Source: an uncultured Eubacteriales bacterium
Lineage (GTDB): Bacteria; Bacillota; Clostridia; Oscillospirales; CAG-272
DNA length: 64,000 nt
Direction of reading: 5' to 3'
NCBI GenBank assembly: GCA_900546695.1
Contig: URDX01000001.1
Span: 15,441 to 79,440, forward strand
Shown: piece after piece, positions 1 to 64,000 of the stretch
Layout of the letters: every line of letters starts with the position of its first letter
How positions within the stretch are numbered: position 1 is the stretch's first letter
Notes under the pieces: generated by a model
The model's input: only the letters and a program-made list of their open reading frames with translations
Databases searched by the model: none
Told to the model about the DNA's origin: nothing
Position numbers and translations under genes: made by a program

Positions 1-2631
1 CAGTTTGAGCAGTACGGACGCAGATTTGTGCGGCACGGATGCACGGTGACGGACGATGAGATAACCGACCATGTGTGCGTGCGCGACGGCGAGTTGATCG
101 CCATTGAGGTGCCATATCAGAAAGACACGCAATATGCGGCGGTGCAGAATCCGATTCCGGAGGAACTGCTCGGCAAATATTTTGTGTACGACAGTGAGGC
201 AAAGGCATATCGCAGAAGCAAAGCGGCGATTTCTTCTGTCGTCACCTGCAAGGCGATACGCGAGAAGCTCTATACCAATGGTTTTGACATCGACGGCGTG
301 CATTATATGCGCTACAAGCGCAGTGCCGGTGCAAGCCGTGACGGGCGGTGCATGTTCATCGCCGAGCCGCTGTATGCCGACATGATGCAGTGGAGTGCGT
401 GCGGGCTGTCAGCGGATGATGTGACCGATCAGGCATCGTGGCAGGCGTACCTTTCCCTGACGATGAGCAGCATCGAAGGCACTATCCGGTTGCCGAAAAA
501 GGCGATTCTCATCATGCCGGATGCCGTCAGCACCTTTGAAACAGATGCGGTCAGCGTGGAAGAGACTGCCGACCACGACCTCACGGCGATCGAAAAGGAA
601 GTGACGGTCAGAAATAAAATTTGGGATGGGCAGGCGATGCTCGACATCAGCGTGTTTGAAGAAAACGGGTATGCCGACTACGGCATGGTGCTGTTGCGCA
701 ATCGCTTTTTCAAGACCTGCGCATTCAATACGAGGTTGCAGGAATGGTTTGCGGACAACGGCATTGCCAGCGTCAGTCAGCTTGCGGGCTATACCACGGC
801 GCGCGATATCAAGGACATCAAACTGGTTATCACCGAGAGCAGTCTGAAATATCTCAAATTCATGCCGCCGAAGACCTCCTATAAGAAGGGCTTCAAGCGA
901 TGGCTCGATGCCGCATACGAAGGAAAAGACGAATCGGTGTTCGGCGTTGTCAAGACAGACAAGCCCGCGCCGCTGATGAACGGGAGTATGGCGTATACCA
1001 ATTATCAGCTGATTAACACGCTCGGGCTTTCCTATGCGGGCATAGAAGAAAAGGTGCTGGCTGATTCATTTGATTACCTTGACAATATGTTGGCGGATTC
1101 CGCCTTTCTGCGTTACCACATTCACACGCCGGAGGCGGTGGCGAAAATGCAGAAAGACGAGATTCCCGATCTCGAAACCTACCGCATGGAAACGGTGCTC
1201 GACATGACCTGCCGCACGCCGTATTTTGAAAACACGGATTTTTATAAATCCTTCCGCCGTGAGACGGTGTCGCATTTCAAGGATCAGCTGAAGGACGGCA
1301 GAATTCCCGTCAGCGGCGGATATATGACGATGTTTGGCAACCCCTGCGAGTTCTTGTATGCGTTGATCGGTTGGTGGCGGGAGGGGGATGAGTCGGTCAC
1401 CTTCGGTGCGGAGGAAATCTTCACGACCGCTTTTCCGCTTGATCAGATTGTGCTTTGTTCCCGCAGTCCGCATATCACGATGGGAAATCTGTACCTCGCG
1501 CGAAACATGGGCAATGTTGAGATTACGGCTTACTTCTATCTGACGCCGAATATCGTTTGCGTCAATTCCATCGACAGCAATCTCTTGCACCGTCTGAACG
1601 GTTCGGACTTTGATTCGGACACACTGCTTGTCACCGATGAAGAGTGGCTTGTGCGTGGTTCCGCGCAATGCTATCAACCGTTGAAAGTTCCGGTATGCAT
1701 GTTGGAGCCTGCGGGTAAAGCGGAATACGCGGGTACGCCGTCGGGACTGGCAAAACTCGATTACGACATTGCCGAAAACAAAATCGGTGAGATCGTCAAC
1801 CTCTCGCAGTTTCTCAATTGCCTGTTCTGGGATCTGCTGTTCACGGGCAAAACCGACTACGAGCCGCTGCCGCTGTATTATGACATCTGCAAGCTCGCCG
1901 TCCTCTCCGGCATGGAGATCGACAAGGCAAAACGGATGTATGCGGTGGACACGGGCAAGGTATTACGGAAGCTCGGTGTGTATCGCCGAAAATATAAAGA
2001 GTCAAACGGCGGGCATCTGCCGGAATTCTTTCTCTCCATGACAGGAGGCAGCGATGGAGGAACGGGAGAAAACAAGGCACGACTCGACTGTCCGATGTCG
2101 TTTGTCTATGATGCGGTGAATGCTTACCGCGGCAAGGCAAAGAGCGTGAAAACGGTTCCTCTGTCAGAACTCTTTTCGCTTGACAACGGCGACTGCGGTG
2201 CCAACGATACGCACAAGAAGCAGAACATCATCAAGGCAGTGACGGAAGCCTTCTCACAGATCACAGCTTTGCAAACTGCGGCAAGCAAGTGCGAGGAGGA
2301 TGAGAAAGCGATCTATCGGAAAGAGGCGCAGGAAATTTATCTAAAATGCCTTGAAAAGGTATCCAAGAATGTGGTAAACGATCACATCCTCGCGATGCTT
2401 CTCTCCGAGATTGACCATCCTGATGATTCCCGCTACGAAATCAAGTCCTGCCGATATTTTCTCTTCTCCTGTCTTTTGTATGAGGAGAACCGCAGGTTGC
2501 TTTCCAAAGTGGAAACGCCGGAGGACTTCGTCCCTTACGACCTAATCCGGGTCGAACCCGAACTCGTTCCCGAAGGCTACCGCACGGAATGGATTTACGG
2601 CTTCCCTCATGCGCACCTGCTGATCAAATAA
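1..2631 (+). CDS. RdRP/YonO-family two-barrel (double-psi beta-barrel) polymerase homolog, 5' end cut by window edge
   Basis: The frame is open from nt 1, with no stop upstream of the GTG at 28. CSRSPHITMGNLY (nt 1456-1494) is followed about 45 aa later by NGSDFDSDTLLV (DFDSD at nt 1606-1620). This mirrors the R-x-P-x-h-x-G-D ... G-S-D-h-D-G-D catalytic loop of cellular RdRPs and of SPbeta YonO. Confidence 0.5.
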   Translation, partial: QFEQYGRRFVRHGCTVTDDEITDHVCVRDGELIAIEVPYQKDTQYAAVQNPIPEELLGKYFVYDSEAKAYRRSKAAISSVVTCKAIREKLYTNGFDIDGVHYMRYKRSAGASRDGRCMFIAEPLYADMMQWSACGLSADDVTDQASWQAYLSLTMSSIEGTIRLPKKAILIMPDAVSTFETDAVSVEETADHDLTAIEKEVTVRNKIWDGQAMLDISVFEENGYADYGMVLLRNRFFKTCAFNTRLQEWFADNGIASVSQLAGYTTARDIKDIKLVITESSLKYLKFMPPKTSYKKGFKRWLDAAYEGKDESVFGVVKTDKPAPLMNGSMAYTNYQLINTLGLSYAGIEEKVLADSFDYLDNMLADSAFLRYHIHTPEAVAKMQKDEIPDLETYRMETVLDMTCRTPYFENTDFYKSFRRETVSHFKDQLKDGRIPVSGGYMTMFGNPCEFLYALIGWWREGDESVTFGAEEIFTTAFPLDQIVLCSRSPHITMGNLYLARNMGNVEITAYFYLTPNIVCVNSIDSNLLHRLNGSDFDSDTLLVTDEEWLVRGSAQCYQPLKVPVCMLEPAGKAEYAGTPSGLAKLDYDIAENKIGEIVNLSQFLNCLFWDLLFTGKTDYEPLPLYYDICKLAVLSGMEIDKAKRMYAVDTGKVLRKLGVYRRKYKESNGGHLPEFFLSMTGGSDGGTGENKARLDCPMSFVYDAVNAYRGKAKSVKTVPLSELFSLDNGDCGANDTHKKQNIIKAVTEAFSQITALQTAASKCEEDEKAIYRKEAQEIYLKCLEKVSKNVVNDHILAMLLSEIDHPDDSRYEIKSCRYFLFSCLLYEENRRLLSKVETPEDFVPYDLIRVEPELVPEGYRTEWIYGFPHAHLLIK

Positions 2632-2644
2632 TTAAACAGTACAC

Positions 2645-2678
2645 AAGAGTGTCGAGAGATCGGCACTCTTATTTTTTT
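2645..2678 (+). terminator. Rho-independent terminator after the polymerase-like gene
   Basis: The hairpin aagagtgtcg/cggcactctt contains one G-U pair and is followed by attttttt. Confidence 0.7.
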
Positions 2679-2699
2679 CGGGGCTTGCCCCGAACCCCA

Positions 2700-2729
2700 C
2701 TTGAAACTTTCTTGAAAGAAAGTTTCAAG
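2700..2729. promoter_or_regulatory. Perfect 12-bp inverted repeat (candidate operator)
   Basis: CTTGAAACTTTC-ttgaaa-GAAAGTTTCAAG lies about 38 nt upstream of the wHTH gene start. Confidence 0.5.
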
Positions 2730-2766
2730 ACTTCAAAGAAGTTTACTGAAAAGGAGGAAACAATGA

Positions 2767-3207
2767 TTGAGCAAACAGTATAAAACATTTTATTACCACA
2801 ACGCCCGCGACATTCCCGGCGAATATTTTCCGATGCCGAAAAGCATCTTTCGCCTGGGGCTGACCGCGGGTGAAATTCTCGTGTACACCTATCTGATGTA
2901 CTGCGAAGACAGAAAAACCTTTCAGTGCCATCCGAGCTACGCCACCATCGGGGAGGCGGTGAACATGAGCAACAACACAGTGGCAAAACATGTGGAAGGG
3001 CTTGTGCGCAAGGGGCTGATTATCACCGAGCGCACGACCGTGAAAACACGGGACGGGCGCACGCACAACGGGAGCCTGCTCTATACGCTCTGCCCGCTTG
3101 CACCGGTGGAGCGGGCATATTTTGAAAAGCAGATCCAAGAAGCAACGGCGCGGTTGAACTTCAAAGCCGCGCTTGAAAAATACGAAAAAAGGAAAGGAGG
3201 CGCGTAA
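2767..3207 (+). CDS. Winged-helix/HTH DNA-binding protein of mobile element
   Basis: A TTG start lies 9 nt after AGGAGG. The segment ATIGEAVNMSNNTVAKHVEGLVRKGLI is HTH-like. This type of gene is typical of the regulatory/replication module of Firmicutes IMEs. Confidence 0.6.
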   Translation: MSKQYKTFYYHNARDIPGEYFPMPKSIFRLGLTAGEILVYTYLMYCEDRKTFQCHPSYATIGEAVNMSNNTVAKHVEGLVRKGLIITERTTVKTRDGRTHNGSLLYTLCPLAPVERAYFEKQIQEATARLNFKAALEKYEKRKGGA

Positions 3208-3208
3208 G

Positions 3209-3424
3209 ATGAAGCACTCGATTTACAAAACGCGGGAGGAGCTGCCGATGTATCTGACCGTGATGGATGTGGCAGACTTGCTCGGCATTTCCCGTGCCAG
3301 TGCTTACGAGCTGGTGCGGGAGCAGAACTTCCCGAAGCTGAAAATCGTGACGGGACGCATCATCATTCCGCGGGACAGGCTACTCGAATGGCTCGACGAG
3401 CAGACACGCTATGACAGGGTCTGA
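3209..3424 (+). CDS. xis: Excisionase-family (MerR-like HTH) DNA-binding protein
   Basis: The ATG at 3209 follows AAAGGAGG. The sequence LTVMDVADLLGISRASAYELVREQNFPKLKIVTGRIIIPRDRLLEWL matches the helix_turn_helix_17/excisionase pattern. Confidence 0.75.
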   Translation: MKHSIYKTREELPMYLTVMDVADLLGISRASAYELVREQNFPKLKIVTGRIIIPRDRLLEWLDEQTRYDRV

Positions 3425-3439
3425 CGGTCGATTATTTGG

Positions 3440-3660
3440 TAGCAGGATAAAGCCGTGTCTCGGACGCGGCAATTTACACCGCACGGCAACGCCGAGCGGG
3501 GATTTTACGGCGAAATACGGGGATTTTTGCGATTTTGCAAAAATAGCAACTGTGTCTCGCGTATGCCGAAACAGACTGCCTGCGGGTCTCAAACACGAAA
3601 ATCCCTTGGAAAATCGGGCTTTTTCCGTGTCTCAGACCGTAGGACAACGAAAACAGAAAG
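3440..3660. promoter_or_regulatory. Candidate oriT / relaxosome binding region
   Basis: This is a 245-nt non-coding gap directly upstream of the mobC-like/relaxase operon. It holds three direct copies of GTGTCTC (3455, 3552, 3627) and the inverted repeat tttttgc-gattt-tgcaaaaa (about 3525-3545). Confidence 0.35.
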
Positions 3661-3669
3661 GTTGAAATT

Positions 3670-4083
3670 ATGACAAAAGAAAAGCAAAATGACGCGATGC
3701 CGTCGAAAGGCGTCCGGCTTCGCGTCGATCAATGGGAGGACTGCGACAGGTTCTCCGAAACACTCAAAATGGCATCACGGAACGATTTTATCCGCGATGC
3801 CATTGATTTTTATCTGGAATATCTGCGGCGGAACAATTCTGTGAAGTTTCTCACGCCCGCGCTGGAGTCGGTTATTTCCGCCAAAGTGCGGGACAGTGAA
3901 GAACGTCTTGCCCGACTGCTTTTCAAGCTGGCAGTCGATCAGAATCTGCTCGCGCACGCGGTCGCGGACTGCTTTGAATTCAGTCCCGCAGAGATTGACA
4001 ACATGCGTATCGACTCGGTGCGCGAGGTCAAAGAAACAAACGGAACTATTCGCACGGATGAAATACTGAATACAAAGAGGTGA
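3670..4083 (+). CDS. Ribbon-helix-helix relaxosome accessory protein (MobC-like)
   Basis: It is a small protein immediately upstream of, and translationally close to, the relaxase gene. The N-terminal segment (VRLRVDQWEDCDRFSETLKMASRNDFIRDAIDFYL) is RHH-like. Confidence 0.55.
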   Translation: MTKEKQNDAMPSKGVRLRVDQWEDCDRFSETLKMASRNDFIRDAIDFYLEYLRRNNSVKFLTPALESVISAKVRDSEERLARLLFKLAVDQNLLAHAVADCFEFSPAEIDNMRIDSVREVKETNGTIRTDEILNTKR

Positions 4084-4088
4084 TTTTT

Positions 4089-5801
4089 ATGGCAAAACTG
4101 ATTTTGAAAGCTCCGTATTACAAGCAAGGCCACAAAACAGAGGACGGAAGAGGTCGCGGCGGTTACGCGGAATATATCGCAACGCGCGAAGGCGTGGAGC
4201 TATTGCGCGGCGGCATGGTGAACTATATCGGTCAGCGCAAAGGCTCCTGCGGACTGTTCTCGGACGAAGGCGTGACCGTTGACCTTGCGAAAGTCAGCCA
4301 GGAGATCGACAATCATCCCGGCAATGTGTGGGCATTGATCTTTTCATTGAAGCGGGAGGATGCCGAACGGCTCGGCTATAATTCCGCCGCACAGTGGATG
4401 AATCTGCTTCGTTCCCGCCGCAATGATATTGCAAAGGGAATGCACATCGCGCCCGAAAATCTTCGTTGGTATGCGGCGTACCACAACAAGGAAACCAATC
4501 CGCACGCGCATATGATGGTGTGGTCGCAGAATCCGCGCGAGCCGTATCTCTCGCAAGCGGGGATTCACGATATCAAAAAGGTGATGGTGGCGGACATTTT
4601 CCGTCAGGAACTGCTCTCGGTTTATCGCGGGCAAACGCAGGCGCGGGATGATCTGAAAGAGACATTTCGCGCAAAAATGCGGGAGCTGACCGCTAAAATT
4701 CGTGCAGGTGGGAATGAAATTTCTCCCGAGCTCTATCAGAAATTTGCGCTCCTCTGCGGAAAAATTTCTTCGCACAAGGGCAAAAAAGTCTACGGCTATC
4801 TGGATAAATCCGCAAAGCAGCTCACGAATGAAATCGTGAAACTGCTCTCGGCGGACGAAAAAATCGCGGAGTTATACGACCTGTGGTATCGCTGTCAGTG
4901 CGAGGTATATCGCACCTATACCGATGTCATGCCGGAGAAAATTCCGCTTGAGGAGAACAAAGAATTCAAATCTGTCCGCAACGAAGTGGTGCGTGCGGCG
5001 GCGGAAATTCTGTCTTTGCCGAGGCAACCCTTGCGTGAAATGCCCGAAGGAAAAATGCCTGAGGAAGACTTGAAGCTCCTTGAAATCCGCGCCGACTTCG
5101 GTGATGTCGATGCCTTGATCGCGCTCGGTCGGCATTATTACAAAAAGGCAGACGACGCGGACGAGGCAGAATATTTATGGAAAGTTGCCGCTGACAAAGG
5201 GAGTGCCGCGGCGATGTATCTGATTTACAAGGGCTACCGCGACGGAAAGCTTACCGACAAGCCGAGCGACAAAATGAAATATCTGCGCATGGCTGCGGAC
5301 AAAAATCACGCCTACGCGGAATATGAACTCGCCATGCAGACCGACAAACGGATGCCGAATGTGAAGCTGTCAAACCTCATGCGTGCGGCGGAACACGGCT
5401 GCACCGCGGCGGAATATGAGATCGGCAAGCTGTATTATGAGAACGGGCAGACCGAACAGGGGCTTGCTCACCTCGAAAAAGCTGCCGCATCCGACCTCTG
5501 GGCGCGCACGCAGGTCGGGCTGTTTTACTGCTATACGCGCGATGATTGGGAGCACGGAATGGAACTTCTGACCTCCGCCGCAGACGAAAACTATGCGCCA
5601 GCACAGGAGGCGATCCGAAATATTCAAATCGGACTGAATGCACAGATCTTCACGGGGCTGTGCGATCTTTTTTATTACGCCGCGAATATCATCGACGAGC
5701 GCGCGGAAGAAATTCAAACGCCGTCAGGGGAGCCCGTCATCAGCCGCAGACAACGCCGCGAGGAACAGGCGAAGCGGGACGGTGTGATGATGCAGATGTG
5801 A
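4089..5801 (+). CDS. MobL-type relaxase with C-terminal Sel1/TPR-like repeats
   Basis: The N-terminus reads LILKAPYYK...YAEYIATREGVE. The His-rich motif is HNKETNPHAHMMVWS. The C-terminal third has repeated A-x-G-x-x-x-A-x-Y-x-L-G Sel1-like units. The ATG at 4089 lies 8 nt after AAAGAGG. Confidence 0.7.
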   Translation: MAKLILKAPYYKQGHKTEDGRGRGGYAEYIATREGVELLRGGMVNYIGQRKGSCGLFSDEGVTVDLAKVSQEIDNHPGNVWALIFSLKREDAERLGYNSAAQWMNLLRSRRNDIAKGMHIAPENLRWYAAYHNKETNPHAHMMVWSQNPREPYLSQAGIHDIKKVMVADIFRQELLSVYRGQTQARDDLKETFRAKMRELTAKIRAGGNEISPELYQKFALLCGKISSHKGKKVYGYLDKSAKQLTNEIVKLLSADEKIAELYDLWYRCQCEVYRTYTDVMPEKIPLEENKEFKSVRNEVVRAAAEILSLPRQPLREMPEGKMPEEDLKLLEIRADFGDVDALIALGRHYYKKADDADEAEYLWKVAADKGSAAAMYLIYKGYRDGKLTDKPSDKMKYLRMAADKNHAYAEYELAMQTDKRMPNVKLSNLMRAAEHGCTAAEYEIGKLYYENGQTEQGLAHLEKAAASDLWARTQVGLFYCYTRDDWEHGMELLTSAADENYAPAQEAIRNIQIGLNAQIFTGLCDLFYYAANIIDERAEEIQTPSGEPVISRRQRREEQAKRDGVMMQM

Positions 5802-5902
5802 TTGATAACAAATTGATAACTCTTCGCCTCACCGCTGGATATTCACTCGAACCTGTGGTATCTTTGCAGTGGGCGAAAAAACTTACGAAAGGAAGAATAA
5901 CA

Positions 5903-7066
5903 ATGGCAAAACGAAGACCGCAAGGTGACGGCATGGTGCGCAAGCGTTTGGACGGACGATGGGAAGCGCGCATTGTGATCGGTCACAAAAACGACGGAAC
6001 ACCGATGCACAAATCGGTGTTCGGCAAAACGCAGAAAGAAACGCTCGACAAATTACACCGCGCGATTGAAACTTACCGCGATGTCGATCTCTGCGAGGAC
6101 AGCCGCATGACGCTCGGCGAATGGCTTGACAAGTGGCTGGACGAATATATGATCTTTACCCTGCGGGAGAGCACCATGCAGAGCTACCGCATGATGGTAA
6201 ACCACTATATCAAGCCCCACCTTGGCAAAAAGTCGCTGACATCGCTGACGACGGCGGATATTCAGAAACTTTACAACAAGCTCAAAAAGGAGGGGCGCGT
6301 TCGCGAAGACCCCATCAAAGGCAAAACACTTGCCGACAGCATGGTTCGCGGCATCCACATGATGCTCCATGAGGCGCTGGACGCGGCGGTGAAGGAACGG
6401 CTCATCGTGCGCAATCCCACAAACGGCACAACGGTGCCGAAGACAAATTATCCCGACAAGCAGGTGTTGGACGACGGTCAGCTTGAGAAATTTCTCGGCA
6501 TGATCGAAGCCTATCCCGATTGGCGGGATTTTTTCTACACGGAATGTATGACGGGACTGCGCCGCGGCGAGATCTGCGGGCTGAAATGGAGCGACATCGA
6601 CTTTGAAAACCGCCGTCTGCGGGTGGAACGGTCGCTTTCCGCCGTCACAAACGGCAAAATACAGATCGGCGAAACCAAAACGGGCGCGGGCAAACGGACG
6701 ATTGTCCTGCCGCCGACCCTTGCCGCACTGCTTGCCAAACGCAAGGGAAACGCGCTGAATGAGTGGGTATTCTACAATCCGTGCAACCCCAACCTGCCGA
6801 TAAATCCGGCATCAGCATACCAAAAACTGCACACGATCCTCAAAAATGCGGAACTGCCGCGAATCCGCTTTCATGATCTCCGTCACACCTTTGCCACCCA
6901 TGCAACGAAAGGCGGAGTAGATCCGAAAACGCTTTCGGGCATTCTCGGACACACCAACGCAAGCTTCACGCTTGACACCTATACGCACGTGACGGGCGAC
7001 ATGCAGAAAAACGCCGCCGCGATTGTCGGCGGCATGGTCAAAAAACTGAAATTGGAGGATGAGTAA
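5903..7066 (+). CDS. Tyrosine site-specific recombinase/integrase 1
   Basis: It begins MAKRRPQGDGMVRKRLDGRWEARIVIG, an arm-binding type N-terminus. Catalytic motifs are GLRRGEI, HDLRHTFAT and GHTNASFTLDTYTHV. The portion of ORF 5546-7066 upstream of 5903 overlaps the relaxase gene. Confidence 0.9.
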   Translation: MAKRRPQGDGMVRKRLDGRWEARIVIGHKNDGTPMHKSVFGKTQKETLDKLHRAIETYRDVDLCEDSRMTLGEWLDKWLDEYMIFTLRESTMQSYRMMVNHYIKPHLGKKSLTSLTTADIQKLYNKLKKEGRVREDPIKGKTLADSMVRGIHMMLHEALDAAVKERLIVRNPTNGTTVPKTNYPDKQVLDDGQLEKFLGMIEAYPDWRDFFYTECMTGLRRGEICGLKWSDIDFENRRLRVERSLSAVTNGKIQIGETKTGAGKRTIVLPPTLAALLAKRKGNALNEWVFYNPCNPNLPINPASAYQKLHTILKNAELPRIRFHDLRHTFATHATKGGVDPKTLSGILGHTNASFTLDTYTHVTGDMQKNAAAIVGGMVKKLKLEDE

Positions 7067-8515
7067 ATGGCAAAGAAAAAGCAAGGTGACGGCAGTGTCT
7101 TTCAACGCAAGGACGGGCGGTGGGAAGGCAGAATTGTCGTCGGCTACAAGGAAAACGGCTACGCCCAAACGAAAAATGTGACGGCGCACACCAAGACAGA
7201 GTGTCAGGAAAAGCTGGCGAAGTTGCGGGAGGAATGCGGACGGCGGAGCGAGAAAATCAAGCCGGACATGCCGTTCGGCGACTGGATTGACTTCTGGTAT
7301 CAGAATTATTCCGCACCCAAGCTCCGCCCGACCACACAGGCGTGCTATTCGGGAAGGATTTATACACACATCATCCCGTCTATCGGCAATATTCCGCTGA
7401 ACAAGCTGACGCAGAACGACCTGCAACAGTTTTACGCACGGCTCAAAAAGAGCGGACGGAAAAAGCATGTCGATAAATTCGGAGAAGGACTGTCCGACCG
7501 CATGGTGCGCTCCTGCCATACGACCTGCCGCACGGCACTTGAAAAAGCGGTAACCGAAGGGCTGATCCGCATCAATCCTGCAGCCGGGTGCAAGTTGCCA
7601 CCGAAAAAGGCAAAGGAAATGCAGGTGCTGACTCCGTCGGAAATCACGCGGTTTCTCATACAGACAAGAGAGGAGGGATATTACGAGTTCTTCCTTCTGG
7701 AGCTGACCACCGGCATGCGCCGAGGAGAAATTCTTGCGCTAAAATGGCGGGATATAAATCTGAAAACAGGCGAGCTTCACATCTCGCGGCAGGTGCTGAA
7801 GGTCAACGGAAAGGTGCTGATCTCCGCACCGAAAACGAAATCCTCCAACCGCATGATTCTGCTGCCGCCCGAAATGACAGAACTACTGGCAGAACTGAAA
7901 ACGCGAACCGACAGCGAGTGGATTTTCCCGTCACCGCTTGACCTCACGCAACCGCGTCACCCTTCGGCGGTCTATCATCGGTTTCAGAAGATACTGGAAC
8001 GCGCAAACTGCAAGCGGGTGCGGTTTCACGACCTGCGCCATACCTTTGCCACCATGGCGCTGGAAAACGGCATGGACATCAAAACGCTGTCTGCCATGAT
8101 AGGTCATGTCAGCGCGGAAACTACGCTCAATATCTATAGCCATATCACCGACACGATGCAACAGCAGGCGGCGGCGAGAATTGACCGCGAGATTGCGGGG
8201 GCTGATACGCCCATTCCCGAGCCGAACGCGACGGACAAGGCAAGTGACAGTGATGCAACCGATCAGCCGACAGAGCCGACATTTGAGCCGTATAAGGGCA
8301 AGATACGCAAACCCGGTACGGGTTGCGTGACGATGATAAACGACCACCTGTACGAGGGCAGGTTCTCCCCGCGCGTGAACGGCAAACGAATCGCCAGGAA
8401 TATCTATGCTACCACGCGGGAGGAGTGCGAGGAGAAGTTCAAAGTGCTGATTGCAGAGATGAAAAAGGAGATTGCGGAAATCAAGGCAGGAGAGAAAGCG
8501 ATAAATAAGGGCTGA
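7067..8515 (+). CDS. Tyrosine site-specific recombinase/integrase 2 with extra C-terminal arm-type-like domain
   Basis: It begins MAKKKQGDGSVFQRKDGRWEGRIVVG. Catalytic motifs are GMRRGEI, HDLRHTFAT and GHVSAETTLNIYSHI. The C-terminal segment LYEGRFSPRVNGKRIARNIYATTREECEEKF resembles a second N-terminal-type arm-binding domain. Confidence 0.9.
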   Translation: MAKKKQGDGSVFQRKDGRWEGRIVVGYKENGYAQTKNVTAHTKTECQEKLAKLREECGRRSEKIKPDMPFGDWIDFWYQNYSAPKLRPTTQACYSGRIYTHIIPSIGNIPLNKLTQNDLQQFYARLKKSGRKKHVDKFGEGLSDRMVRSCHTTCRTALEKAVTEGLIRINPAAGCKLPPKKAKEMQVLTPSEITRFLIQTREEGYYEFFLLELTTGMRRGEILALKWRDINLKTGELHISRQVLKVNGKVLISAPKTKSSNRMILLPPEMTELLAELKTRTDSEWIFPSPLDLTQPRHPSAVYHRFQKILERANCKRVRFHDLRHTFATMALENGMDIKTLSAMIGHVSAETTLNIYSHITDTMQQQAAARIDREIAGADTPIPEPNATDKASDSDATDQPTEPTFEPYKGKIRKPGTGCVTMINDHLYEGRFSPRVNGKRIARNIYATTREECEEKFKVLIAEMKKEIAEIKAGEKAINKG

Positions 8516-8537
8516 CCGAGGTCAGCCCTTAAAAATT
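8509..8537 (+). terminator. Hairpin overlapping the int2 stop codon (weak terminator)
   Basis: The hairpin is gggctgac-cgag-gtcagccc, followed by ttaaaaatt. Confidence 0.45.
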
Positions 8538-8624
8538 GCGGTGCAGTAGGCAAAAAAACGGAAAGAGTGAATGGCGGTCATTTTGCGGTCGCCATTCTTT
8601 AGGTTTAGAGATCCGATTTTTCAA

Positions 8625-10169
8625 TTATTCGCGGGTAAATACATAAAAATAAACTCTTCCGCCACCAAACGAATAATCGCCGCATTTCCATTCTTTGAAA
8701 AGATATTCCCTGCCGTCAATCGTCTTTATTTCGTATGCAGACACGGTCTTTTCCCGCCTGTTCAGAACAAATCCCTTTGTCCATACGGAGGTGACGCTGT
8801 TTGTTCCGTTTTGGGTAGTTGATATATACACTCCGTTTTCTCTGAATTCTGCCGAAAATACAAACAGATCCTCCCGCTTTAGGTTCTGCTTATCGGGATC
8901 AAAGTCCTCTTTATGAATGACAAAATCCCGCACTTTCCATTTTCCCAGGACATTTTCGTCGTTTACAAACGGATAGTCGATATTGTCGCATTTTCTGAAC
9001 TCTTCAGGCGAAGAATAGTGTCTGTCGTCTGCCTTCTCATATACCCATATCTCCGGAACACCGAAGCCGACACCGCTGTCGCCGCAATCGGTCATCTCAA
9101 GGAAAAGCAGCTTGTGCCCGTCGATGTTTTCGATTGTATAATGATTTGCATACAGTGTATCCGGCTTCGGCCCGCCTGTAAACATCGTCCCTTTTGTCCA
9201 GCCGTCTACTGCCCAATAACCCTTTCCGCCGTCGATAAAATACAACTCGTGGAGCCAAGCCAGGTGACCGCATTTCGGATTTCCGTAGATAAACTGCTCG
9301 CGCGTCGGGACGATATCTACCATTTCCCACTTCCCGCAAACCTCGGGGTCATCCGTAAAAGGCGCTTTTGCGTCAACATTTACATACAAAGGTGCTTTTG
9401 ACATTCCGCTTACGGGAACCTTGAGTTCGACGGTTCCGTCGCCGTGATAAATTTCATAATATGCGCCGCAAACCTTATAATTTGAGCTGTCAAGGTGCTT
9501 TGTTATGGCTTTATAGGCGTCGTCAAGCTCGCTCTCCTTGCAACAAAGCGATGCAACATCTCCCGCGAAGGTGATGACCTTTTCGGCATAATCACTTTCC
9601 TTCGGTAAGCTACCGGTAATCTCCGCGCATGCGGCAAGGTCGAAATCGGATTCCTTGTATTCGGTTTCATAGTTTATAACCATTCTGCGTTTGCCGACGA
9701 TACTTTTCGGCAGTTTTTCCGCAATTTCGGTCGCTTTGAGCAATGCGTCCGACTTTGATTTATAATGTTTGCGCACAAAGTCAACACGTATTTCATCAGT
9801 TTCTCTGATAATAATATTAAACATTTTTGTCTCTCCTTCCATAAGGCCGTTTTTGATTGATTCGATTTTTCTCAGGCGGTTTTGAGTGTTTTCAACGAGC
9901 AAATTCAGTTCGTCAAGCTTGCCATTCAATATCCCGATGATTTTTTCATTATCGCCGATGGTCAGTTGTCGGCGTATCTCATCAAGAGAAAAGCCCAGTT
10001 CCTTCAAAGCAATGATACGGTAGCAGTCCGCTAACTTTGAAGCGGAATAGTACCTATACCCTGTAAACTTGTCGATTCTGTCCGGCACAAGCAATCCCTC
10101 GGAGTCGTAATATCGTAGAGTTTTGACCGACATGTTGCACAGCTTTGATAATTCACCGATCTTATACAT
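8625..10169 (-). CDS. MerR-family transcriptional regulator with GyrI-like effector domain and a duplicated C-terminal domain
   Basis: The N-terminus MYKIGELSKLCNMSVKTLRYYDSEGLLVP is a MerR HTH. The middle region is GyrI-like. The C-terminus has two copies of a roughly 110-aa module (GKW.V.D.V...F ... WTKG ... Y.I..IDG...LF.E). The gene is visibly more AT-rich than its flanks. Confidence 0.8.
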   Translation of the reverse strand: MYKIGELSKLCNMSVKTLRYYDSEGLLVPDRIDKFTGYRYYSASKLADCYRIIALKELGFSLDEIRRQLTIGDNEKIIGILNGKLDELNLLVENTQNRLRKIESIKNGLMEGETKMFNIIIRETDEIRVDFVRKHYKSKSDALLKATEIAEKLPKSIVGKRRMVINYETEYKESDFDLAACAEITGSLPKESDYAEKVITFAGDVASLCCKESELDDAYKAITKHLDSSNYKVCGAYYEIYHGDGTVELKVPVSGMSKAPLYVNVDAKAPFTDDPEVCGKWEMVDIVPTREQFIYGNPKCGHLAWLHELYFIDGGKGYWAVDGWTKGTMFTGGPKPDTLYANHYTIENIDGHKLLFLEMTDCGDSGVGFGVPEIWVYEKADDRHYSSPEEFRKCDNIDYPFVNDENVLGKWKVRDFVIHKEDFDPDKQNLKREDLFVFSAEFRENGVYISTTQNGTNSVTSVWTKGFVLNRREKTVSAYEIKTIDGREYLFKEWKCGDYSFGGGRVYFYVFTRE

Positions 10170-10291
10170 AGTTTCTTCCTTTCTTCTGATTTTGCAATAT
10201 CAGAAACATCGCTATTTCTTCCTTGCAAGTCAAGTTTATCATTACCGTTGGGGGGAGAGTCAAGAGGTTTTTGAAAAAAAATTGCGATTAT

Positions 10292-10339
10292 AAAAATCAG
10301 CCGAAAGTGGGGCTGAAAACCTCATTTTCGGCTGATTTT
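10292..10339 (-). terminator. Terminator downstream of tRNA-Pro
   Basis: The stem is aaaaatcagccgaaa / tttcggctgattttt. On the minus strand it is followed by a T-run. Confidence 0.6.
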
Positions 10340-10415
10340 TGGTCGGAGTGGCCGGATTCGAACCGACGGCATCGAAGTCCCAAACTTCGCGCGCTACCAG
10401 CTGCGCCACACCCCG
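10340..10415 (-). tRNA. tRNA-Pro (anticodon UGG), CCA encoded
   Basis: The reverse complement reads CGGGGTGTGGCGCAGCTGGTAGCGCGCGAAGTTTGGGACTTCGATGCCGTCGGTTCGAATCCGGCCACTCCGACCA. It has a 7-bp acceptor stem, the anticodon loop TT-TGG-GA, and the T-loop TTCGAAT. Confidence 0.95.
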
Positions 10416-10894
10416 AAATATTAGTATGCCCCGCCCTTGCAGGAAAGGATGAAGTATAAAACACAAGTGACGTATCACGATTTGCACAAGCTACATACAA
10501 ATCAAAGCGACACATGCGAAAATGCGAAGAAGTTACATGAATTATAAAGGCGTATTATTGCTCACGCAATTAAAGTGCGGATGTTATCAAAACGTCAATT
10601 TTCGTCATTTGAGCATTTTACGGTACAGCCTATTTTAAAACCAAAGCGTTACACACCGCACATGCGATGTGTAACGGCAAAAGACAAGGGTTAATTCATG
10701 TACGGTTCAGGTTACCTCGGATGCTTGCGTCGCGCAAGCACCGACCGATTGAACCCCACTTTGATTAAATCACGCAGAGATTTAGTTTACTTCAGCCGAA
10801 CACATTCAGAGCAATCGGCTAAGTAAGGTTCCGTTAAACCAATTCAGAACAGCGGCTCAGTCGGGCTCAGTTAAACCGTTCAACACATTCGATC

Positions 10895-12184
10895 TCAATT
10901 AGCCTTATTAAACGCGCCCTCGTCGGGAATATGCTGAAGCGTGATATCTGCGCCGACTGCGCGGAGCTTACCGACGATATTATCGTATCCGCGCTCGATG
11001 TAATAAACATCGTCAATGCTCGTAGTGCCCGGTGCGGCGAGACCCGCGATTATCATAGCGGCGCCTGCTCTGAGGTCACAAGCCTTGAGAGCAGCGGCGC
11101 TGAGCGGCCTTCCGCCCTCAATTATCGCCGTCTTTCCGTTGACCTTGATACGCGCGCCCATGCGCTTGAGCTCCGAAACATAGCGGAAGCGGTTATCCCA
11201 CACGCTCTCGTTCAGGTAGCTGACCCCGCTTGCGAGGCACATAAGCACACATATCTGCGGCTGCATATCGGTCGGGAAGCCCGGATAGGGCTGAGTTTTG
11301 ATATTGACACGTTCAAGCGGACCGCGGCGGGAAACGGTGATCGAATCGTCCTCTTCGACGACATTGACCCCCATCTCGATAAGCTTAGCGGTGACCGACT
11401 CGAGATGCTTAGGTATAACTCCGCTTATGCGGAGATTTCCGCAGGTAGCGGCTGCGGCGAGCATATATGTACCCGCCTCTATCATATCGGGAATAATGGT
11501 ATAGCAGCAGCCGTGCAGTTGCTTTACGCCGCGTATCTTGATGGTATCGGTGCCCGCGCCGGAAATACGTGCGCCGCAGGCGTTGAGGAAGTTTGCAACA
11601 TCTACTACATGCGGCTCTCTTGCCGCGTTCTCGATGACGGTAAGTCCGTCGCTCTTTGCAGCGGCGAGGATAACATTTATCGTTCCGCCGACGGTGGTGA
11701 CATCAAAATATATATTGCCGCCGCGGAGTCCGCCGAGCGCATTTGCCTCGACATAGCCGCCCTCGACATCGACGGTCGCGCCGAGTGCTTCAAAGCCCCT
11801 GATATGCTGATCTATCGGGCGAACGCCGAAATCGCACCCGCCGGGGTAAGCGACATAAGCGCTGCCGAATCTGCCGAGCTCTGCGCCGATAAGGTAATAG
11901 GAGGCGCGCATCTTACGCACAAGCTCATATGAGGACATTCCGCCCACCGCGTGCGTAGAATCAAGCTCTATTGTGTTTTTTGCTACTCTTTTTATCTTGA
12001 CACCGATGCCCGAAAGGATATCGAGCGCGACCGAAACATCAATAATATCGGGAACGTTCTCTATCGTACAGGTATCGTTCACGAGGAGGCAGGCGAAAAG
12101 CACGGCAACGACCGCATTTTTCATACCGCTTATTTCGACCGAGCCGACGAGCGGTTTTCCTCCGTTAATTATATATCTATCCAT
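10895..12184 (-). CDS. murA: UDP-N-acetylglucosamine 1-carboxyvinyltransferase
   Basis: MDRYIINGGKPLVGSVEISGMKNAVVAVLFA... is typical of MurA across its full length. The start could be 12184 or 12205. Confidence 0.95.
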   Translation of the reverse strand: MDRYIINGGKPLVGSVEISGMKNAVVAVLFACLLVNDTCTIENVPDIIDVSVALDILSGIGVKIKRVAKNTIELDSTHAVGGMSSYELVRKMRASYYLIGAELGRFGSAYVAYPGGCDFGVRPIDQHIRGFEALGATVDVEGGYVEANALGGLRGGNIYFDVTTVGGTINVILAAAKSDGLTVIENAAREPHVVDVANFLNACGARISGAGTDTIKIRGVKQLHGCCYTIIPDMIEAGTYMLAAAATCGNLRISGVIPKHLESVTAKLIEMGVNVVEEDDSITVSRRGPLERVNIKTQPYPGFPTDMQPQICVLMCLASGVSYLNESVWDNRFRYVSELKRMGARIKVNGKTAIIEGGRPLSAAALKACDLRAGAAMIIAGLAAPGTTSIDDVYYIERGYDNIVGKLRAVGADITLQHIPDEGAFNKAN

Positions 12185-12353
12185 TATGTAATGGCCTCGT
12201 TTCATAGCATTTTAACCGTCTTGTCGGGGGCGTGATGCTCCCCCGCGGTCACCGCGCTGAGAGGTCTTGCGGCGACTTGACCGACGGGAATTCTGTCCGG
12301 AAACGGCACACATAAAACACAAGGTTTCATAAACACCTTCGGATATTATACCA
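12185..12353 (-). promoter_or_regulatory. murA promoter (extended -10 TGGTATAAT at 12345-12353) plus about 150-nt structured leader
   Basis: TGGTATAAT is read on the minus strand. The leader contains nested hairpins (ggtc/gacc, cgcgg-tga-ccgcg, ggggg/ccccc) enclosed by ccgtcgg...ccgac..gacgg. Confidence 0.4.
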
Positions 12354-12517
12354 CAGTTATTGTCTTTTGAAAAGGTTTGTATGACCTTTTTTCGTCGTTG
12401 CCGGATAATTTTATATCATATGCACAATATATCCGAAACGTCGCACACGTTATTTGTGTATCACGCCGCGTTTTTCACACTTACAGTATATGCAGCCTTA
12501 CATATAATGTCACCGAT

Positions 12518-14026
12518 TTATTCAGAATCGGGACACAGATACGCAACAGCGAGGTCAACAACGAGTCCGTAGCTCTTTGAGCCCGCGCTCTGACCCGAGA
12601 GCTTGAGGAAGGTATCGTTCACCGCTCCGCTGACGGTCGCCGCGGTATTCTCCGCATACTTTGAGAAGAAGCGGCTGTACGACTGCATCTCATATATCAC
12701 ATGAAGATCGAGCTGTCCGACAGCGCGATTATAGAGGTCGGTATCCGCCTGAGCGAGCGCGGAATAAACGTACTCGAGCACACTGACGGAAGCGCTGTAG
12801 CGGATATACGGGTCATCGCTCTCCATGCAGACAAGATATGCGACAAAATTCGCCTCATCCTCACGCGCGATGCCGCGCTGATGTGCGAGCTCGTGAGCCG
12901 TCGTATACGGGATGGTATAATCGGGAAAGTTAGTATTGAGATTGCTCTCGCCCGTATAAAAGGCGTAGACTCCCGCGATATGCGTATATGTCATGAGCGG
13001 GCTTATCGCGAGCGGCTTTATCCGCGTATGCATGCTCTGAATGAAGCTGTGCGTAGGCGTAAAGCAGTCGTAAGCCTCGCATATCTTGTCGCTGAGCTCG
13101 TCGATGCCGTAGGGCATTATCGAGGCGTCCTTATAGGTAAAGGTGATGTCGTCGACGAGCGAATTAACATCATCGGTCAGCACGAGCGCGGTATCATACA
13201 GCTGCCGTGCGGAAACATCGCGGCGGTCGAGCCCGAGACGGTCTTCAAGCTTTGTGCAGTTATACGACGGCACGAACGAAAAGACAAACAGGCTGTACAG
13301 AAACGATATCAAAGCAAGCAGCGAAAAGAAGAATCTCCACCATCTGCGCTTATGCGCGGCAAGCGCGTTTGAAGCGACAAAAAGCAGGACTATCATCACG
13401 GGCAGCATGAATATCAGCGTCTCCGCAAGCGAAAACGGGAGCACGCCGCTGATCTTTGCAAGGCAGAAGCGCAGTGCCGCCCCGACAGTACCCGACATGA
13501 AGTCGGAAAAGGCGGTCGACAGCGAGAGACAAAGATGCACCACCCCCGCGAGAACGCCGACGCACAGCAGGATAAAAGCCGGCAGACGGATGTATCCGCC
13601 GAATATTCCATTTCCGTCGTTGGGGTCGTCCTCGCGGTTAAGCCGTTCTTCGAGCTCACGTGCTATCAGCATGGGGTCGTCATCATCGTCATCGGACATC
13701 TGCGACATTGCGGCAATTTTATCATACAGCTCCGACGGTAACATACATGGAGAAGTGTCACCTTCTTCCTCCGCTATACGCAAAAGGGCTGCTTCATCAT
13801 CTTCATCGTCTTCATCCGATGTATGTGGCAGGGCGTCATCGCTGCCTTCATCCGATATATGCGGCAGCGCGGCTGCGTCATACTCTTCGCGCGACATAGG
13901 CTGCGGAGCAGTATCGCCCGCACCGTCGGACATCGCCGACCGCGGCGCGGCGCTGTCGGCAGCGTCCGAACGTGCAAGCCCGCCCTCCGCTTTATTCAGT
14001 TCATCTCTCTCGTTCATCTCATCCAT
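12518..14026 (-). CDS. DUF3810-type membrane zinc-metalloprotease-like protein with acidic N-terminal extension
   Basis: It has the HExxH motif HELAHQRG, several TM segments, and an N-terminal D/E-rich low-complexity region with a repeated ALPH(I/T)SDE unit. Confidence 0.7.
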   Translation of the reverse strand: MDEMNERDELNKAEGGLARSDAADSAAPRSAMSDGAGDTAPQPMSREEYDAAALPHISDEGSDDALPHTSDEDDEDDEAALLRIAEEEGDTSPCMLPSELYDKIAAMSQMSDDDDDDPMLIARELEERLNREDDPNDGNGIFGGYIRLPAFILLCVGVLAGVVHLCLSLSTAFSDFMSGTVGAALRFCLAKISGVLPFSLAETLIFMLPVMIVLLFVASNALAAHKRRWWRFFFSLLALISFLYSLFVFSFVPSYNCTKLEDRLGLDRRDVSARQLYDTALVLTDDVNSLVDDITFTYKDASIMPYGIDELSDKICEAYDCFTPTHSFIQSMHTRIKPLAISPLMTYTHIAGVYAFYTGESNLNTNFPDYTIPYTTAHELAHQRGIAREDEANFVAYLVCMESDDPYIRYSASVSVLEYVYSALAQADTDLYNRAVGQLDLHVIYEMQSYSRFFSKYAENTAATVSGAVNDTFLKLSGQSAGSKSYGLVVDLAVAYLCPDSE

Positions 14027-14029
14027 CGT

Positions 14030-15220
14030 TTACTCCTCATCACGGCTGCGGTGTAAGCAGTCTGCACTGCGGTCGCTGCCCAAGCCATCCATGTCACATT
14101 CGCCGCATAAGCTGCCCGCATCGCGGCAGCGGGCTATCGCCTCATTTATTCTATTCTCGGTCTCACCGTCAAGCAGCACGCGTATATCATCGGGCAGCGG
14201 TGCAGACACGCGTACCCGCGTCCCATGCCTGACTGCGAAGCCAGTGCGGGGCGCTGTTCTTCCCCGCTCTGCCGCTCCGCCGCGTGCCCCGTCGGTCGAT
14301 TCATCGTCCGTTTCACCCGTAAGTCCGACGGGCGTATCAAAGCACAGCAGTGCGGCGTGCAGCGCCTGACGATCAATCAGAGCACCTTCCGTTTCCGCCT
14401 GCGGCAGCTCCTCTCCCGTTTCTCTGCGGCGAGTGAGAGCATCAAGCAGCCCCTCGCGCACGGGATACAGCGTATCGCCGTATATCGGGTGCCCGATATG
14501 CGAAAAATGTACCCTGAGCTGGTGCGTCCTTCCCGTTATCGGCTCGGCAAGCACCGCCGTACAGCGCTCGCCGCCGACGGTACAAGTGCAGATACATCGG
14601 TAGCGCGTCAGCGCCCTGTCGCCGTCCGCCGCTACGCCGCGCAGTATAATGCTCTCGCGCAGCCGTGCTATCGGGGCGTTTATCACCCCGCTGTCGGGCA
14701 GCCCCTCTCCGCGTAGAAGCGCGAGATAGACCTTTCCTATCCCGCCGCTCTGCATCGCCTGTCCGAACATCGCCGCAGCCGCTCTGCTCCGCGCTACGAG
14801 CACCGCGCCGCTCGTTCCCGAATCGAGCCTGTTCACGGCGCGAAACACGAACGGCACGCCCCTCTCCGCGTATCTGAACGCGAGCGCATTTGCGAGTGTA
14901 TCGGTATAATGCCCGTGCGACGGGTGAGTAGGCATAAACGGCGGCTTTGAGCAGACGACGCATGCACCGTCCTCATACAGCACATCCACCGGCAGGTCGA
15001 CGGGCTGCAGCTGCAGCGCGCTCTCCGCATCCTCAAGCGCGAGCGAAAGCTCGTCTCCTGCGCTCAGCACGGCGCGCACCGTCGCATGTTCTCCGTTCAG
15101 CAGGATACCGCGCGGGTCCTTTTTAAGCACCGTCAGCGTACCGTGCGAGAGTCCGAGCACGCCGCGCAGATATTCGCGCAGCAGCATGCCCGAGAATTTG
15201 TCATCTATAATATACCGCAT
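14030..15220 (-). CDS. RluA-family (RluD-like) pseudouridine synthase
   Basis: It has an S4-like N-terminus and the catalytic motif NRLDSGTSGAVLVARS, followed by QLRVHFSHIGHPIYGD. It also carries an insertion and a C-terminal tail. Confidence 0.85.
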   Translation of the reverse strand: MRYIIDDKFSGMLLREYLRGVLGLSHGTLTVLKKDPRGILLNGEHATVRAVLSAGDELSLALEDAESALQLQPVDLPVDVLYEDGACVVCSKPPFMPTHPSHGHYTDTLANALAFRYAERGVPFVFRAVNRLDSGTSGAVLVARSRAAAAMFGQAMQSGGIGKVYLALLRGEGLPDSGVINAPIARLRESIILRGVAADGDRALTRYRCICTCTVGGERCTAVLAEPITGRTHQLRVHFSHIGHPIYGDTLYPVREGLLDALTRRRETGEELPQAETEGALIDRQALHAALLCFDTPVGLTGETDDESTDGARGGAAERGRTAPRTGFAVRHGTRVRVSAPLPDDIRVLLDGETENRINEAIARCRDAGSLCGECDMDGLGSDRSADCLHRSRDEE

Positions 15221-15307
15221 GCAGTCCTCCCGCACCGATGTTTTTTATATTCTAACTCATTTTTCCCGATTTTGCAACAGATATTATTTTTGCAAAGGTT
15301 AAGCATA

Positions 15308-15324
15308 GGTCAGTAAAGGTCAAA
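15308..15324 (+). promoter_or_regulatory. CtsR-box-like direct repeat
   Basis: GGTCAGT-AAA-GGTCAAA compares with the consensus A/GGTCAAA-NAN-A/GGTCAAA. Confidence 0.55.
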
Positions 15325-15396
15325 ATAATGAGAAATCGCTTGAAAAACATGCGTTTTGCGCTCAAAATCGTCCGAGATCGGATTTCGGCAGAATTA

Positions 15397-15442
15397 TTTG
15401 ACCTATTTTGACTTTGACTTTCTTTGACCTTTCGGATATAAT
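15397..15442 (+). promoter_or_regulatory. ctsR operon promoter overlapped by a CtsR operator cluster
   Basis: Four TTTGAC(C) heptads (reverse-orientation GGTCAAA) start at 15397, 15407, 15413 and 15423. The promoter is -35 TTGACT (15414-19), a 17-nt spacer, and -10 TATAAT (15437-42). Confidence 0.75.
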
Positions 15443-15514
15443 ATAGCCGTACAAAGGAAATCGGGAAGCCGATGAGGATGTACAAAAATGATGCGAAAGA
15501 AAGGAAGCGTAGAT

Positions 15515-15943
15515 ATGCCGATATCGGACACGATAGCCGCGATAATCGAGGAGATGCTCGACGGAGGCGGAGGAACAGCAGAGCTGAAAAGAAACGACCT
15601 TGCCACACGGGTCGGGTGCGTTCCCTCTCAGATAAACTACGTTATAACCTCGCGCTTCACACCCGATAAGGGTTACGTCATCGAGAGCAGGCGCGGCGGC
15701 GGCGGATACATCAGGATAACGCGGAAGCAGATGAGCCGAAACGGTTATCTGATGCATGTATTCCATGCGGTCGGCAGCGAGATCGACCGTGCGTCTTGCG
15801 ACGCATTCGCGGTGAACCTCCGCGAGCGGGGCGTTGTATCGCCCAGAGAAGCAAATCTGATTCACATAGCGTCGGGCTTTATCGAAAAAAACTCGGACAG
15901 AGCCGACATGCTTCGTCAGATTATACTCACCGTGATGGATTAA
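15515..15943 (+). CDS. ctsR: Class III stress gene repressor CtsR
   Basis: MPISDTIAAIIEEML...PSQINYVITSRFTPDKGYVIESRRGGGGYIRI matches CtsR. The RBS GAAAGGAAG lies 8 nt upstream of the start. Confidence 0.92.
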   Translation: MPISDTIAAIIEEMLDGGGGTAELKRNDLATRVGCVPSQINYVITSRFTPDKGYVIESRRGGGGYIRITRKQMSRNGYLMHVFHAVGSEIDRASCDAFAVNLRERGVVSPREANLIHIASGFIEKNSDRADMLRQIILTVMD

Positions 15944-15991
15944 AATAGTCACGGATATCACAGAATAAGAAGAAAGGTCAGGTAAGCTATT

Positions 15992-16513
15992 ATGATGTGC
16001 ACAAAATGCGGTAAGAAGGAAGCAAGTGTATACTATAAACAGAATATAAACGGTAAGGTCACCGAAATGAACCTCTGCGAGGATTGCGCAGCGGAGCTGA
16101 GAAAGAAAACGGATGCCGAGTTCGGCTCGTTCTGGAAGGGCTTCGGCGAGATGAATCTGCTCGCACCGTTCTTCGGACTCCGTCCGTCGTCTCGTCTCGG
16201 GAGCGGCAGAACCTGCCCTGTCTGCGGCGCGACCTACAGAGACTTTGCGGAATCCGGCAAGGCTGGCTGCTCAAAGTGCTATGAGGTGTTCGGCAATGAG
16301 CTCGGAGACACCATTGAGGGCATTCACGGTAAGCGCGAGCATGTAGGTAAGATACCGAAGCACCTCGGCGGCAGAATAAGCCGTGAAAAGAAGATAGAAA
16401 AGCTGAAGGAAAAGCTCAGCATTGCCGTAGGCAAGCAGGAATTCGAGGAGGCGGCTAAGCTCCGCGATGAAATTCAAAGCCTCGAAAAAGAAGAAAACGA
16501 AAAGGAAGCGTAA
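15992..16513 (+). CDS. mcsA: McsA (UvrB/C-motif zinc-finger activator of McsB)
   Basis: It has CxxC pairs (CTKCG..CEDCA; CPVCG..CSKCY) and a UVR-like C-terminus (EFEEAAKLRDEIQSLE). It sits in the ctsR operon. Confidence 0.9.
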   Translation: MMCTKCGKKEASVYYKQNINGKVTEMNLCEDCAAELRKKTDAEFGSFWKGFGEMNLLAPFFGLRPSSRLGSGRTCPVCGATYRDFAESGKAGCSKCYEVFGNELGDTIEGIHGKREHVGKIPKHLGGRISREKKIEKLKEKLSIAVGKQEFEEAAKLRDEIQSLEKEENEKEA

Positions 16514-16527
16514 AGGGGGATACGGAT

Positions 16528-17550
16528 ATGTATTGGTACACCGAAAAAGGTAAAGACAGCGACGTTGTCATAAGCTCGAGAGTAAGATACGCGAGAAACC
16601 TGCGCGATGTTCCCTTTGTATCAAGGCTTGACAAGGCGGGCGCCGAGAAGGTAATAGAAAAGGTCAGAGGCGCGCTCGACGACGAGAGCGGATGGGAGTT
16701 TACCGACTTTTCATCGCTCAGCGGCGAGCAGGCGCAGGCTTATGTCGAGCGCTACGATGTCAGCCCCGAATTCGCCGCATCCACCCTGCCCCATGCATAT
16801 ATGTATCAGAAGGACAGCGGCGTCGGCATTATGATTTGCGAGGAGGACCACATCCGTCTGCAGTGCATCCGCTCGGGTCTTGCACTTGAGGAAGCGTTCA
16901 ACTGCGCAAACGAGGTCGACGATAAGCTGATAGACCGTCTTGATGTTGCGTTTGATGACAAGCTCGGATTTCTGACCCATTGTCCGACCAACCTCGGTAC
17001 GGGTATGAGAGCATCCATAATGGTGTTTCTCCCCGCCCTTGCGATGAACCGCAAGATAGGCGCGCTCGCGACCTCGCTCGGAAAGCTCGGACTCACCATC
17101 CGCGGCACATGGGGTGAGGGCTCTGACGCAGACGGCTACATGTATCAGATATCCAACCAGACGACGCTCGGCATAAGCGAGCTCGACACCATTAAGAAGC
17201 TCGAGGAGGTCACGGCGCAGATAATGGAGCTTGAGCGCAACGCAAGAGCTGCCATGAAGTCGGACAGTTCCGACCGTCTCACCGACCTTGCGTACCGTTC
17301 ACTCGGCACGCTGCGCTCCTCCTATCTGATGAGCTCTAAGGAATTCCTCAGTCTCTGCGCGTATGTCCGTCTCGGATTTGCGCTCGGATATCTCGACGAA
17401 AACGAGCTCAGCTACGAGAAGCTGACCGAGACGATGGTGCATGTCATGCCCGCAAGCCTTTCTGTAGACGAGGGCAAGCACCTCAGCGAGCTCGAGCGCG
17501 ACAAGGCACGCGCTAAATACCTGCGCACACATCTCGGGGAAAACAAATAA
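16528..17550 (+). CDS. mcsB: Protein arginine kinase McsB
   Basis: It shows the ATP:guanido phosphotransferase pattern (RVRYARNL, CPTNLGTGMRAS) in the expected operon position. Confidence 0.92.
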   Translation: MYWYTEKGKDSDVVISSRVRYARNLRDVPFVSRLDKAGAEKVIEKVRGALDDESGWEFTDFSSLSGEQAQAYVERYDVSPEFAASTLPHAYMYQKDSGVGIMICEEDHIRLQCIRSGLALEEAFNCANEVDDKLIDRLDVAFDDKLGFLTHCPTNLGTGMRASIMVFLPALAMNRKIGALATSLGKLGLTIRGTWGEGSDADGYMYQISNQTTLGISELDTIKKLEEVTAQIMELERNARAAMKSDSSDRLTDLAYRSLGTLRSSYLMSSKEFLSLCAYVRLGFALGYLDENELSYEKLTETMVHVMPASLSVDEGKHLSELERDKARAKYLRTHLGENK

Positions 17551-17657
17551 TCCCCGGGGGGTAGGACATTTTGAGAACAGACGGGATCGTATACAGACCA
17601 TTTAAGAACAGTCAAAGTACAGACAAAAACAATTGATCGGGAAAGAGATGATATAAT

Positions 17658-20195
17658 ATGGCAAACAGATTTACTTCCGCCGCGAGTGATGCGCTCGGCT
17701 CCGCTATGGCAGCTGCGCGCAGTCTCGGGCACACATATATAGGCACCGAGCACATGCTGCTCGGTCTGCTCTCGGTAGAGGGCGCGGCAAAGCAGTTACT
17801 GACCGCAAGAGGTGCAAGCGAGGAACAGACCCGCGCCATGATAATAGAAATGGCGGGTAGCGGTTCACCGACGAATGTCGGTCCCGGGGACATGACCCCG
17901 AGAACCAAAAGACTCATCGAGTCCGCGGCACGCGAGTCCGCAAGGCTCGGACACAGCTATATAGGAACGGAGCATCTGCTGCTTGCCATGCTCGGCGAGC
18001 CGGATTGCGTAGCGCTCAGTCTGCTTTCGGCACAGGGCGTAGGGCTCGGTGAGCTCTCGAGCGACCTCGGCGACTTCTTCCGCCGCGGAGGCGGTCAGGG
18101 CACCGACGAGCAGGAGAGCGAGGGCGCGCCCGGTAAGGGCGGCGAGGAGAGCGCGCTGAAAAAATTCGGTCGCGACCTTACCGCACTCGCACGCGACGGC
18201 AAGATAGACCCCGTTATCGGTCGTGAGAAAGAGACCGAGCGTGTTATTCAGATACTCTCGCGCAGAACGAAGAACAACCCCTGCCTTATCGGTGAGCCCG
18301 GCGTCGGTAAAACCGCCGTCGTCGAGGGTCTTGCCCGCAGGATTGCCGAGGGCGTTGTGCCCGAAACACTTGAGGGCAAGCGCATTATAACGCTCGATAT
18401 CCCCGGAATGATAGCGGGAGCAAAATACCGCGGCGAGTTCGAGGACCGTATGAAGGGCGTTATGAAGGAGGTCTCCGAGGACAAGAGCATCATACTCTTT
18501 ATCGACGAGATACACACCATCATCGGTGCGGGCGCAGCAGAGGGTGCGGTCGATGCCGCAAACATCATCAAGCCCGCGCTCGCAAGAGGTGATATGCAGG
18601 TCATCGGTGCGACGACCATATCCGAGTACCGTGCGCATATCGAAAAGGATGCCGCGCTTGAGCGCCGTTTCCAGTCGGTATCGGTAGGCGAACCTACCCC
18701 CGAAGAGGCAGTGCTCATTCTCCGCGGACTGCGTGACAAGTACGAGGCGCATCACAAGGTAAAGATCACCGACGAGGCGATAGATGCCGCAGTCAAATAC
18801 TCCGTACGCTACATCGCAGACAGATATCTGCCCGACAAGGCGATAGACCTTATCGACGAGGCGGCATCTAAGGTCCGCATAGGCGCGCTGTCCGCTCCCG
18901 CTCCGATAAAGGAACTCGAGGAAAAGCTCAGAGCAGCCGCAGCCGAGAAGGAAGCCGCTGTTTCGAGTCAGGACTTTGAGCGTGCAGCCGAAAAGCGGGA
19001 CGAGGAAAAGCGTCTCGGCGAGGAGCTTGAGAAGGCAAAAGAAGGCTGGAAGAACCGCGACGAGATAAAGCACCTCTCCATCGGTGAGAGCGACATCGCG
19101 GAAATAGTCCATGCATGGACCGGTATTCCCGTCGAACGTCTCGGCGAGGATGAATCCGAGCGTCTGCTCCATCTCGAGGATGAGCTCCATCACCGCATCA
19201 TCGGTCAGAAGGACGCTGTAAGCGCCGTCTCAAGGGCTATACGCCGTGCGCGTGTAGGACTCGGCGATCCGCGCAGACCTATGGGCTCGTTCATCTTCCT
19301 CGGTCCTACCGGTGTAGGTAAGACCGAGCTCTGCAAGGCGCTTGCCGCTGCGCTGTTCGGCGACGAGAACGCTATGATAAGAATAGACATGAGCGAGTAT
19401 ATGGAGAAGCACTCGGTGTCTAAGATGATCGGTTCGCCTCCCGGCTATGTCGGCTTCGACGACGGCGGTCAGCTCACCGAGAAGATACGCCGCAACCCCT
19501 ACTCCGTCGTACTGTTCGACGAAATAGAAAAGGCGCATCCCGATGTGTTCAACATCCTGCTCCAGATACTTGAGGACGGTATCCTGACCGATGCGAAGGG
19601 TCGTAAGGTAAGCTTTAAGAACGCAATTATCATTATGACCTCGAATATCGGCGCGTCGAGCTTTACCGACCGCAGCGCAAAGCTCGGTTTCGGCGGCGAC
19701 GGCGACAAGGAAGGAGAGAGCGACGGCGAGCGCGTCCGCGAGAAGGTGCTTGAAGCACTCCGTTCGACCTTCCGCCCGGAGCTCATCAACCGTCTCGATG
19801 AGATAATCATCTTCGACCGCCTCAGCGCGGAAGAGATAGAGAGCATCGCACGTCTCATGCTCGGCTCGGTCGAAAAAAGACTCTCCGAGCGAGGCATCAC
19901 ATGCGAGTTCTCCCCCGAGGTCGTCTCGGTTCTCGCAAAGGAGGGCACCGACCCCGTGTACGGTGCACGCCCGATGCGCAGAGTTATTCAGAGCCGCGTA
20001 GAGGATGCTCTTTCTACCGAGATGCTGGAGGGCAGAATAACCGAGGGCAGCCGCGTCCGCGCAGTGCTTGACACCGACGGCAAGACTATCGTATTCAAAC
20101 CGATAGATGAGACCGCAGCACCCGCAGCAGAGACTGCCGCAGCAACCGCAGAGGAGACTTCCACCGCATCCGACGGCGACAGCGCCGATGCATAA
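17658..20195 (+). CDS. clpC: ATP-dependent Clp protease ATP-binding subunit ClpC
   Basis: It has Clp_N repeats, two AAA+ modules (GEPGVGKTA; GPTGVGKTE) and a UVR linker. Confidence 0.97.
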   Translation: MANRFTSAASDALGSAMAAARSLGHTYIGTEHMLLGLLSVEGAAKQLLTARGASEEQTRAMIIEMAGSGSPTNVGPGDMTPRTKRLIESAARESARLGHSYIGTEHLLLAMLGEPDCVALSLLSAQGVGLGELSSDLGDFFRRGGGQGTDEQESEGAPGKGGEESALKKFGRDLTALARDGKIDPVIGREKETERVIQILSRRTKNNPCLIGEPGVGKTAVVEGLARRIAEGVVPETLEGKRIITLDIPGMIAGAKYRGEFEDRMKGVMKEVSEDKSIILFIDEIHTIIGAGAAEGAVDAANIIKPALARGDMQVIGATTISEYRAHIEKDAALERRFQSVSVGEPTPEEAVLILRGLRDKYEAHHKVKITDEAIDAAVKYSVRYIADRYLPDKAIDLIDEAASKVRIGALSAPAPIKELEEKLRAAAAEKEAAVSSQDFERAAEKRDEEKRLGEELEKAKEGWKNRDEIKHLSIGESDIAEIVHAWTGIPVERLGEDESERLLHLEDELHHRIIGQKDAVSAVSRAIRRARVGLGDPRRPMGSFIFLGPTGVGKTELCKALAAALFGDENAMIRIDMSEYMEKHSVSKMIGSPPGYVGFDDGGQLTEKIRRNPYSVVLFDEIEKAHPDVFNILLQILEDGILTDAKGRKVSFKNAIIIMTSNIGASSFTDRSAKLGFGGDGDKEGESDGERVREKVLEALRSTFRPELINRLDEIIIFDRLSAEEIESIARLMLGSVEKRLSERGITCEFSPEVVSVLAKEGTDPVYGARPMRRVIQSRVEDALSTEMLEGRITEGSRVRAVLDTDGKTIVFKPIDETAAPAAETAAATAEETSTASDGDSADA

Positions 20196-20308
20196 TAACC
20201 TTGCGTAAATGCCGTCACGGTAATGGCATTACGTTAATACCCCAATGGAGTCATTACCGCGAGAAACACCCGCAGGTTAGTTACGACGAAAATCATCTGA
20301 GCAAAATT

Positions 20309-20350
20309 ATCCCGCATCATCCCATTATCGGAATGGTGCGGGATTTTTTT
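20309..20350 (+). terminator. clpC terminator
   Basis: The hairpin atcccgca...tgcgggat is followed by ttttttt. Confidence 0.75.
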
Positions 20351-20456
20351 GTGTTCTGCTATAAATATGCGGACACCGATACGCGGCGCGCCTCGTTGCC
20401 TGCTGCCCTTTCGATTCACTTTCTGTCAGTCTCTCTTTGCCGCTGTGCAATCGCCA

Positions 20457-20978
20457 TCACAACTCAAAGTGCTGCTGACCGCCGTCAAGCTCTGCCGTTC
20501 CGAGATTGATAAGCTCGAGCCCGCACTGCGCGGCGTATTTGACCGTCGCGGCGGTGCCGCCGTTTCTGCGGCTTGACAGGTAGCAGATGCAGACGGAGGA
20601 TGCGTCGACAAGCGCGCGGTTGCGCTCCTGCATGCAGCCCCGACCGTAGCTCTCGCGGATGTACCGCACCGAGTCTGCAGCAGCCGAGATGCTGTTGTAG
20701 ATGTCGATGCTCTCGCTGCTCCACCCCGCCGCCTGATCACGGCACGGAAGTATAAGATGCAGCCGCAGCCCCTGGTATTTATGCCGCAGTGAGAGCACCC
20801 GCAGCGCGGCGAGCGTATCAAAGCCGAGCGCGCCGCCCGCGAAATAATCGAGATATCCACGCGCGATAAGCGACTCCACCGCACAGTCGATACGCGCGGC
20901 GAGATCTGCATACCCGTCACGGGATATTATTCTGTGACCTGTAAAGCAGCAGCTTTTTTCTCGCTCCACCGACCTCAC
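20457..20978 (-). CDS. SLOG-family (DUF1273/YpsA-like) protein
   Basis: It has the N-terminal CCFTGHR motif and a Rossmann-like GGALGFD motif, and is about 170 aa long. Confidence 0.6.
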   Translation of the reverse strand: MRSVEREKSCCFTGHRIISRDGYADLAARIDCAVESLIARGYLDYFAGGALGFDTLAALRVLSLRHKYQGLRLHLILPCRDQAAGWSSESIDIYNSISAAADSVRYIRESYGRGCMQERNRALVDASSVCICYLSSRRNGGTAATVKYAAQCGLELINLGTAELDGGQQHFEL

Positions 20979-21171
20979 CTCGCCTTCCGATTTACCTTAT
21001 TGTACCACAACGGGAAAGGAATTGCAATAGCGAGCATCAAAGGTATACTGCATGACCGCGCTAAAGCTAATGCCGTTCTAAAAGTAATGTTTGCGAGTGT
21101 ATGTAAAAATATTTCGTCCGCGCTGCACCCATGCGGACACAATCCTAATACAGACACAATCCCATATGGAC

Positions 21172-21204
21172 AAAAAATCAGTGCCGACGCAAAAACATCG
21201 GCAC
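21172..21204 (-). terminator. glyA terminator
   Basis: On the minus strand the hairpin gtgccga-tgtttttgcg-tcggcac is followed by tgatttttt. Confidence 0.6.
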
Positions 21205-21362
21205 CGATCTCGGCAAATATTATTTATCCGTACACGTCGCAGGCCGTGCGGTCGGAACGCGACAGCTCACGGCTCGCATACAATCCCCGCGGGTCACCCT
21301 ACACAGACCCACTCTCGCAAATTACCGCTCGCGGGTGCTTCACGCAGATATACTCTCGCGAA

Positions 21363-22604
21363 TTACTGCTCGTAGATAGGATACTTATCGCAGAGTGCGA
21401 CGACCTCTGCGGTTATGCTGTCGCGGCTGCCCTCAAAATCGGTCGCCGTGTGCTTCATAAACCGTGCGATGGACACCATATCCTCCTCGGTAAAGCCGCG
21501 GGTTGTGACAGCGGGCGTACCGACGCGGATACCGCTCGTTACAAACGGGGTCTCGGGGTCGTTCGGAATAGCGTTCTTGTTGACCGTGATGTGCACCTCG
21601 TCGAGGCGGCGCTCCATCTCCTTACCCGTTATTCCGAACGGGCGCAGGTCAATAAGCATGAGATGGTTGTCGGTATCGCCGGAGACGATGCGGAAGCCCT
21701 CCGCCTTCAGCGCGTTGCAGAGCACCTTTGCGTTAGCGACGATGCGGCGCTGATAGTCGCGGAACTCCTCGGTCATAGCCTCGCCGAAAGCGACCGCCTT
21801 AGCTGCGATGATATGCTCAAGCGGTCCGCCCTGCGTACCCGGGAACACCGCCTTGTCTATCTGCTTTGCAAGAGCCTCCTTGCAGAGAATGAGTCCTCCG
21901 CGAGGTCCGCGCAGGGTCTTGTGGGTCGTTGTGGTGACAACGTCTGCATACGGAACGGGGCTCGGATGGAGACCTGCCGCGACAAGTCCCGCAATGTGCG
22001 CGATGTCGACCATCATGTACGCGCCTACCTCATCGCAGATTTCTCTGATGCGCGCAAAGTCGATGGTTCTCGAATATGCGCTTGCGCCCGAGATTATCAT
22101 CTTAGGCTTGCACTCGAGCGCGGTCGCTCTGAGCGCGTTGTAATCGAGCATTTCGGTATCGTCCGAAACGTTGTAGGGGACGATATTGAAGTACTTACCC
22201 GAGATGTTTACGGGCGAGCCGTGCGAGAGATGTCCGCCGTGCGCAAGGTTGAGACCCATAACGGTATCGCCGGGCTGAAGGAGCGCGAAGAACACCGCGA
22301 GATTCGCCGATGCGCCGCTGTGCGGCTGAACGTTTGCATGCTCCGCGCCGAAGAGCTTTTTAGCCCTGTCGCGCGCGATATTCTCGACGATATCGACATA
22401 CTGACATCCGCCGTAGTATCTCTTTCCGGGAAGACCCTCTGCGTACTTGTTTGTAAGTACGGTTCCCGCTGCGAGCAGAACGCCCTTTGAAACGATATTT
22501 TCGGACGCTATAAGCTCGATATTATGGCGCTGACGCTCAAGCTCGAGCGAGCATGCGTCGTACACCTCTTTGTCGTATGCGGCAAGTTCATCAAAAAAAT
22601 TCAT
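21363..22604 (-). CDS. glyA: Serine hydroxymethyltransferase
   Basis: [39 protein letters not shown]... matches GlyA. The ATG at 22604 is preceded by AAAAGGAG. The ORF-track N-terminal extension to 22736 covers the riboswitch. Confidence 0.97.
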
Positions 22605-22635
22605 GTTGCTGCTCCTTTTCGTTGGTTTATCGTCT

Positions 22636-22745
22636 GAAAAAGGGCGCACCCTCCCGCAAAAAGAAGGTGCGCCCAGACGGTCGGCATTATAAGTCCGCTG
22701 CTCCCCCGCGGTCGCCCGCGATATTCCGTCAGTCACAGAGAACCT
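22636..22745 (-). promoter_or_regulatory. ZTP (pfl-motif) riboswitch with intrinsic terminator
   Basis: The minus strand reads GTGACTGACGG...CGCGG-GCGA-CCGCG-GGGGAGC...GCCGACCGTCTGGGCG. The consensus is GACUGGCG...GGGGAGC...CCGCCUGGGC. The pseudoknot covaries as GACGG/CCGTC. The terminator gggcgcacc/ggtgcgccc plus ttttt overlaps the 3' subdomain. The element lies upstream of a folate/one-carbon gene. Confidence 0.8.
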
Positions 22746-22753
22746 CTGCGCTT

Positions 22754-22782
22754 ATTATAGCATACCGCCCGACCGATGTCAA
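22754..22782 (-). promoter_or_regulatory. glyA sigma-A promoter
   Basis: The minus strand reads TTGACA, a 17-nt spacer, then TATAAT. Both hexamers are consensus. Confidence 0.8.
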
Positions 22783-22838
22783 GCCGAAAATGCCGCGGAT
22801 AGGTAAAATTTTCGTTTCGCGCGGAGAATCACAGCAGC

Positions 22839-22937
22839 CTAAGTGCCATGTTGCCTAAGTGCCGCGACAAACTAAGTATCACGCAGCATAAGCGTCACGC
22901 AGGCCAAGTATCACGCGGTCAAAGTGTCACGGCAGCC
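22839..22937. repeat. Six degenerate tandem repeats, about 16-bp period
   Basis: The units are aagtgccatgttgcct, aagtgccgcgacaaact, aagtatcacgcagcat, aagcgtcacgcaggcc, aagtatcacgcggtca and aagtgtcacggcagcc. The last unit overlaps the stop codon of the 22927 gene. Confidence 0.8.
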
Positions 22938-24207
22938 GATTGCCGCCCTCCCTATCCTTAACCTCGCGCAGTGCCCTTATCTCACGTCCGAGTCTGCGTC
23001 TCGCGCCGAACGCCTTGTACGTAAGCCTGCGCAGTGCAAAAAACGGTATAAGATACGGCCTGCGATCGAGAAAGTCATAGTGACGGCGAAACCATGAAGC
23101 GGGCGGGAACGCGCGGCGGCGGAGATAACCGAGCCTGCCGAGCAGGGTCAGACGGTCGCCCGACGAATGCGCCATAATGTCGTTTATGATGCTGTATGAG
23201 ATATTACCGTACGTGCCGCAGGAGAGGCAGAGATCGACAATTTGCATCAGATCCTCATCAAGCCTCTGCGACAGCATATCCGGCTGCACGGGCTCCGAGA
23301 ACAGCGCGTACGCCGCACGTCTGAACAGCGCTTCGAGCCCGTCAAGCCCTATCCTTCTCAGCAGCTCCGCCGTTTCCGCATCGGGCTCCCCGCCCTTTGC
23401 GCGTGCGATGACATAGATGTCACACAGCGAGCGTATTCCCGTCCCGTGAGACAGAAGGTGCTTCCTTATATGTGCGAGGGTATATGCATACTCGTCGGCG
23501 GGGGTCATTCTGCGCGCGTAGCAGCTGCGGTCGGGTGACGTATCATCCCAAATCAGACGTTCTGAGATAGTCGAAAAATAATTCTGAAACAGCTCGATAC
23601 AGTCGGGAGCGATAAGGTCGACATGCATCTCATAGTTATATATCGGCGCGCGCGTGTAGGTATCGTGATGGTAGGTGCCGTAGCTGCTGACGGTATACCC
23701 GCGCCCTGTCATTATATCGCGCACCTGTGCCCTGCCCTTCGGATCGAACAGTATATCGTTATCCGACATCTCGCGCATTCCGACGGCGGGATAAAGCTGC
23801 TTTATGCCGATGCCCTTGAGCGTTGTGTGCCAAATTTTTGCGCGGTCAAGCTCCGCAAGAATCGCCGCGCGCTCGCAGTCAAGCAGCATTATCTTGCGCA
23901 CCGACTTTTCCCTGCGCTCACGCAGCTGCGCGAGTGCACGCGCGGTCGCCTCATCGGACGCGACAATGCCGTCGGATGCGACATTTCGGGATTTGTCGGA
24001 CGCGCTGTGCAAACCGTCTGAGTCGCCGTGCGAATCATAGACCCCCGCAGAAGCGAGTGCGGCGCAGCACATTGCGGAAACGCTGTGTCTCGCTGCCTCG
24101 CGCGCGATCTCGGGGATATTCATCCTCCGCAGCACGGCGGGCTCGGGCGGTATGCCGCCCAATGCCGATGCGAGCAGATATATAAGTCCTGCCTGATTTT
24201 CGGTCAT
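22927..24207 (-). CDS. Nucleotidyltransferase family protein (NTP_transf_5-like)
   Basis: The pattern LKGIGIKQLYPAVGMREMSDNDILFDP...RGYT...HHD...YEMH is typical of the uncharacterised nucleotidyltransferase family found in RiPP-type clusters. Its start overlaps the upstream stop (ATGA). Confidence 0.65.
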   Translation of the reverse strand: MTENQAGLIYLLASALGGIPPEPAVLRRMNIPEIAREAARHSVSAMCCAALASAGVYDSHGDSDGLHSASDKSRNVASDGIVASDEATARALAQLRERREKSVRKIMLLDCERAAILAELDRAKIWHTTLKGIGIKQLYPAVGMREMSDNDILFDPKGRAQVRDIMTGRGYTVSSYGTYHHDTYTRAPIYNYEMHVDLIAPDCIELFQNYFSTISERLIWDDTSPDRSCYARRMTPADEYAYTLAHIRKHLLSHGTGIRSLCDIYVIARAKGGEPDAETAELLRRIGLDGLEALFRRAAYALFSEPVQPDMLSQRLDEDLMQIVDLCLSCGTYGNISYSIINDIMAHSSGDRLTLLGRLGYLRRRAFPPASWFRRHYDFLDRRPYLIPFFALRRLTYKAFGARRRLGREIRALREVKDREGGNRLP

Positions 24208-24668
24208 TTCCGTATTCCTCCCATGCCGAGTGCCCGTGCGGCTCTGCGCGCCGCCCCGATAAGAGCCGCCCGACAGCGCAGCAATGCGATGCGCAGCCGA
24301 TAGGGCTTGCAGTACAGCGACACATACAAGCGATAGCCGAGCCCGCCCGTGCCGTGCTCGCGTCCGCGGCGGGTATACCCCGTCATGACGCCGATGACCC
24401 GCTCCTGCGGAATGCTGCGCTCAACGGTAATACAGTTGTCGCCGAGAATGTCATAGCTGTCACCGTTTACGCGAATAATGCGGTGCAGCACATAAGACTG
24501 CGGCGGGCGGGTATAAAGCACGACATCCCATCTGCGGCAGACCTCGCCGCCGTGCAGCGCGCGGACAGTGAATGCATCCCGCCCCTGCTTTATCAGCGGC
24601 AGCATGCTCACGCCGACATTTCTGTATGTCAGCTCACCGTAGCGCTCCAGATACTCCTCGTAGGTCAT
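24204..24668 (-). CDS. S24/S26-type serine peptidase-like protein
   Basis: It has a GVSMLPLIKQGRD motif of the GxSMxP type, plus VLHRIIRV...ILGDN. It overlaps both neighbours by ATGA. Confidence 0.6.
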   Translation of the reverse strand: MTYEEYLERYGELTYRNVGVSMLPLIKQGRDAFTVRALHGGEVCRRWDVVLYTRPPQSYVLHRIIRVNGDSYDILGDNCITVERSIPQERVIGVMTGYTRRGREHGTGGLGYRLYVSLYCKPYRLRIALLRCRAALIGAARRAARALGMGGIRK

Positions 24669-24922
24669 TCCTCGACGGCACCGACCGAGCGGAGCTTTTC
24701 GATAACCGCCTCCGCGTCGCTGCGCAGCCGCTCGCGCGGAGCGTCGTACTTTTCGTACATAGCGTCGACTATCGCATCAAGCGTTGTATCACTGCGCAGC
24801 TGCTCGACGATGAAAGCGGCTGTTTTGTTGTTGCGTATAACGCCCGAGAATGAATTTGAAATATCGACAAGCACCTGCTCGCCGTCGCTCATGTGCGAGA
24901 TAAATGTATCCTTAAGCTTCAT
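24665..24922 (-). CDS. PqqD-family peptide chaperone (RiPP recognition element)
   Basis: The 85-aa product is MKLKDTFISHMSDGEQVLVDISNSFSGVIRNNKTAAFIVEQLRSDTTLDAIVDAMYEKYDAPRERLRSDAEAVIEKLRSVGAVEE, which follows the classic PqqD layout. The rest of ORF 24665-25330 overlaps the upstream gene. Confidence 0.75.
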   Translation of the reverse strand: MKLKDTFISHMSDGEQVLVDISNSFSGVIRNNKTAAFIVEQLRSDTTLDAIVDAMYEKYDAPRERLRSDAEAVIEKLRSVGAVEE

Positions 24923-25725
24923 TTTTGTTCCCTTTCTGCGGTATTCTGCGCCCAGATGGTTTGACGCATGCCGAGATATGCCGTTATCGCCGCCTGCGGC
25001 TCCATGTTGCAGCACAGCGACCAGAGCGGGACGGAGTCCGCCATGCGGTCGACGAGCGAAAGCGTGCGCGCAAGCGCTGCGGGGCTGTGCGGGCGGTAGG
25101 TCTGCTGCAGCAGAAGCGGGTAAATATCCCGGCGGGCGGCGGGAAAGATGCTGTTGCGCTCCGCGCGCCCGAGAACGCACAGTCCGCGCAGCGGCACCGA
25201 TGTGTCGGTGCCGAGTCGGTGCTTGCCGTTCCACGGTGTGCCGTATGCGATGACTCTGCCGTCCTCGATGCGCAGCAGCGGCTTGTCGTCGTTTATCATG
25301 ACCGCGCGATCGCCGAAATACTCCCGCCACAGCCGTGTGTGCGTTGATTTTCCCGTGCCGCTTTTTGCGGTGAAGATGTAGCCCTCGCCGTCTACGGCGA
25401 TTACCGAGCCGTGAAACAGCACGGTATCATATTCGGGGAGACGTTCCGCTATCGCGCGGTAGACCGCGAGCGTTTCGAGATAGCCGTCACTCGGCGCGGG
25501 CTCGGCACAGTTTGCGGCATTCGCACAATCTAAAGCAGCGGCGCGACGCTCGGCTGTCCTGCTGCGCTCGGAAAGCGTGCGTTCGCGCGCGATGTCGGCC
25601 TCGGACACGTCGACTGTAAAGTCAGCGCTACGGCGGTCGTGACAGATGTACCCCTCGCAATATTTTTCTATGTACGGGTAAAGATTGTTTACCGCTATTC
25701 TTATATCTGCGAGCTTAATTATCAT
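24919..25725 (-). CDS. HPr-kinase-related (HprK-like) P-loop kinase
   Basis: The P-loop is FTAKSGTGKSTHT. Its size and its pairing with PqqD resemble the HprK-related kinases of lasso-type clusters. The RBS GGGAGG lies 7 nt upstream of the start. Confidence 0.65.
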   Translation of the reverse strand: MIIKLADIRIAVNNLYPYIEKYCEGYICHDRRSADFTVDVSEADIARERTLSERSRTAERRAAALDCANAANCAEPAPSDGYLETLAVYRAIAERLPEYDTVLFHGSVIAVDGEGYIFTAKSGTGKSTHTRLWREYFGDRAVMINDDKPLLRIEDGRVIAYGTPWNGKHRLGTDTSVPLRGLCVLGRAERNSIFPAARRDIYPLLLQQTYRPHSPAALARTLSLVDRMADSVPLWSLCCNMEPQAAITAYLGMRQTIWAQNTAEREQK

Positions 25726-25750
25726 TCCGCCGCCTCCCTTTTCTGCAAAT

Positions 25751-25780
25751 ATTCTATCACGGAACGACCCGCGCCGTCAA
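25751..25780 (-). promoter_or_regulatory. Promoter of the kinase-PqqD-peptidase-NTase operon
   Basis: The minus strand reads TTGACG, an 18-nt spacer, then TGaTAGAAT (extended -10). Confidence 0.5.
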
Positions 25781-25800
25781 CCGTTTTTGTGTGCCCTGCA

Positions 25801-27075
25801 CTATTTTTCCGCGTTCTCAGGCTGCTCGTCTTTCTTGTCGGAAGAAGCTTCGGGCGCTTTGTTCTTTGCATCGCCTGCATCGGGTGTGTTGTTCTTGCTG
25901 TCTGATACGGGGTCGCCATCCGATGCGGGCGTGTTATCTTGTGCGGGCATGCTGCCTACGTTGCGTTTTTTGCGTTTTGAAATAAGCACGAACGCAAGGC
26001 AGCCGAGCGGAATAATAATTGCTGCGCATATCGCGAGCTTAACGCCGAGCGTAAGCCCGCCCGTGCCCGATGTGCCGTCCTGTGCTGCGCCGTCAGACGC
26101 GGTCGTTTCGGCGGGAGCTGCTGGGACATCATAGCTGCTCTCGCCGCCCGCGCCGTTGGGATATACGACGGTCGCGCCGTCGTTTTCGACACGAACGCGG
26201 TCGCCGTTCTCGTCTGCGATTATCGAGCCGTCGCCGTCGTCGGCTATGCCGTACTTCTTGCTGCGGTCTATCACGGTGACATTGCTGTCGCGGTCGACCA
26301 TGACGAGATTTCCCGTATTGTCGACGGTAATGACGCTGCCGTCGGCTGCGGGTATGCCCTTGTCGGTAACACCGTCGATGCCGCCGTCTTCCTGAAAGCC
26401 CGCGCCGCTGTTACCCGTGCTGCTGCCCGCGCTGCCCTTGTTTCCCGAGCCGCTCGTGCTGCTGCCCGCATTACCGTTTCCGCTTGTGCTGCCGCCGTTG
26501 CCTGTACCGCTGTTTCCGTTATTACCGGCGTTGCCGCCCGTGTTGCCCTTGCCGTCAGTGCTGCCCGTTTCGCTGCCCGATTTATCATCGGTGCGTGGCG
26601 CATCGGTCTCGGACGGAGCGGGGTCATTCGCCGTTGTATCGTCAAAACGGTTGACCTTGTCGGGGTCGACATAGACGGGATAATCCTCTATAATGACGCA
26701 CCCGCTCGGCACGCACGGCGAGATGCTGCGCGACTGCAGAATTACCACCCGCAGCTGTGTCAGAGCGGTGAGCAGTGCATCGTCTATCGACGTGAGCGTG
26801 TCGGGCAATGTCAGCTTTTTCAGCGGGAGATCGGAGCGGAATATGCGTCCGCGAATCTCGGTGACCTTTCTGCCGCCGAGGCTGTCGGGGATAACTATCT
26901 CGCTCTCCGAGCCGAAATACCCGACTATCGCCGCCGTATCGCCCGATATTGTATACTTAAAATACCCCTCGGAATATACGGTATCATCCGCCGCAGAGAG
27001 CGGCAGCAGCGAGAGCAGCACCGACAGCAGCAGTATCACCGCCGTGCATATGCTTGTTTTTCTTTTGTACTTCAT
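25801..27075 (-). CDS. Type-I membrane protein: signal peptide, BspA-type LRR, G/S/N-rich linker, C-terminal TM and Lys/Asp-rich tail
   Basis: MKYKRKTSICTAVILLLSVLLSLLPLSA is followed by LRR-like VIPDSLGGRKVTEIRGRIF..LKKLTLPDTLTSI. A long GNxGS low-complexity tract follows, then the TM segment LAICAAIIIPLGCLAFVLI. The ATG at 27075 follows GGAGA. Confidence 0.7.
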   Translation of the reverse strand: MKYKRKTSICTAVILLLSVLLSLLPLSAADDTVYSEGYFKYTISGDTAAIVGYFGSESEIVIPDSLGGRKVTEIRGRIFRSDLPLKKLTLPDTLTSIDDALLTALTQLRVVILQSRSISPCVPSGCVIIEDYPVYVDPDKVNRFDDTTANDPAPSETDAPRTDDKSGSETGSTDGKGNTGGNAGNNGNSGTGNGGSTSGNGNAGSSTSGSGNKGSAGSSTGNSGAGFQEDGGIDGVTDKGIPAADGSVITVDNTGNLVMVDRDSNVTVIDRSKKYGIADDGDGSIIADENGDRVRVENDGATVVYPNGAGGESSYDVPAAPAETTASDGAAQDGTSGTGGLTLGVKLAICAAIIIPLGCLAFVLISKRKKRNVGSMPAQDNTPASDGDPVSDSKNNTPDAGDAKNKAPEASSDKKDEQPENAEK

Positions 27076-27092
27076 TTGTTTCTCCGAATTCG

Positions 27093-27130
27093 TTAAAAAT
27101 AAGGATGACAGGCTTACGCCTGCCATCCTT
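27093..27130 (-). terminator. Terminator after the giant gene and small ORF
   Basis: On the minus strand the hairpin aaggatggcaggc-gtaa-gcctgtcatcctt has one mismatch and is followed by attttta. Confidence 0.65.
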
Positions 27131-27151
27131 CCGAGAAAATCAACTATTTTG

Positions 27152-27253
27152 TTAATCGAATTCTGCTCCGCCCTCTTCATTCGAAGCAGTAACTATGTCC
27201 TCGGATTCAAACACAATTACTTCGGTTTCGGGGCTGATATACTTTTCCTTCAT
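27152..27253 (-). CDS. Unannotated 33-aa acidic peptide with lasso-leader-like YxxP N-terminus (candidate RiPP precursor)
   Basis: The minus strand has GAAAGGA, a 5-nt spacer, then ATG. The product is MKEKYISPETEVIVFESEDIVTASNEEGGAEFD followed by TAA. It lies 26 nt after the giant gene stop and 21 nt before the terminator hairpin. It is below the ORF-track length cutoff. Confidence 0.45.
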   Translation of the reverse strand: MKEKYISPETEVIVFESEDIVTASNEEGGAEFD

Positions 27254-27279
27254 ATAAATCCTTTCTGATTGTATGTTAC

Positions 27280-30200
27280 TCAGTTTCCTGCCGGAGACTT
27301 AACGGAAGCGCCGGTATACAGCGTTTCAATATTTCCTGCGGCATCAACATAAGTAATATATCCTCTTACATACAGATTCTTAGCAGCGGATTTCGGACCC
27401 ATAGATATCGTGAAGCCGTAATTACCCTCTGCAGCAGTAGTAGAAGGATTACTTACATAAATATTGCTGTCTCCGATATTCTCAGCAGTGAGCTTATCTG
27501 CATAGGCATCATTAAACGTATACAGGATACCCGCCTTAGCAAGCTTACATCCTTCAGGCAGCGACCAAGCTACGTTAGTTGCAACCGCAACCTTATTAGT
27601 ACCGGAAACTGCAGTACGCTCACTGACAGTAATAGTTACAACAGCTTCGGGTTCAGGCTTCTCGGTCAAATACATAGTAGTGAGCACAACATCGCTCTTA
27701 ATTATAAACGAGTAGGTTGCGTTCATACTGACACATGTATTACCGACATACCATCCTGCAAAGTACTTGCCGTCTGCATCCATCTCGTCAGCCGTTACAG
27801 TAACGCTCGAGCCGTATGCATACTTTGTCTCAAGCGCAGCACCGTCAACAGTTACGGTATAGAGCTCGCTGTCAGCCACATACTTTGCAAAGATAATAGC
27901 ATTAGCTGTGACACTGATATTACCGTTTGCATTAACTTCAAACTCGTTGCCATCAGCATCAAACCATCCGGCAAATGTATAGCCGGAATAGTAAGGCATA
28001 GAAGGAACAGCAACTGCTCCGACTCCGCCGGTCAGTTTAACATCGCCGGACCAATGGATATCCTTAGTTATGGTATCTCTGAATACGACATATGCGTACT
28101 CTGTGCTGCCGGTATCCTCTACATAGCATGCAGTAAGTCCGGTCTTATCACCAAGTATAAAGCTATACTCGGGAGCTTCGGATACGACCTTATTCTCCGC
28201 ATTAATCCAATAGAGGAACTTGTAGCCCGCATTCGGAACAGCGGTTATCGTAAACGAAGTACCCTTAGAATAGAGCTGGTCGATAGCAGGACCGCTCCAA
28301 CGTCCTTCAACATCGCCGTACTTGTAATTTACCTTACCTGCGCCGACATTGACGGAGAGTTTAACCTTTTCAGTACCTCTGAACATTGCAACAAAGTCAG
28401 CGTTTGCAGAAGCCTTGAATGTATAGGCTGCATTCTGGGAAACGCACTCGCTGCCCTTGTACCAACCAAGGAACTCATAGCCGCCGTTTGCGGTAGCCGT
28501 GATAGTTACCTCGGTGCCTTCCTCATACGCTCCGCCGCCGGTAAGAACGCCTGCGCCTGCAGGGCTAACGGTCGTCGTAACGGTATACTGAGGAATCGGT
28601 ATCCACTTTGTATTATCGCTGTCACGGACAAGTATCGTATACTCACCTGTGCTGCTTGTGCTTACACAAAGCTTTCTGTTACCGCTGACAGTGCCGTCAT
28701 CAAAGGTATGAACCTCTGTAACGGAGCCCTCGTTTACGAAAATCTTAGGCTCAAGCTTATTAGCGGTAGTGTAAGTATTAATCGCGATCGAGCTGACCTT
28801 GGTATTGTTCAGTACGAGCGGATTAGCGCTTGAAACGTTAGACCAAATTGCAGATACATACATATCTTTATTGGTATTGTTATTGGAGATATCGCAGTTT
28901 GTCATAACTGCACCGTGTGTACCGTAGAGATTTACGGCAATGTAGTAATTACCGCTGATCTTTACATTGGTAAACTCGGTAGAGGTTCCGCCGCAAAGGA
29001 AGATCGCAAAGCGTGCGGTACCTTCCATAGTGAGGTCCTTAATCTTGATGCCGGTGCAATAAAGCCTATCGTTCGCATTACCAAAGTAAAGTGCACTTCC
29101 GCCCGACTGCATAGGATCGGTCGTGGTTGCGCAGGTAATGGTATAGCCGTTACCGTCAAGCGTAAGACCGTTAAGAGCCTTTACGATATCAATCTGCTCG
29201 GTAAGAGTAATGTTCTTGAGAAGTCTTACGGTATAGCCCGTCTCGACATTACCAAATGCCTCTGCGAGAGTTGCATATGCCTTAACGGAGTTACCATCAG
29301 CGTCAAGAATCTGTGCTGCCATATCGGAAACTGCAACAAAGTTGCCGCTCTCGTCCTTAGCAACACCGACACCCTCTGCAACAAAGCTCGGGGTCTTGCC
29401 GTCGACCTTCTTCTCGGGAGAAACGTTCGGGTCAAAGTCTGCAAATGTACCGCCCTTAATTGCCACCTTAGCGTCGCCGGAAGCAAATGCATCGTCGATG
29501 CAGTTAATGAGGTACATCGAAGAGTCGTTCCACTTCTGGAGAAGCGAGAAATTACCGCCGTTGATAACGAGGTTACCCGACTCTACCTGAACTACGGAAA
29601 CGTTACCGATAAATGTACCGTTCTCGATGGTGAGAGTGCTGTTACCTTTAACATTGAAGGTATAGCAGTCATTTTCCTTTGCCGCAATAGTACCGTTGCC
29701 GGTTACTGTGACATTTGCACCGTCGTCAATCAGGATAAGAGAGTTAACTTTATCCCAAATATCTGCGGTGTTTCTGATTGTGTAACCGCTCAGGTCAAGT
29801 GTAATGCTCTTGTTGATAACTATCTGCTCGGTTACGTCAACACCTGCGATAAGGGTTACGGTATCGCCGGCCTTTGCGGCATCAATTGCCGCCTGAAGAG
29901 ATACATACTTTTCATTGCCGTTCTGAGCAACATACACGCCGGTCTTTACGCCGTAAGTACCGTCCGCATTCTGCGTAGGAATGAAGCCAACTGCGCAATA
30001 GTCCTCGGGAACAGCAGTTGTGAATGTACCGCCGGAGACTGCGATAGTACCGTTTGTGTTATCAAATACACTCCCGGTCATGTCCTTCCACTCGTATGCC
30101 TTGAAAGCATAGTTTCCGGTCTTAGCGGTAAACCTTCCTGCCTCAACCTTGACTTTACCAAGATCCTTATAGCCGGGACGATTGATGACGGAGATAGCAG

Positions 30201-33200
30201 CGCCGTCCTCTATCGCACCGTCGTTCTCTGTCTTTTCAACAGGGCCGCCGGTAACGGTGATGGCACTCTTATCGCCTACGATATTCAGGCTGCCTGCGCA
30301 AACCTGAGCACCCATGGTCTTAGCGTTGATAACGCTGTTGTTGATGGTCAGCGTACCGCTGCTCGGGAAGTAAATTCCGAAGCCGTTCGGGACATTGAGC
30401 GTCGAATTAATGAGTGTAACATTATCATTGGTGTTGCCGCCGTTTGTCTCGATACCGCTGTGACCGTTGGCTGTCATGGTGACATTCTCAAACACCAGAG
30501 CAGAGTTGTTGTAGGTAGTAGAACCGCCCATAGCGGAGGGGATGAGACCAACCATCGAGTTACTTATGACCGTACCGTTCATCACGGTCAGTGTAACGTC
30601 AGAGTAGTTAATCTCGAACGCCGCACAGTCAGTGTATTTTCCGGTGTATGTCCAAGTATGACCGCCAAGATCGATGGTAAGATTCTTGCTGCCGGAGTTC
30701 TGTACCTCACCGGTGGTGTAGTCACGCAGCAGATAGAGCGTCTTACCAGAATCAAGAGCAGCATGGAAAGCCTCGTTCATCGTGTAGTAGGAGGTGTCGC
30801 CTACCTTGGCAAGGTAAGCTTTTTCTACACCGAAGGTGCCGTCAACATTTGTCTTAACAGCACTTCCCTCTACTACATACTTGGCAGGATCCTTCTCGAA
30901 TGTACCCGCAGTTACCTCGATGGTAGCCATAGCAGTTTCATCGGTAGGAACCAAACCGTCTCTGTAGGTATATGTGCCGAGCGTTCCGGTGACAGTACCA
31001 CCCTTAACGTAGATACGCGCCTGCTTATCGGCAGCGCTGTCATAGTTTACGGAAGCAACATTGCCGTTTACGGTACCGCCGCTGATTGTGAGCGTACTGT
31101 AAGCAACACCCGTGCTGTATGCCCAAGAGGAAACAGTACCGTTAACAGTACCGCCCTTAATATTAGCAGCGCGCCAGTTTTCAACAGCATAGCTGTTAGC
31201 AGAGTTAACTACACCGCCAAGGAGATGCAACGTACCGTAGTCAACCTTGATTGCAACAAAGTTATCCTGAGTAAATGTACCGCCGGTTATTGTCAATGTA
31301 GGGTTGGCATCGCGTACGTTATCGTTGCCGAGGCGTACAAGAGACGCGCCCTTACCACTCTTTGTACCGCTGTTATTTATAACGTTACCGCCCTCAAATC
31401 TGAGGAAGCCGTACTCACCCTGAATATCAATTACATAGTAGGAGCTGACACCGGAGTTTTCTGCGGTATCCTCACGCATGATGGTACCGGTCTGACCCGC
31501 GCTGCTGTCCATGATTGTAACTCTCGCGTTATCAATCTTAACAGCGGCTTTCTCCTTGACCTGTCCGCCGTTGATAGTAAATCCGTTAAGATCAAGTATC
31601 AGATTCTTAGAGATGGTAACATTCTCACGAGTGTCTGCGAGCATCGTAACAGTTTTGCCTCTCGTTGCAGCATTAATTGCTTCTTCGAGAGATTCGTACT
31701 TAATGCCGCCGGTCTCAGCAACATAAGTACCGGTCTTTACGCCGTGAGTACCGTCCGCATTCTGCGTAGGAATGAAGCCAACTGCGCAATAGTCCTCGGG
31801 AACAGCAGTTGTGAATGTACCGCCGGAGATGGAAATCGTTTCGTCGTTAAGATCGCTGTACTTTTCCATGACGGAAGCAAGGCTTGCAAGACCTACAGGT
31901 CCTGTATATTTACCATCGCCGATAATCGTCACTGTACCTTCAGGCTTAGGAGTTACCTCTACTCCTGTATTATCGGTAGATGCAACAGCAAAACCGTGTG
32001 TAGCTGCACCGTTATTATTTGGGACGTACTCTACCTTGGTGGAGGTAGCGGTTACGGTGCATCTGTCAAGTGTGAGGTCGGTATATTTAACCTCAATACC
32101 CGTTCCGCCGTTAACAACACAATTGGTAAGAGTTACATTCTGCATTCCGCCCTTTGTAACAGTCGCGGAAGAGCCGGAAATGTAGATACCGGTCATATCA
32201 TAGTTACTTTCGGCGGGCTCACCCGAACCACCGATAATTGTCGAATCGGTAATCTTGAGTTTAAGTCCGTAATTAGAGCCGTTATGATACAGACCGCAGG
32301 ATCTACCGGTAATATTACTATTGGTAATAGTAATATCGGAGTTATCAGCGAAATCTGCTATTGCATAGCCGGCGCTGACAGTCAGCTTGTCAGCAGTATG
32401 TTTATAACCAAGTGTCTTACTGGAATAAGCAAGACCGACAAGTCCCGCAGACTCAATAGTAAGATTTTTTATTGTTGATTTTCCCCAGACAGCTATACCA
32501 CGCGCACTTGCACTTGTAGACTTGTAGGTTCCGTTTTGGATGGTAATAGTTTTTTCGGCAGACAACGAGTAGCCATTGCCGGAATAACTATTAGCAACGG
32601 TATGACCATTAAGGTCTAAGGTAATTGCTTTGCTAATGGTCAACTTATCAGAAAGCTGAACATCATCAAAAAGCTTTATCGTCTGGTTAGCCTTTACATT
32701 AGCAACTGCTTCTTCAAGAGACTCATAGCAAGCCGAGCCAATCTTTGCAACCAGCTTACCTTCTTTGATACCATAAGTACCGTCAGAGTTCTTGACAAGT
32801 ATGCATCCATCAGCCCAATAATAATCTGGTATATCCCTATTGTAAGTACCGCCACTAACCTCATAATTAGCGTTTGTGGCAGGAGACATGTAATGGAATA
32901 TGGGGTATTTCGTATTCTTAATTCTATATGTACCGCCGGTTATCTTAGTTATGGATGTATATCCGCTAACAAGACCGGTTACAACTACTCTTGCATTAGT
33001 GCTTGAGCTGTTCTGAATGAATTCGCCACCGGTAATTGTCGTATCTCCATAAACAAGAATTGTACCGGTTACTCCAAAACGAGGAGCATAGTCTGACACA
33101 TATTTACCACCGTTAATAACAAGGGTCGAACCTTCCTCGCTCTTAACAACGTTAAGACCGCCGGTGTATGTACCGCTCTTAATTGTAAGGTTGCCCCAGT

Positions 33201-34563
33201 TATCAATCATCGAAGAACCGGTATTGCCCGCAGTAGCAGTAACACCGGTCAGTGTAAGGTTTGCATTGCTGCCCTTTACAACTTCGATGTTATAGTAGCT
33301 TGTACCGCCTACAACAGTACCGTTCGTTACGGTAACAGTCGCGCCGTTCTGAACGGAGATAGTTGCCTTACCTGCGTTTGTGTTCGTCAGCGTCTTGCCG
33401 CCGAGGTCGAGCGTGATGTTCTTGTCAATTACAACATCATAGGTTGCATCCGCAAGAAGCTTAACGGTCTCGCCGTCATTAGCAGCTGCAACAGCTGCGG
33501 CAAGAGTCTCGTACTTGTTCTCGCCTATCTCAGCCGCATAATTAACAGTTTCGGAAACACCGTATGTGCCGTCGCCGTTATCTTTGATGGTGACACCGTC
33601 TGCGAGATAGTCGCTCGGAACTTCGGAAGTAAACGTACCGCCGGTGATATTAAACTCTTCCGATACCTTATCGGCAGACGAATCTGCGGAAACATTGAAC
33701 GTTCCGTTTATACCGCTGCCGTTCGCCTCAATAGTGTAATCTGCGCCGCCGCCTTCTATAGCTTTCTGGAGCAGACCCTTTGCGCAAGCTTCAGCAGTAA
33801 CATTATCAAATGTAATGTCGGTTGCCTTGGAGACGACAATTGCTGCCTTCTCAGTCATACCGTTAAAGGTTGTATTCTCAATCTTTATTGTCGGTGCATC
33901 AACCGTACCTTCAGTATAAGCCTTAACACCGCGGAATCCGGTAAACGTACTGTTCTTAGCCTCAGTAACGGTACCGCCGTAGTTCCAAAGACCGTAATTT
34001 CCTTTTGTAGAATTGAGCTTGCAATTATCTATTACGGTCTTTCCGTAACGATTGTTGCACAGACCGTTCGGGAAAGTGCAGTTTGTATATGTTACGGTAT
34101 TATCAGCATGGTTTATATTACGGAGCTCACATGCAAAATAATTGGTAGTGTGTCCGTGGTCATTCACCCAAGTTCCGTTCGGATGAGAGAGGGTAAGGCC
34201 CTCGAAGCTTACATCAATATCGTAAGCCTGATCCCCCAAAGCTGACTTGGGATTCGTAATGCAAAGCTCGGCAGTGACATCCTCGCCGACAAACTTAACA
34301 GCAGTAAGACCTGTAAGTCCGCTCTTTGCAACCTCTATCCAAGCATCGGTCGAAATAATGTCGACCTTGCCGCTGACGGTATAGGTAATAACACCGTCAA
34401 TCGGTTCTGCATTTTGAACAGCAGTTTCAAAGGTGCTGTAAGTTATATTGCCAACCTTGATCGTTCCGCCGTCATCCGCGAAAACCGCGACGGGCATGAG
34501 CGAAAGCACCATCAGAACCGAAAGAATAATACTTAAAACGCGATGTTTAGAATTAATCTTCAT
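27280..34563 (-). CDS. Giant secreted/surface protein: signal peptide, at least 7 right-handed beta-helix modules, C-terminal InlB-B/Flg_new-type repeats
   Basis: The signal peptide is MKINSKHRVLSIILSVLMVLSLMPVAVFADDG. Module junctions of the form GGTF(T)..VP.DY.A.G......DGTYGV.....A.IG...Y.(S/T)L..A...A..G.T(V/I)..L recur. The C-terminus has GGYEFLGWY, GYKFLYWI, GYTFAGWF and GKYFAGWY repeats. No LPXTG motif was seen. Confidence 0.85.
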   Translation of the reverse strand: MKINSKHRVLSIILSVLMVLSLMPVAVFADDGGTIKVGNITYSTFETAVQNAEPIDGVITYTVSGKVDIISTDAWIEVAKSGLTGLTAVKFVGEDVTAELCITNPKSALGDQAYDIDVSFEGLTLSHPNGTWVNDHGHTTNYFACELRNINHADNTVTYTNCTFPNGLCNNRYGKTVIDNCKLNSTKGNYGLWNYGGTVTEAKNSTFTGFRGVKAYTEGTVDAPTIKIENTTFNGMTEKAAIVVSKATDITFDNVTAEACAKGLLQKAIEGGGADYTIEANGSGINGTFNVSADSSADKVSEEFNITGGTFTSEVPSDYLADGVTIKDNGDGTYGVSETVNYAAEIGENKYETLAAAVAAANDGETVKLLADATYDVVIDKNITLDLGGKTLTNTNAGKATISVQNGATVTVTNGTVVGGTSYYNIEVVKGSNANLTLTGVTATAGNTGSSMIDNWGNLTIKSGTYTGGLNVVKSEEGSTLVINGGKYVSDYAPRFGVTGTILVYGDTTITGGEFIQNSSSTNARVVVTGLVSGYTSITKITGGTYRIKNTKYPIFHYMSPATNANYEVSGGTYNRDIPDYYWADGCILVKNSDGTYGIKEGKLVAKIGSACYESLEEAVANVKANQTIKLFDDVQLSDKLTISKAITLDLNGHTVANSYSGNGYSLSAEKTITIQNGTYKSTSASARGIAVWGKSTIKNLTIESAGLVGLAYSSKTLGYKHTADKLTVSAGYAIADFADNSDITITNSNITGRSCGLYHNGSNYGLKLKITDSTIIGGSGEPAESNYDMTGIYISGSSATVTKGGMQNVTLTNCVVNGGTGIEVKYTDLTLDRCTVTATSTKVEYVPNNNGAATHGFAVASTDNTGVEVTPKPEGTVTIIGDGKYTGPVGLASLASVMEKYSDLNDETISISGGTFTTAVPEDYCAVGFIPTQNADGTHGVKTGTYVAETGGIKYESLEEAINAATRGKTVTMLADTRENVTISKNLILDLNGFTINGGQVKEKAAVKIDNARVTIMDSSAGQTGTIMREDTAENSGVSSYYVIDIQGEYGFLRFEGGNVINNSGTKSGKGASLVRLGNDNVRDANPTLTITGGTFTQDNFVAIKVDYGTLHLLGGVVNSANSYAVENWRAANIKGGTVNGTVSSWAYSTGVAYSTLTISGGTVNGNVASVNYDSAADKQARIYVKGGTVTGTLGTYTYRDGLVPTDETAMATIEVTAGTFEKDPAKYVVEGSAVKTNVDGTFGVEKAYLAKVGDTSYYTMNEAFHAALDSGKTLYLLRDYTTGEVQNSGSKNLTIDLGGHTWTYTGKYTDCAAFEINYSDVTLTVMNGTVISNSMVGLIPSAMGGSTTYNNSALVFENVTMTANGHSGIETNGGNTNDNVTLINSTLNVPNGFGIYFPSSGTLTINNSVINAKTMGAQVCAGSLNIVGDKSAITVTGGPVEKTENDGAIEDGAAISVINRPGYKDLGKVKVEAGRFTAKTGNYAFKAYEWKDMTGSVFDNTNGTIAVSGGTFTTAVPEDYCAVGFIPTQNADGTYGVKTGVYVAQNGNEKYVSLQAAIDAAKAGDTVTLIAGVDVTEQIVINKSITLDLSGYTIRNTADIWDKVNSLILIDDGANVTVTGNGTIAAKENDCYTFNVKGNSTLTIENGTFIGNVSVVQVESGNLVINGGNFSLLQKWNDSSMYLINCIDDAFASGDAKVAIKGGTFADFDPNVSPEKKVDGKTPSFVAEGVGVAKDESGNFVAVSDMAAQILDADGNSVKAYATLAEAFGNVETGYTVRLLKNITLTEQIDIVKALNGLTLDGNGYTITCATTTDPMQSGGSALYFGNANDRLYCTGIKIKDLTMEGTARFAIFLCGGTSTEFTNVKISGNYYIAVNLYGTHGAVMTNCDISNNNTNKDMYVSAIWSNVSSANPLVLNNTKVSSIAINTYTTANKLEPKIFVNEGSVTEVHTFDDGTVSGNRKLCVSTSSTGEYTILVRDSDNTKWIPIPQYTVTTTVSPAGAGVLTGGGAYEEGTEVTITATANGGYEFLGWYKGSECVSQNAAYTFKASANADFVAMFRGTEKVKLSVNVGAGKVNYKYGDVEGRWSGPAIDQLYSKGTSFTITAVPNAGYKFLYWINAENKVVSEAPEYSFILGDKTGLTACYVEDTGSTEYAYVVFRDTITKDIHWSGDVKLTGGVGAVAVPSMPYYSGYTFAGWFDADGNEFEVNANGNISVTANAIIFAKYVADSELYTVTVDGAALETKYAYGSSVTVTADEMDADGKYFAGWYVGNTCVSMNATYSFIIKSDVVLTTMYLTEKPEPEAVVTITVSERTAVSGTNKVAVATNVAWSLPEGCKLAKAGILYTFNDAYADKLTAENIGDSNIYVSNPSTTAAEGNYGFTISMGPKSAAKNLYVRGYITYVDAAGNIETLYTGASVKSPAGN
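29939..30038. repeat. 100-bp intragenic repeat, copy A
   Basis: ccggtctttacgccgtAagtaccgtccgcattctgcgtaggaatgaagccaactgcgcaatagtcctcgggaacagcagttgtgaatgtaccgccggaga is identical to copy B except for one A/G position. Confidence 0.9.
31730..31829. repeat. 100-bp intragenic repeat, copy B
   Basis: It matches copy A with one mismatch. The offset is 1791 bp (3 x 597), which is in frame. Confidence 0.9.
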
Positions 34564-34805
34564 ATGGATTTAAACCTTCCTAAAGTTTTACCCGCAGTTT
34601 AGGTGTGGGGCATCTCCACCGTATTGAATACTGATCCGCCCACCGTCTGCGGGCGCTTGTCCGACACCGTACGGCGTCAAGTGCGCGCGTTCCTCACGCG
34701 GGCAGAGCCTTATCCCCCTTTCCTTTTCGTCGTCCGTTCCGCGCCTTTGGGCGGTGCAGATTGCCCGTTTTCAGGGTGCGTACATAGGGACTCCATGTTG
34801 GTAAC

Positions 34806-34834
34806 AGTATAACACAAAGCCCTTTTAATTACAA
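34806..34834 (-). promoter_or_regulatory. Candidate promoter of the giant surface-protein gene
   Basis: The minus strand reads TTGTAA, a 17-nt spacer, then TATACT preceded by TGt. This leaves a 5' leader of about 235 nt. Confidence 0.45.
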
Positions 34835-34969
34835 TACCTTCGGGCCGATTTCGGCAGATATTTTTCAAAATATTTTTGTATTTTTCGGTGAACCGCGAGA
34901 CAAACTAACCGCGCAGAACAAAGAATGGCAGTATAAGGAATCGCGAGGCACAGCCGCTGCGAAAAATTG

Positions 34970-34998
34970 TTGACAAAAAGCGCAAAAGGTAATATAAT
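34970..34998 (+). promoter_or_regulatory. mgtE promoter
   Basis: It reads TTGACA, a 17-nt spacer, then TATAAT. Both hexamers are consensus. It lies about 420 nt upstream of the mgtE ATG. Confidence 0.7.
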
Positions 34999-35418
34999 GA
35001 TAAGGTACGAAGCGGAGCGTGTGTGATGCGGCAGGTGCTGCAGCTGTCCGCGGTGCGGCGTACGAACAATCACATAGAAAAAAGGAAGTGAAAAGAATGG
35101 ACGCAGGAGGCAGTCAGCATACCGATCCCGGGCGAAGTAGTGCCATGACCTATGCGACGGCGGCGGAATTCTTTTCACGCCGACTGTACAGACGATAAAT
35201 GCCGCATGCCGATGCGCGGCATCGGCGCAGTGCGCTTGCAGAGCGAGTTATGCCCCCGCGGGCGAGCTATGCCCTGCCCCAGCGATGCGGTTTTTGCGTC
35301 TGCCGTCTTATGCACAAGGTCAATGCACCCTCGCCGAAGCCGAGCCCACGGGCACGGACGCGACGGGCGCTTTTTTTGCGCCGTCCCACAGATTAATAAA
35401 TGAAAGGACGTGTGTGCA

Positions 35419-37011
35419 ATGACAGAGAACGAAAACATGCCGTGCACCGAGGAGGAGCGCCGCGAGAGCGGCACGACCGAGGCTGCGCGTGTCGAGGCTG
35501 CGGGTGCAGATAACGTACATGCAGACAATGCCGCGGCTGACCGTGACGCAGACATACCGAGCGAGGAGCTTGACGCAAAGATAAGCTCGATAGGAATCGA
35601 CTCGGGAGACGAGGACGACGAAACGGTCCTTGACACGATAGACACCATCGAAGAAAAGAAGGACGAGGCGCTTGAGCTCGCTGAGGAAGGCAAGTATGCC
35701 GAGCTGAAGGAGCTGCTTGAGGGGCTTGAGCCCGCCGACATAGCGCAGATAATCTCTGAGGCACCGCGAGACCGCATACCGCTTATCTTCCGCGTGCTGC
35801 CGAAGGACCTTGCAGCGGAATCCTTCACCTTTATGGACGGAGACGAGGAGGAGCTGCTGATAAATGCCTTCTCGGACAGCGAGCTCGAGAACGTCATGAG
35901 CGGAATGTTCCTCGACGATACGGTAGACCTTATCGAGGAGATGCCCGCAAACGTCGTACGCAGGCTGCTGCAGAAGATTCCGCCCGAAAAGCGCAAGCAG
36001 ATAAACGAAATCATGAACTACCCCGACGACAGCGCGGGCAGCATCATGACGATAGAGTATATAGACCTTACAGAGGGGATGACCGTCAGCGATGCGCTGA
36101 AGCGTATCAGACGTACAGGACTGAAAAAAGAGACGGTCTATACCTGCTACGTTCTCGATATGAACCGAAAGCTGCAGGGCGTTGTCACCGCGCTCGACCT
36201 CATGACTGCGGAGAGCGACGACGTTATGATAACCGACATAATGGACACGGCGGTTATCTGCGCGACTACGCACACAGACAAAGAGGACGTAGGTAAGCTC
36301 ATCGAAAAATACGACCTGCTCGCTATCCCGATAGTCGATAAGGAAAATCGTCTCGTCGGTATCGTTACCGTCGACGACGCAATCGACGTCATTCAGGAAG
36401 AGGCGGAAGAGGACTTTGCTAAGATGAACGCTATGGCGCCCATCGAAAAGCCCTATCTTAAAACAAGCGTTTTTGAAATATGGCGCAGCCGTATCGGCTG
36501 GCTGATGCTGCTGATGATATCGGCAACGTTTACGGGTATGATAATCTCGTCGTTTGAGGATGCCCTCGCCGTTCAGGTGACGCTGACCGCGTTTATCCCC
36601 ATGCTTATGGACTCCGGCGGAAACTCAGGCAGTCAGGCTTCCGTTACCGTTATCCGCGCGCTCTCGACAGGTGATGTCGAGTTCGGCGATATATTACGCG
36701 TGATGTGGAAGGAGCTGCGCGTCTCCGTGCTCTGCGGACTCTCTCTCGCGGCGGCGACCTTCGTTAAAATCCTGCTCGTCGACAATCTCATCATGGGCAA
36801 GGGCGTTACCGTGCCCGTCGCGCTCGTCGTATGCATTACACTCTGCTGTACCATCATCATCGCAAAGCTCATAGGCTGTACGCTGCCGATGTTCGCCGAA
36901 AAGATCGGCTTTGACCCCGCAGTTATGGCGAGCCCGTTCATTACGACCATCGTCGACGCGGTCTCGCTGCTCATCTACTTCACCGTAGCTAAGAGCATCC
37001 TCTCGATATAG
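35419..37011 (+). CDS. mgtE: Magnesium transporter MgtE with acidic N-terminal extension
   Basis: It has the MgtE_N domain, CBS pair and C-terminal TM domain (GNSGSQASVTVIRAL). The ATG at 35419 lies 10 nt after AAAGGA. Confidence 0.93.
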   Translation: MTENENMPCTEEERRESGTTEAARVEAAGADNVHADNAAADRDADIPSEELDAKISSIGIDSGDEDDETVLDTIDTIEEKKDEALELAEEGKYAELKELLEGLEPADIAQIISEAPRDRIPLIFRVLPKDLAAESFTFMDGDEEELLINAFSDSELENVMSGMFLDDTVDLIEEMPANVVRRLLQKIPPEKRKQINEIMNYPDDSAGSIMTIEYIDLTEGMTVSDALKRIRRTGLKKETVYTCYVLDMNRKLQGVVTALDLMTAESDDVMITDIMDTAVICATTHTDKEDVGKLIEKYDLLAIPIVDKENRLVGIVTVDDAIDVIQEEAEEDFAKMNAMAPIEKPYLKTSVFEIWRSRIGWLMLLMISATFTGMIISSFEDALAVQVTLTAFIPMLMDSGGNSGSQASVTVIRALSTGDVEFGDILRVMWKELRVSVLCGLSLAAATFVKILLVDNLIMGKGVTVPVALVVCITLCCTIIIAKLIGCTLPMFAEKIGFDPAVMASPFITTIVDAVSLLIYFTVAKSILSI

Positions 37012-37022
37012 CAGCCCGATAT

Positions 37023-37070
37023 CGGCAATACCGTGCCCGCTTCTGCCGCGGGGGTATTGCCGTCACTTTT
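37023..37070 (+). terminator. mgtE terminator
   Basis: The long hairpin is cggcaatacc..cccgc / gcggg..ggtattgccg, followed by tcactttt. Confidence 0.65.
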
Positions 37071-37082
37071 GTGAGGTTATAT

Positions 37083-37847
37083 ATGATACTTACCGTTGAT
37101 ATCGGAAATACAATTATCGCCGTCGGCGGCTTTGAGGACGAACGGCTTGAGTTCGTCGTCCGCCTCGCGACAAACATCAAGGAAACAAGTCACGAATATG
37201 CCGCAAAGCTCGACAGCATTCTGCGGCTCTCGGATACGGAGACCGACTGCGTTTCCGCCGCCGTCGTCTCGTCGGTCGTTCCGCAGCTCAGCGGAGTCAT
37301 ACACGAGGCGCTGCGGATAGCTTTCGGCATTGATGCGCTGTCGGTCGGACCCGGCATCAAGACCGGAATCAATATCCATTGCGACGATCCGTCGTCGGTC
37401 GGCGCAGACCTTATCTGCGTCTCGGTCGCGGCGGCTGAAAAATACGGCAGCCCGTGCCTTATCGTCGATATGGGCACCGCTACAAAGATAATCTACCTCG
37501 GCGTGGGCGGCGTTTTTCAGGGCGTTGCGATACTGCCCGGGGCGGAGATAAGTCTGAGTGCGCTCGCCGACTGCGCGGCACAACTGCCGCACATCGCGCT
37601 CACCGCGCCCGCATCCGCTATCGGCAAGAATACCGTCGACAGCATGCGCTCGGGTGCTGTTTTCGGCGCCGCCGCAGCGGTCGACGGCATGATAGACCGA
37701 TTCTTTTCGGAGATAGGGCGCGAACTGCCTATTATCATTACGGGCGGGCTCGCGCCGACAGTGGCATGCCACTGTCGGCATGAAATGCAGCGAGACGACG
37801 ATCTCGTGCTCATCGGGCTGCAGAAGATATGTAAGAAGAACATGTGA
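37083..37847 (+). CDS. coaX: Type III pantothenate kinase
   Basis: MILTVDIGNTIIAVGGF... matches, along with the later motifs DMGTATK and ITGGLA. Confidence 0.9.
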   Translation: MILTVDIGNTIIAVGGFEDERLEFVVRLATNIKETSHEYAAKLDSILRLSDTETDCVSAAVVSSVVPQLSGVIHEALRIAFGIDALSVGPGIKTGINIHCDDPSSVGADLICVSVAAAEKYGSPCLIVDMGTATKIIYLGVGGVFQGVAILPGAEISLSALADCAAQLPHIALTAPASAIGKNTVDSMRSGAVFGAAAAVDGMIDRFFSEIGRELPIIITGGLAPTVACHCRHEMQRDDDLVLIGLQKICKKNM

Positions 37848-37972
37848 CGGCGCGGCATTACAAATCCTACATTCGGAATGCGGCATTTTAACACGGTATT
37901 ATCCCGCGTTTGCGGGCTGATATAGTATAGCGTTGTATCGCCGTACGGCGAACGACAGCAAGGAGTTTTTTT

Positions 37973-38572
37973 ATGGCAAACCAAAGCAAACAAAGGACAC
38001 AGCATCTCGCTCTCGGCGCGATTCTTACCGCGCTGGTGGCTGTGCTGCAGTTTCTCGGGGCATTCATCCGCTTCGGGACGTTTTCCGTCTCGCTCGTTCT
38101 TATACCGATAGTTATCGGTGCGGCACTGTGCGGATGGAAGGTCGGAGCATGGCTCGGACTCGTTTTCGGTGTCACGGTACTGCTCAGCGGCGACGCTTCC
38201 CTCTTTCTCGCGGTAAGCGTTCCCGGTACGGTCGGAACGGTGCTCATCAAGGGCATCGCGTGCGGCGCGGCAGCCGGCGCGGTCTATAAGCTCTTCGAGC
38301 GCCGCGGGCGCTATCTCGCGGTAGTGTTATCCGCCATCGTCTGCCCCGTCGTGAATACAGGCGTATTTCTCATCGGCTGCGCGATATTCTTCATGGATAC
38401 CCTCGCGGGCTGGTCTCAGGCGCTGGGCTTCGGCACGGATGTGGTAAGGTATATACTGTTCGGGCTTGTGGGAGGAAACTTCCTCTTAGAGCTCGGGACC
38501 AATATTCTGCTCAGTCCGATAATCGTCAGGATAATCGATGCGGCAGCAAAGTCTAAAAAGGTAACCGAATAA
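37973..38572 (+). CDS. ECF transporter S component (possibly pantothenate-specific, by coaX adjacency)
   Basis: It is a 199-aa polytopic membrane protein with the typical ECF-S size and pattern. The specificity is inferred from context only. Confidence 0.6.
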   Translation: MANQSKQRTQHLALGAILTALVAVLQFLGAFIRFGTFSVSLVLIPIVIGAALCGWKVGAWLGLVFGVTVLLSGDASLFLAVSVPGTVGTVLIKGIACGAAAGAVYKLFERRGRYLAVVLSAIVCPVVNTGVFLIGCAIFFMDTLAGWSQALGFGTDVVRYILFGLVGGNFLLELGTNILLSPIIVRIIDAAAKSKKVTE

Positions 38573-38820
38573 GGGTGGCTAAAAAAGCGCGGAACGAAAA
38601 AGTGAATAACATTTGCTTAAACTCAAATGGGTATTTACTCCTTTGTTCTCTGCGGATGAAATCCTATCGGATTTCTTCAAAAGTATTTGAATTCACTTTT
38701 TCTGCGCCCGTTTTCGCCATGCGACGTACACCTGTACGCCTTGCATGACGAAAACGAACACTCCACGCATTTTTATCTTACCCTAATCAGTGGCTGAAAA
38801 GCGCGGAACGCAAAGCGCAC
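38573..38820 (+). repeat. Intergenic hairpin element, copy E1
   Basis: It starts 1 nt after the stop codon with GGGTGGCTAAAAAAGCGCGGAACGAAAAAG. It contains the 22-mer GATGAAATCCTATCGGATTTCT (38655-38676; a 7-bp hairpin) and a long hairpin (38709-38756) with the core CGTACACCTGTACGCC. It is homologous to E2. Confidence 0.75.
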
Positions 38821-38836
38821 ATTCACAAAAAATCTC

Positions 38837-38871
38837 GGGACCGCCGAAAGCACAAGTCTTTCGGCGGTCCC
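38837..38871. terminator. Bidirectional terminator
   Basis: The perfect 14-bp stem is gggaccgccgaaag / ctttcggcggtccc. Confidence 0.7.
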
Positions 38872-38895
38872 GATTCATTTATTATTTACACTGCA

Positions 38896-39903
38896 TCACG
38901 AATAGCGAGCGAGCAGCTTCATCAGTCGGACAAGGTCAACCGTATTCACCGTACCGTCGCATGTGATGTCGGGGTTATATGCGGTCACGCCGCAAGCGTC
39001 GTCGCCGCCCGCAGCAATATATTTCATCAGCCGTATGAGGTCGCGGGTGTCGACTTTTCCGTCGCCGTTCACATCGCCGCGGTCATAGCTCTCCGTATCC
39101 GAAAAGTAAAGGCTGTATTTGCTGAAATCGTTATACGGAGGTATGATATCGTAGACGAATATCACGTCCTTGAGGCAGTTGCCCTCCTGAATTATACCCT
39201 CAAGCGAGAGCGCGTAGTCGTTCGCATAGCCGCTGTCTGACGTTGCGTCGCCGACGGCAAGCCCGTAGTGAAAGCCGCGCGCAAAGACCTTATCGCGCAC
39301 CGATTCCTTCACGGGTATCTCGAACTCGAACACATAGCCGTCGTCTGTGCGGCGGAACGCCCACAGACCGTCCTCTGCATTCTTCTCGAACTCGGGAAAG
39401 CTGTGCCATTTCGCCCAGACCGTCTGACCGAAATTCGGCTCAGCGTACACCGTCGCCATCTTTCCGTCAGCGTCCGCTTGTATCTCAAAGAGCATGCCGT
39501 CAAACTCGAGATATGCCATTACCCCGTCCTGATAATAGGGTCCCCACTGCGTGCGGTCCTTTATCGCGCGCTGAAAATGATAGTCGTCTATCACGCCGAT
39601 ATCGTCGTCGATGACCTTTATCGCAAGATAGATCGAGCTGTCGCTCCAGAGAAAATAGCTCGTAGCTTTGACATCCCAGCCGTATGAATCCTTTCCGTTA
39701 TCGGCATTGTATCTGCCGAGCCCCCAGCAGGACACCCACTCATGTTCAATATGATACGACCACAGATATGCGTCGTCTATCACACCGTCTATCACGGGGG
39801 TGTAGTTCAGCACATCCTCCGACACCGCGCCCGACTGCCATCCGACGGACAGAAGCGAAAAAATGGCGGTGAGCATGAGGACATGTGCAATTATTTTTTT
39901 CAT
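38896..39903 (-). CDS. Secreted dockerin-containing protein with CBM9/DOMON-like N-terminal domain
   Basis: It has a signal peptide. The C-terminus has two dockerin type-I repeats (GDVNGDGKVDTRDLIRLMKYI; DITCDGTVNTVDLVRLMKLL). Confidence 0.8.
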   Translation of the reverse strand: MKKIIAHVLMLTAIFSLLSVGWQSGAVSEDVLNYTPVIDGVIDDAYLWSYHIEHEWVSCWGLGRYNADNGKDSYGWDVKATSYFLWSDSSIYLAIKVIDDDIGVIDDYHFQRAIKDRTQWGPYYQDGVMAYLEFDGMLFEIQADADGKMATVYAEPNFGQTVWAKWHSFPEFEKNAEDGLWAFRRTDDGYVFEFEIPVKESVRDKVFARGFHYGLAVGDATSDSGYANDYALSLEGIIQEGNCLKDVIFVYDIIPPYNDFSKYSLYFSDTESYDRGDVNGDGKVDTRDLIRLMKYIAAGGDDACGVTAYNPDITCDGTVNTVDLVRLMKLLARYS

Positions 39904-40124
39904 TTATTTTCTCCTATTGTTCTTTGCTATACCGAATTATACTGCATGCGGGTGAAAAAGTCAAGCGGCAGCCGGCGTGTTACCATTTCGGAAATTATCA
40001 ACGCTTGTGTCGCTGTTTTTGCGTCAGAGCACGCTTGTTAACAAAATACACCTTTTCTTCTTCACGAAAATCGTATAAAATATACGTACGCTATGAAAGG
40101 ATGCCGCTATGCGGCGCTTATATA

Positions 40125-40694
40125 ATGAAAAACATCGTAAGACGCATCGGATGCCTGCTCGCCGCCGTCTCAGTGACCGCGCTCTCGCTGCTCGCTCTCT
40201 CGGGCTGCGACAAGGAGGATTCGGGATGGTACCCTGCGGGGATGAAGCTCGCTTCCGACGAAAAGGCGGAATACAGGCTGTATGTGCCCGAAAGCTGGAC
40301 GGTCGATATGTCAACGGGCGTGACAAGCGCATACGTCGGCGGAAGCGACTACTCGAATGTCTCGTTTATCGGTATGAATCTTGCCGGCGGCGGCGGGGTA
40401 TACAACGCAGCCGAGTACTGGGAAAAATACAAGACCGACCTTGAAGCTACGCTGACAGACATCAAGTACGACGAGAGCACCGCAGACGGTCAGGCTATGC
40501 TGCTCGACGAGACCGAAGCGCTGAAATACTCCTACACCGCGACCGTTACGGGAACCGAGTATCACTTTATGCATGTGATATGCGTGCGCGAGGGCAACGC
40601 CTATATGCTCACGTACACCGCCGTTCCCGCTTACTACGACCTTCACGCGGAGGATGTGCAGGATATAATCGACAATTTCTCTTGGGTCGACTGA
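40125..40694 (+). CDS. Lipoprotein of unknown function
   Basis: MKNIVRRIGCLLAAVSVTALSLLALSGC carries a lipobox (LSGC). The ORF-track start at 39885 is probably too far upstream. Confidence 0.65.
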   Translation: MKNIVRRIGCLLAAVSVTALSLLALSGCDKEDSGWYPAGMKLASDEKAEYRLYVPESWTVDMSTGVTSAYVGGSDYSNVSFIGMNLAGGGGVYNAAEYWEKYKTDLEATLTDIKYDESTADGQAMLLDETEALKYSYTATVTGTEYHFMHVICVREGNAYMLTYTAVPAYYDLHAEDVQDIIDNFSWVD

Positions 40695-40930
40695 GGGGAG
40701 GCTGAAAAAGCGCAGACCGAAAAAGCTCTCGGGTAGGCTAAAATCGTCCGGACCGAAAAAGCGGATAAAAGTGTTAATTGAACTTTTGTTCAGCGCAAAC
40801 ACATAAAAAGCTGATGAAATCCTATCGGATTTCTCCGAAGAAATGATTATCGGCGTTTTTGCCCCTCGGCGTACACTTGTACGCCGAGGGGCAAAAAACA
40901 CTCACTCAGAAATTTTTTTACCTATCCGCC
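40695..40930 (+). repeat. Intergenic hairpin element, copy E2
   Basis: It starts 1 nt after the stop codon with GGGGAGGCTGAAAAAGCGCAGACCGAAAAAG, a head motif that is duplicated here. The identical 22-mer lies at 40813-40834. A perfect 20-bp hairpin (40856-40897) has the core CGTACACTTGTACGCC. Confidence 0.75.
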
Positions 40931-41034
40931 TAAATCAAACGGAGCTGTTAAAACGGATGCAAGAAACAACCGGACGATTATCGACGGCTGCGTAAAACGA
41001 CCGTTCAATGACCGACGGCTGACCTATCGGCAGA

Positions 41035-42888
41035 TCACTTCTTGAGTCTGACCTCCTCCTCACAGCGGGCGATGAAGTCATCAAGGCTCATCGTCCCGAG
41101 ATCGCCGTCCTTTCTCGAACGTACCGAAATGACCTTTTCGTTCATCTCGTTGTCGCCTATGACTATCATGTACGGTATCTTAGCAAGCTGCGCTTCGCGG
41201 AGCTTGAAGCCGAGCTTTTCGGAGCGGTAGTCACTCTCAACGCGGAAGCCTGCATCACCGAGCATTGCGGCAACCTCCTCACACCAGTCGATATTGCGCT
41301 CGTTTATCGAGATGACCTTCATCTGAGTCGGGTTGAGCCAGAGCGGGAACGCGCCTGCATAGTGCTCGGTAAGAATACCGATAAAGCGCTCGATACTGCC
41401 GAAGATAACGCGGTGTATCATAACGGGGCGGTGACGCTCGTTATCCTGACCGACATACGTCAGGTCGAAGCGCTCGGGCATCTGGAAGTCGAGCTGGATA
41501 GTGCCGCACTGCCATGTTCTGCCGATGGAATCCTCGAGGTGGAAGTCGATCTTAGGTCCGTAGAACGCACCGTCGCCCTCGTTGATGGTATACGGCTTGC
41601 CGTTCTCCTCAAGCGCGCGGCGAAGTGCTGCGGTAGCGGTCTCCCACTGCTCGTCGGAGCCCATGGAATCCTCGGGACGGGTGGAAAGCTCAAGGCTGTA
41701 CTTGAAGCCGAAAACGTTATAGAAGCTGTCTATCATGCGCATTACGCCGAGAATCTCGCTCTCGATCTGGTCGGGAGTCATGAAGATATGCGCATCATCC
41801 TGCGTAAAGCAGCGTACACGCATGAGACCGTGCAGCGCGCCCGAAAGCTCATGACGGTGAACAAGTCCGAGCTCCGCCATGCGCTGCGGCAGATCGCGGT
41901 AGGAATGAATCTTTCTCCTATATACGAGCATTCCGCCGGGGCAGTTCATCGGCTTGATAGCGTAATCCTCACCGTCGATAACGGTGGTATACATGTTGTC
42001 CTTATAGTGATCCCAGTGTCCCGAACGGTGCCACAGCTCCTGATTCAGAATCATAGGAGTTCTTATCTCCTGATAGCCGTTCTTGCGGTGCTCCGCGCGC
42101 CAGAAATCCTCAAGGATATTGCGCAGCACCATGCCTTTGGGCAGGAAGAACGGGAAGCCCGGTCCCTCCTCATAGATATCGAACAGGTCTAGCTCTCTGC
42201 CGAGCTTGCGGTGGTCGCGCTTTTTTGCCTCCTCCATGCGCTCTGTGTATGCGGCAAGCTCGTCCTTCTTCGGGAATGCTATACCGTAGATACGCTGGAG
42301 CATCTTGTTCTTGGAGTCACCCTCCCAGTATGCGCCCGTGCACTGAATAAGCTTAAGAGCCTTGATAGCGCCCGTAGAGAAAAGGTGCGGTCCTGCACAG
42401 AGGTCGACGAAATCGCCCATGCGGTAGAAGGAGATGTCCTCGCCCTCGGGAACTCTGCCGATGAGCAGTACCTTATAGGGCTCGCCTGCCTCCTCCATCA
42501 GCTTTATCGCCTCGTCGCGCGGCAGAACGAAGCGCTCCATCTTTGCGTTTTCCTTGACTATGCGCTGCATCTCGCGCTCGATGAGCGGAAGGGTCTCCTG
42601 CGTGAAGGATACATCGGAATCTATATCATAGTAAAAGCCGTTGTCGATAGAGGGTCCTATGGTGAGCTTAGACTCGGGGTAAAGACGCTTAACGGCTGCA
42701 GCAAGCACGTGCGACGCGGTGTGCCAGAACACGCGCTTGCCCTCTGCGTCCTCGAACGTCAGCGGCTGAACGTCTGCGCCGTCCTCTACCTCGCGTGAAA
42801 GGTCTATGACCTCTCCGTCGACCTTAGCCGCAATCACCTCGCGGGAGATGCGGTCAGATTCCTTTAATACTTCGTATGCGGTTTTCAT
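41035..42888 (-). CDS. thrS: Threonine--tRNA ligase
   Basis: The match to ThrS is full length (WHTASHVLAAAVKRLYP, class II motifs, anticodon-binding C-terminus). Confidence 0.97.
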   Translation of the reverse strand: MKTAYEVLKESDRISREVIAAKVDGEVIDLSREVEDGADVQPLTFEDAEGKRVFWHTASHVLAAAVKRLYPESKLTIGPSIDNGFYYDIDSDVSFTQETLPLIEREMQRIVKENAKMERFVLPRDEAIKLMEEAGEPYKVLLIGRVPEGEDISFYRMGDFVDLCAGPHLFSTGAIKALKLIQCTGAYWEGDSKNKMLQRIYGIAFPKKDELAAYTERMEEAKKRDHRKLGRELDLFDIYEEGPGFPFFLPKGMVLRNILEDFWRAEHRKNGYQEIRTPMILNQELWHRSGHWDHYKDNMYTTVIDGEDYAIKPMNCPGGMLVYRRKIHSYRDLPQRMAELGLVHRHELSGALHGLMRVRCFTQDDAHIFMTPDQIESEILGVMRMIDSFYNVFGFKYSLELSTRPEDSMGSDEQWETATAALRRALEENGKPYTINEGDGAFYGPKIDFHLEDSIGRTWQCGTIQLDFQMPERFDLTYVGQDNERHRPVMIHRVIFGSIERFIGILTEHYAGAFPLWLNPTQMKVISINERNIDWCEEVAAMLGDAGFRVESDYRSEKLGFKLREAQLAKIPYMIVIGDNEMNEKVISVRSRKDGDLGTMSLDDFIARCEEEVRLKK

Positions 42889-43157
42889 TTTTTTCTGCTT
42901 CCTTTCACAATTTAGCTTATCCGTTTATTTCTGCCCGGAAAAACGAAAAAATCCCGGACGACCGTCTGGTCGTTCGGGGTGTGGATGCATCAGCGATCCG
43001 CACGGTTCCACCCGAGCTTTTCACTCATTAATTCGATTTGTAATATCCGCCTTGCGCGGCACGCGGTGGTACCGACAGTCTCCGCGTACGGCGATTCCAG
43101 CATCCGCCGCTCTCTGTTACGCTTTCCGAAAATCGACATGTCCGCATGACCGATTCA
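42889..43157 (-). promoter_or_regulatory. T-box leader (Thr specifier ACC) with terminator
   Basis: On the minus strand there is an AGAGAG stem-I motif and the specifier context GGT-ACC-A. The T-box sequence is AGCTCGGGTGGAACCGTGCGG. The terminator ccccgaacgacc-agac-ggtcgtccggg is followed by atttttt. Confidence 0.85.
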
Positions 43158-43163
43158 ATGCTC

Positions 43164-43192
43164 ATATTAACATTGTTGTGTGTTATTTTGAA
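43164..43192 (-). promoter_or_regulatory. thrS promoter candidate
   Basis: The minus strand reads TTCAAA, a 17-nt spacer, then TGtTAATAT (extended -10). Confidence 0.45.
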
Positions 43193-43273
43193 CATTCGAG
43201 TGTGTGAGAATTCACACAAAGTGCGTAAATAATAACATTTTCGACACTTAGCGCGTGAAATTCCGTCGCTCTC

Positions 43274-43302
43274 TTGACAAAATAACGAAAATATGATATA
43301 CT
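43274..43302 (+). promoter_or_regulatory. Promoter for the 43530 gene
   Basis: It reads TTGACA, a 17-nt spacer, then TATACT. The -10 is embedded in the palindrome ATATACTG-aat-CAGTATAT (43296-43314). Confidence 0.6.
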
Positions 43303-43529
43303 GAATCAGTATATGTTGTCAGAGCATACAAGATGCCCAATATACTTTGCAGTTTGGAGTATATCACAAATCGCCGCGTTTGTCAATAGAAAATTCGCGC
43401 CGTCCGACTGTTTTTTGCGGTCGGTGCCCGAATATGCGGCTACGTGCGTATCTGAGGCGGCTGAATGCCGGACAGCATACCCGAATGATAGCGTCCGCCG
43501 CCGCGGGCGCAGAAGAATGTGAGATTATT

Positions 43530-44543
43530 ATGTCGGAAAAAAAGAGCAACCCCGCACGCCTTGGGGAGCAAAAGTCTCCCGATATGAAGAACCTTAAATA
43601 CAACGACTATACCCGCACGCTGCTCGCGGAGGGTATACGCATCGGCGCGCTGAAAAACAGCGACGCGGAAAAGCTGTCCTCTGCCCTGCTCGCGGTGCTC
43701 ACCGATCTGCTCGCGGACTATCTCGTGCGCGAAGGGATAACCGACGAGCTCGAGTATGGCGCGACAGCTGCAGAGCTCATGCAGTCGCTTATATTCACCA
43801 TAGATACATATCTCATCTCGCTCTCCGATACCGCTCTCGCGCTGAAAAAGCTGAAGGGGGTAAAGGAGGAAAATGTCCGCGAGATGCGTGAGGGCGGTAT
43901 CGCCGCGCTGCGTGTGCTGCAATGCGAGGCACTGTCGCTGCACGTAAAGGCTAAAAGGCTCGTTCCGCCCGTCAAGGCGACCGTCATGCGCGATGCGCTG
44001 CGCAGCTGTCACTCGATGATACTCACATACGACCGCGAGTACATGTCCGCAGCGCTTACGAGCGAGCCCTGCTATCCTCTTGCAGTCCCGTTCGGGCTGT
44101 CGGGCGGCATCAAGTACATACGGCGCTATCTGCGCCAGCTCGCGGACGAGAACCGCTTCTGCAAGGATGTCGGAACCGCCGTCATGCGCCGCTTCGGTAA
44201 GCTGCTGTACGAGCAGAGAGCCGAGGAGGACGGGCGCTTCTGTCAGAATATATACATCCCGACGCTCGTTTCCGCGACGATATGCGCGTATCTGAAAAAG
44301 GAAACAAAGGAGCTTATCCTGACACCCGATGATTGCGAGCTGTTCTGCCGCCTTACAAAATCCTTCTCGGATACTCAGCTCGGCGAGCTGCTTGAGGATG
44401 TCGTATCAAAGCTCCCCGCAGGAAACAGAGAATACAATATGCAGGCTATCTCCCGCATCATGCCCGAGTTTATCACATCCACACGCGCAAAGACGCTCGA
44501 TAAGCTCGCGCTTGTGCAGAGGTGTGAGCCGGTCGATGAGTGA
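43530..44543 (+). CDS. Conserved hypothetical protein (start uncertain)
   Basis: The ORF is open from 43347. The region upstream of the ATG at 43530 (MSEKKSNPARL...) is Arg-rich and looks non-coding. I recognise no motif in it. Confidence 0.5.
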   Translation: MSEKKSNPARLGEQKSPDMKNLKYNDYTRTLLAEGIRIGALKNSDAEKLSSALLAVLTDLLADYLVREGITDELEYGATAAELMQSLIFTIDTYLISLSDTALALKKLKGVKEENVREMREGGIAALRVLQCEALSLHVKAKRLVPPVKATVMRDALRSCHSMILTYDREYMSAALTSEPCYPLAVPFGLSGGIKYIRRYLRQLADENRFCKDVGTAVMRRFGKLLYEQRAEEDGRFCQNIYIPTLVSATICAYLKKETKELILTPDDCELFCRLTKSFSDTQLGELLEDVVSKLPAGNREYNMQAISRIMPEFITSTRAKTLDKLALVQRCEPVDE

Positions 44544-44604
44544 GACCGTCGGTCGGGCTGAGTAAATGAATCAGTCCGTCGACAGACCGAAAAAGCAAAA
44601 AACT

Positions 44605-44650
44605 ATCACCGCACCCGATAAAAAGCCGTCGGATGCGGTGATTTATATTT
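44605..44650. terminator. Bidirectional terminator between convergent genes
   Basis: The 9-bp stem is atcaccgca / tgcggtgat, followed by ttatattt. Confidence 0.55.
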
Positions 44651-44675
44651 GCACGTAGAATTAATCACGCAGAAT

Positions 44676-45521
44676 TTATTCGGATAAAAAGTCATGCACG
44701 GGCGCGGGTCCGCGACCGACGAGATAACACAGCATCGCTCCGACGCCGTTCTGCTCATTAGTCAGCGTGACAGTATCGGCTACCGATTTGACCGCGGCGG
44801 TAGCGTTGCCCATAGCAACCCCGAGTCCCGCAGCGCGCAGCATCTCTATATCGTTCGCCTCATCGCCGAACGCGACCGACGCGGATACGGGCATGTCAAG
44901 CAGCTCGCACAGCCGCACGAGCGCAGCGCCCTTTGAGACACCGCTGTCGACATTCTCGAGGTATTCGGGCTTGCTCTTAAAGCAGGTAACGCCGTAATCG
45001 GCGCAGTCCGACTTCGCGAGCCGCAGCTCCTCTATACGCTCGGGCGTATCGCAGTAGAGTATCTTTGTGACACCCTCGCGCGCAAGCGTCGGAATCACGT
45101 CCGCACCGTCGCCTATCAGCCTGTACGGCGCGGGGCTCATCACGCGGTAGCGGCGGACGATATCGTTATCCTTATTTGAATACAGACGGTTGCCCGACCA
45201 GAGTATCATGGTCGTATCGGCGCGTACGCCGTCCTGCCATACGCGCAGCGCGGCGCTCTCGCTCATGCAGCGATTATACAGTATCTCTCCGTCGGGGCGG
45301 ACTATCATTGCGCCGTTGTATGTAATTATCGGCGCGCTGATATCAAGCACCGACAGATACCGCTCGAGCGCGCAGAGTGCCCTGCCCGTCGATATCGTAA
45401 AGATCATCCCCGCCGCCTCCGCGGCTCTTATTGCAGCAAGATTCTCATCCGATATATTGCAGCCGTCGTCGAGCAGAGTGCCGTCCATATCGGAGGCGGC
45501 GAGCCTGTATTTAAGTTCCAT
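44676..45521 (-). CDS. Cof-type HAD-IIB family hydrolase
   Basis: It has the SDMDGTLL motif, TISTGR, and the C-terminal GDEANDIEML. Confidence 0.88.
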   Translation of the reverse strand: MELKYRLAASDMDGTLLDDGCNISDENLAAIRAAEAAGMIFTISTGRALCALERYLSVLDISAPIITYNGAMIVRPDGEILYNRCMSESAALRVWQDGVRADTTMILWSGNRLYSNKDNDIVRRYRVMSPAPYRLIGDGADVIPTLAREGVTKILYCDTPERIEELRLAKSDCADYGVTCFKSKPEYLENVDSGVSKGAALVRLCELLDMPVSASVAFGDEANDIEMLRAAGLGVAMGNATAAVKSVADTVTLTNEQNGVGAMLCYLVGRGPAPVHDFLSE

Positions 45522-45577
45522 TGCAGTTATCCTTTGTGTCCATACAGATGCTTATTGTCGTCTACGGCTGAGCCGTA

Positions 45578-46381
45578 TCAGAGCACCTTCGAGAGAAATT
45601 CCTGTGCTCTCGGTGTTTTCGGATGATCGAAGAACTCGGCGGGTGCCGCATCCTCCATGACCTTGCCCTCATCCATAAAAAGCACGCGCGTCGCGACCTC
45701 GCGGGCAAAGCCCATCTCGTGCGTGACGATTATCATGGTCATACCCGTATCCGCAAGCTCCTTGATAACGTCAAGCACCTCGCCGACCATTTCGGGGTCG
45801 AGCGCGGAGGTAGGCTCATCGAAAAGCATAACGTCGGGATTCATAGCGAGCGCGCGGACGATGGCGATACGCTGCTTCTGTCCGCCCGAAAGGGTCGACG
45901 GGAATACATCACGCTTATCGAGCAGACCGACGCGGGCGAGATACTTTTCGGCGCTCGCGTTTATCTCCTCCGCCGTGCCGAGTCCGAGGCGGGTCGGCGC
46001 GAGGGTTATATTCTGCATTATCGTCAGGTTATTGAAGAGATTGAAATGCTGAAAGACCATGCCCATACGGCGGCGCAGCATATCGGTGGGGATACCGTTC
46101 TTTTCCTTTATCTCACGCTCCGCGCGGCGCAGAGCCGAGCTGCCGAGTCCCTGCAGCTCGGGATGGAGCGAGGGATCGACCTCGTTTGTCAGCTTACCGT
46201 CAAACCATATCTCGCCCTTTGTAGGGGTCTCGAGCAGGTTAAGACAGCGCAGTATCGTACTTTTACCCGAGCCCGACGGTCCGATAACAGCGACCTTTTC
46301 GCCGCGCTTTATATCGAGCGAAACGCCCTTCAGCACCTCAAGCTGTCCGAAGCTTTTATATACATTCTTAACGCTTATCAC
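45578..46381 (-). CDS. Amino acid ABC transporter ATP-binding protein
   Basis: It has Walker [10 protein letters not shown], the signature LSGGQKQR, and Walker [13 protein letters not shown] roughly 30-aa insertion follows the Q-loop region. Confidence 0.93.
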
Positions 46382-47066
46382 TGGCTCTCAACCTCTTTTC
46401 GATACGCTTTATCAGGAAAGCGATAACATAAACGATTATCAGATAGAATGCCGAGGCTACGAGCATCGGCGCGAGATAGTTTGCGAGGTTGTTGCCCGCA
46501 CCGACGTTCTTTGCGGCTGCGGTAAGGTCCTGCATTCCTATCATGGAGACGATGGAGGTCTCCTTTATCAGTGCGATAAGCTCGTTGCATATCGCCGGGA
46601 TAACATTCTTTATCGCCTGCGGGATAACGATGCGCACCATCGTCGTTCTGCGCGACAGTCCGAGCGACAGACCCGCCTCGGTCTGCCCCGCATCGACAGA
46701 CAGAATACCCGCGCGGATATTCTCGGCAACGTATGCGCCCGAGTTTATACCGAAGGAGAATATCGCAACAAGCACCTGCGGGAAGCCGCGGACGGTGATG
46801 ATAACGAACGCCATTATAAAGAGCTGGAGCGCCATCGGTGTGCCGCGTATGACGGTTATGTATATCTTGCACAGCGTACGCGGCAGGAACATGAGCGGGC
46901 TCTTTGACTTTGAAAGATTGACGAGTGCAACGACCGTACCGAGCACAAGACCGAGCACGGCGGCGCCGAGCGACATTTCGACGGTCATGAGCAGACCGCT
47001 CGCGAAAATGCCCATGAACTTTCCGCTCGTGAAGATCTTTACGAGATTTTCTACTAACTGAACCAT
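46368..47066 (-). CDS. Amino acid ABC transporter permease
   Basis: It is a HisM/GlnP-type polytopic protein. It overlaps the ATPase gene. Confidence 0.9.
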
Positions 47067-47184
47067 TTTGTTTTCCTTCCGTTATCGGTTCGGGACGGTC
47101 CGTGCCGACAAGACCGCATCCGCCTTATATACACGAAAAAAGACGCAGAAGCGCCTTTTTCGCAATCAGGTATTATAGGACCTA

Positions 47185-48081
47185 TCAGCCTACGTTGAAG
47201 TGCTGTGCAACGAGCTTGTCGATAGCATTCTCGCCGTCTGCATCGACATCGTTGATCATTTCGTTAAGAACACCGTTGATAGCGTCGAGCAGCTCGGTCT
47301 TACCCTTGGTCACGCAGATAGCGTACTGCTCGGATGTTGCAGAATCGGCTGCGCCGTCCTCACCCTTGTAGTAAAGAGGGAGTGCAACATAGTCGCTGTT
47401 CTTGGAAACGATGTAGGTTGCAGGAAGCTTATCAACAACGACAGCGTCGATCTGGTTAGCGCCGATAGCATCGACTGCAAGCTGTGCGTTATCGTACTTA
47501 ACTCTCTCGCTGCCCGTATCTGCGAGCACGCCGCCATCTACCTCGTCGCTGACAAAGATATCACCGGTGGTATCCTGCTGAACGCCTATCTTCTTGCCTG
47601 CAAGGTCGTTCCAGAGAATGTACTCCGTGCCGTCCTCAGCCTTTGTGGTGTTTACGGTGCCTTCCTTATAGATCACATACTGGATGCTCTCATAGTAAGG
47701 AACGGAGAAGTCTACCTGCTGCTTTCTCGCCTCGGTGATGGTGATGCCCGCGGCGCCGCAGTCGCAGAGCTTACCTGCGCTTACATTATCGACGATAACG
47801 CTGAAATCAACATTCTGGAACTCTACGGTGGTGTTCATCTTTGCCGCCACCTTGTTCATGATGTCGATATCGACGCCGACGATGTCGTTGCCGTCGAAAT
47901 ACTCAAAGGGAGCAAAATATGCGTTGGTCTGAACAACGATGGGCTCTGCAGCTGCGCTGCCGCCGTTTGCAGCGGTCGTGGTTTCGGAGCCGTCGGCTGC
48001 CGTCTTTCCGCAGGATGCTGCGGAGAGAGCCATAAGTGCGGCAAGCGCCGCAAGTGCTGTTTTCTTCATGAAGTTCTTCAT
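47185..48081 (-). CDS. Amino acid ABC transporter substrate-binding lipoprotein
   Basis: It has a lipobox (LSAASC) and an SBP_bac_3-like body. Confidence 0.88.
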   Translation of the reverse strand: MKNFMKKTALAALAALMALSAASCGKTAADGSETTTAANGGSAAAEPIVVQTNAYFAPFEYFDGNDIVGVDIDIMNKVAAKMNTTVEFQNVDFSVIVDNVSAGKLCDCGAAGITITEARKQQVDFSVPYYESIQYVIYKEGTVNTTKAEDGTEYILWNDLAGKKIGVQQDTTGDIFVSDEVDGGVLADTGSERVKYDNAQLAVDAIGANQIDAVVVDKLPATYIVSKNSDYVALPLYYKGEDGAADSATSEQYAICVTKGKTELLDAINGVLNEMINDVDADGENAIDKLVAQHFNVG

Positions 48082-48200
48082 AATAACATGCCTCTTTCAA
48101 ACAATACTTTAATGATTCGGTAACGTGTAAAAGCATCGACATATGGGTTTGAAACGAAAAACTGAATGTTTATACACGATATCTCGCTTTGATGTGTATG

Positions 48201-48229
48201 ATTATACGTCTTTTTGCGATAAAAATCAA
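48201..48229 (-). promoter_or_regulatory. ABC operon promoter
   Basis: The minus strand reads TTGATT, a 17-nt spacer, then TATAAT. Confidence 0.55.
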
Positions 48230-48417
48230 TTGATATATCTAACAGATTATAACAAATTCGCGCGGCGCGAGTCGTAAATTATGCACAAACGTATGATGCT
48301 CCGCATATAATATCCTGCCGAGCGTCAGGAATTATTATACATGGCACGCGGTGCTTTTCCGTATAAAACAGATAATATTCGAATTTTCGGGCGAATAATG
48401 CAGAAAAGGAGCGTTTT

Positions 48418-48990
48418 ATGATAAAGGTATTCATAGATCAGGGGCACAACCCCGCCAACCCCAACGCAGGTGCGGAGGGCAACGGACTGCGCGAGCAGGA
48501 TCTTGTATATGAGATAGGCGTGCGTCTCGCGGCTCTGCTAAATGCAGATCCCGAGTTTGAAGCGCGGCTCTCGCGCAACAGTCCGACAGAAATACTCGGC
48601 GAGACAACGGCGCAGAGTCTGCGCGCACGGACAGACGCGGCAAACAGCTGGGGAGCTGATATTTTCATCTCTCTGCACGCAAACGCAAGCACCATCGCAT
48701 CGGCAAGCGGCAGTGAGGGACTTGTATACAAGATACCCTCTGCCGCCTATACCCTGTCGGAGGATATCCTGACCGAGCTGTCGCTTGCAACGGGTCTGCA
48801 GGACCGCGGAACAACGGCGCGTCCCGGTCTGTACGTGCTGCGCAAAACGACGATGCCCGCCGTGCTTGTAGAGCTCGGATTTATAACAAACGCGGGCGAC
48901 GCGGCACTCATGCGTGATGAGCCCGAGCTGTTCGCCCGCGGAGTATATGAGGGGATACGTCGGTATTACCGACTTCCGACGACCGACTGA
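48418..48990 (+). CDS. N-acetylmuramoyl-L-alanine amidase (Amidase_3)
   Basis: The matching segments are IDQGHNP...GLREQDL...FISLHANAS...VLVELGFITN. Confidence 0.88.
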   Translation: MIKVFIDQGHNPANPNAGAEGNGLREQDLVYEIGVRLAALLNADPEFEARLSRNSPTEILGETTAQSLRARTDAANSWGADIFISLHANASTIASASGSEGLVYKIPSAAYTLSEDILTELSLATGLQDRGTTARPGLYVLRKTTMPAVLVELGFITNAGDAALMRDEPELFARGVYEGIRRYYRLPTTD

Positions 48991-49014
48991 TATCGAGGTC
49001 TGGATGCGCTGCGC

Positions 49015-49863
49015 TTACTCCTCCGAGAATTTAATACCGTAGCGTGTCGCGTACTTTTCCCCGCCGCTGCCGCTCGGAGCGTATATCGTAAGCTCGGCGG
49101 AGCACGCATAAAGCGCGCCCTCTGCAAGCACTGCAGAGCTGCCGACGTGTATCTCGGTAAGCGATGTGCAGTAAGCAAAGGCGTACTCGCCTATCTTTTT
49201 AATGCTCTGCGGCAGACTTACATCGGTCAGCGCGGTGCAGCCCGAAAAGGCGCGCGCGGGCAGCGATGTTATACCCTCCTCCGCCGTCACGGCGGTGAGC
49301 GAGGTGCAGCCCTCAAAGGCGTAATCGCCTATCTTCTCGACCGTTTTCGGCAGAGTAACAGCGGTAAGCGCCGAGCCGGAGAATGCATATCTGCCGATCA
49401 CCGAAAGGCACGGCGGGAACGACACCTCACCGAGCGCCGTACCCGAAAAGGCATACATACCTATCGTCGTAACGCTCGGCATCTCGACCGACGTCAGCTT
49501 GTAGCAGCCTTCAAAAGCGCGTGTTCCGATAATGACCACCGACTCGGGCAGCGACACCGATATCAGCGTTTCAGCCGATGCGGTAAACGCATGCTCGCCG
49601 ATGCTCATAACGGTCAGCGAGCCGCAGACGTCGGGCAGCGCGGGCGACGGGTCGCTGCCGCTGTACCCCGTTATCTCGGCGTAATCCTTGTAGAGCGCGA
49701 AGGTCCAGTCACCCTCCTGCTCGTTTGAAACGAACGAAGAATCGGGCAACGGACTTGTCGTAATAACGGTTCCCGTCCCCGCATCCTCACCGCAGCCCGC
49801 GAGCAGCGGAGCGACAGCCGTGACGCAGAGAATGAGCGAGAGCACGCAGATGTCTTTTTTCAT
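49015..49863 (-). CDS. BspA-type leucine-rich-repeat lipoprotein
   Basis: MKKDICVLSLILCVTAVAPLLAGC carries a lipobox. Repeated units of the form I(G)..AF.GC..LT.V.LP follow. The ATG at 49863 follows GGAGG. The longer ORF to 50622 is an artefactual extension. Confidence 0.8.
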   Translation of the reverse strand: MKKDICVLSLILCVTAVAPLLAGCGEDAGTGTVITTSPLPDSSFVSNEQEGDWTFALYKDYAEITGYSGSDPSPALPDVCGSLTVMSIGEHAFTASAETLISVSLPESVVIIGTRAFEGCYKLTSVEMPSVTTIGMYAFSGTALGEVSFPPCLSVIGRYAFSGSALTAVTLPKTVEKIGDYAFEGCTSLTAVTAEEGITSLPARAFSGCTALTDVSLPQSIKKIGEYAFAYCTSLTEIHVGSSAVLAEGALYACSAELTIYAPSGSGGEKYATRYGIKFSEE

Positions 49864-50178
49864 TTGTTTTACCTCCGTTTGGGTATATGGAGCGTCGGTG
49901 TCTGTCGGGATACATGACCCCATCGCGGCACCGCGGAGCATACGGCATAACGGATACCGAGACAGATACCTCGGCAGCAGCCGTGCAGAGCCCCGCACCG
50001 ACAATTGTACACTATACCGCGCAAAAACGCAAGTATATTTCGCCTTTTCCGTCCGTGCGGCGTGAGAGTACATCTTTTTTTCGTTTATTTTCCGTCTATG
50101 TATTGAATTTCGGCATTTTTTTGGTAGAATATAATGATGAAGAATACAACGACTGTACAGAAAACGAAAGGATGCGAA

Positions 50179-50643
50179 ATGGCAAGATACAGACAGGGAC
50201 GAATCAACGGCGAGATAACCCGCGAAATGACATCTATCGTGCGCGACGTAAAGGACCCGCGCGTGAGCGACGCAATGATATGCATAACCGGTGCGGACTG
50301 CTCCGCCGACCTTAAATTCTGCAAGATATACTACTCCACCATGCTCACGGGCGACGAAGCAAAGGATGTCGCTCGTGGGCTGCGCAGCGCTGCGGGCTTT
50401 ATCCGCGGTCAGCTCGCAAAGCGGCTGAACATGCGCAACACCCCCGAGCTCACCTTTGTGCTCGACACCTCCGTCGAGCAGGGTGTGCACATAGCGGGCA
50501 TTCTGAATAAGATAAGCGAGGAGCTTGCATCCCGTCCCGTCGTCGAGAGCGACGAGACTGCGGGAGATGGGACAGATAACACCGATGATGAGGGCTTTGT
50601 CACCGAATCCGAGGATGGGCATGACGGGGAGTCAGAAATATGA
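50179..50643 (+). CDS. rbfA: Ribosome-binding factor A with acidic C-terminal tail
   Basis: The matching segments are RINGEITREMTSIVRDVKDPRV...RNTPELTFVLD. Confidence 0.9.
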   Translation: MARYRQGRINGEITREMTSIVRDVKDPRVSDAMICITGADCSADLKFCKIYYSTMLTGDEAKDVARGLRSAAGFIRGQLAKRLNMRNTPELTFVLDTSVEQGVHIAGILNKISEELASRPVVESDETAGDGTDNTDDEGFVTESEDGHDGESEI

Positions 50644-51647
50644 CCGCCCGCGAGCTGACCGTCCGGGAGGCGGCGGAGCTGCTTAAGGCGCAGGACAATA
50701 TACTCGTAGTTTGTCACGCGCATCCGGACGGCGACGCGGTAGGCAGCGGAGTTGCGCTCGAACGGATGCTCACTGTGCTCGGAAAAACGGCATATCTCGT
50801 CTGCGCGGACACCGTACCGCATCAGCTGCGTTTTCTGCTCGGCTATCGCCCGTGCGGACGTGCCGGCGATGCCGATGCACTGCGCCCCGAGCTGCTTCCC
50901 GAGGAATTTTCGCCGAGCTTTATCGTAACGGTTGATGTTGCCTCGATTGAGCTTACCGGGATGGCTGAGAGACTTGAAGGAAAGGTTGATCTCAAGATAG
51001 ACCACCATTCGATGGGCGGTGACTTTGCCCCGCTCTCGCTGATGTACCGTGGCTCGAGCGCATGCGGAGAGGTGATATACGACCTTGCCGAGCAGCTGGG
51101 TCTGCTCGATATCGAGGCTGCAAGTGCGCTTTATGCAGCCGTGTCGTCCGATTCGGGTTCATTCCGCTTTGACTCGGTCACGCCCGACACAATCATGCGC
51201 GTCTACGGCATGATGCGCCTCGGCATCGATCACAGCTACATAGCGGAGCAGCTTTACAACTCCCGCACTCAGGCGGAGATGGCGGCTCAGCGGGTCGCAC
51301 TGAACAACCTCGAATATTTCGCGGGCGGGCGCATCGCGATTACGCATATCAGCTTTGCCGACTTTGAGCGGGGTGAATTCACCTACGCGGATACGGGCTC
51401 GCTAAATGCAATGCCGATAATGATAGACGGAGTTGAGCTCAGCCTTGTTGCAAAGGAGGAGCGCGCAGGGCACTACCGTGTTTCTACGCGCAGCAGGCGC
51501 GGAATAGCCGCGAATAAATTCTGCGCACGCTTCGGCGGCGGCGGGCACGACCGTGCTGCGGGAATGTCCGCAGATGCGGCAAGCTATGAGGTGCTGCGGA
51601 ATACTCTCATCGCCGCGGCACTCGAGATTTTCGATTTCGATGCATGA
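50640..51647 (+). CDS. nrnA: DHH-family phosphoesterase (NrnA-like oligoribonuclease/pAp phosphatase)
   Basis: It has HAHPDGDAVGS, DHH (KIDHH) and GGGH motifs. Its start overlaps the rbfA stop. Confidence 0.85.
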   Translation: MTARELTVREAAELLKAQDNILVVCHAHPDGDAVGSGVALERMLTVLGKTAYLVCADTVPHQLRFLLGYRPCGRAGDADALRPELLPEEFSPSFIVTVDVASIELTGMAERLEGKVDLKIDHHSMGGDFAPLSLMYRGSSACGEVIYDLAEQLGLLDIEAASALYAAVSSDSGSFRFDSVTPDTIMRVYGMMRLGIDHSYIAEQLYNSRTQAEMAAQRVALNNLEYFAGGRIAITHISFADFERGEFTYADTGSLNAMPIMIDGVELSLVAKEERAGHYRVSTRSRRGIAANKFCARFGGGGHDRAAGMSADAASYEVLRNTLIAAALEIFDFDA

Positions 51648-51769
51648 TCGGCTGCAGGCATCGCGCACGGTAGTTGAAAACGTCTCGCACGGCAGCTGCC
51701 TGCATCATGCACAGCCGCAAATGTCATGCGCGGCATCGCACCACCATTACACACAACAGGAGATAACAT

Positions 51770-52705
51770 ATGGCAAAGCAGAATCGCTACATAGGCGATA
51801 CAGCCTGCGGCGTTCTGCCGCTTATCAAGGACAGCGGAATGACGAGTCATGACGCTGTTTTTGCCGTGCGGCGGCTCTATTCCACCGCGCGCGTCGGTCA
51901 CACGGGAACGCTCGACCCGATGGCAAGCGGTGTACTCATCGTACTTGTCGGGCGCAGCGCAAAGGCGACGGAATACATACTGCACGACCGAAAGCGCTAT
52001 ACAGCTACCCTCCGTCTCGGCATTGAGACCGATACCGAGGACATCTGCGGCAGCGTAACAGCGAGCCGGGAGCCGCCGTCGGAGCTTGATATACCGGACA
52101 TCATACATCATTTCACGGGCGAGCAGAAGCAGATACCGCCGATGTACAGTGCGATAAAAATCGGCGGGCAGAAGCTGCTCGATCTCGCACGTCAGGGTAT
52201 AACGATAGAGCGCGAGCCGAGGGATATAAACATTTTCTCGCTCGATATCAGCCGCACCGACCGCGCGGACGAGCTGCTGCTCGACGTTTGCTGCTCGGGC
52301 GGCACGTACATACGCACGCTGTGCGCCGACATCGGCAGCTATATCGGCTGCGGCGGCTGCATGGCATCGCTGCTGCGGACAGAGAATTCGGGCTTTTCGG
52401 AGTCCGACTGCGTCACCCTCTCCGCCCTCTCCGAGATGACCGAGCAGCAGCGGCTTGAGCTGCTGCGCCCGACCGAATCGCTTTTTTCCGATCTGCCGTC
52501 GCTCACGCCGAATAAGTTCAATGCGCATCTGTTGCGCAGCGGATGCACCGTGCTGTGCGGAAAGCTCGGCATACCCGAGGAGCGCAGCACGGTCGGCGAA
52601 AGACTGCGGCTCTGCGATGAGCGCGGATTCTTTTCACTCGGCGAGGTAGTAGAGACCGAAGAAGGAGCAGCAGTTAAGCCCATCAAAAAATTCCGTCTCG
52701 ACTGA
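51770..52705 (+). CDS. truB: tRNA pseudouridine(55) synthase
   Basis: It has the motif GHTGTLDPMASGVLIV and a PUA-like C-terminus. Confidence 0.93.
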   Translation: MAKQNRYIGDTACGVLPLIKDSGMTSHDAVFAVRRLYSTARVGHTGTLDPMASGVLIVLVGRSAKATEYILHDRKRYTATLRLGIETDTEDICGSVTASREPPSELDIPDIIHHFTGEQKQIPPMYSAIKIGGQKLLDLARQGITIEREPRDINIFSLDISRTDRADELLLDVCCSGGTYIRTLCADIGSYIGCGGCMASLLRTENSGFSESDCVTLSALSEMTEQQRLELLRPTESLFSDLPSLTPNKFNAHLLRSGCTVLCGKLGIPEERSTVGERLRLCDERGFFSLGEVVETEEGAAVKPIKKFRLD

Positions 52706-52767
52706 GCAGCACACGCCCGTCGGGCACAGCACAAATAAACAGCACAATTAAAGAGAAAGGAAACGCC

Positions 52768-55700
52768 ATGATAACCGAGCTACAGGGAGTCGCAGGCAGC
52801 GGCAAAAGCAGCAGAATATACACTCTCATCGGCGAGAGCCTTGCGGCGGGCAGGGCCGTTTTTCTCGTTGTGCCCGAGCAGACGGCGGTCAGCGCGGAGC
52901 GGCGGCTGTCGGTCTACTGTGCCGAGCACGGCATACCGACTGTCGACCTTGAAATCGTCTCGTTCCGCCGACTCGCAAACCGTGTTTTCCGCGAATACGG
53001 CGGACTTTCATACCGATACATCGGTCAGGGCGGAAAGGCTGTCATAGCATGGCGCGTGCTGAGTCAGCTCAGCGATGAGCTGCGCCATTTTCGCGGCATC
53101 TCGCTCTCCGACATCAGCTCGGTAACCGCAATGTGCACACAGCTCGACGAGCTCCGCTCAGGCGGAATCTCACCGACGGTGCTCGAGCGCGCCGCAGATC
53201 AGCTCGGCGAAGGTGCTCTCGCGGACAAGCTGCGCGACCTGTCGCTCATCTCGGCTGCGTACGGAGCGCTGCTCTCGATCGATCACGACGACCCGAAGGA
53301 GGACATCACCCGTCTTGCGGAGCTGCTTGAAGAGCATGATTTCTTTGCGGGAAAGGACGTTTTTCTCGATTCCTTCTACGGCTTTACGCCCGATGAGTTC
53401 CGCGTTATCGGCAGAATGATGAAAACGGCGGACAACCTCACGATAGCGCTGCAATCGGCGGGAGAGGACAGCCCGTTCCGCGATTCCGCATATGCCACCG
53501 AGCGGCGGCTGCACGGTCTGTTGCCGAGCGGAATGAAATTACATACCGAACGACTGAACGCCCCCGTCGGTGCGCGCGCACCGCTGCTGCGCGATCTCAC
53601 CGCATGCCTTTCCGCCGGCGAGCACAAAATGCTGCATGACACCGACGGCAGAACGGCTCTCTACGTCTGCCGCGACCGATACGAGGAGGCGGAGGCGGCA
53701 GCCGCCGAGATACTTACACACATTCGCTCTGGCGGGCGCTTTTCGGACTGCGCGGTCATTGTCCGCCGCACATCCGACTGGGAGGGCATCGCCGACTCAG
53801 TCTTTGCGCGGCACGGTATTCCCTGCTTTATCAGCAGGCGCAGCGACGCGGTCAAAGACCCCGCCGTCAGGCTCATAACCGCTTCTCTCGAGGCAGTCGG
53901 GCACGGCTGGCGCACCGAAGACGTTATCGAAATCCTGAAAACGGGTCTTTCGCCGCTCACCGCCGAGCAGTGTGATACGCTCGAGATATATGCCTCCTCA
54001 TGGCACATCCGCGGCAGACGGTGGTATGACGAATACGAGTGGAACATGAATCCGAGCGGCTACAGCAGCACGCTCGGCAGCGACGACATTCAGGTGCTCG
54101 AGACGGTCAACGCCGCACGCGAGAAGCTTGTACCGCCGCTGATGCTGCTCGATCTCGGCAGCAGTACGGTGGAGCGCTACTGCCGCGCTATATACTCGTA
54201 TCTGCTCAAGCTCGGCCTCGCGGAGCGCATCGCCGCGACGGGAGAGGATGAGTCCGTGCGGCTGTGGAACGCGATAATAGACGCGCTCGACACCCTTTCA
54301 TCCATCGCGGGCGAGCTCACCGTTAACGCGGACACAATGTCAAAGCTCGTCCGTCTGTCACTCGCGGGAGTTACGATAGGACGTATCCCGACCTGTGTCG
54401 ATGAGGTCACTGTCGGCGCGGCGGATCTCTACCGTCCCGACGGATGCAGGCTTGCGCTACTGCTCGGCTGCTGCGACGGCGAGTTTCCGTCCGCCCCCGC
54501 CGAAACGGGGCTGCTGAGCGAGCGCGACCGCGAACGACTCTGCGAGCTCGGCATCAACATCGGCAGAGACCCCGCTGCTGCGCTGTCCGACGAATTTCTC
54601 TATTTCTACATGGCGCTCTCCGCTCCGAGCGAGCGTCTTGTTCTCACGCGCCATACAGCCTCCGACGGCGCTGCGGTCTGCCCGCCGTCGGACGGATGGG
54701 AGACGGTCGCGGGAATGCTCGACGGCGCTGCGCCCGTGCAGTTTTCACTGCTGCCGCCCGCCGCCCGCGTTTTCAGCGCGGCATCGGCGCTCGATTGGGC
54801 ACTCGGTGACGACGGCATCGCGGCAATGAACGTCTGCGGCACCGCGCTTGCACGTATCCCCGAATTCGCCGCAAAACTCGAGAGCCGCGGCGCGGCTGTA
54901 TCGGTTTCGCGTGCAACGCTCGGTCGCGCCGTCGCAGAGGCTATCTACGGCGATACGCTGAATATGAGCAATTCCATGATAGAGACCTATTCCGCATGCG
55001 CCTTTTCATATTTCGGAAAATACGTGCTCGGTCTCGGCGAGACGGGCGGCGCCGACTTCCGCGCATCGGATGTAGGCAACTATATTCACGATATGCTCGA
55101 GCATTTCGTCTCCGAGCTCAGCGCAGGCAGACTGCCCGCAGAAGAGAGCGACGCAGGAGAGTACGGCAGATTTGTCGACGAGGAAAGCACGCGATACGAG
55201 CACGACATTCTTCGCGGGACGGAGCCCGACGCGCGTCAGCGGAGTCTGTTTCACAGACTGCGTCGCACCGCGCGGCTGCTCGTCACCGATATGGCGGATG
55301 AGCTGCGTCACAGCGCATTCAAGCCCGCATTTTTTGAGCTGCCGTTCGGCGCGGGCGAGGAGATACCGCCCGTCTCGGTGGAATCAGGCGGCATGACTGC
55401 GCGGCTCGACGGCAAAATAGACCGCGTAGACCTGTGCAGAAAGGGCGACGAGCTGCTTGTAAAGGTGACCGACTACAAGACGGGCACCGTGCCCGATCTC
55501 GCCGACTCACCGTCAACGGGAAAGGGCATGCAGCTGCTGATATATCTGCTCGCACTCTGCCGCGACGACGGAAGCTTGAAGCGTTTGCTCGACGACGGCT
55601 ATGCCGCGCACGGCGGTTATTCCGATGGCACGGCTGACACCGCCGCATCGTGCGACGGCAATATGATATGCGACAGCGTGAGCGGCTCGGACGGCAAAAT

Positions 55701-56250
55701 CATCACCGACAGCAAGAGCGGCTTGGTCAGCAAAAGCGGTACAACGGGTAACAATCGCGGCGAGATAACGGCTATCCGCCCCGCTGCGGCGTTCTATACC
55801 GAGGTACGTACGCCGAGCGCAAGCGCTGACGGTATTCCCGAGAGCGGAGAGGATTGTCTTGCCGCTGCGCGCGCAGCGATACGCCGCAGAGGTCTGATGC
55901 TCAGCGACCCCGAGGTAGCGGCGGCGCTCGACGATACGGGAGAGGGACACTTCATTCCCGCGCGACTTAAACGCGACGGCAGTCTGACAAGCCGCTCGGG
56001 CGCGCTGATGAGCGCCGAGGAAATAGCCGACAAGTGCGGCGAGGCAGAGGATGCGATACGCGGGGTCACCGCGGGTATACGCTCGGGCAGCATTGACGCG
56101 AGCCCGATGAGCGCGGGCTTCGGAAAGACCGCATGCGACTACTGCATGATGCGCCCCGTCTGCCGCAGCTGCGACCCCCGACTGCGCAGACCGACATCGC
56201 CCGCAGTTGGCAATAACAAAGAAAACAAAAGAAAGGGAGATAAGGCATGA
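52768..56250 (+). CDS. addB: Helicase-exonuclease AddAB subunit AddB
   Basis: It has an N-terminal degenerate P-loop (GVAGSGKS). The C-terminal PD-(D/E)XK nuclease carries an Fe-S cysteine cluster (CDYCMMRPVCRSC). Its stop overlaps the addA start. Confidence 0.9.
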   Translation: MITELQGVAGSGKSSRIYTLIGESLAAGRAVFLVVPEQTAVSAERRLSVYCAEHGIPTVDLEIVSFRRLANRVFREYGGLSYRYIGQGGKAVIAWRVLSQLSDELRHFRGISLSDISSVTAMCTQLDELRSGGISPTVLERAADQLGEGALADKLRDLSLISAAYGALLSIDHDDPKEDITRLAELLEEHDFFAGKDVFLDSFYGFTPDEFRVIGRMMKTADNLTIALQSAGEDSPFRDSAYATERRLHGLLPSGMKLHTERLNAPVGARAPLLRDLTACLSAGEHKMLHDTDGRTALYVCRDRYEEAEAAAAEILTHIRSGGRFSDCAVIVRRTSDWEGIADSVFARHGIPCFISRRSDAVKDPAVRLITASLEAVGHGWRTEDVIEILKTGLSPLTAEQCDTLEIYASSWHIRGRRWYDEYEWNMNPSGYSSTLGSDDIQVLETVNAAREKLVPPLMLLDLGSSTVERYCRAIYSYLLKLGLAERIAATGEDESVRLWNAIIDALDTLSSIAGELTVNADTMSKLVRLSLAGVTIGRIPTCVDEVTVGAADLYRPDGCRLALLLGCCDGEFPSAPAETGLLSERDRERLCELGINIGRDPAAALSDEFLYFYMALSAPSERLVLTRHTASDGAAVCPPSDGWETVAGMLDGAAPVQFSLLPPAARVFSAASALDWALGDDGIAAMNVCGTALARIPEFAAKLESRGAAVSVSRATLGRAVAEAIYGDTLNMSNSMIETYSACAFSYFGKYVLGLGETGGADFRASDVGNYIHDMLEHFVSELSAGRLPAEESDAGEYGRFVDEESTRYEHDILRGTEPDARQRSLFHRLRRTARLLVTDMADELRHSAFKPAFFELPFGAGEEIPPVSVESGGMTARLDGKIDRVDLCRKGDELLVKVTDYKTGTVPDLADSPSTGKGMQLLIYLLALCRDDGSLKRLLDDGYAAHGGYSDGTADTAASCDGNMICDSVSGSDGKIITDSKSGLVSKSGTTGNNRGEITAIRPAAAFYTEVRTPSASADGIPESGEDCLAAARAAIRRRGLMLSDPEVAAALDDTGEGHFIPARLKRDGSLTSRSGALMSAEEIADKCGEAEDAIRGVTAGIRSGSIDASPMSAGFGKTACDYCMMRPVCRSCDPRLRRPTSPAVGNNKENKRKGDKA

Positions 56251-59200
56251 GCGTTAAATGGACAGAAGCGCAGCTGCGCGCCATTGAAGCAGACGGCTGC
56301 GACCTGCTTGTCTCGGCGGCTGCGGGCTCGGGAAAAACCGCCGTGCTCACCGAGCGGCTGATACGCCGACTGTGCGACCCGAACCGCCCCGCCGACATTT
56401 CCCGCATGCTGATAGTGACCTTTACAAAGGCGGCGGCGGCCGAGCTGCGCGAAAAGATAGGCAAGGTCATCACCCGCGCATGCGAAGCAGATCCGTCAAA
56501 CCGCGCGCTCGCGCGGCAGAAAAGAAAACTGCCGAGCGCCGTTATCAGCACCATAGACAGCTTCTGCTACCGTATTATAAAGGAGAATTTTGCCGCGCTC
56601 GGAGTAGGTCCGGGTGTGCGCATAGCCGACGACAGCGAGGTCATTCCGCTCGCGCTCTCGGTCATGGACCGTGTTATCGACCGCCGTTACGATGCGTCAG
56701 CCGATGCGGGAGCAAACGGCAATACGGTTAAAAAAACAAACGCCGAAGCAGCCGACAAAGAAAGCGGCGAAACGAACGAAAAAATAAGCGACAATGCAGA
56801 CGAAACAGCGAACGCCGAGGAAAACTGCAAAGCAAACGACGGCTTTCTCCGCCTCTGCGACCTGCTCGTCTCCGACCGCGACGACGGGCTTGCCGTGCGT
56901 CTGTACGGCTTTTACGACAAGGTACAAAAGTTCATCGGACGGGAGCGGATTTTTCTCGAATCCGCCCTGCGTCTTGAGCGCGCCCGCGACGAGGATTATT
57001 TCGCCACACCGTGGGGAGAATCCGACCGCCGCTCGCTGCTCTCATCACTCGAATACTATCGCGCCGAGTATGAGCACGCGCTTGCGCTCGTACAGTCGGA
57101 CGAGGATATGAAGAAGAAGTTCGAGGGCTCGCTGACGGCGGACCTCGAGCTGATAGACAGTCTCAGACTCGCCTCGCAGTCGGGCTATGCTGCGGCTGCC
57201 GAGGTATTCTCGTGCTATACGCCCGTCCGCATCGGGCGCAGCAGCACCTCTTCGCCCGACATCAGCCGCGTGCAGAGCATCCGAGAGGGCTTTTCCGCAT
57301 ACCGCAAGTCACTTGCGTCGTTTTTTGCACCCACCACCGCCGCGATATCGGCATCAATGGCAGAATCGGCGGGCATCATGCGCGAGCTGTACGGCGTGCT
57401 CTCAGAGTTCGGTGCAGAGTTTTCCGCCGAAAAGCGCCGCCGCGGCTTTATCGACTACGCCGACGCGGAAAATCTCACACTTGACCTGTTGATTCAAAAC
57501 GGCGAGCCCACCGCGCTTGCGGGTCGGATAGCGGAGGATTATGACGAAATATATATAGACGAATATCAGGACATAAACCCGATACAGGATGCAATCTTCT
57601 CCGCCATCTCGCGCGGAAACCGCTTTATGGTCGGCGATATCAAGCAGTCAATCTACCGTTTTCGCGGCGCAGAGCCCGACATATTCTCGGATTATCGCTC
57701 TCGCTTCCCCAAGTTTACAAGGGCTGATGATGCGGCGGGCTCGGACGGTCGGACCGTATTTCTGTCGAACAATTTCCGCTGCGACCGCACGGTAACGGGC
57801 TTTGTAAACGACGTTTTTCGCCGCATTATGACACCGCAGTGCGGCAGCAGGCTCAGCTACACCGAGGATGACGAGCTCGTATGCTCGAAGGTCGAGGAAG
57901 GCAGGGTGCGCCCCGAAGCAAAGACGCGCGTTGTGCTGATAACGCCTGAGCCCGAGTTCGACGCAGACGACGGAAGTGACGACGCACTGCCGAGCGCGGC
58001 GGGCGCGGCGGGCGCGGATGGAAAAACAGGCGCGACGGGCACATCAGACGAGGTCGACACGGTCGAGCTCTCCGCCTCCGATGCCGAGGCGGAATACGTC
58101 GCTGCAGAGTCGGCGCGGCTGATACGAAGCGGGCTGTACACCCCGTCGGATATACGCATTCTCACCCGCACCGCATCGGGAAAGGAGAGCTTTGTACGCG
58201 CATTCCGCCGTCACGGCGTTCCGCTCGCGGCAGAGCGCGCGGTTCCGTTCTTCCGCCGCCCGCATATCCTGCTTGCGCTTGCACTGCTGCGCACCATCGA
58301 CAATCCCCGTCGCAGCATCCCGCTGACATCGGTACTGCTCAGCCCGATAGGCGGCTTTACTCCCGAGGAGCTTACACGGATACGCCGCGGCATACTCCCG
58401 GACGGCAGCTCTGATTATGCACGCGCGCGCCCGAGCGGCAGCATCTACGCATCGCTGCAGAGCTATGCCGGGGAAAGCGCCGACAAGAAGGTCTGCGCCT
58501 TTCTCTCACTGATCGACTCGCTGCGCAGCCGCGCACCGTCAACGCCCTCCGACCGATTGATATGGCAGCTGTTTTCGGAAACGCCGCTGCTCAGCTGCGG
58601 AAATCCCGCGGACGGCTTTTCGCGCGAGGTAATGCGGCGCGACCTGCTGCGGCTGTATGAATTTGCACGGCAGCGCGAAGCGGGAGGCTTTAAGGGTCTG
58701 TCGCAGCTGCTGCGTTCGATAGACGAGCTGTGCGAGACGAACGAGAGCTTTATCTTTGACGACGGCGAGGGAGACGAGAACGCCGTCCGCATAATGACGA
58801 TGCACAAGTCTAAGGGTCTCGAGTTTCCCGTTTGCTTTGTCTGCGGCTGCGCAAAGGCGATAGATGCCATGAGCCGCCTTGACACAAACGACATTATGCT
58901 GATAGACAAGCAGCTCGGTGCGGTAACGCGGCTGCTCGACGGCAGCGGCTTTATCCGCTACGCGACACCGATGTTCGACGCAACGGCGCAGAAAAACAGC
59001 GCGGAGCTGTACGACGAGGAGCTGCGTATACTCTATGTTGCTCTCACCCGCGCGCGGGAGCGACTGTACGTCACGGCATCCACAAAGGAGCCCGAGCGGC
59101 TGCTCGATGCAGCACGCGAGGAAGCGCAATACCCATCGGAGCACACGCATTTCAGTCGTGCAAGCTACATAAAGTGGATACTCTCCGCAATGCTGCCGCA

Positions 59201-60539
59201 GACAGGAAAATCCGAAGCTGCGGCGGACACCGTGCTTGAAGCGGCAAAGCGCGGCGCGATAAAGCTCGCCGAGACCGAAAGCGCGGCGGCGGAGCTGCTG
59301 ACATACCGTGAGGAGCGCGGTGTGCCCATTCTCAGCCGTTCGGCGCTGAGCGGCGGTGAGCTCATGCTGCCGCAGAGCGGCTTTTCGGATGACAGCACCG
59401 ACTGCAGCACCGACGGTGAGCGCATATCGCACAACAGGAGCGCCTCACAGATAAGCAGCGACGGAATAAACGCGCCGCAGTATGACGGGGATACGGTCGA
59501 TGCGGCTTCCCTGCACACCGACAACGTATTCAGCACAGCATCACCGCACACTGCGTGTATATTCGGCGAGCCGAGCGCTGAGGAGCTTGAGCGGCGGATA
59601 TTCTTCGACTATCCGCGCGCTTTTGCCGCGCGCCTACCCGCGAAGCTGTCGGTAACATCGCTGCACCCCGGTATGCTCGACGATGACGACGCGCTCTCAC
59701 CCGAGCAAGCGAACAGATATTATCTCGGCATTCCCGAGCCCTGCCGCAATGTCACGGGCGGGGAGGATGTCGGATTCGACGCGGCAAGCGACGGAGCGCA
59801 TGACGATGTACAAAACAACACGCACGACGGTGCGCGAGGCAATGTGCACGACAGCACGCAAAATATGCAAAATGACGCCCCCCGCACGCCCGCAGAGCCG
59901 AGCGGAGCAATGCGCCGACCATCCTTTGCGGGAGGCGCGGAGGAACAGGCGAGCGGTGCCGACCGCGGCACTGCGGTGCATGTTTTTCTGCAGTTCTGTG
60001 ACTGGGGTCGTGTGCTGTCAGACGGCGTAGACACAGAGCTCGAATATCTGACGGAGCACGGATTAATGACCGCACAGACGGCAGAACTCGTCGACCGCGA
60101 AAAAGCCTCCCGTTTCTTCTCTTCCCGTCTCTTTGAGGATGCCCGCAGCGCCCGCAGGGTATGGCGCGAGCTGCGCTTCAATATCCTGCTCCCCGCCTCC
60201 GACTATACGGAGAGCGCCGAGCGGAGAGCGCTGCTGTCGGGCGAGCAGCTGCTGATACAGGGTATCATCGACTGCATGTACATAAGCGCAGACGGAAAAC
60301 TGCGTCTGCTCGATTACAAGACCGACCGTCTCCCCCACGACCCCGATAAAGCCGCACGGCTGCTCACGGAGCGCTACGGCGAACAGATGCGCACGTACAT
60401 GCGCGCGGCGGAGCAGATAGCGCGTATGCCGCTCGACCGCTGCGTCATATTTGCCCTCTCATCGGGCAGGGAGATCGTGCTGCGCGAAAACGGAGTAGAT
60501 ACCCCGCTTGCGTCTGTCGCTCCCGAGGCGCACGCTTAA
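56247..60539 (+). CDS. addA: Helicase-exonuclease AddAB subunit AddA
   Basis: It has a UvrD-type helicase region (AAAGSGKTAVL, DEYQDINPIQ) and a C-terminal RecB-type nuclease (GIIDCMY...LLDYKTD). Several low-complexity insertions are present. Confidence 0.93.
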   Translation: MSVKWTEAQLRAIEADGCDLLVSAAAGSGKTAVLTERLIRRLCDPNRPADISRMLIVTFTKAAAAELREKIGKVITRACEADPSNRALARQKRKLPSAVISTIDSFCYRIIKENFAALGVGPGVRIADDSEVIPLALSVMDRVIDRRYDASADAGANGNTVKKTNAEAADKESGETNEKISDNADETANAEENCKANDGFLRLCDLLVSDRDDGLAVRLYGFYDKVQKFIGRERIFLESALRLERARDEDYFATPWGESDRRSLLSSLEYYRAEYEHALALVQSDEDMKKKFEGSLTADLELIDSLRLASQSGYAAAAEVFSCYTPVRIGRSSTSSPDISRVQSIREGFSAYRKSLASFFAPTTAAISASMAESAGIMRELYGVLSEFGAEFSAEKRRRGFIDYADAENLTLDLLIQNGEPTALAGRIAEDYDEIYIDEYQDINPIQDAIFSAISRGNRFMVGDIKQSIYRFRGAEPDIFSDYRSRFPKFTRADDAAGSDGRTVFLSNNFRCDRTVTGFVNDVFRRIMTPQCGSRLSYTEDDELVCSKVEEGRVRPEAKTRVVLITPEPEFDADDGSDDALPSAAGAAGADGKTGATGTSDEVDTVELSASDAEAEYVAAESARLIRSGLYTPSDIRILTRTASGKESFVRAFRRHGVPLAAERAVPFFRRPHILLALALLRTIDNPRRSIPLTSVLLSPIGGFTPEELTRIRRGILPDGSSDYARARPSGSIYASLQSYAGESADKKVCAFLSLIDSLRSRAPSTPSDRLIWQLFSETPLLSCGNPADGFSREVMRRDLLRLYEFARQREAGGFKGLSQLLRSIDELCETNESFIFDDGEGDENAVRIMTMHKSKGLEFPVCFVCGCAKAIDAMSRLDTNDIMLIDKQLGAVTRLLDGSGFIRYATPMFDATAQKNSAELYDEELRILYVALTRARERLYVTASTKEPERLLDAAREEAQYPSEHTHFSRASYIKWILSAMLPQTGKSEAAADTVLEAAKRGAIKLAETESAAAELLTYREERGVPILSRSALSGGELMLPQSGFSDDSTDCSTDGERISHNRSASQISSDGINAPQYDGDTVDAASLHTDNVFSTASPHTACIFGEPSAEELERRIFFDYPRAFAARLPAKLSVTSLHPGMLDDDDALSPEQANRYYLGIPEPCRNVTGGEDVGFDAASDGAHDDVQNNTHDGARGNVHDSTQNMQNDAPRTPAEPSGAMRRPSFAGGAEEQASGADRGTAVHVFLQFCDWGRVLSDGVDTELEYLTEHGLMTAQTAELVDREKASRFFSSRLFEDARSARRVWRELRFNILLPASDYTESAERRALLSGEQLLIQGIIDCMYISADGKLRLLDYKTDRLPHDPDKAARLLTERYGEQMRTYMRAAEQIARMPLDRCVIFALSSGREIVLRENGVDTPLASVAPEAHA

Positions 60540-60618
60540 ATTTGCACATAACTGTTCAAAGTACTCCCGCAAAATGCCCCCGCATAATGATTCAAAATTC
60601 CCTGCATAGCGATTTAAA

Positions 60619-60665
60619 ATGCCCCCGCAGATGCAAGCATCTGCGGGGGCATAAATCATTTTTTG
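60619..60665. terminator. Bidirectional terminator between addA and prkC
   Basis: The 14-bp stem is gcccccgcagatgc / gcatctgcgggggc, followed by ataaatcatttttt. Confidence 0.75.
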
Positions 60666-60739
60666 GGGGTCGGCACAGCCGCGTCCGTTTCCGAATACGG
60701 AAGCTTGCCGCGCGCCTTGCTTTTCAGCGAATCGGCGGT

Positions 60740-62455
60740 TCAATCCTTATCCGAATCCGTCGTTTCCTCGCTTCCGTCTCCGAGACTGACCGTAAAGTCT
60801 ATCTCGGTCACGCCGACGGGCACCTTTGAGCCTACCGCCTTGCTCTGCAATACTATCTGACCCTTAGGATATTTATCGTTCTTCTCATAGGTTATCTTTC
60901 CGTATGTAATGCCGAGCGAATTCAGGGTAGATATCGCATCCGACTCGGACATTCCGACGAAGGTCGGCACCGTCACATACTCAATATTCGGACCGAGACT
61001 GTAAAATATCTTAACGGTATCACCGCGCTTGACGGTCGAGCCCGCGGGCGGGTCAGTGCGCAGCGTGTAATACTCAATAAGGGTGTTATCATACTCACCG
61101 TATTCCTCGACCTTGAGTCCCTGCTTCTGCAGCTCAAGCTTTGCCGTACGATACTCAACTACCGAATAATCCTCCAGCGTAAACGAGCCGGCGCCCGTGC
61201 AGACGGTGAGCTTAACATCCGCCTTCTGCGTATCGCGCTTTACCTTTCTCGCCGCCCCCTCGTCGGGCTCCTGCGCGAGAATGTAGCCCTCCTCATGGTC
61301 CGGGTCATATTCCTCGGTAACTATGATATTGAAATACCCCTCGTCCTCGATTTTCTGCTTCAGCTCGTCGTCATATATCTGACCTAAGTATCCCGGCACA
61401 TTGACGGTCACGCCCTGCGACTCCTTAGAGCGGTCGAGCGCGTTTTTCAGCACGACGATGCCCGTCGTTATCAGCACGAGCATAAAGGCGGTAACGACTG
61501 CCGCGATTATCGGGAACATCGAGCGGCTCTGCTTCTTTGCGGTTTTTTTGCCGCCCTTTCCGCGCTGTACGGGTATCTGCGCGGTGCTGCCCGTGTGGTG
61601 CGCCTTGAAGTTATAACCGGGGTCCTCGCGCAGCCGCAGCACGTAATGCAGCATGACCGACGCACTCTGAAAGCGCTTGTCGGGGTCCTTTTCCATCGCC
61701 GTCAGTATCATTGCCTCGACTCCGGGCGGGATTGACGGCAGCAGCTCGCGGGGTGGGCGCGGCTGATTATTAACCTGCATCAGCGCGACCGAAACGGGGC
61801 TGTCTGCGACGAACGGGAGCTTACCCGTCGCCATCTCGTACATGACAACGCCGAGCGAATAGATATCGCTGCGCGGGTCTATCTTCTTTCCGCTCGCCTG
61901 CTCGGGGCTGATGTAGTAGACCGTTCCTATCGCCTTGTCGGTCATTGTGACCGTTTCGGCGTTCGGCAGCTTGGCTATTCCGAAGTCGGTGACCTTTATC
62001 TTGCCGTTCTTGAGCAGCATTATATTCTGCGGCTTTATATCGCGGTGGATTATGCCCTTTGAATGTGCATGGTCGAGCGCGCGGAGTATCTGAGCCGTGT
62101 AGTTCATTATCTCCTTGGGCGGCAGCGGACCGCGCGAATTCATGTAATTCTTCAGCGTTATGCCGTCGACGCGCTCCATAACGATGTATTTCAGGTCGTC
62201 ACGTACCGACACGTCATATATGCTGACGATATTAGGATGCGAGAGCATCGAAACGGCGCGAGACTCGTTTATAAAGCGCTTCACCGCCTGTGCGTCCCCC
62301 GCAATCTCCTCCTTGAGCATCTTAACGGCAACGGTCCGTTTCATGACGGTATCCACCGCCTCGAAAACCACCGCCATTCCGCCGACGCCGATTATCCGTA
62401 CTATTCTGTACCGACGGTCGAATATCTGACCGACGTATTTATCGTACTTATCCAT
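60740..62455 (-). CDS. prkC: PASTA-domain Ser/Thr protein kinase
   Basis: It has a Hanks kinase N-terminus (HRDIKPQN, DFGIA), one TM segment and three PASTA-like repeats. Confidence 0.95.
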   Translation of the reverse strand: MDKYDKYVGQIFDRRYRIVRIIGVGGMAVVFEAVDTVMKRTVAVKMLKEEIAGDAQAVKRFINESRAVSMLSHPNIVSIYDVSVRDDLKYIVMERVDGITLKNYMNSRGPLPPKEIMNYTAQILRALDHAHSKGIIHRDIKPQNIMLLKNGKIKVTDFGIAKLPNAETVTMTDKAIGTVYYISPEQASGKKIDPRSDIYSLGVVMYEMATGKLPFVADSPVSVALMQVNNQPRPPRELLPSIPPGVEAMILTAMEKDPDKRFQSASVMLHYVLRLREDPGYNFKAHHTGSTAQIPVQRGKGGKKTAKKQSRSMFPIIAAVVTAFMLVLITTGIVVLKNALDRSKESQGVTVNVPGYLGQIYDDELKQKIEDEGYFNIIVTEEYDPDHEEGYILAQEPDEGAARKVKRDTQKADVKLTVCTGAGSFTLEDYSVVEYRTAKLELQKQGLKVEEYGEYDNTLIEYYTLRTDPPAGSTVKRGDTVKIFYSLGPNIEYVTVPTFVGMSESDAISTLNSLGITYGKITYEKNDKYPKGQIVLQSKAVGSKVPVGVTEIDFTVSLGDGSEETTDSDKD

Positions 62456-63635
62456 TGGCTGTTTCCTTTTCCCGTTCGGCGTCCTGCCCTACGTATTTTA
62501 TCAGCAGCGCGGTGATGTTGTCTCCGCCGCCGCCCTCGTTTGCGCGATTGATAAGCTGCTCCGTCTTTATGCGCAGCTCCTCCTCCGCATCGTCCTCTCC
62601 TACCGCATCGCTGCCGTAGCCCCAAACGGTGTCGCGGATATCGTCCGCATCTACATATCCCGTCAGACCGTCACTGCACAGCAGAATGTAGGTCGGGACC
62701 TCGGTCAGCGTCATGGACGATGTGTCGGTCTCTACCGTTTTTTCATTACCCACGGCGCGGGTTATGACGTTGCGATAAGGGTTCGTCAGTGCCTCCTCCG
62801 ACGTTATCTGACCCATATCTATGAGATACTGAACATATGAATGGTCGCGTGTCAGCTGAACCATGTCGCCGCCGCAAAACAGATATATCCTGCTGTCGCC
62901 GACGCTCGCGATGTACAGCTTGTTACCGACGGTCAGCGCCGCGACAACGGTCGTTCCCATGCCGCGCAGCTTCTTTTCCTTTGACGCGCGCTCGTAGACG
63001 GCATCGTTGGCTGCGGAAACGGCATCGGCAAGCAGCGATTCGACCACATGCGGCAGCGGCTGCTCGGGTGAGAATTCGGTAACGGTGTCGTCACCGTCAG
63101 CAGTTTTACCGTCAGCAGTTTGACTGTCTGCAGCATCGCCGTCGGACGTTTCACCACCTGCGCCGTTCGATTCGCCGCCTACGGCATCGGTCTCGCCGTC
63201 AGACTCATCCGAGCCGCCGTCCGATATCGCATTCACACCGTCGGACTTTACGCCGTCGGAATCTTCTTTGTCGGAAGTCCCGACATCGGAGCGTCCCGCC
63301 CCGTCTGCGGCGCCCGCATCATCACTGCCGCCCGATTTCGCATCACTCCCGACGCCGAAAAATTCGGTCGTCTCGGCGAGCGGTCCGAGCGCGTCGGTAT
63401 CCTCGGGCAGATCGAGCATTCCCGTATCGGGCGAAACAAACTGACCGAGCGCGTTTCCGAGATATTCGGTAAACACGCGCGCCGCCATCTCGCTCGCGAT
63501 ATTTCCGCCGTTCGCGCCGCCCATACCATCGCATACGACGAATATCTCGGCGTTCTCGGCTATTTTGAGATAACCGAAGGAATCCTGATTATTCTCTCTG
63601 TGCAGTCCGACATCACTGAGTCCGTAAAATATCAT
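62448..63635 (-). CDS. stp: PP2C-type Ser/Thr phosphatase (Stp) with a roughly 140-aa acidic insertion
   Basis: The PP2C motifs are GLSDVGLHRENNQDSF, VCDGMGG, GMGTTV and LCSDGL. A D/G/S-rich insertion lies at about nt 63020-63435. Confidence 0.9.
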   Translation of the reverse strand: MIFYGLSDVGLHRENNQDSFGYLKIAENAEIFVVCDGMGGANGGNIASEMAARVFTEYLGNALGQFVSPDTGMLDLPEDTDALGPLAETTEFFGVGSDAKSGGSDDAGAADGAGRSDVGTSDKEDSDGVKSDGVNAISDGGSDESDGETDAVGGESNGAGGETSDGDAADSQTADGKTADGDDTVTEFSPEQPLPHVVESLLADAVSAANDAVYERASKEKKLRGMGTTVVAALTVGNKLYIASVGDSRIYLFCGGDMVQLTRDHSYVQYLIDMGQITSEEALTNPYRNVITRAVGNEKTVETDTSSMTLTEVPTYILLCSDGLTGYVDADDIRDTVWGYGSDAVGEDDAEEELRIKTEQLINRANEGGGGDNITALLIKYVGQDAEREKETANG

Positions 63636-63639
63636 ACCT

Positions 63640-64000
63640 TCAGTCTCCCTCTGCCCCATCGGGCGTTTTCTTGTTTTCCGCAGTGTCGGCAAGCCCCGCC
63701 GCGCGCCGCAGCTGACCGCAGGAGGCGTTTATATCCGCGCCGAGATGCCGACGCACGGTGGCGTTCACACCGAGTCTGCACAGCTCCTCGCAGAACTTCC
63801 GTGAGCGCGGACTGCGGCGAAAATCCCTCTCCTTGACCTCGTTCACGGGTATCAGATTCACGTGACACGGCTCCGAGCCGAAGTAGCGGTGCAGCAGCGC
63901 CGCAAGCCTCTCAGCATGCGCGGTATCGTCGTTGCGTCCCGCTATCAGCGTAAATTCAAACGATATTCTGCGCCCCGTTTCATCGAAGTAATCGCGGCAT
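63640..64000 (-). CDS. rlmN: 23S rRNA/tRNA (adenine-C2)-methyltransferase RlmN, C-terminal part (runs off window)
   Basis: The minus-strand translation is ...RISFEFTLIAGRNDDTAHAERLAALL...HVNLIPVNEVKERDF...TVRRHLGADINASCGQLR. Confidence 0.85.
   Translation of the reverse strand, partial: CRDYFDETGRRISFEFTLIAGRNDDTAHAERLAALLHRYFGSEPCHVNLIPVNEVKERDFRRSPRSRKFCEELCRLGVNATVRRHLGADINASCGQLRRAAGLADTAENKKTPDGAEGD

Follow-up and report, generated by a model that had tools for sequence, protein, structure and literature searches.

Linear polyphosphorylated peptides (LPPs) are RiPPs that were reported in May 2026 from about 126 gene clusters, mainly of Bacilli, and their genes are arranged as lppA-K-B-S-D-N in Paenibacillus alginolyticus DSM5050 and other Bacilli (Popov et al., Nat Commun 2026;17:6633, PMC13381572). 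In P. alginolyticus, LppK, an HprK-like kinase, polyphosphorylates the core at Ser3, close to where leader and core meet; the SipW-type peptidase LppS is presented with the leader by the RRE LppB and does not cut LppA in the absence of that RRE. The cluster also encodes the NTP_transf_5 enzyme LppN and the MsbA-like pump LppD (PMC13381572). Clostridia are never mentioned in the main text of that report, and the 199 peptidases in its BLASTP set from February 2019 include few Clostridial members, which fall into minor clusters (PMC13381572). Related enzymes occur in the paeninodin/pseudomycoidin-type lasso clusters of Firmicutes (PadeK, PsmK, PsmN), in which an HprK-like kinase phosphorylates a precursor serine and the NTP_transf_5 enzyme PsmN puts hexoses on the phosphoserine, an activity that is lost when its aspartates D134 and D136 are mutated (PMC6993621).

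We analyzed a 64-kb stretch of DNA from a gut Clostridial lineage (hereafter the window) and conclude that it very probably carries an LPP cluster of a Clostridial form, judging from gene content and overlaps, protein folds and catalytic residues, the accompanying family of precursor peptides, and homology to LppS and LppB. The relevant features are as follows:

22927-24207, minus strand: lppN-like NTP_transf_5 nucleotidyltransferase-fold enzyme (426 aa)
24204-24668, minus strand: lppS-like leader peptidase of the S26B (SipW/archaeal signal peptidase I) type (154 aa)
24665-24922, minus strand: lppB-like discrete RRE (PqqD; 85 aa, counted from the ATG)
24919-25725, minus strand: lppK-like HprK-family P-loop kinase (Pfam PF27840 "ScmC"; 268 aa)
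25751-25780, minus strand: promoter-like site, TTGACG-18 nt-TAGAAT with a TG extension (TG-n-TAGAAT), a consensus match only
25801-27075, minus strand: secreted protein with a C-terminal membrane anchor (424 aa), between precursor and kinase
27095-27130, minus strand: terminator-like hairpin (13 pairs) with a T-run, directly 3' of the precursor gene
27152-27253, minus strand: lppA-like precursor peptide gene (33 aa, MKEKYISPETEVIVFESEDIVTASNEEGGAEFD)
27280-34563, minus strand: surface protein with beta-helix and Listeria-Bacteroides repeats (2427 aa), a context gene

An earlier interpretation of this DNA made without database searches (the sequence-only reading) had described four minus-strand genes joined by ATGA stop/start overlaps, and both the ORF list and the sequence bear this out: the enzyme operon spans 22927-25725 and is tied together by three such overlaps (24919-24922, 24665-24668, and 24204-24207). 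That reading had also given the operon its own promoter. The site is indeed present in the 75-nt gap before the kinase gene, followed by an AGGGAGG ribosome-binding site, but its significance did not stand up in a scan, in which promoter-like sites were not enriched (5 in 4.9 kb vs 3.5 ± 2.1 in shuffles).

The kinase, the RRE, and the NTP_transf_5 enzyme can each be linked to an LPP component. The kinase gives only weak matches to curated models (TIGR04249 ScmC, 8e-4; TIGR04352 HprK_rel_A, 3e-3; TIGR00679, 0.01), all of which are classed as "HprK kinase" in PMC13381572, and its precomputed Pfam family is PF27840. Its Walker A motif (S122-G-T-G-K-S-T128) is invariant or nearly so across homologues, and its AlphaFold model (pLDDT 92) fits the catalytic domain of HprK/P; on this basis, it is a predicted HprK-like P-loop kinase that we liken to LppK through domain models and fold rather than through the LppK sequence. 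The RRE matches PF05402 (E 5.9e-15). BLASTP finds no similarity between it and LppB, and the link is through profiles only: hhalign gives a probability of 97.7% (score 65) against 13 LPP RREs and 88% (score 36) against four paeninodin lasso RREs, a profile comparison that suggests a discrete PqqD-type RRE of the LPP clade. The fourth enzyme, which matches PF14907 (E 1.1e-31) and would thereby correspond to LppN, conserves K131-G132 and D149-x-D151 across 40 homologues; by motif, D149/D151 resembles the D134 and D136 pair of PsmN. The PqqD and NTP_transf_5 domains, together with TIGR02228, are defining domains in PMC13381572 as well.

The cassette was originally taken to be an orphan; however, we find its candidate precursor 1.4 kb upstream of the enzyme genes in the 33-aa ORF at 27152-27253, which belongs to a conserved peptide family. 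The ORF has an AAAGGA ribosome-binding site 7 nt ahead of its ATG, and its counterpart in L087, a sister contig, was predicted by a gene caller. Its leader contains Y5-x-x-P8, F15-E-S17, and D19-I-V-T-A-S24, followed by the acidic tail NEEGGAEFD, and it matches an HMM built from the peptide leaders of related loci with an E value of 3.4e-12. Members of this family combine a conserved leader, YxxP…F…D[VI]I-x-x-S, with a hypervariable acidic tail, which is the pattern expected for a RiPP precursor. Among 45 distinct peptides, Y, F, and S are invariant, and in each of the 44 for which the motif could be located, the serine stands at a distance of 16 from the proline of YxxP. The consensus of the Clostridial leaders is MKExYxxPEMEVVEFETEDVITTS, and the tails are 7-22 aa long, acidic, and rich in Gly and Pro. 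Because the tail after the serine lacks any Ser or Thr in 10 of the 45 peptides, including that of the window, the invariant serine is the only universal target for the kinase, and no hydroxyl residue other than Ser24 is conserved throughout the family. The window leader departs from the published LPP motif YxxPxVLxHQxIxFETxxS, and Clostridial peptides score no more than marginally with an HMM of Bacilli leaders (best E 0.005). The window peptide has the elements of a YxxP…FET..S leader with a variable C-terminus and belongs to a divergent sub-family with a spacing unlike that of the published logo. The residue equivalent to T-1 of the published "FET" is variable in Clostridial peptides (T, A, S, N, C, V, Y, or D), and the register of the cleavage site is therefore ambiguous.

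Relatives of these genes are widespread, and the comparative data assign the window cassette to a large group of Clostridial clusters that is sister to the LPP family. LPP-type machinery is far commoner in gut and rumen Clostridia, with kinase relatives in at least 588 species-representative genomes, and a search of metagenome proteins returned more than 6800 relatives. The 80 related loci that we fetched for comparison usually run from the peptide and the kinase through PqqD at +0.5 kb, the peptidase at +0.85 kb, and an ABC exporter at +1.9 kb to NTP_transf_5 at +3.3 kb, which equals the published order lppA-K-B-S-D-N. Among the 47 loci with enough flanking DNA, PqqD was found in 44, the peptidase in 36, and the exporter and the NTP transferase in 27 each. 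In many genomes of Ruminococcus, Lachnospiraceae, and Oscillospiraceae, a peptide of the precursor family is encoded just upstream of these enzymes, and in many loci its gene precedes that of the kinase in the same orientation. The neighborhood comparison proposed in the sequence-only reading does recover a co-conserved small peptide, and the refuting conditions set in that reading turn out in its favor: homologous cassettes are without a cyclase and co-occur with this peptide. In five loci, a radical SAM enzyme is inserted between peptide and kinase or adjoins the kinase; the two that were tested (L043 and L026) are SPASM-type RiPP maturases, and it is at exactly these five loci that the peptide tails contain Cys, which independently supports the peptides as RiPP substrates. 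The window cassette itself contains no radical SAM enzymes.

Large surface-protein genes had been noted beside the cassette, and these are the 2427-aa gene at 27280-34563 and the 424-aa gene at 25801-27075. The precursor gene begins 24 nt past the stop codon of the 2427-aa gene, a layout that recurs in L001 and L087, and together with most of that gene it forms a strain-variable island whose right-hand edge is the terminator-like hairpin. The 424-aa protein, which has only a weak LRR_5 match, is a context gene and not a defined LPP component. This arrangement bears on the possibility that the LPP enzymes work on a substrate other than the 33-aa ORF, or that the cluster is incomplete, pump-less, and without an exported product. 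An MsbA-like ABC exporter (LppD) is found neither in the enzyme operon nor anywhere in the 64-kb window, in which the sole ABC match is an unrelated ATPase (45581-46387), and the precursor stands behind a terminator and another gene in a segment of DNA that is a different one and is strain-variable. Moreover, no precursor was detected within 10 kb in about 45% of the related loci, and because nearly half of them have none nearby, substrates encoded elsewhere appear to be common. Nevertheless, we consider this explanation improbable: the 33-aa ORF carries the family leader at every invariant position, its tail is wholly divergent between two strains that keep the leader and whose enzymes are 97-99% identical, and the exporter-less form also occurs in 7 of the 47 well-flanked loci.

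The peptidase has no Pfam match and reaches signal-peptidase models only below threshold, the best being TIGR02228 (7e-5, sub-threshold), with TIGR02228 and NF046067 the best or near-best models for it. Its similarity to LppS is seen directly by BLASTP (33% identity, E 8e-10) and by a profile comparison with the LppS family in hhalign (123 columns, probability 98.6%), and its GxSMxP, HR, and GD motifs align with the published LppS catalytic residues S29/H68/D93. Homologues show little or no variation at Ser21, His62-Arg63, and Gly76-Asp77-Asn78, and the predicted catalytic residues are Ser21, His62, and Asp77. The structural model (pLDDT 86.5) has the clan SF fold and fits UmuD', LexA, SipA, SpsB, and SEC11A. 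The protease had first been called LexA/signal-peptidase-type; it is of the S26B (ER/archaeal/SipW, Ser-His-Asp) type and not of the LexA type, and these residues, with the gene beside that of a discrete RRE, argue for an LppS-like enzyme. The charged N-terminus (MTYEEYLERYGE) is modeled as a short helix and not as a membrane segment, and a basic, hydrophobic pair of C-terminal helices (residues 110-146) could bind the membrane.

The resemblance to SipW and archaeal-type signal peptidases, together with the fit to S. pyogenes SipA, a signal-peptidase homologue of pilus assembly, also raises the possibility that the peptidase matures one or both of the neighboring surface proteins (the giant one and the 424-aa anchored one), in the way that TasA and TapA are processed by SipW in Bacillus, and that the small ORF is incidental. 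Two secreted or anchored proteins do adjoin the cassette in the window, L001, and L087. However, only 10 of about 82 loci (including L001, L007, L037, L038, L053, L057, and L066) have a homologue of the 424-aa protein at this position, compared with about 45 for the small peptide. Secretory signal peptidases have an N-terminal membrane anchor that the window peptidase appears to lack, its gene is translationally coupled to those of the RRE and the kinase, and cleavage by LppS depends on the RRE (PMC13381572). We therefore regard this explanation as highly improbable.

The sequence-only reading had also held that the two defining lasso enzymes are missing, and this is upheld. There is no Asn-synthetase-like protein (macrolactam cyclase, protein C) among the large ORFs of the window, and no transglutaminase-like B2 leader protease at 17658-34563, where all coding space is filled by other genes (ClpC, YpsA, SHMT, the four enzymes, the anchored protein, the precursor, and the giant protein), as judged by gene assignment in this region; the protease slot is taken by the S26-type enzyme. 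Likewise, none of the 86 related loci contains a PP-loop SGGxDS protein, and no family recurs among 136 neighboring ORFs of 430-760 aa. A decayed paeninodin-type cluster that has lost cyclase and B2 and is non-functional or serves a lasso precursor elsewhere, although suggested by enzymes that are typical lasso accessories in Firmicutes (HprK-like kinase, PqqD RRE, NTP_transf_5), by the lasso-type YxxP of the leader, and by the top NCBIfam match of the RRE, a lasso PqqD chaperone (1.6e-8), is scarcely credible given that the cyclase-less operon recurs in hundreds of species with intact overlapping frames and invariant catalytic residues, that its protease slot is always filled by a dedicated serine peptidase, that the precursor tails are too short and show no consistent ring-forming layout, and that the published LPP system needs no cyclase (PMC13381572).

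For the Clostridial LPP cluster that we favor, we propose a pathway by analogy with the characterized systems. The PqqD-type RRE would bind the 33-aa precursor via the Y5-x-x-P8 motif of its leader, and the HprK-like kinase would put one or more phosphates on Ser24, at the junction of leader and tail. The RRE would then present the leader to the Ser21/His62/Asp77 signal-peptidase-type enzyme, which would cut it off, with the cut predicted between F15-E16-S17 and S24. The NTP_transf_5 enzyme may decorate the phosphate, as PsmN does by adding hexoses to phosphoserine. The predicted product is a linear phosphopeptide that is very acidic and, at 9-16 residues, short, and because the operon encodes no exporter, its export would need a pump encoded elsewhere.

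More speculatively, the Clostridial machinery might be a general platform of leader recognition, phosphorylation, and cleavage for very short, acidic, strain-specific peptides, with precursor and giant surface-adhesin gene forming one hypervariable island and with occasional radical SAM/SPASM thioether-phosphopeptide hybrids, a broader interpretation that we hold to be unlikely at present. Under it, the precursor gene would travel with the surface-adhesin gene as one island, and the phosphopeptide would therefore act jointly with the adhesin, perhaps as a signal specific to the strain or as a modifier of surface or matrix.

The surface-protein neighborhood and the radical SAM hybrids offer new handles on function, and the much shorter Clostridial precursors should ease synthesis and mass spectrometry. 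An HMM of the Clostridial precursors could also be added to genome-mining tools, whose curated models do not yet cover such peptides.

Compared with known systems, the window cassette shares the HprK-like kinase, NTP_transf_5, and a discrete PqqD RRE with paeninodin-type lasso clusters, in which the RRE reads a [Y/W]xxP leader, but it differs from them in having neither macrolactam cyclase nor B2 protease, in using a serine peptidase for leader removal, and in a predicted phosphoserine at the leader/core junction instead of the C-terminus. SynChlorMet (SCM) cassettes, which combine ScmC and a PqqD-like protein with two radical SAM/SPASM enzymes (TIGR04249-04251), resemble the window in that its kinase falls into PF27840 "ScmC" and has TIGR04249 as its best curated match; we ruled out such a cassette, as the window kinase scores 18.8 bits, far below the TIGR04249 cut-off of 125 bits, and the ScmE/ScmF radical SAM enzymes are absent. 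The S26B motifs SM-P, HR, and GDN are shared with Bacillus subtilis SipW, an ER/archaeal-type signal peptidase I, whereas the window peptidase is a much shorter protein without an apparent N-terminal membrane anchor, is RRE-coupled, and has a predicted cytoplasmic peptide substrate.

The closest match is to LPP clusters, in agreement with the earlier proposal of a cyclase-less system with an RRE, phosphorylation and/or nucleotidyl-type modification, and leader removal by an S24/S26-type serine peptidase; that proposal considered the system uncharacterized, but LPPs had already been described from Bacilli (PMC13381572). Both have an HprK-like kinase, a discrete PqqD RRE, a Ser-His-Asp leader peptidase of the SipW/archaeal type, and NTP_transf_5, and both are without cyclase; the LPP gene order is also that of the Clostridial relatives, and the peptidase and RRE are homologous to LppS and LppB at the profile level. 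The precursors likewise share a YxxP leader, an F-E-T/S element, a conserved serine, and a hypervariable C-terminus. Unlike published LPP clusters, some Clostridial relatives carry an extra radical SAM/SPASM maturase, the proline-to-serine distance is 16 rather than the 15 of Bacilli LppA sequences, in which this serine is the phosphorylated S3, and the short acidic tails contrast with the longer, G-, N-, P-, and K-rich tails of the Bacilli precursors listed in the supplement. Capsular polysaccharide genes neighbor the published clusters, whereas giant surface-protein genes neighbor that of the window. What is new relative to the published LPPs is, therefore, an operon without the lppD exporter, a shorter acidic core, a host from the gut Clostridia instead of the Bacilli, and a precursor located in a surface-protein island.

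The cassette comprises four minus-strand genes, whose boundaries are confirmed by the ORF listing and by direct reading of the strand:

24919-25725, minus strand, kinase gene, 268 aa
24665-24922, minus strand, PqqD gene, 85 aa
24204-24668, minus strand, peptidase gene, 154 aa
22927-24207, minus strand, NTP_transf_5 gene, 426 aa

Three ATGA stop/start overlaps, as described in the sequence-only reading, join these genes at 24919-24922, 24665-24668, and 24204-24207, and the four domain assignments made in that reading proved right in Pfam and NCBIfam searches, motif alignments, and fold matches. The PqqD protein matches PF05402 (E 5.9e-15), and the fourth protein matches NTP_transf_5 (PF14907, E 1.1e-31) and retains the K131-G132 and D149-x-D151 motifs. 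Curated models match the kinase weakly (TIGR04249 ScmC, TIGR04352 HprK-related kinase A, and TIGR00679 HPr kinase); the kinase and its relatives are assigned to PF27840 "ScmC" in precomputed Pfam, and its Walker-A-like S122-G-T-G-K-S-T128 is invariant or nearly invariant in an alignment of 24 sequences. Because neither the kinase profile nor the PqqD protein matched any PDB sequence significantly, a fold search was needed, in which the AlphaFold model of the kinase (pLDDT 92) resembled the HprK/P catalytic domain and, more distantly, PEP carboxykinase. The peptidase has no Pfam match and matches TIGR02228 (archaeal-type signal peptidase I) below threshold. Across 25 homologues its motifs G-x-S21-M-x-P, H62-R63, and G76-D77-N78 show little or no variation, a Ser-His-Asp pattern characteristic of S26B peptidases (ER/archaeal/SipW type). 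Its model (pLDDT 86.5) resembles UmuD', LexA, Streptococcus pyogenes SipA, Staphylococcus aureus SpsB, and human SEC11A. The earlier label "LexA/signal-peptidase-type" needs one refinement: the enzyme belongs to the signal-peptidase type rather than the LexA type. Natural fusions among homologous proteins, namely kinase with PqqD (P0049), PqqD with peptidase (P0139), and a dephospho-CoA-kinase-like domain with kinase (P0038), support the idea that the cassette components work together.

In the 75-nt gap 5' of the kinase gene, TTGACG-18 nt-TAGAAT (25780-25751) is accompanied by an AGGGAGG ribosome-binding site. The promoter proposed for the operon at 25751-25780 thus coincides with a consensus-like site, but the scan showed no enrichment over shuffles, and the promoter is therefore plausible, not demonstrated. 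Downstream of the operon lie the following features:

22782-22754, minus strand, promoter-like site, perfect TTGACA-17-TATAAT, ahead of the serine hydroxymethyltransferase gene
22664-22746, minus strand, ZMP/ZTP riboswitch RF01750 (56 bits, gathering score 39)
21363-22736, serine hydroxymethyltransferase gene, preceded by both

Because it has its own riboswitch and promoter-like site, the serine hydroxymethyltransferase gene forms a transcription unit separate from the cassette. Direct repeats (AAGTATCACGCAGCAT-like, three to four units, period 16 nt) occupy 22874-22931, beginning at the NTP_transf_5 stop codon and extending downstream, with a weaker copy at 22841-22866. Just downstream of the cassette region, a plus-strand stress operon (15992-20195) encodes McsA-like (UVR), McsB (arginine kinase), and ClpC proteins, named from Pfam matches on L087, a near-identical contig in which a CtsR gene immediately adjoins this operon.

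A published system closely parallels this gene set. Popov et al. (Nat Commun 2026;17:6633; PMC13381572), whose starting point was the SipW-like peptidases of lasso loci in Bacilli, defined linear polyphosphorylated peptides (LPPs) by a conserved set of genes. LppB is a discrete RRE, LppK an HprK-like kinase, LppN an uncharacterised NTP transferase, and LppD an MsbA-like transporter, and the precursors combine a YxxPxVLxHQxIxFETxxS motif with variable C-termini. In Bacillus subtilis, an lppA-K-B-S-D-N operon yielded precursor and core with 1-4 phosphates, all carried by core Ser3. LppS (catalytic S29, H68, and D93) was required for the cut after T-1 of "FET", LppB was required for cleavage in vitro, precursor without phosphate was a poor cleavage substrate, and LppN showed no activity in the B. 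subtilis host (PMC13381572). PsmN, an NTP_transf_5 enzyme of a related lasso system, adds one or two hexoses to phospho-Ser (PMC6993621). The "HprK kinase" class of PMC13381572 is defined by matches to TIGR04249, TIGR04352, TIGR04355, and TIGR00679, and its other classes by TIGR02228, PqqD, NTP_transf_5, and TIGR02203/02204; the window cassette proteins match models among these. Literature searches with "ScmC", "SynChlorMet", and peptide sequence strings found nothing relevant.

Using sequences from Supplementary Data 1 of PMC13381572, we found that the window peptidase is 33% identical to LppS by BLASTP (E 8e-10) with the three catalytic motifs in register. In profile-profile comparison, 58 Clostridial peptidases matched 10 LppS homologues with a probability of 98.6% over 123 columns, a match that takes in the N-terminal helix, which touches LppB in the model of PMC13381572. 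The window RRE shows no similarity to LppB by BLASTP; profile comparison of its family gave a probability of 97.7% (score 65) against 13 LPP RREs and of 88% (score 36) against four paeninodin lasso RREs.

Scanning species-representative genomes with the kinase alignment revealed at least 588 relatives, and 80 loci were fetched from Ruminococcus, Lachnospiraceae, Oscillospiraceae, Coprococcus, Hespellia, and other hosts. The kinase gene is usually preceded, by 0.4-1.9 kb on the same strand, by one or more peptide genes and followed by genes for PqqD, the peptidase, an ABC exporter, and NTP_transf_5; the loci of two distant kinase homologues, L001 and L004, likewise have a kinase-PqqD-peptidase block and then an ABC exporter. 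In the 47 loci whose flanks reach at least 3 kb upstream and 5.5 kb downstream, a PqqD protein is encoded in 44, a peptidase in 36, an exporter in 27, and an NTP transferase in 27, and the exporter-less form seen in the window occurs in seven. Some genomes carry several cassettes: two in Ruminococcus flavefaciens ND2009 (L029 and L043) and three in Ruminococcus sp. RUI288 (L016, L018, and L028). None of the 86 loci encodes a protein that has the SGGxDS PP-loop typical of Asn-synthetase-like cyclases, and a further 136 neighbouring ORFs, 430-760 aa in length, include no family that recurs more than three times. The lack of a lasso cyclase noted from the sequence is shared by these homologous cassettes, and we rejected a lasso cluster because the cyclase is found in no related locus.

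Contrary to the earlier proposal, the cassette is not an orphan. A small called ORF lies near the kinase-PqqD-peptidase block in both L001 and L004, and its translations are clearly related to that of a 33-aa ORF in the window:

27152-27253, window precursor peptide, 33 aa, MKEKYISPETEVIVFESEDIVTASNEEGGAEFD
L001 precursor peptide, MKNTYETPEIEIIKFAHSDIIRTSGEAGEVDIDKGEWS
L004 precursor peptide, MEKYVTPELELIQFESEDIITTSGDTFTKEV

The peptide has no model in Pfam or NCBIfam, and its sole match in a curated library, the StsA sactipeptide leader, is marginal and non-significant. With a leader HMM, a peptide is detected in about 45 of 82 loci. No convincing alternative precursor family emerged upstream of the kinase in the 29 loci that lack a peptide match. 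The consensus of 45 distinct peptides is MKExYxxPEMEVVEFETEDVITTS, in which Y, F, and S are invariant and E, D, I, and T nearly so. Wherever the motif was located (44 peptides), the Ser lies 16 residues after the YxxP proline. The tail that follows is hypervariable, 7-22 aa long, and composed of 28% Asp+Glu, 16% Gly, and 9% Pro with almost no Lys/Arg. Four loci (L026, L046, L058, and L065) have two tandem precursor genes each.

LPP homology, gene content, and the precursor family show that the proposal of a cyclase-less peptide-modification system was essentially correct, although the term "uncharacterised" has been overtaken by PMC13381572. We consider it very likely that the window cassette is a divergent member of the LPP family, within a large, so far undescribed Clostridial clade.

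By homology, the PqqD protein would bind the Y5-x-x-P8 leader of the 33-aa precursor, the kinase would phosphorylate Ser24, and the RRE would hand the leader to the Ser21/His62/Asp77 peptidase; the NTP_transf_5 enzyme may extend the phosphate as PsmN does. Ser24 is the predicted phosphorylation site because no other hydroxyl residue is invariant in the family, because it lies 16 residues past the proline compared with 15 for the proven LppA phospho-Ser, and because 10 of the 45 peptides, including that of the window (NEEGGAEFD), have no Ser/Thr anywhere in the tail. A cut after the invariant Ser, which would make the whole conserved region a leader, was set aside since the universally conserved kinase would then lack a Ser/Thr target in many tails. 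For a cut upstream of Ser24, HMM alignment of Bacilli and Clostridial leaders places FET on FET, implying a 3-residue deletion, and identity of the F-E-T/S motif suggests cleavage after S17 to give EDIVTAS(P)NEEGGAEFD; the residue at the S17 position is variable (T, A, S, N, C, V, Y, D). If residues are counted from the YxxP proline, the cut would instead fall 2-3 residues before S24.

The gene for a 2427-aa beta-helix/repeat surface protein has its stop codon 24 nt before the start of the precursor gene. Directly after the precursor gene come a hairpin (13 pairs, plus a T-run), the gene for a 424-aa membrane-anchored protein, and then the enzyme operon. The contig L087, which is from a Hadza gut and belongs to the same species, is ~98% identical to the window in flanking DNA and 97-99% identical in the enzymes. 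Window 27091-34474 and L087 1829-8634 form an identity mosaic (75-92% or lost) that spans from within the giant surface-protein gene (2214 aa in L087) to the end of the precursor gene, its right-hand edge being the hairpin. The L087 peptide keeps the leader and has a tail unrelated to that of the window (MKEEYMTPETEIVLFESEDIITESGFETDENGDNF). The anchored protein lies between precursor and kinase in 10 loci:

25801-27075, minus strand, window, secreted protein with C-terminal membrane anchor
8988-10004, L001, homologue; others in eight further loci

It has a conserved N-terminal motif (YSEGYFKY…YFGSESE…IPD) and a weak BspA-type LRR match, and is outside the published LPP core set. Elsewhere in the window, of the proteins at 38896-39903 and 49015-50622 (both minus strand), one has a dockerin and another BspA-type leucine-rich repeats, consistent with a fibre-degrading, Ruminococcus-like Clostridial host.

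Five loci additionally encode a radical SAM enzyme, either between peptide and kinase or adjoining the kinase:

894-2339, L014, radical SAM gene
5872-7245, L026, radical SAM gene
1932-3377, L041, radical SAM gene
8533-9999, L043, radical SAM gene
8580-9980, L054, radical SAM gene

The two that were scanned, from L043 and L026, are SPASM-type RiPP maturases whose best matches (TIGR04463, PapB and CefB-type models) are all below cut-off. Cys occurs in the precursor tails of exactly these five loci, as expected if the peptides are modification substrates, which suggests that the loci are thioether/LPP hybrids.

Compared with the published LPP systems, the sole defining feature that the window cassette lacks is an LppD-like exporter, which is absent from the operon and from the whole 64-kb window. 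The main text of PMC13381572 does not mention Clostridia, and its peptidase set includes only a few Clostridial members, in minor clusters; the Clostridial clade found here is much larger than that share. Unlike the published precursors, that of the window is short and acidic, and short Clostridial precursors are convenient experimental substrates. New here are the tie of an LPP cassette to a hypervariable adhesin and the radical SAM/LPP hybrid loci.

Follow-up and report, generated by a model that had tools for sequence, protein, structure and literature searches.

A 33-codon gene between a giant surface-protein gene and an LPP-type cassette: a candidate precursor of linear phosphorylated peptides in gut Clostridia

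Linear polyphosphorylated peptides (LPP) were defined by Popov et al. (Nat Commun 2026; PMC13381572), who in May 2026 described mainly 126 clusters from Bacilli and studied the lpp cluster of Paenibacillus alginolyticus DSM5050. The LPP gene set is comprised of LppS, a SipW-like signal peptidase of the archaeal type, LppB, a discrete RiPP recognition element (RRE), LppK, an HprK-like kinase, LppN, an uncharacterised NTP transferase that was inactive in the heterologous host, and LppD, an MsbA-like exporter (PMC13381572). The precursors are 35-200 aa long and combine a conserved N-terminus (YxxPxVLxHQxIxFETxxS) with variable C-termini. In P. alginolyticus the leader is removed after F-E-T, and LppK adds one to four phosphates to Ser3 of the core; cleavage requires LppB, is poor without phosphorylation and depends on F-3, E-2, T-1 and L-10, and RRE binding depends on Y-16 and P-13, with residues N33 and D70 of LppB holding the Pro kink and the Tyr hydroxyl (PMC13381572). 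The underlying dataset (NCBI, February 2019) contains 199 peptidases, the only one from Oscillospiraceae being placed in a separate similarity cluster (#9) with an RRE classed as 'other' and no precursor assigned (PMC13381572). The main text of that paper mentions neither Clostridia nor surface proteins, and LPP terms were found in no other paper of the literature searched.

The DNA analysed here (the window) is a stretch of 64,000 nucleotides from an uncultured Eubacteriales bacterium. Its minus strand carries a 33-codon ORF that likely encodes, judging from its leader, its relatives and its neighbours, an LppA-like precursor of a linear phosphorylated RiPP made by a cassette located 1.4 kb downstream. 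The first-pass annotation had put this ORF forward as a candidate precursor for the PqqD-containing cassette, and this interpretation is now supported because the cassette has the gene set of the LPP biosynthetic cluster of PMC13381572; in 33 of 80 species-level loci this type of cassette is accompanied by homologues of the peptide, and the independent experimental work on LppK, LppB, LppS, LppD and LppN, acting on YxxP...FET..S precursors, matches the same reading (PMC13381572).

Gene organisation of the locus

Read along the minus strand, the locus runs from a giant surface-protein gene through the peptide gene and the gene for a 424-aa membrane protein to the four genes of the cassette (Table 1).

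Table 1. Features of the peptide locus, in window coordinates
Feature	Position	Strand	Basis
Giant secreted surface protein, 2427 aa	27280..34563	-	Stop 26 nt before peptide start
Shine-Dalgarno-like GAAAGGA	27265-27259	-	5 nt (TTTAT) before the ATG at 27253
LppA-like precursor gene (candidate), 33 aa	27152..27253	-	Sequence, gene calls, profile match
Conserved block, residues 1-24	27182-27253	-	Family alignment
Predicted leader, residues 1-17	27203-27253	-	Homology
Variable acidic tail NEEGGAEFD	27155-27181	-	Family alignment
Stop codon TAA of the peptide gene	27154-27152	-	Read from sequence
Intrinsic terminator or attenuator (G+C-rich hairpin and T-run)	27093..27130	-	21 nt past peptide stop
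424-aa membrane protein	25801..27075	-	Between peptide and cassette
HprK-like/ScmC-family P-loop kinase, LppK equivalent, motif SGTGKST	24919..25725	-	PF27840 on record
Discrete PqqD-type RiPP recognition element, 85 aa, LppB equivalent	24665..24922	-	PF05402, 5.9e-15
S26B (archaeal/ER-type, SipW-like) signal-peptidase homologue, 154 aa, LppS equivalent	24204..24668	-	Homology
NTP_transf_5 nucleotidyltransferase (NTase), 426 aa, LppN equivalent	22927..24207	-	PF14907, 1.1e-31

The product of the ORF, read from 27253 to 27152, is MKEKYISPETEVIVFESEDIVTASNEEGGAEFD. Its ATG follows the TGA stop codon of the giant gene (27282-27280) after 26 nt, and 21 nt past its own stop a 13-bp hairpin (27130 to 27101) is followed by ATTTTT; the coordinates, the GAAAGGA-N5-ATG arrangement, both gaps and the terminator had been reported by the first-pass annotation and are all correct on the sequence. 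The hairpin has a folding energy of -25.7 kcal/mol (z = -5.3), and none of 200 shuffled sequences folds as well. It is kept in the nearest species (L011), where one G.T pair is replaced by G-C, and a comparable hairpin with T-run lies 3' of the peptide gene of L132. RiPP operons typically have such a hairpin behind the gene for the precursor, where it raises the ratio of precursor to enzyme.

A lone ORF of 33 codons is uninformative, since 164 ORFs of at least 25 aa occur in 16 kb, and on this count the ORF might be taken for a chance or untranslated intergenic frame. This explanation is effectively refuted: the ORF belongs to a family of thousands of members with invariant residues and a coding pattern of substitution, and its ribosome binding site, position and strand are conserved. 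The exact product was called as a gene in 86 blocks of a public collection, on at least 49 contigs, all of them from human-gut metagenomes or metagenome-assembled genomes and with constant synteny. When the window was scanned with the profile of the relatives, the peptide ORF was the sole match (E = 1.3e-14; the runner-up had E = 2.6), and no further copies of the peptide were found within the window. Among 54 distinct homologous coding sequences, the entropies of codon positions 1, 2 and 3 are 0.76, 0.51 and 1.47, and such variation, far higher at the third position than at the first and second, is characteristic of genes that are translated. Over the first 24 codons, L011 differs from the window by seven conservative replacements and six silent changes, with a wholly different tail. 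The 33-codon ORF is therefore a genuine small gene under coding selection, as had been proposed from its layout.

The kinase, PqqD, S26B and NTase genes of the cassette overlap their neighbours by 4 nt each, and the 1.4 kb are measured to the start of the kinase gene at 25725. The kinase has more than 6,800 significant homologues and its P-loop GTGKST is invariant in 22 of these that were aligned. The S26B protein shows 33% identity with LppS (E = 4.6e-9) and is also similar to the Ruminococcus SpI of the LPP dataset (E = 1e-16); its residues S21, H62 and D77 align with S29, H68 and D93 of LppS, and among the NCBIfam models archaeal signal peptidase I matches best, with a score under the cut-off. 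The PqqD protein retains equivalents of LppB N33 and D70; BLAST gave no significant similarity between it and LppB, and a sequence search of the PDB returned nothing.

The MsbA-like exporter is absent from the window cassette, in which the S26B and NTase genes adjoin directly, and the sole ABC match of the window, at 45650-46336, belongs to an unrelated ATPase domain. Among relatives the usual order is kinase-PqqD-S26-ABC exporter-NTase, with the exporter present in 32 of 54 assessable cassettes and missing in the window, L011 and about eight others. Based on its gene content, the window cassette is an LPP-type cluster without exporter. The 424-aa protein encoded between peptide and cassette possesses a signal or transmembrane segment, a BspA-type LRR-like region, a low-complexity G/S/N stretch and a C-terminal transmembrane segment; it has no Pfam match itself, a homologue has PF13306 (LRR_5), and homologues occupy the same position in L011, L095/L096 and L132.

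A lasso precursor, cut by a B2 protease with the core then cyclised and threaded, has to be weighed against the linear precursor. It is suggested by the YxxP motif of the leader, by the best NCBIfam matches of the PqqD protein, which are sub-threshold hits to lasso RRE (PqqD) models, and by the fact that HprK-like kinases and NTP_transf_5 enzymes tailor paeninodin-type lasso clusters (PMC7533575, PMC13381572). Against it, the Pfam-annotated genes of ten strains, taken over 10 kb to each side, include neither an Asn-synthase-like cyclase nor a transglutaminase-like B2 protease, the cassettes of relatives likewise lack both, an S26B peptidase stands in place of the protease, and the tail would be 9-16 aa long. 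Of the lasso leader rule [Y/W]xxPx[L/V/I/A/F/Y], YxxP is present, position +5 is Thr, and T22 falls at -2 only with a cut at A23|S24; the criterion on leader and core (acceptor Asp/Glu at 7-9) is moot because there is no cyclase. The lasso reading is thus rejected as very improbable, and two earlier suggestions hold: that processing would be the task of a peptidase of the S24/S26 type and not of a lasso B2 protease, in line with the S26B gene of the cassette and the missing B2 gene, and that the product is not a threaded lasso, there being no cyclase near the locus or in the cassettes of relatives.

The peptide family and its linkage to the cassette

The alignment of 22 kinase homologues was used to fetch 80 species-level loci, all small ORFs of which were searched by phmmer and HMM; 42 distinct homologous peptides were found in the 33 loci mentioned above. 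The relatives share the motif Y-x-x-P-x-M-E-V-I-x-F-E-T-E-D-V-I-T-T-S, behind which comes a tail that is hypervariable and mostly acidic. Across 168 members the pattern is Y(99%)-x-x-P(61%)-E-M(84%)-E-[IV]-[IV]-x-F(100%)-[ED]-[TAS]-E-D(100%)-[VI]-I-T-[TA]-S(100%)-G(71%). The window peptide carries Y5-x-x-P8 and I13-x-F15-E16-S17, its residues F15, D19 and S24 correspond to the invariant positions, and at +5 from Tyr it has Thr, where the family has Met, Leu or Ile. The lasso-leader-like YxxP motif noticed by the first-pass annotation is thus real and shared, its Tyr being nearly universal among these members and its Pro frequent. The tails are 5-42 aa long (median 13), with 25% Gly, 13% Asp, 11% Glu and a mean charge of -3.

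A profile built from the relatives recovered via their genomic context, searched against 5.8 billion proteins, retrieved 4,471 clusters of 30-65 aa, none of which has a name or a Pfam domain; Pfam and NCBIfam contain no model matching the peptide, even at E = 10. A phmmer search with the single peptide against 1.84 billion representatives gave 7 matches. The phmmer match P0248 was discarded as a spurious TAL-like repeat protein. The leader was not found at the N-terminus of large proteins, the longest tail among the matches being at most 60 aa. Literature searches with sequence strings of the family (e.g. EDVITTS) returned nothing relevant, and the family is not described in the RRE-Finder, rumen lasso and Hungate1000 papers. 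The peptide belongs to a very large, unnamed family of gut Clostridia with a conserved leader and a variable tail. As far as the literature searched shows, the Clostridial branch, its precursors and their coupling to surface proteins are undescribed; the dependence of tail type on the C-terminal module of the partner protein, presented below, is likewise not contained in PMC13381572.

The linkage between peptide and cassette was seen from both directions. In 26 of the 80 cassette-anchored loci a peptide gene precedes the kinase gene on its strand at a distance of at most 1.5 kb, and one locus has six tandem copies. Starting from the peptide, look-ups of exact sequences placed it inside a cassette in three of seven species (L097, L099 and L100), and in the metagenome scan, for which a tighter alignment was used because the broader family alignment was too diverse, 5 of 11 peptides flanked by 8 kb or more in each direction sit in a cassette. 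For a cassette of about 5 kb in a genome of a few Mb, chance would give about 1%.

Two features of the window speak against the cassette-precursor reading: the strong terminator and the 424-aa gene separate peptide and cassette, and the exporter of 32 of the 54 relatives is missing. The first-pass annotation had called the linkage an inference on account of the intervening LRR gene and terminator; both do intervene, but the linkage no longer rests on distance alone. L132 repeats the order of the window (giant Flg_new_2 protein, peptide, hairpin, LRR protein, kinase-PqqD-S26, the kinase being 49% identical) and, unlike the window, includes the exporter. The association of peptide and cassette therefore persists in spite of the gene and the terminator between them. 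In 47 of the 80 cassette loci no peptide was found within 10 kb, relaxed profile and regex searches included, and for many family peptides the nearest cassette, if any, is over 8 kb away; the precursors of the peptide-less cassettes may be encoded elsewhere or be too diverged.

The same leader family also occurs with Cys tails beside radical SAM/SPASM-type genes (L097, L036, L017, L025 and L076), and the family consequently appears to serve more than one modification chemistry. That the window peptide is itself a radical-SAM precursor of ranthipeptide- or sactipeptide-like type is, like the lasso reading, highly unlikely and was rejected: its tail is free of Cys, and radical SAM genes are absent from the 10 kb to either side.

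Proposed maturation and association with surface proteins

For the preferred reading, a linear phosphorylated peptide, we infer binding, cleavage position, phosphorylation site and order of steps from the published Paenibacillus system. The peptide would be translated from the transcript of the giant gene, with the hairpin limiting read-through. The discrete PqqD protein is predicted to bind the Y5-x-x-P8 segment as a beta-strand, the HprK-like kinase would phosphorylate the invariant Ser24, probably several times, and the PqqD protein would present the peptide to the SipW-like S26B peptidase. The likeliest cut, after F15-E16-S17, would release EDIVTA(pS)NEEGGAEFD; the alternative would be a cut after T22-A23-S24. 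The NTP_transf_5 enzyme may further elaborate the phosphate. Since Ser, Thr and Tyr are all lacking in 40% of the family tails, NEEGGAEFD among them, the phospho-acceptor must be a residue of the conserved block.

Three cleavage positions were considered, and since the equivalent of T-1 is variable in the Clostridial family, the site is uncertain. The cut F15-E16-S17|E18, which would leave the 16-mer EDIVTASNEEGGAEFD, is favoured with some confidence because it is the homologue of the experimentally mapped FET| site and uses the invariant Phe. With this cut, the conserved EDVITTSG would parallel the xQSWNKG at the start of the cores of Bacilli, and S24 would likely be the phosphorylation site rather than a cleavage-site residue. 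Cleavage after T22-A23-S24 is about half as probable; it would fit the small -3/-1 rule, with T/S/C/V/A at -3 and the invariant Ser at -1. The cut V-T-A|S, proposed by the first-pass annotation, is not the best supported, as the only relative with an experimentally mapped site is cut after F-E-T; with it, position -1 would be occupied by a residue that varies (T/A/D/E/N/G/S), and of the three cuts it is the least consistent.

In the Clostridial branch the peptide gene is typically located directly 3' of a giant surface-protein gene, a linkage even tighter than that to the cassette and one that the first-pass annotation had not noticed. Among testable peptides, 65 of 96 follow an ORF of at least 500 aa within 150 nt (22/38 in the genome set, 5/11 in the exact look-ups and 38/47 in the metagenome set), against a background of 8%, defined as the share that reaches 500 aa among all frames of 100 aa or more in these loci. 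The gap between the large secreted gene and the peptide gene ranges from -1 to 90 nt. The partner proteins have signal peptides and diverse domains of adhesin type, namely PKD, Big_7, CAP, Glug, beta-helix and Flg_new_2. The 2427-aa protein of the window possesses a signal peptide, beta-helix repeats and Flg_new_2/Flg_new repeats, and its gene differs in length among strains, encoding between 1335 and 2579 aa.

The peptide is often followed by a small lipoprotein or by an LRR membrane protein. In L150 and L147, two or three tandem protein-peptide modules lie between the gene of a predicted TetR-family regulator and the cassette; the equivalent 216-aa gene of L095 has a TetR_N domain.

The C-terminal 100 aa of the partner proteins group into a few families. 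In the helical family (..KALYxY..AAxAY), 13 of 20 lineages have peptides with Pro-hydrophobic tails (LPFVP, LPPMGI, TPFEPV), a motif found in none of nine lineages of the Ig-like family, whose tails are acidic and Gly-containing, e.g. GGGQIGGGDEGFGD; the Ig-like C-terminal module of the window protein and the tail NEEGGAEFD belong to this second group. A third partner family has a conserved tail of its own. The difference between 13/20 and 0/9 gives a hypergeometric p of ~0.001 with lineages that are not fully independent, so that the association is a lead and not proof. It suggests a match between the variable core and the C-terminal domain of the neighbouring protein; on such a match, the mature peptide probably acts together with the upstream-encoded surface protein at the cell envelope.

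The same observations are the basis for regarding the peptide solely as an accessory of the giant surface protein (a co-translated chaperone, or a secretion or regulatory partner), its proximity to the cassette being incidental. In favour of this, the upstream large gene is the commonest and tightest linkage, four of the seven peptide-anchored species have no cassette within 8-10 kb, the tail type follows the C-terminal module of the partner, and a terminator separates peptide and cassette. Yet RRE proteins bind leaders such as the YxxP...FET segment that makes up the conserved part of the peptide, cassettes are strongly enriched beside family peptides, and the peptides of L062, L097 and L099 are encoded inside cassettes with no large protein near. 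An exclusively accessory role is therefore improbable, if less so than the readings rejected above, and the accessory and precursor readings are compatible, RiPP precursors acting in trans being common.

Combining the two, we tentatively propose that LPP-type peptides of gut and rumen Clostridia might be dedicated partners of individual giant surface proteins, with a precursor gene of its own directly 3' of each large secreted-protein gene and the hypervariable core matched to the C-terminal module, and that after phosphorylation, possible elaboration and export they might bind, anchor or mature the cognate protein. If true, this would be the first function assigned to the LPP family and would point to an unrecognised mechanism by which Gram-positive anaerobes attach or regulate proteins of their cell surface. 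The coupling of precursor genes to giant surface-protein genes, with tails that co-vary with the C-terminal domain of the partner, offers a lead on LPP function, and the role of LPP becomes directly testable in abundant human-gut organisms.

Comparison with known systems

The phosphorylated lasso systems of the paeninodin and pseudomycoidin type depend on a macrolactam synthetase and a cysteine protease of the B2 class, both of which are missing from the window locus; their leaders mostly carry Trp, and their phospho-Ser is the C-terminal residue (PMC5067487, PMC6993621, PMC7533575).

The SynChlorMet (SCM) cassette resembles the window cassette in that ScmC/HprK-related kinase A belongs to the same P-loop kinase family (PF27840) and has a PqqD-like partner. 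NCBIfam gave the window kinase weak matches to ScmC and HprK_rel_A, far below the cut-offs (TIGR04249, 18.8 versus 125; TIGR04352, 16.7 versus 200), and the radical SAM partners of the SCM cassette (ScmE/ScmF) are absent within 10 kb of the window locus.

SipW of Bacillus subtilis, associated with TasA/TapA, is located in the membrane and cleaves off Sec signal peptides. The S26B protein of the window shares with it the ER/archaeal-type S26B fold, Ser-His catalysis and a dedication to few cell-envelope or biofilm substrates, but has no N-terminal transmembrane segment and is predicted to cut a cytoplasmic peptide presented by the RRE. SipW is also the peptidase homologue cited in PMC13381572.

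The closest system is the LPP cluster of Bacilli, and the LPP machinery appears to form an unannotated and far larger radiation among the Oscillospiraceae, Ruminococcus and Lachnospiraceae of gut and rumen, a Clostridial branch for which likely precursors are now identified. Several differences set this branch apart. Tyr and Phe of the leader are spaced by 10 residues in the Clostridial peptides versus 13 in Bacilli LppA, the invariant Ser follows the Phe after 9 residues versus 5, and the block after FET is EDVITTSG versus xQSWNKG. The tails are short (median 13 aa) and acidic in the former, whereas those of LPP are long, basic and rich in Gly, Asn and Pro. The Clostridial profile scores ~0 bits against Bacilli LppA, which is not significant, only YxxP and [VI]xFET matching. 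The exporter, part of the LPP cluster, is absent at the window locus, and the peptide gene follows a giant surface-protein gene, in contrast to the capsule locus of the LPP cluster. Common to both are the HprK-like kinase, the discrete PqqD-type RRE, the SipW-like peptidase with Ser, His and Asp and the NTP_transf_5 enzyme, and most relatives of the window cassette also have the MsbA-like exporter. The precursors, in clusters without a cyclase, likewise agree in an N-terminal YxxP with [IV]xFE[TS], an invariant Ser soon after and a hypervariable C-terminus.

Genes flanking the peptide in the window and its strains

The gene encoding the giant secreted surface protein, whose stop lies 26 nt before the start of the 33-aa peptide gene, displays a strong length polymorphism among the strains of the window's species (loci L001-L010), with products of 1335, 1793, 1922, 2079, 2128, 2427, 2525 and 2579 aa, and in some strains it is broken into two genes. 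The protein contains near-identical internal repeats, such as GGTFTTAVPEDYCAVGFIPTQNADGT[HY]GVKTG, which is present twice. Across the strains whose giant gene differs in length, the 33-aa peptide is found without any change.

Read as its longest ORF, the LRR membrane-protein gene begins at 27180, within the peptide ORF and upstream of the terminator. Of the ten strain loci, seven (L001-L005, plus L008 and L010 with their 64-aa ORFs) have the gene-caller start at the ATG at 27075, downstream of the terminator, and a typical signal sequence comes after this ATG. The reading of 459 aa from 27180 is an artefact. An LRR membrane protein occupies the slot after the peptide in the window and in the relatives L011, L095 and L132. 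Elsewhere, the next gene often encodes a 110-230-aa protein combining a lipoprotein-type signal (for example LLTGCSG, LVACGK or LFAACGENG) with an acidic/Thr-rich low-complexity region (L013, L024, L033, L035, L046, L049, L053, L090, L098, L099 and L100).

Coordinates of the features discussed (window or locus numbering)
Feature	Sequence	Coordinates	Strand
Giant surface-protein gene	window	27280-34563	-
33-aa peptide ORF	window	27152-27253	-
LRR membrane-protein gene, longest ORF	window	25801-27180	-
Cassette kinase gene	window	24919-25725	-
Six tandem peptide genes	L062	2314-3223	
Tandem protein-peptide modules	L150	2588-15811	
Tandem protein-peptide modules	L147		
Tandem protein-peptide modules	L132	5903-10661	
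Cassette without recognisable precursor	L020	8847-14298	
Hybrid cluster	L097	448-7369	

Tandem precursors and protein-peptide modules

Locus L062 carries its tandem peptide genes at a spacing of about 155 nt, immediately upstream of the kinase gene; all six share a common leader, and their short acidic tails differ (GIIDGDED, GELIEDGDED, GIIDGAKD and others). The database protein P0124 (65 aa, from a metagenome) contains two complete leader copies in one frame (MEKYEALEMEVIRFEAEDVICTS..MEKYEALEMEVIRFEAEDVICES..), and probably represents two tandem precursor genes joined through the loss of a stop codon.

In L150, L147 and L132 the repeated unit is a signal-peptide protein of approximately 1100 aa with a peptide after it, and the cassette lies downstream or nearby. 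The tail type is constant for each module paralogue across strains, a protein-peptide gap of about 85 nt going with ..TPFVPFS.. and one of about 15 nt with ..LPPMGIDTP. The regulator gene upstream of these modules is predicted to belong to the TetR family; its 216-aa equivalent in L095 carries a TetR_N domain.

Variation among LPP-type cassettes

The kinase homologues measure about 245 aa; the window's own kinase exceeds them by about 20 aa, through an Ala/Arg-rich insertion (…SERSRTAERRAAALDCANAANCAEPAPSDG…) within an otherwise variable N-terminal third.

No recognisable precursor was found within 10 kb of the cassette in L020 (Ruminococcus flavefaciens Y1) and 46 other cassette loci, which display the complete GT2-kinase-PqqD-S26-ABC-NTase order. 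Their precursors are either remote or members of a family beyond the profile's detection.

In hybrid clusters (L097, L036, L017, L025 and L076), Cys-rich tails such as GCNGMD.., GYCPN.. and GCPDYVYGEDED follow the same leader family as in the window peptide, and a radical SAM or SPASM-like gene adjoins the peptides. This gene is located between the kinase and PqqD genes in L097, where the LPP-type cassette is complete apart from that insertion.
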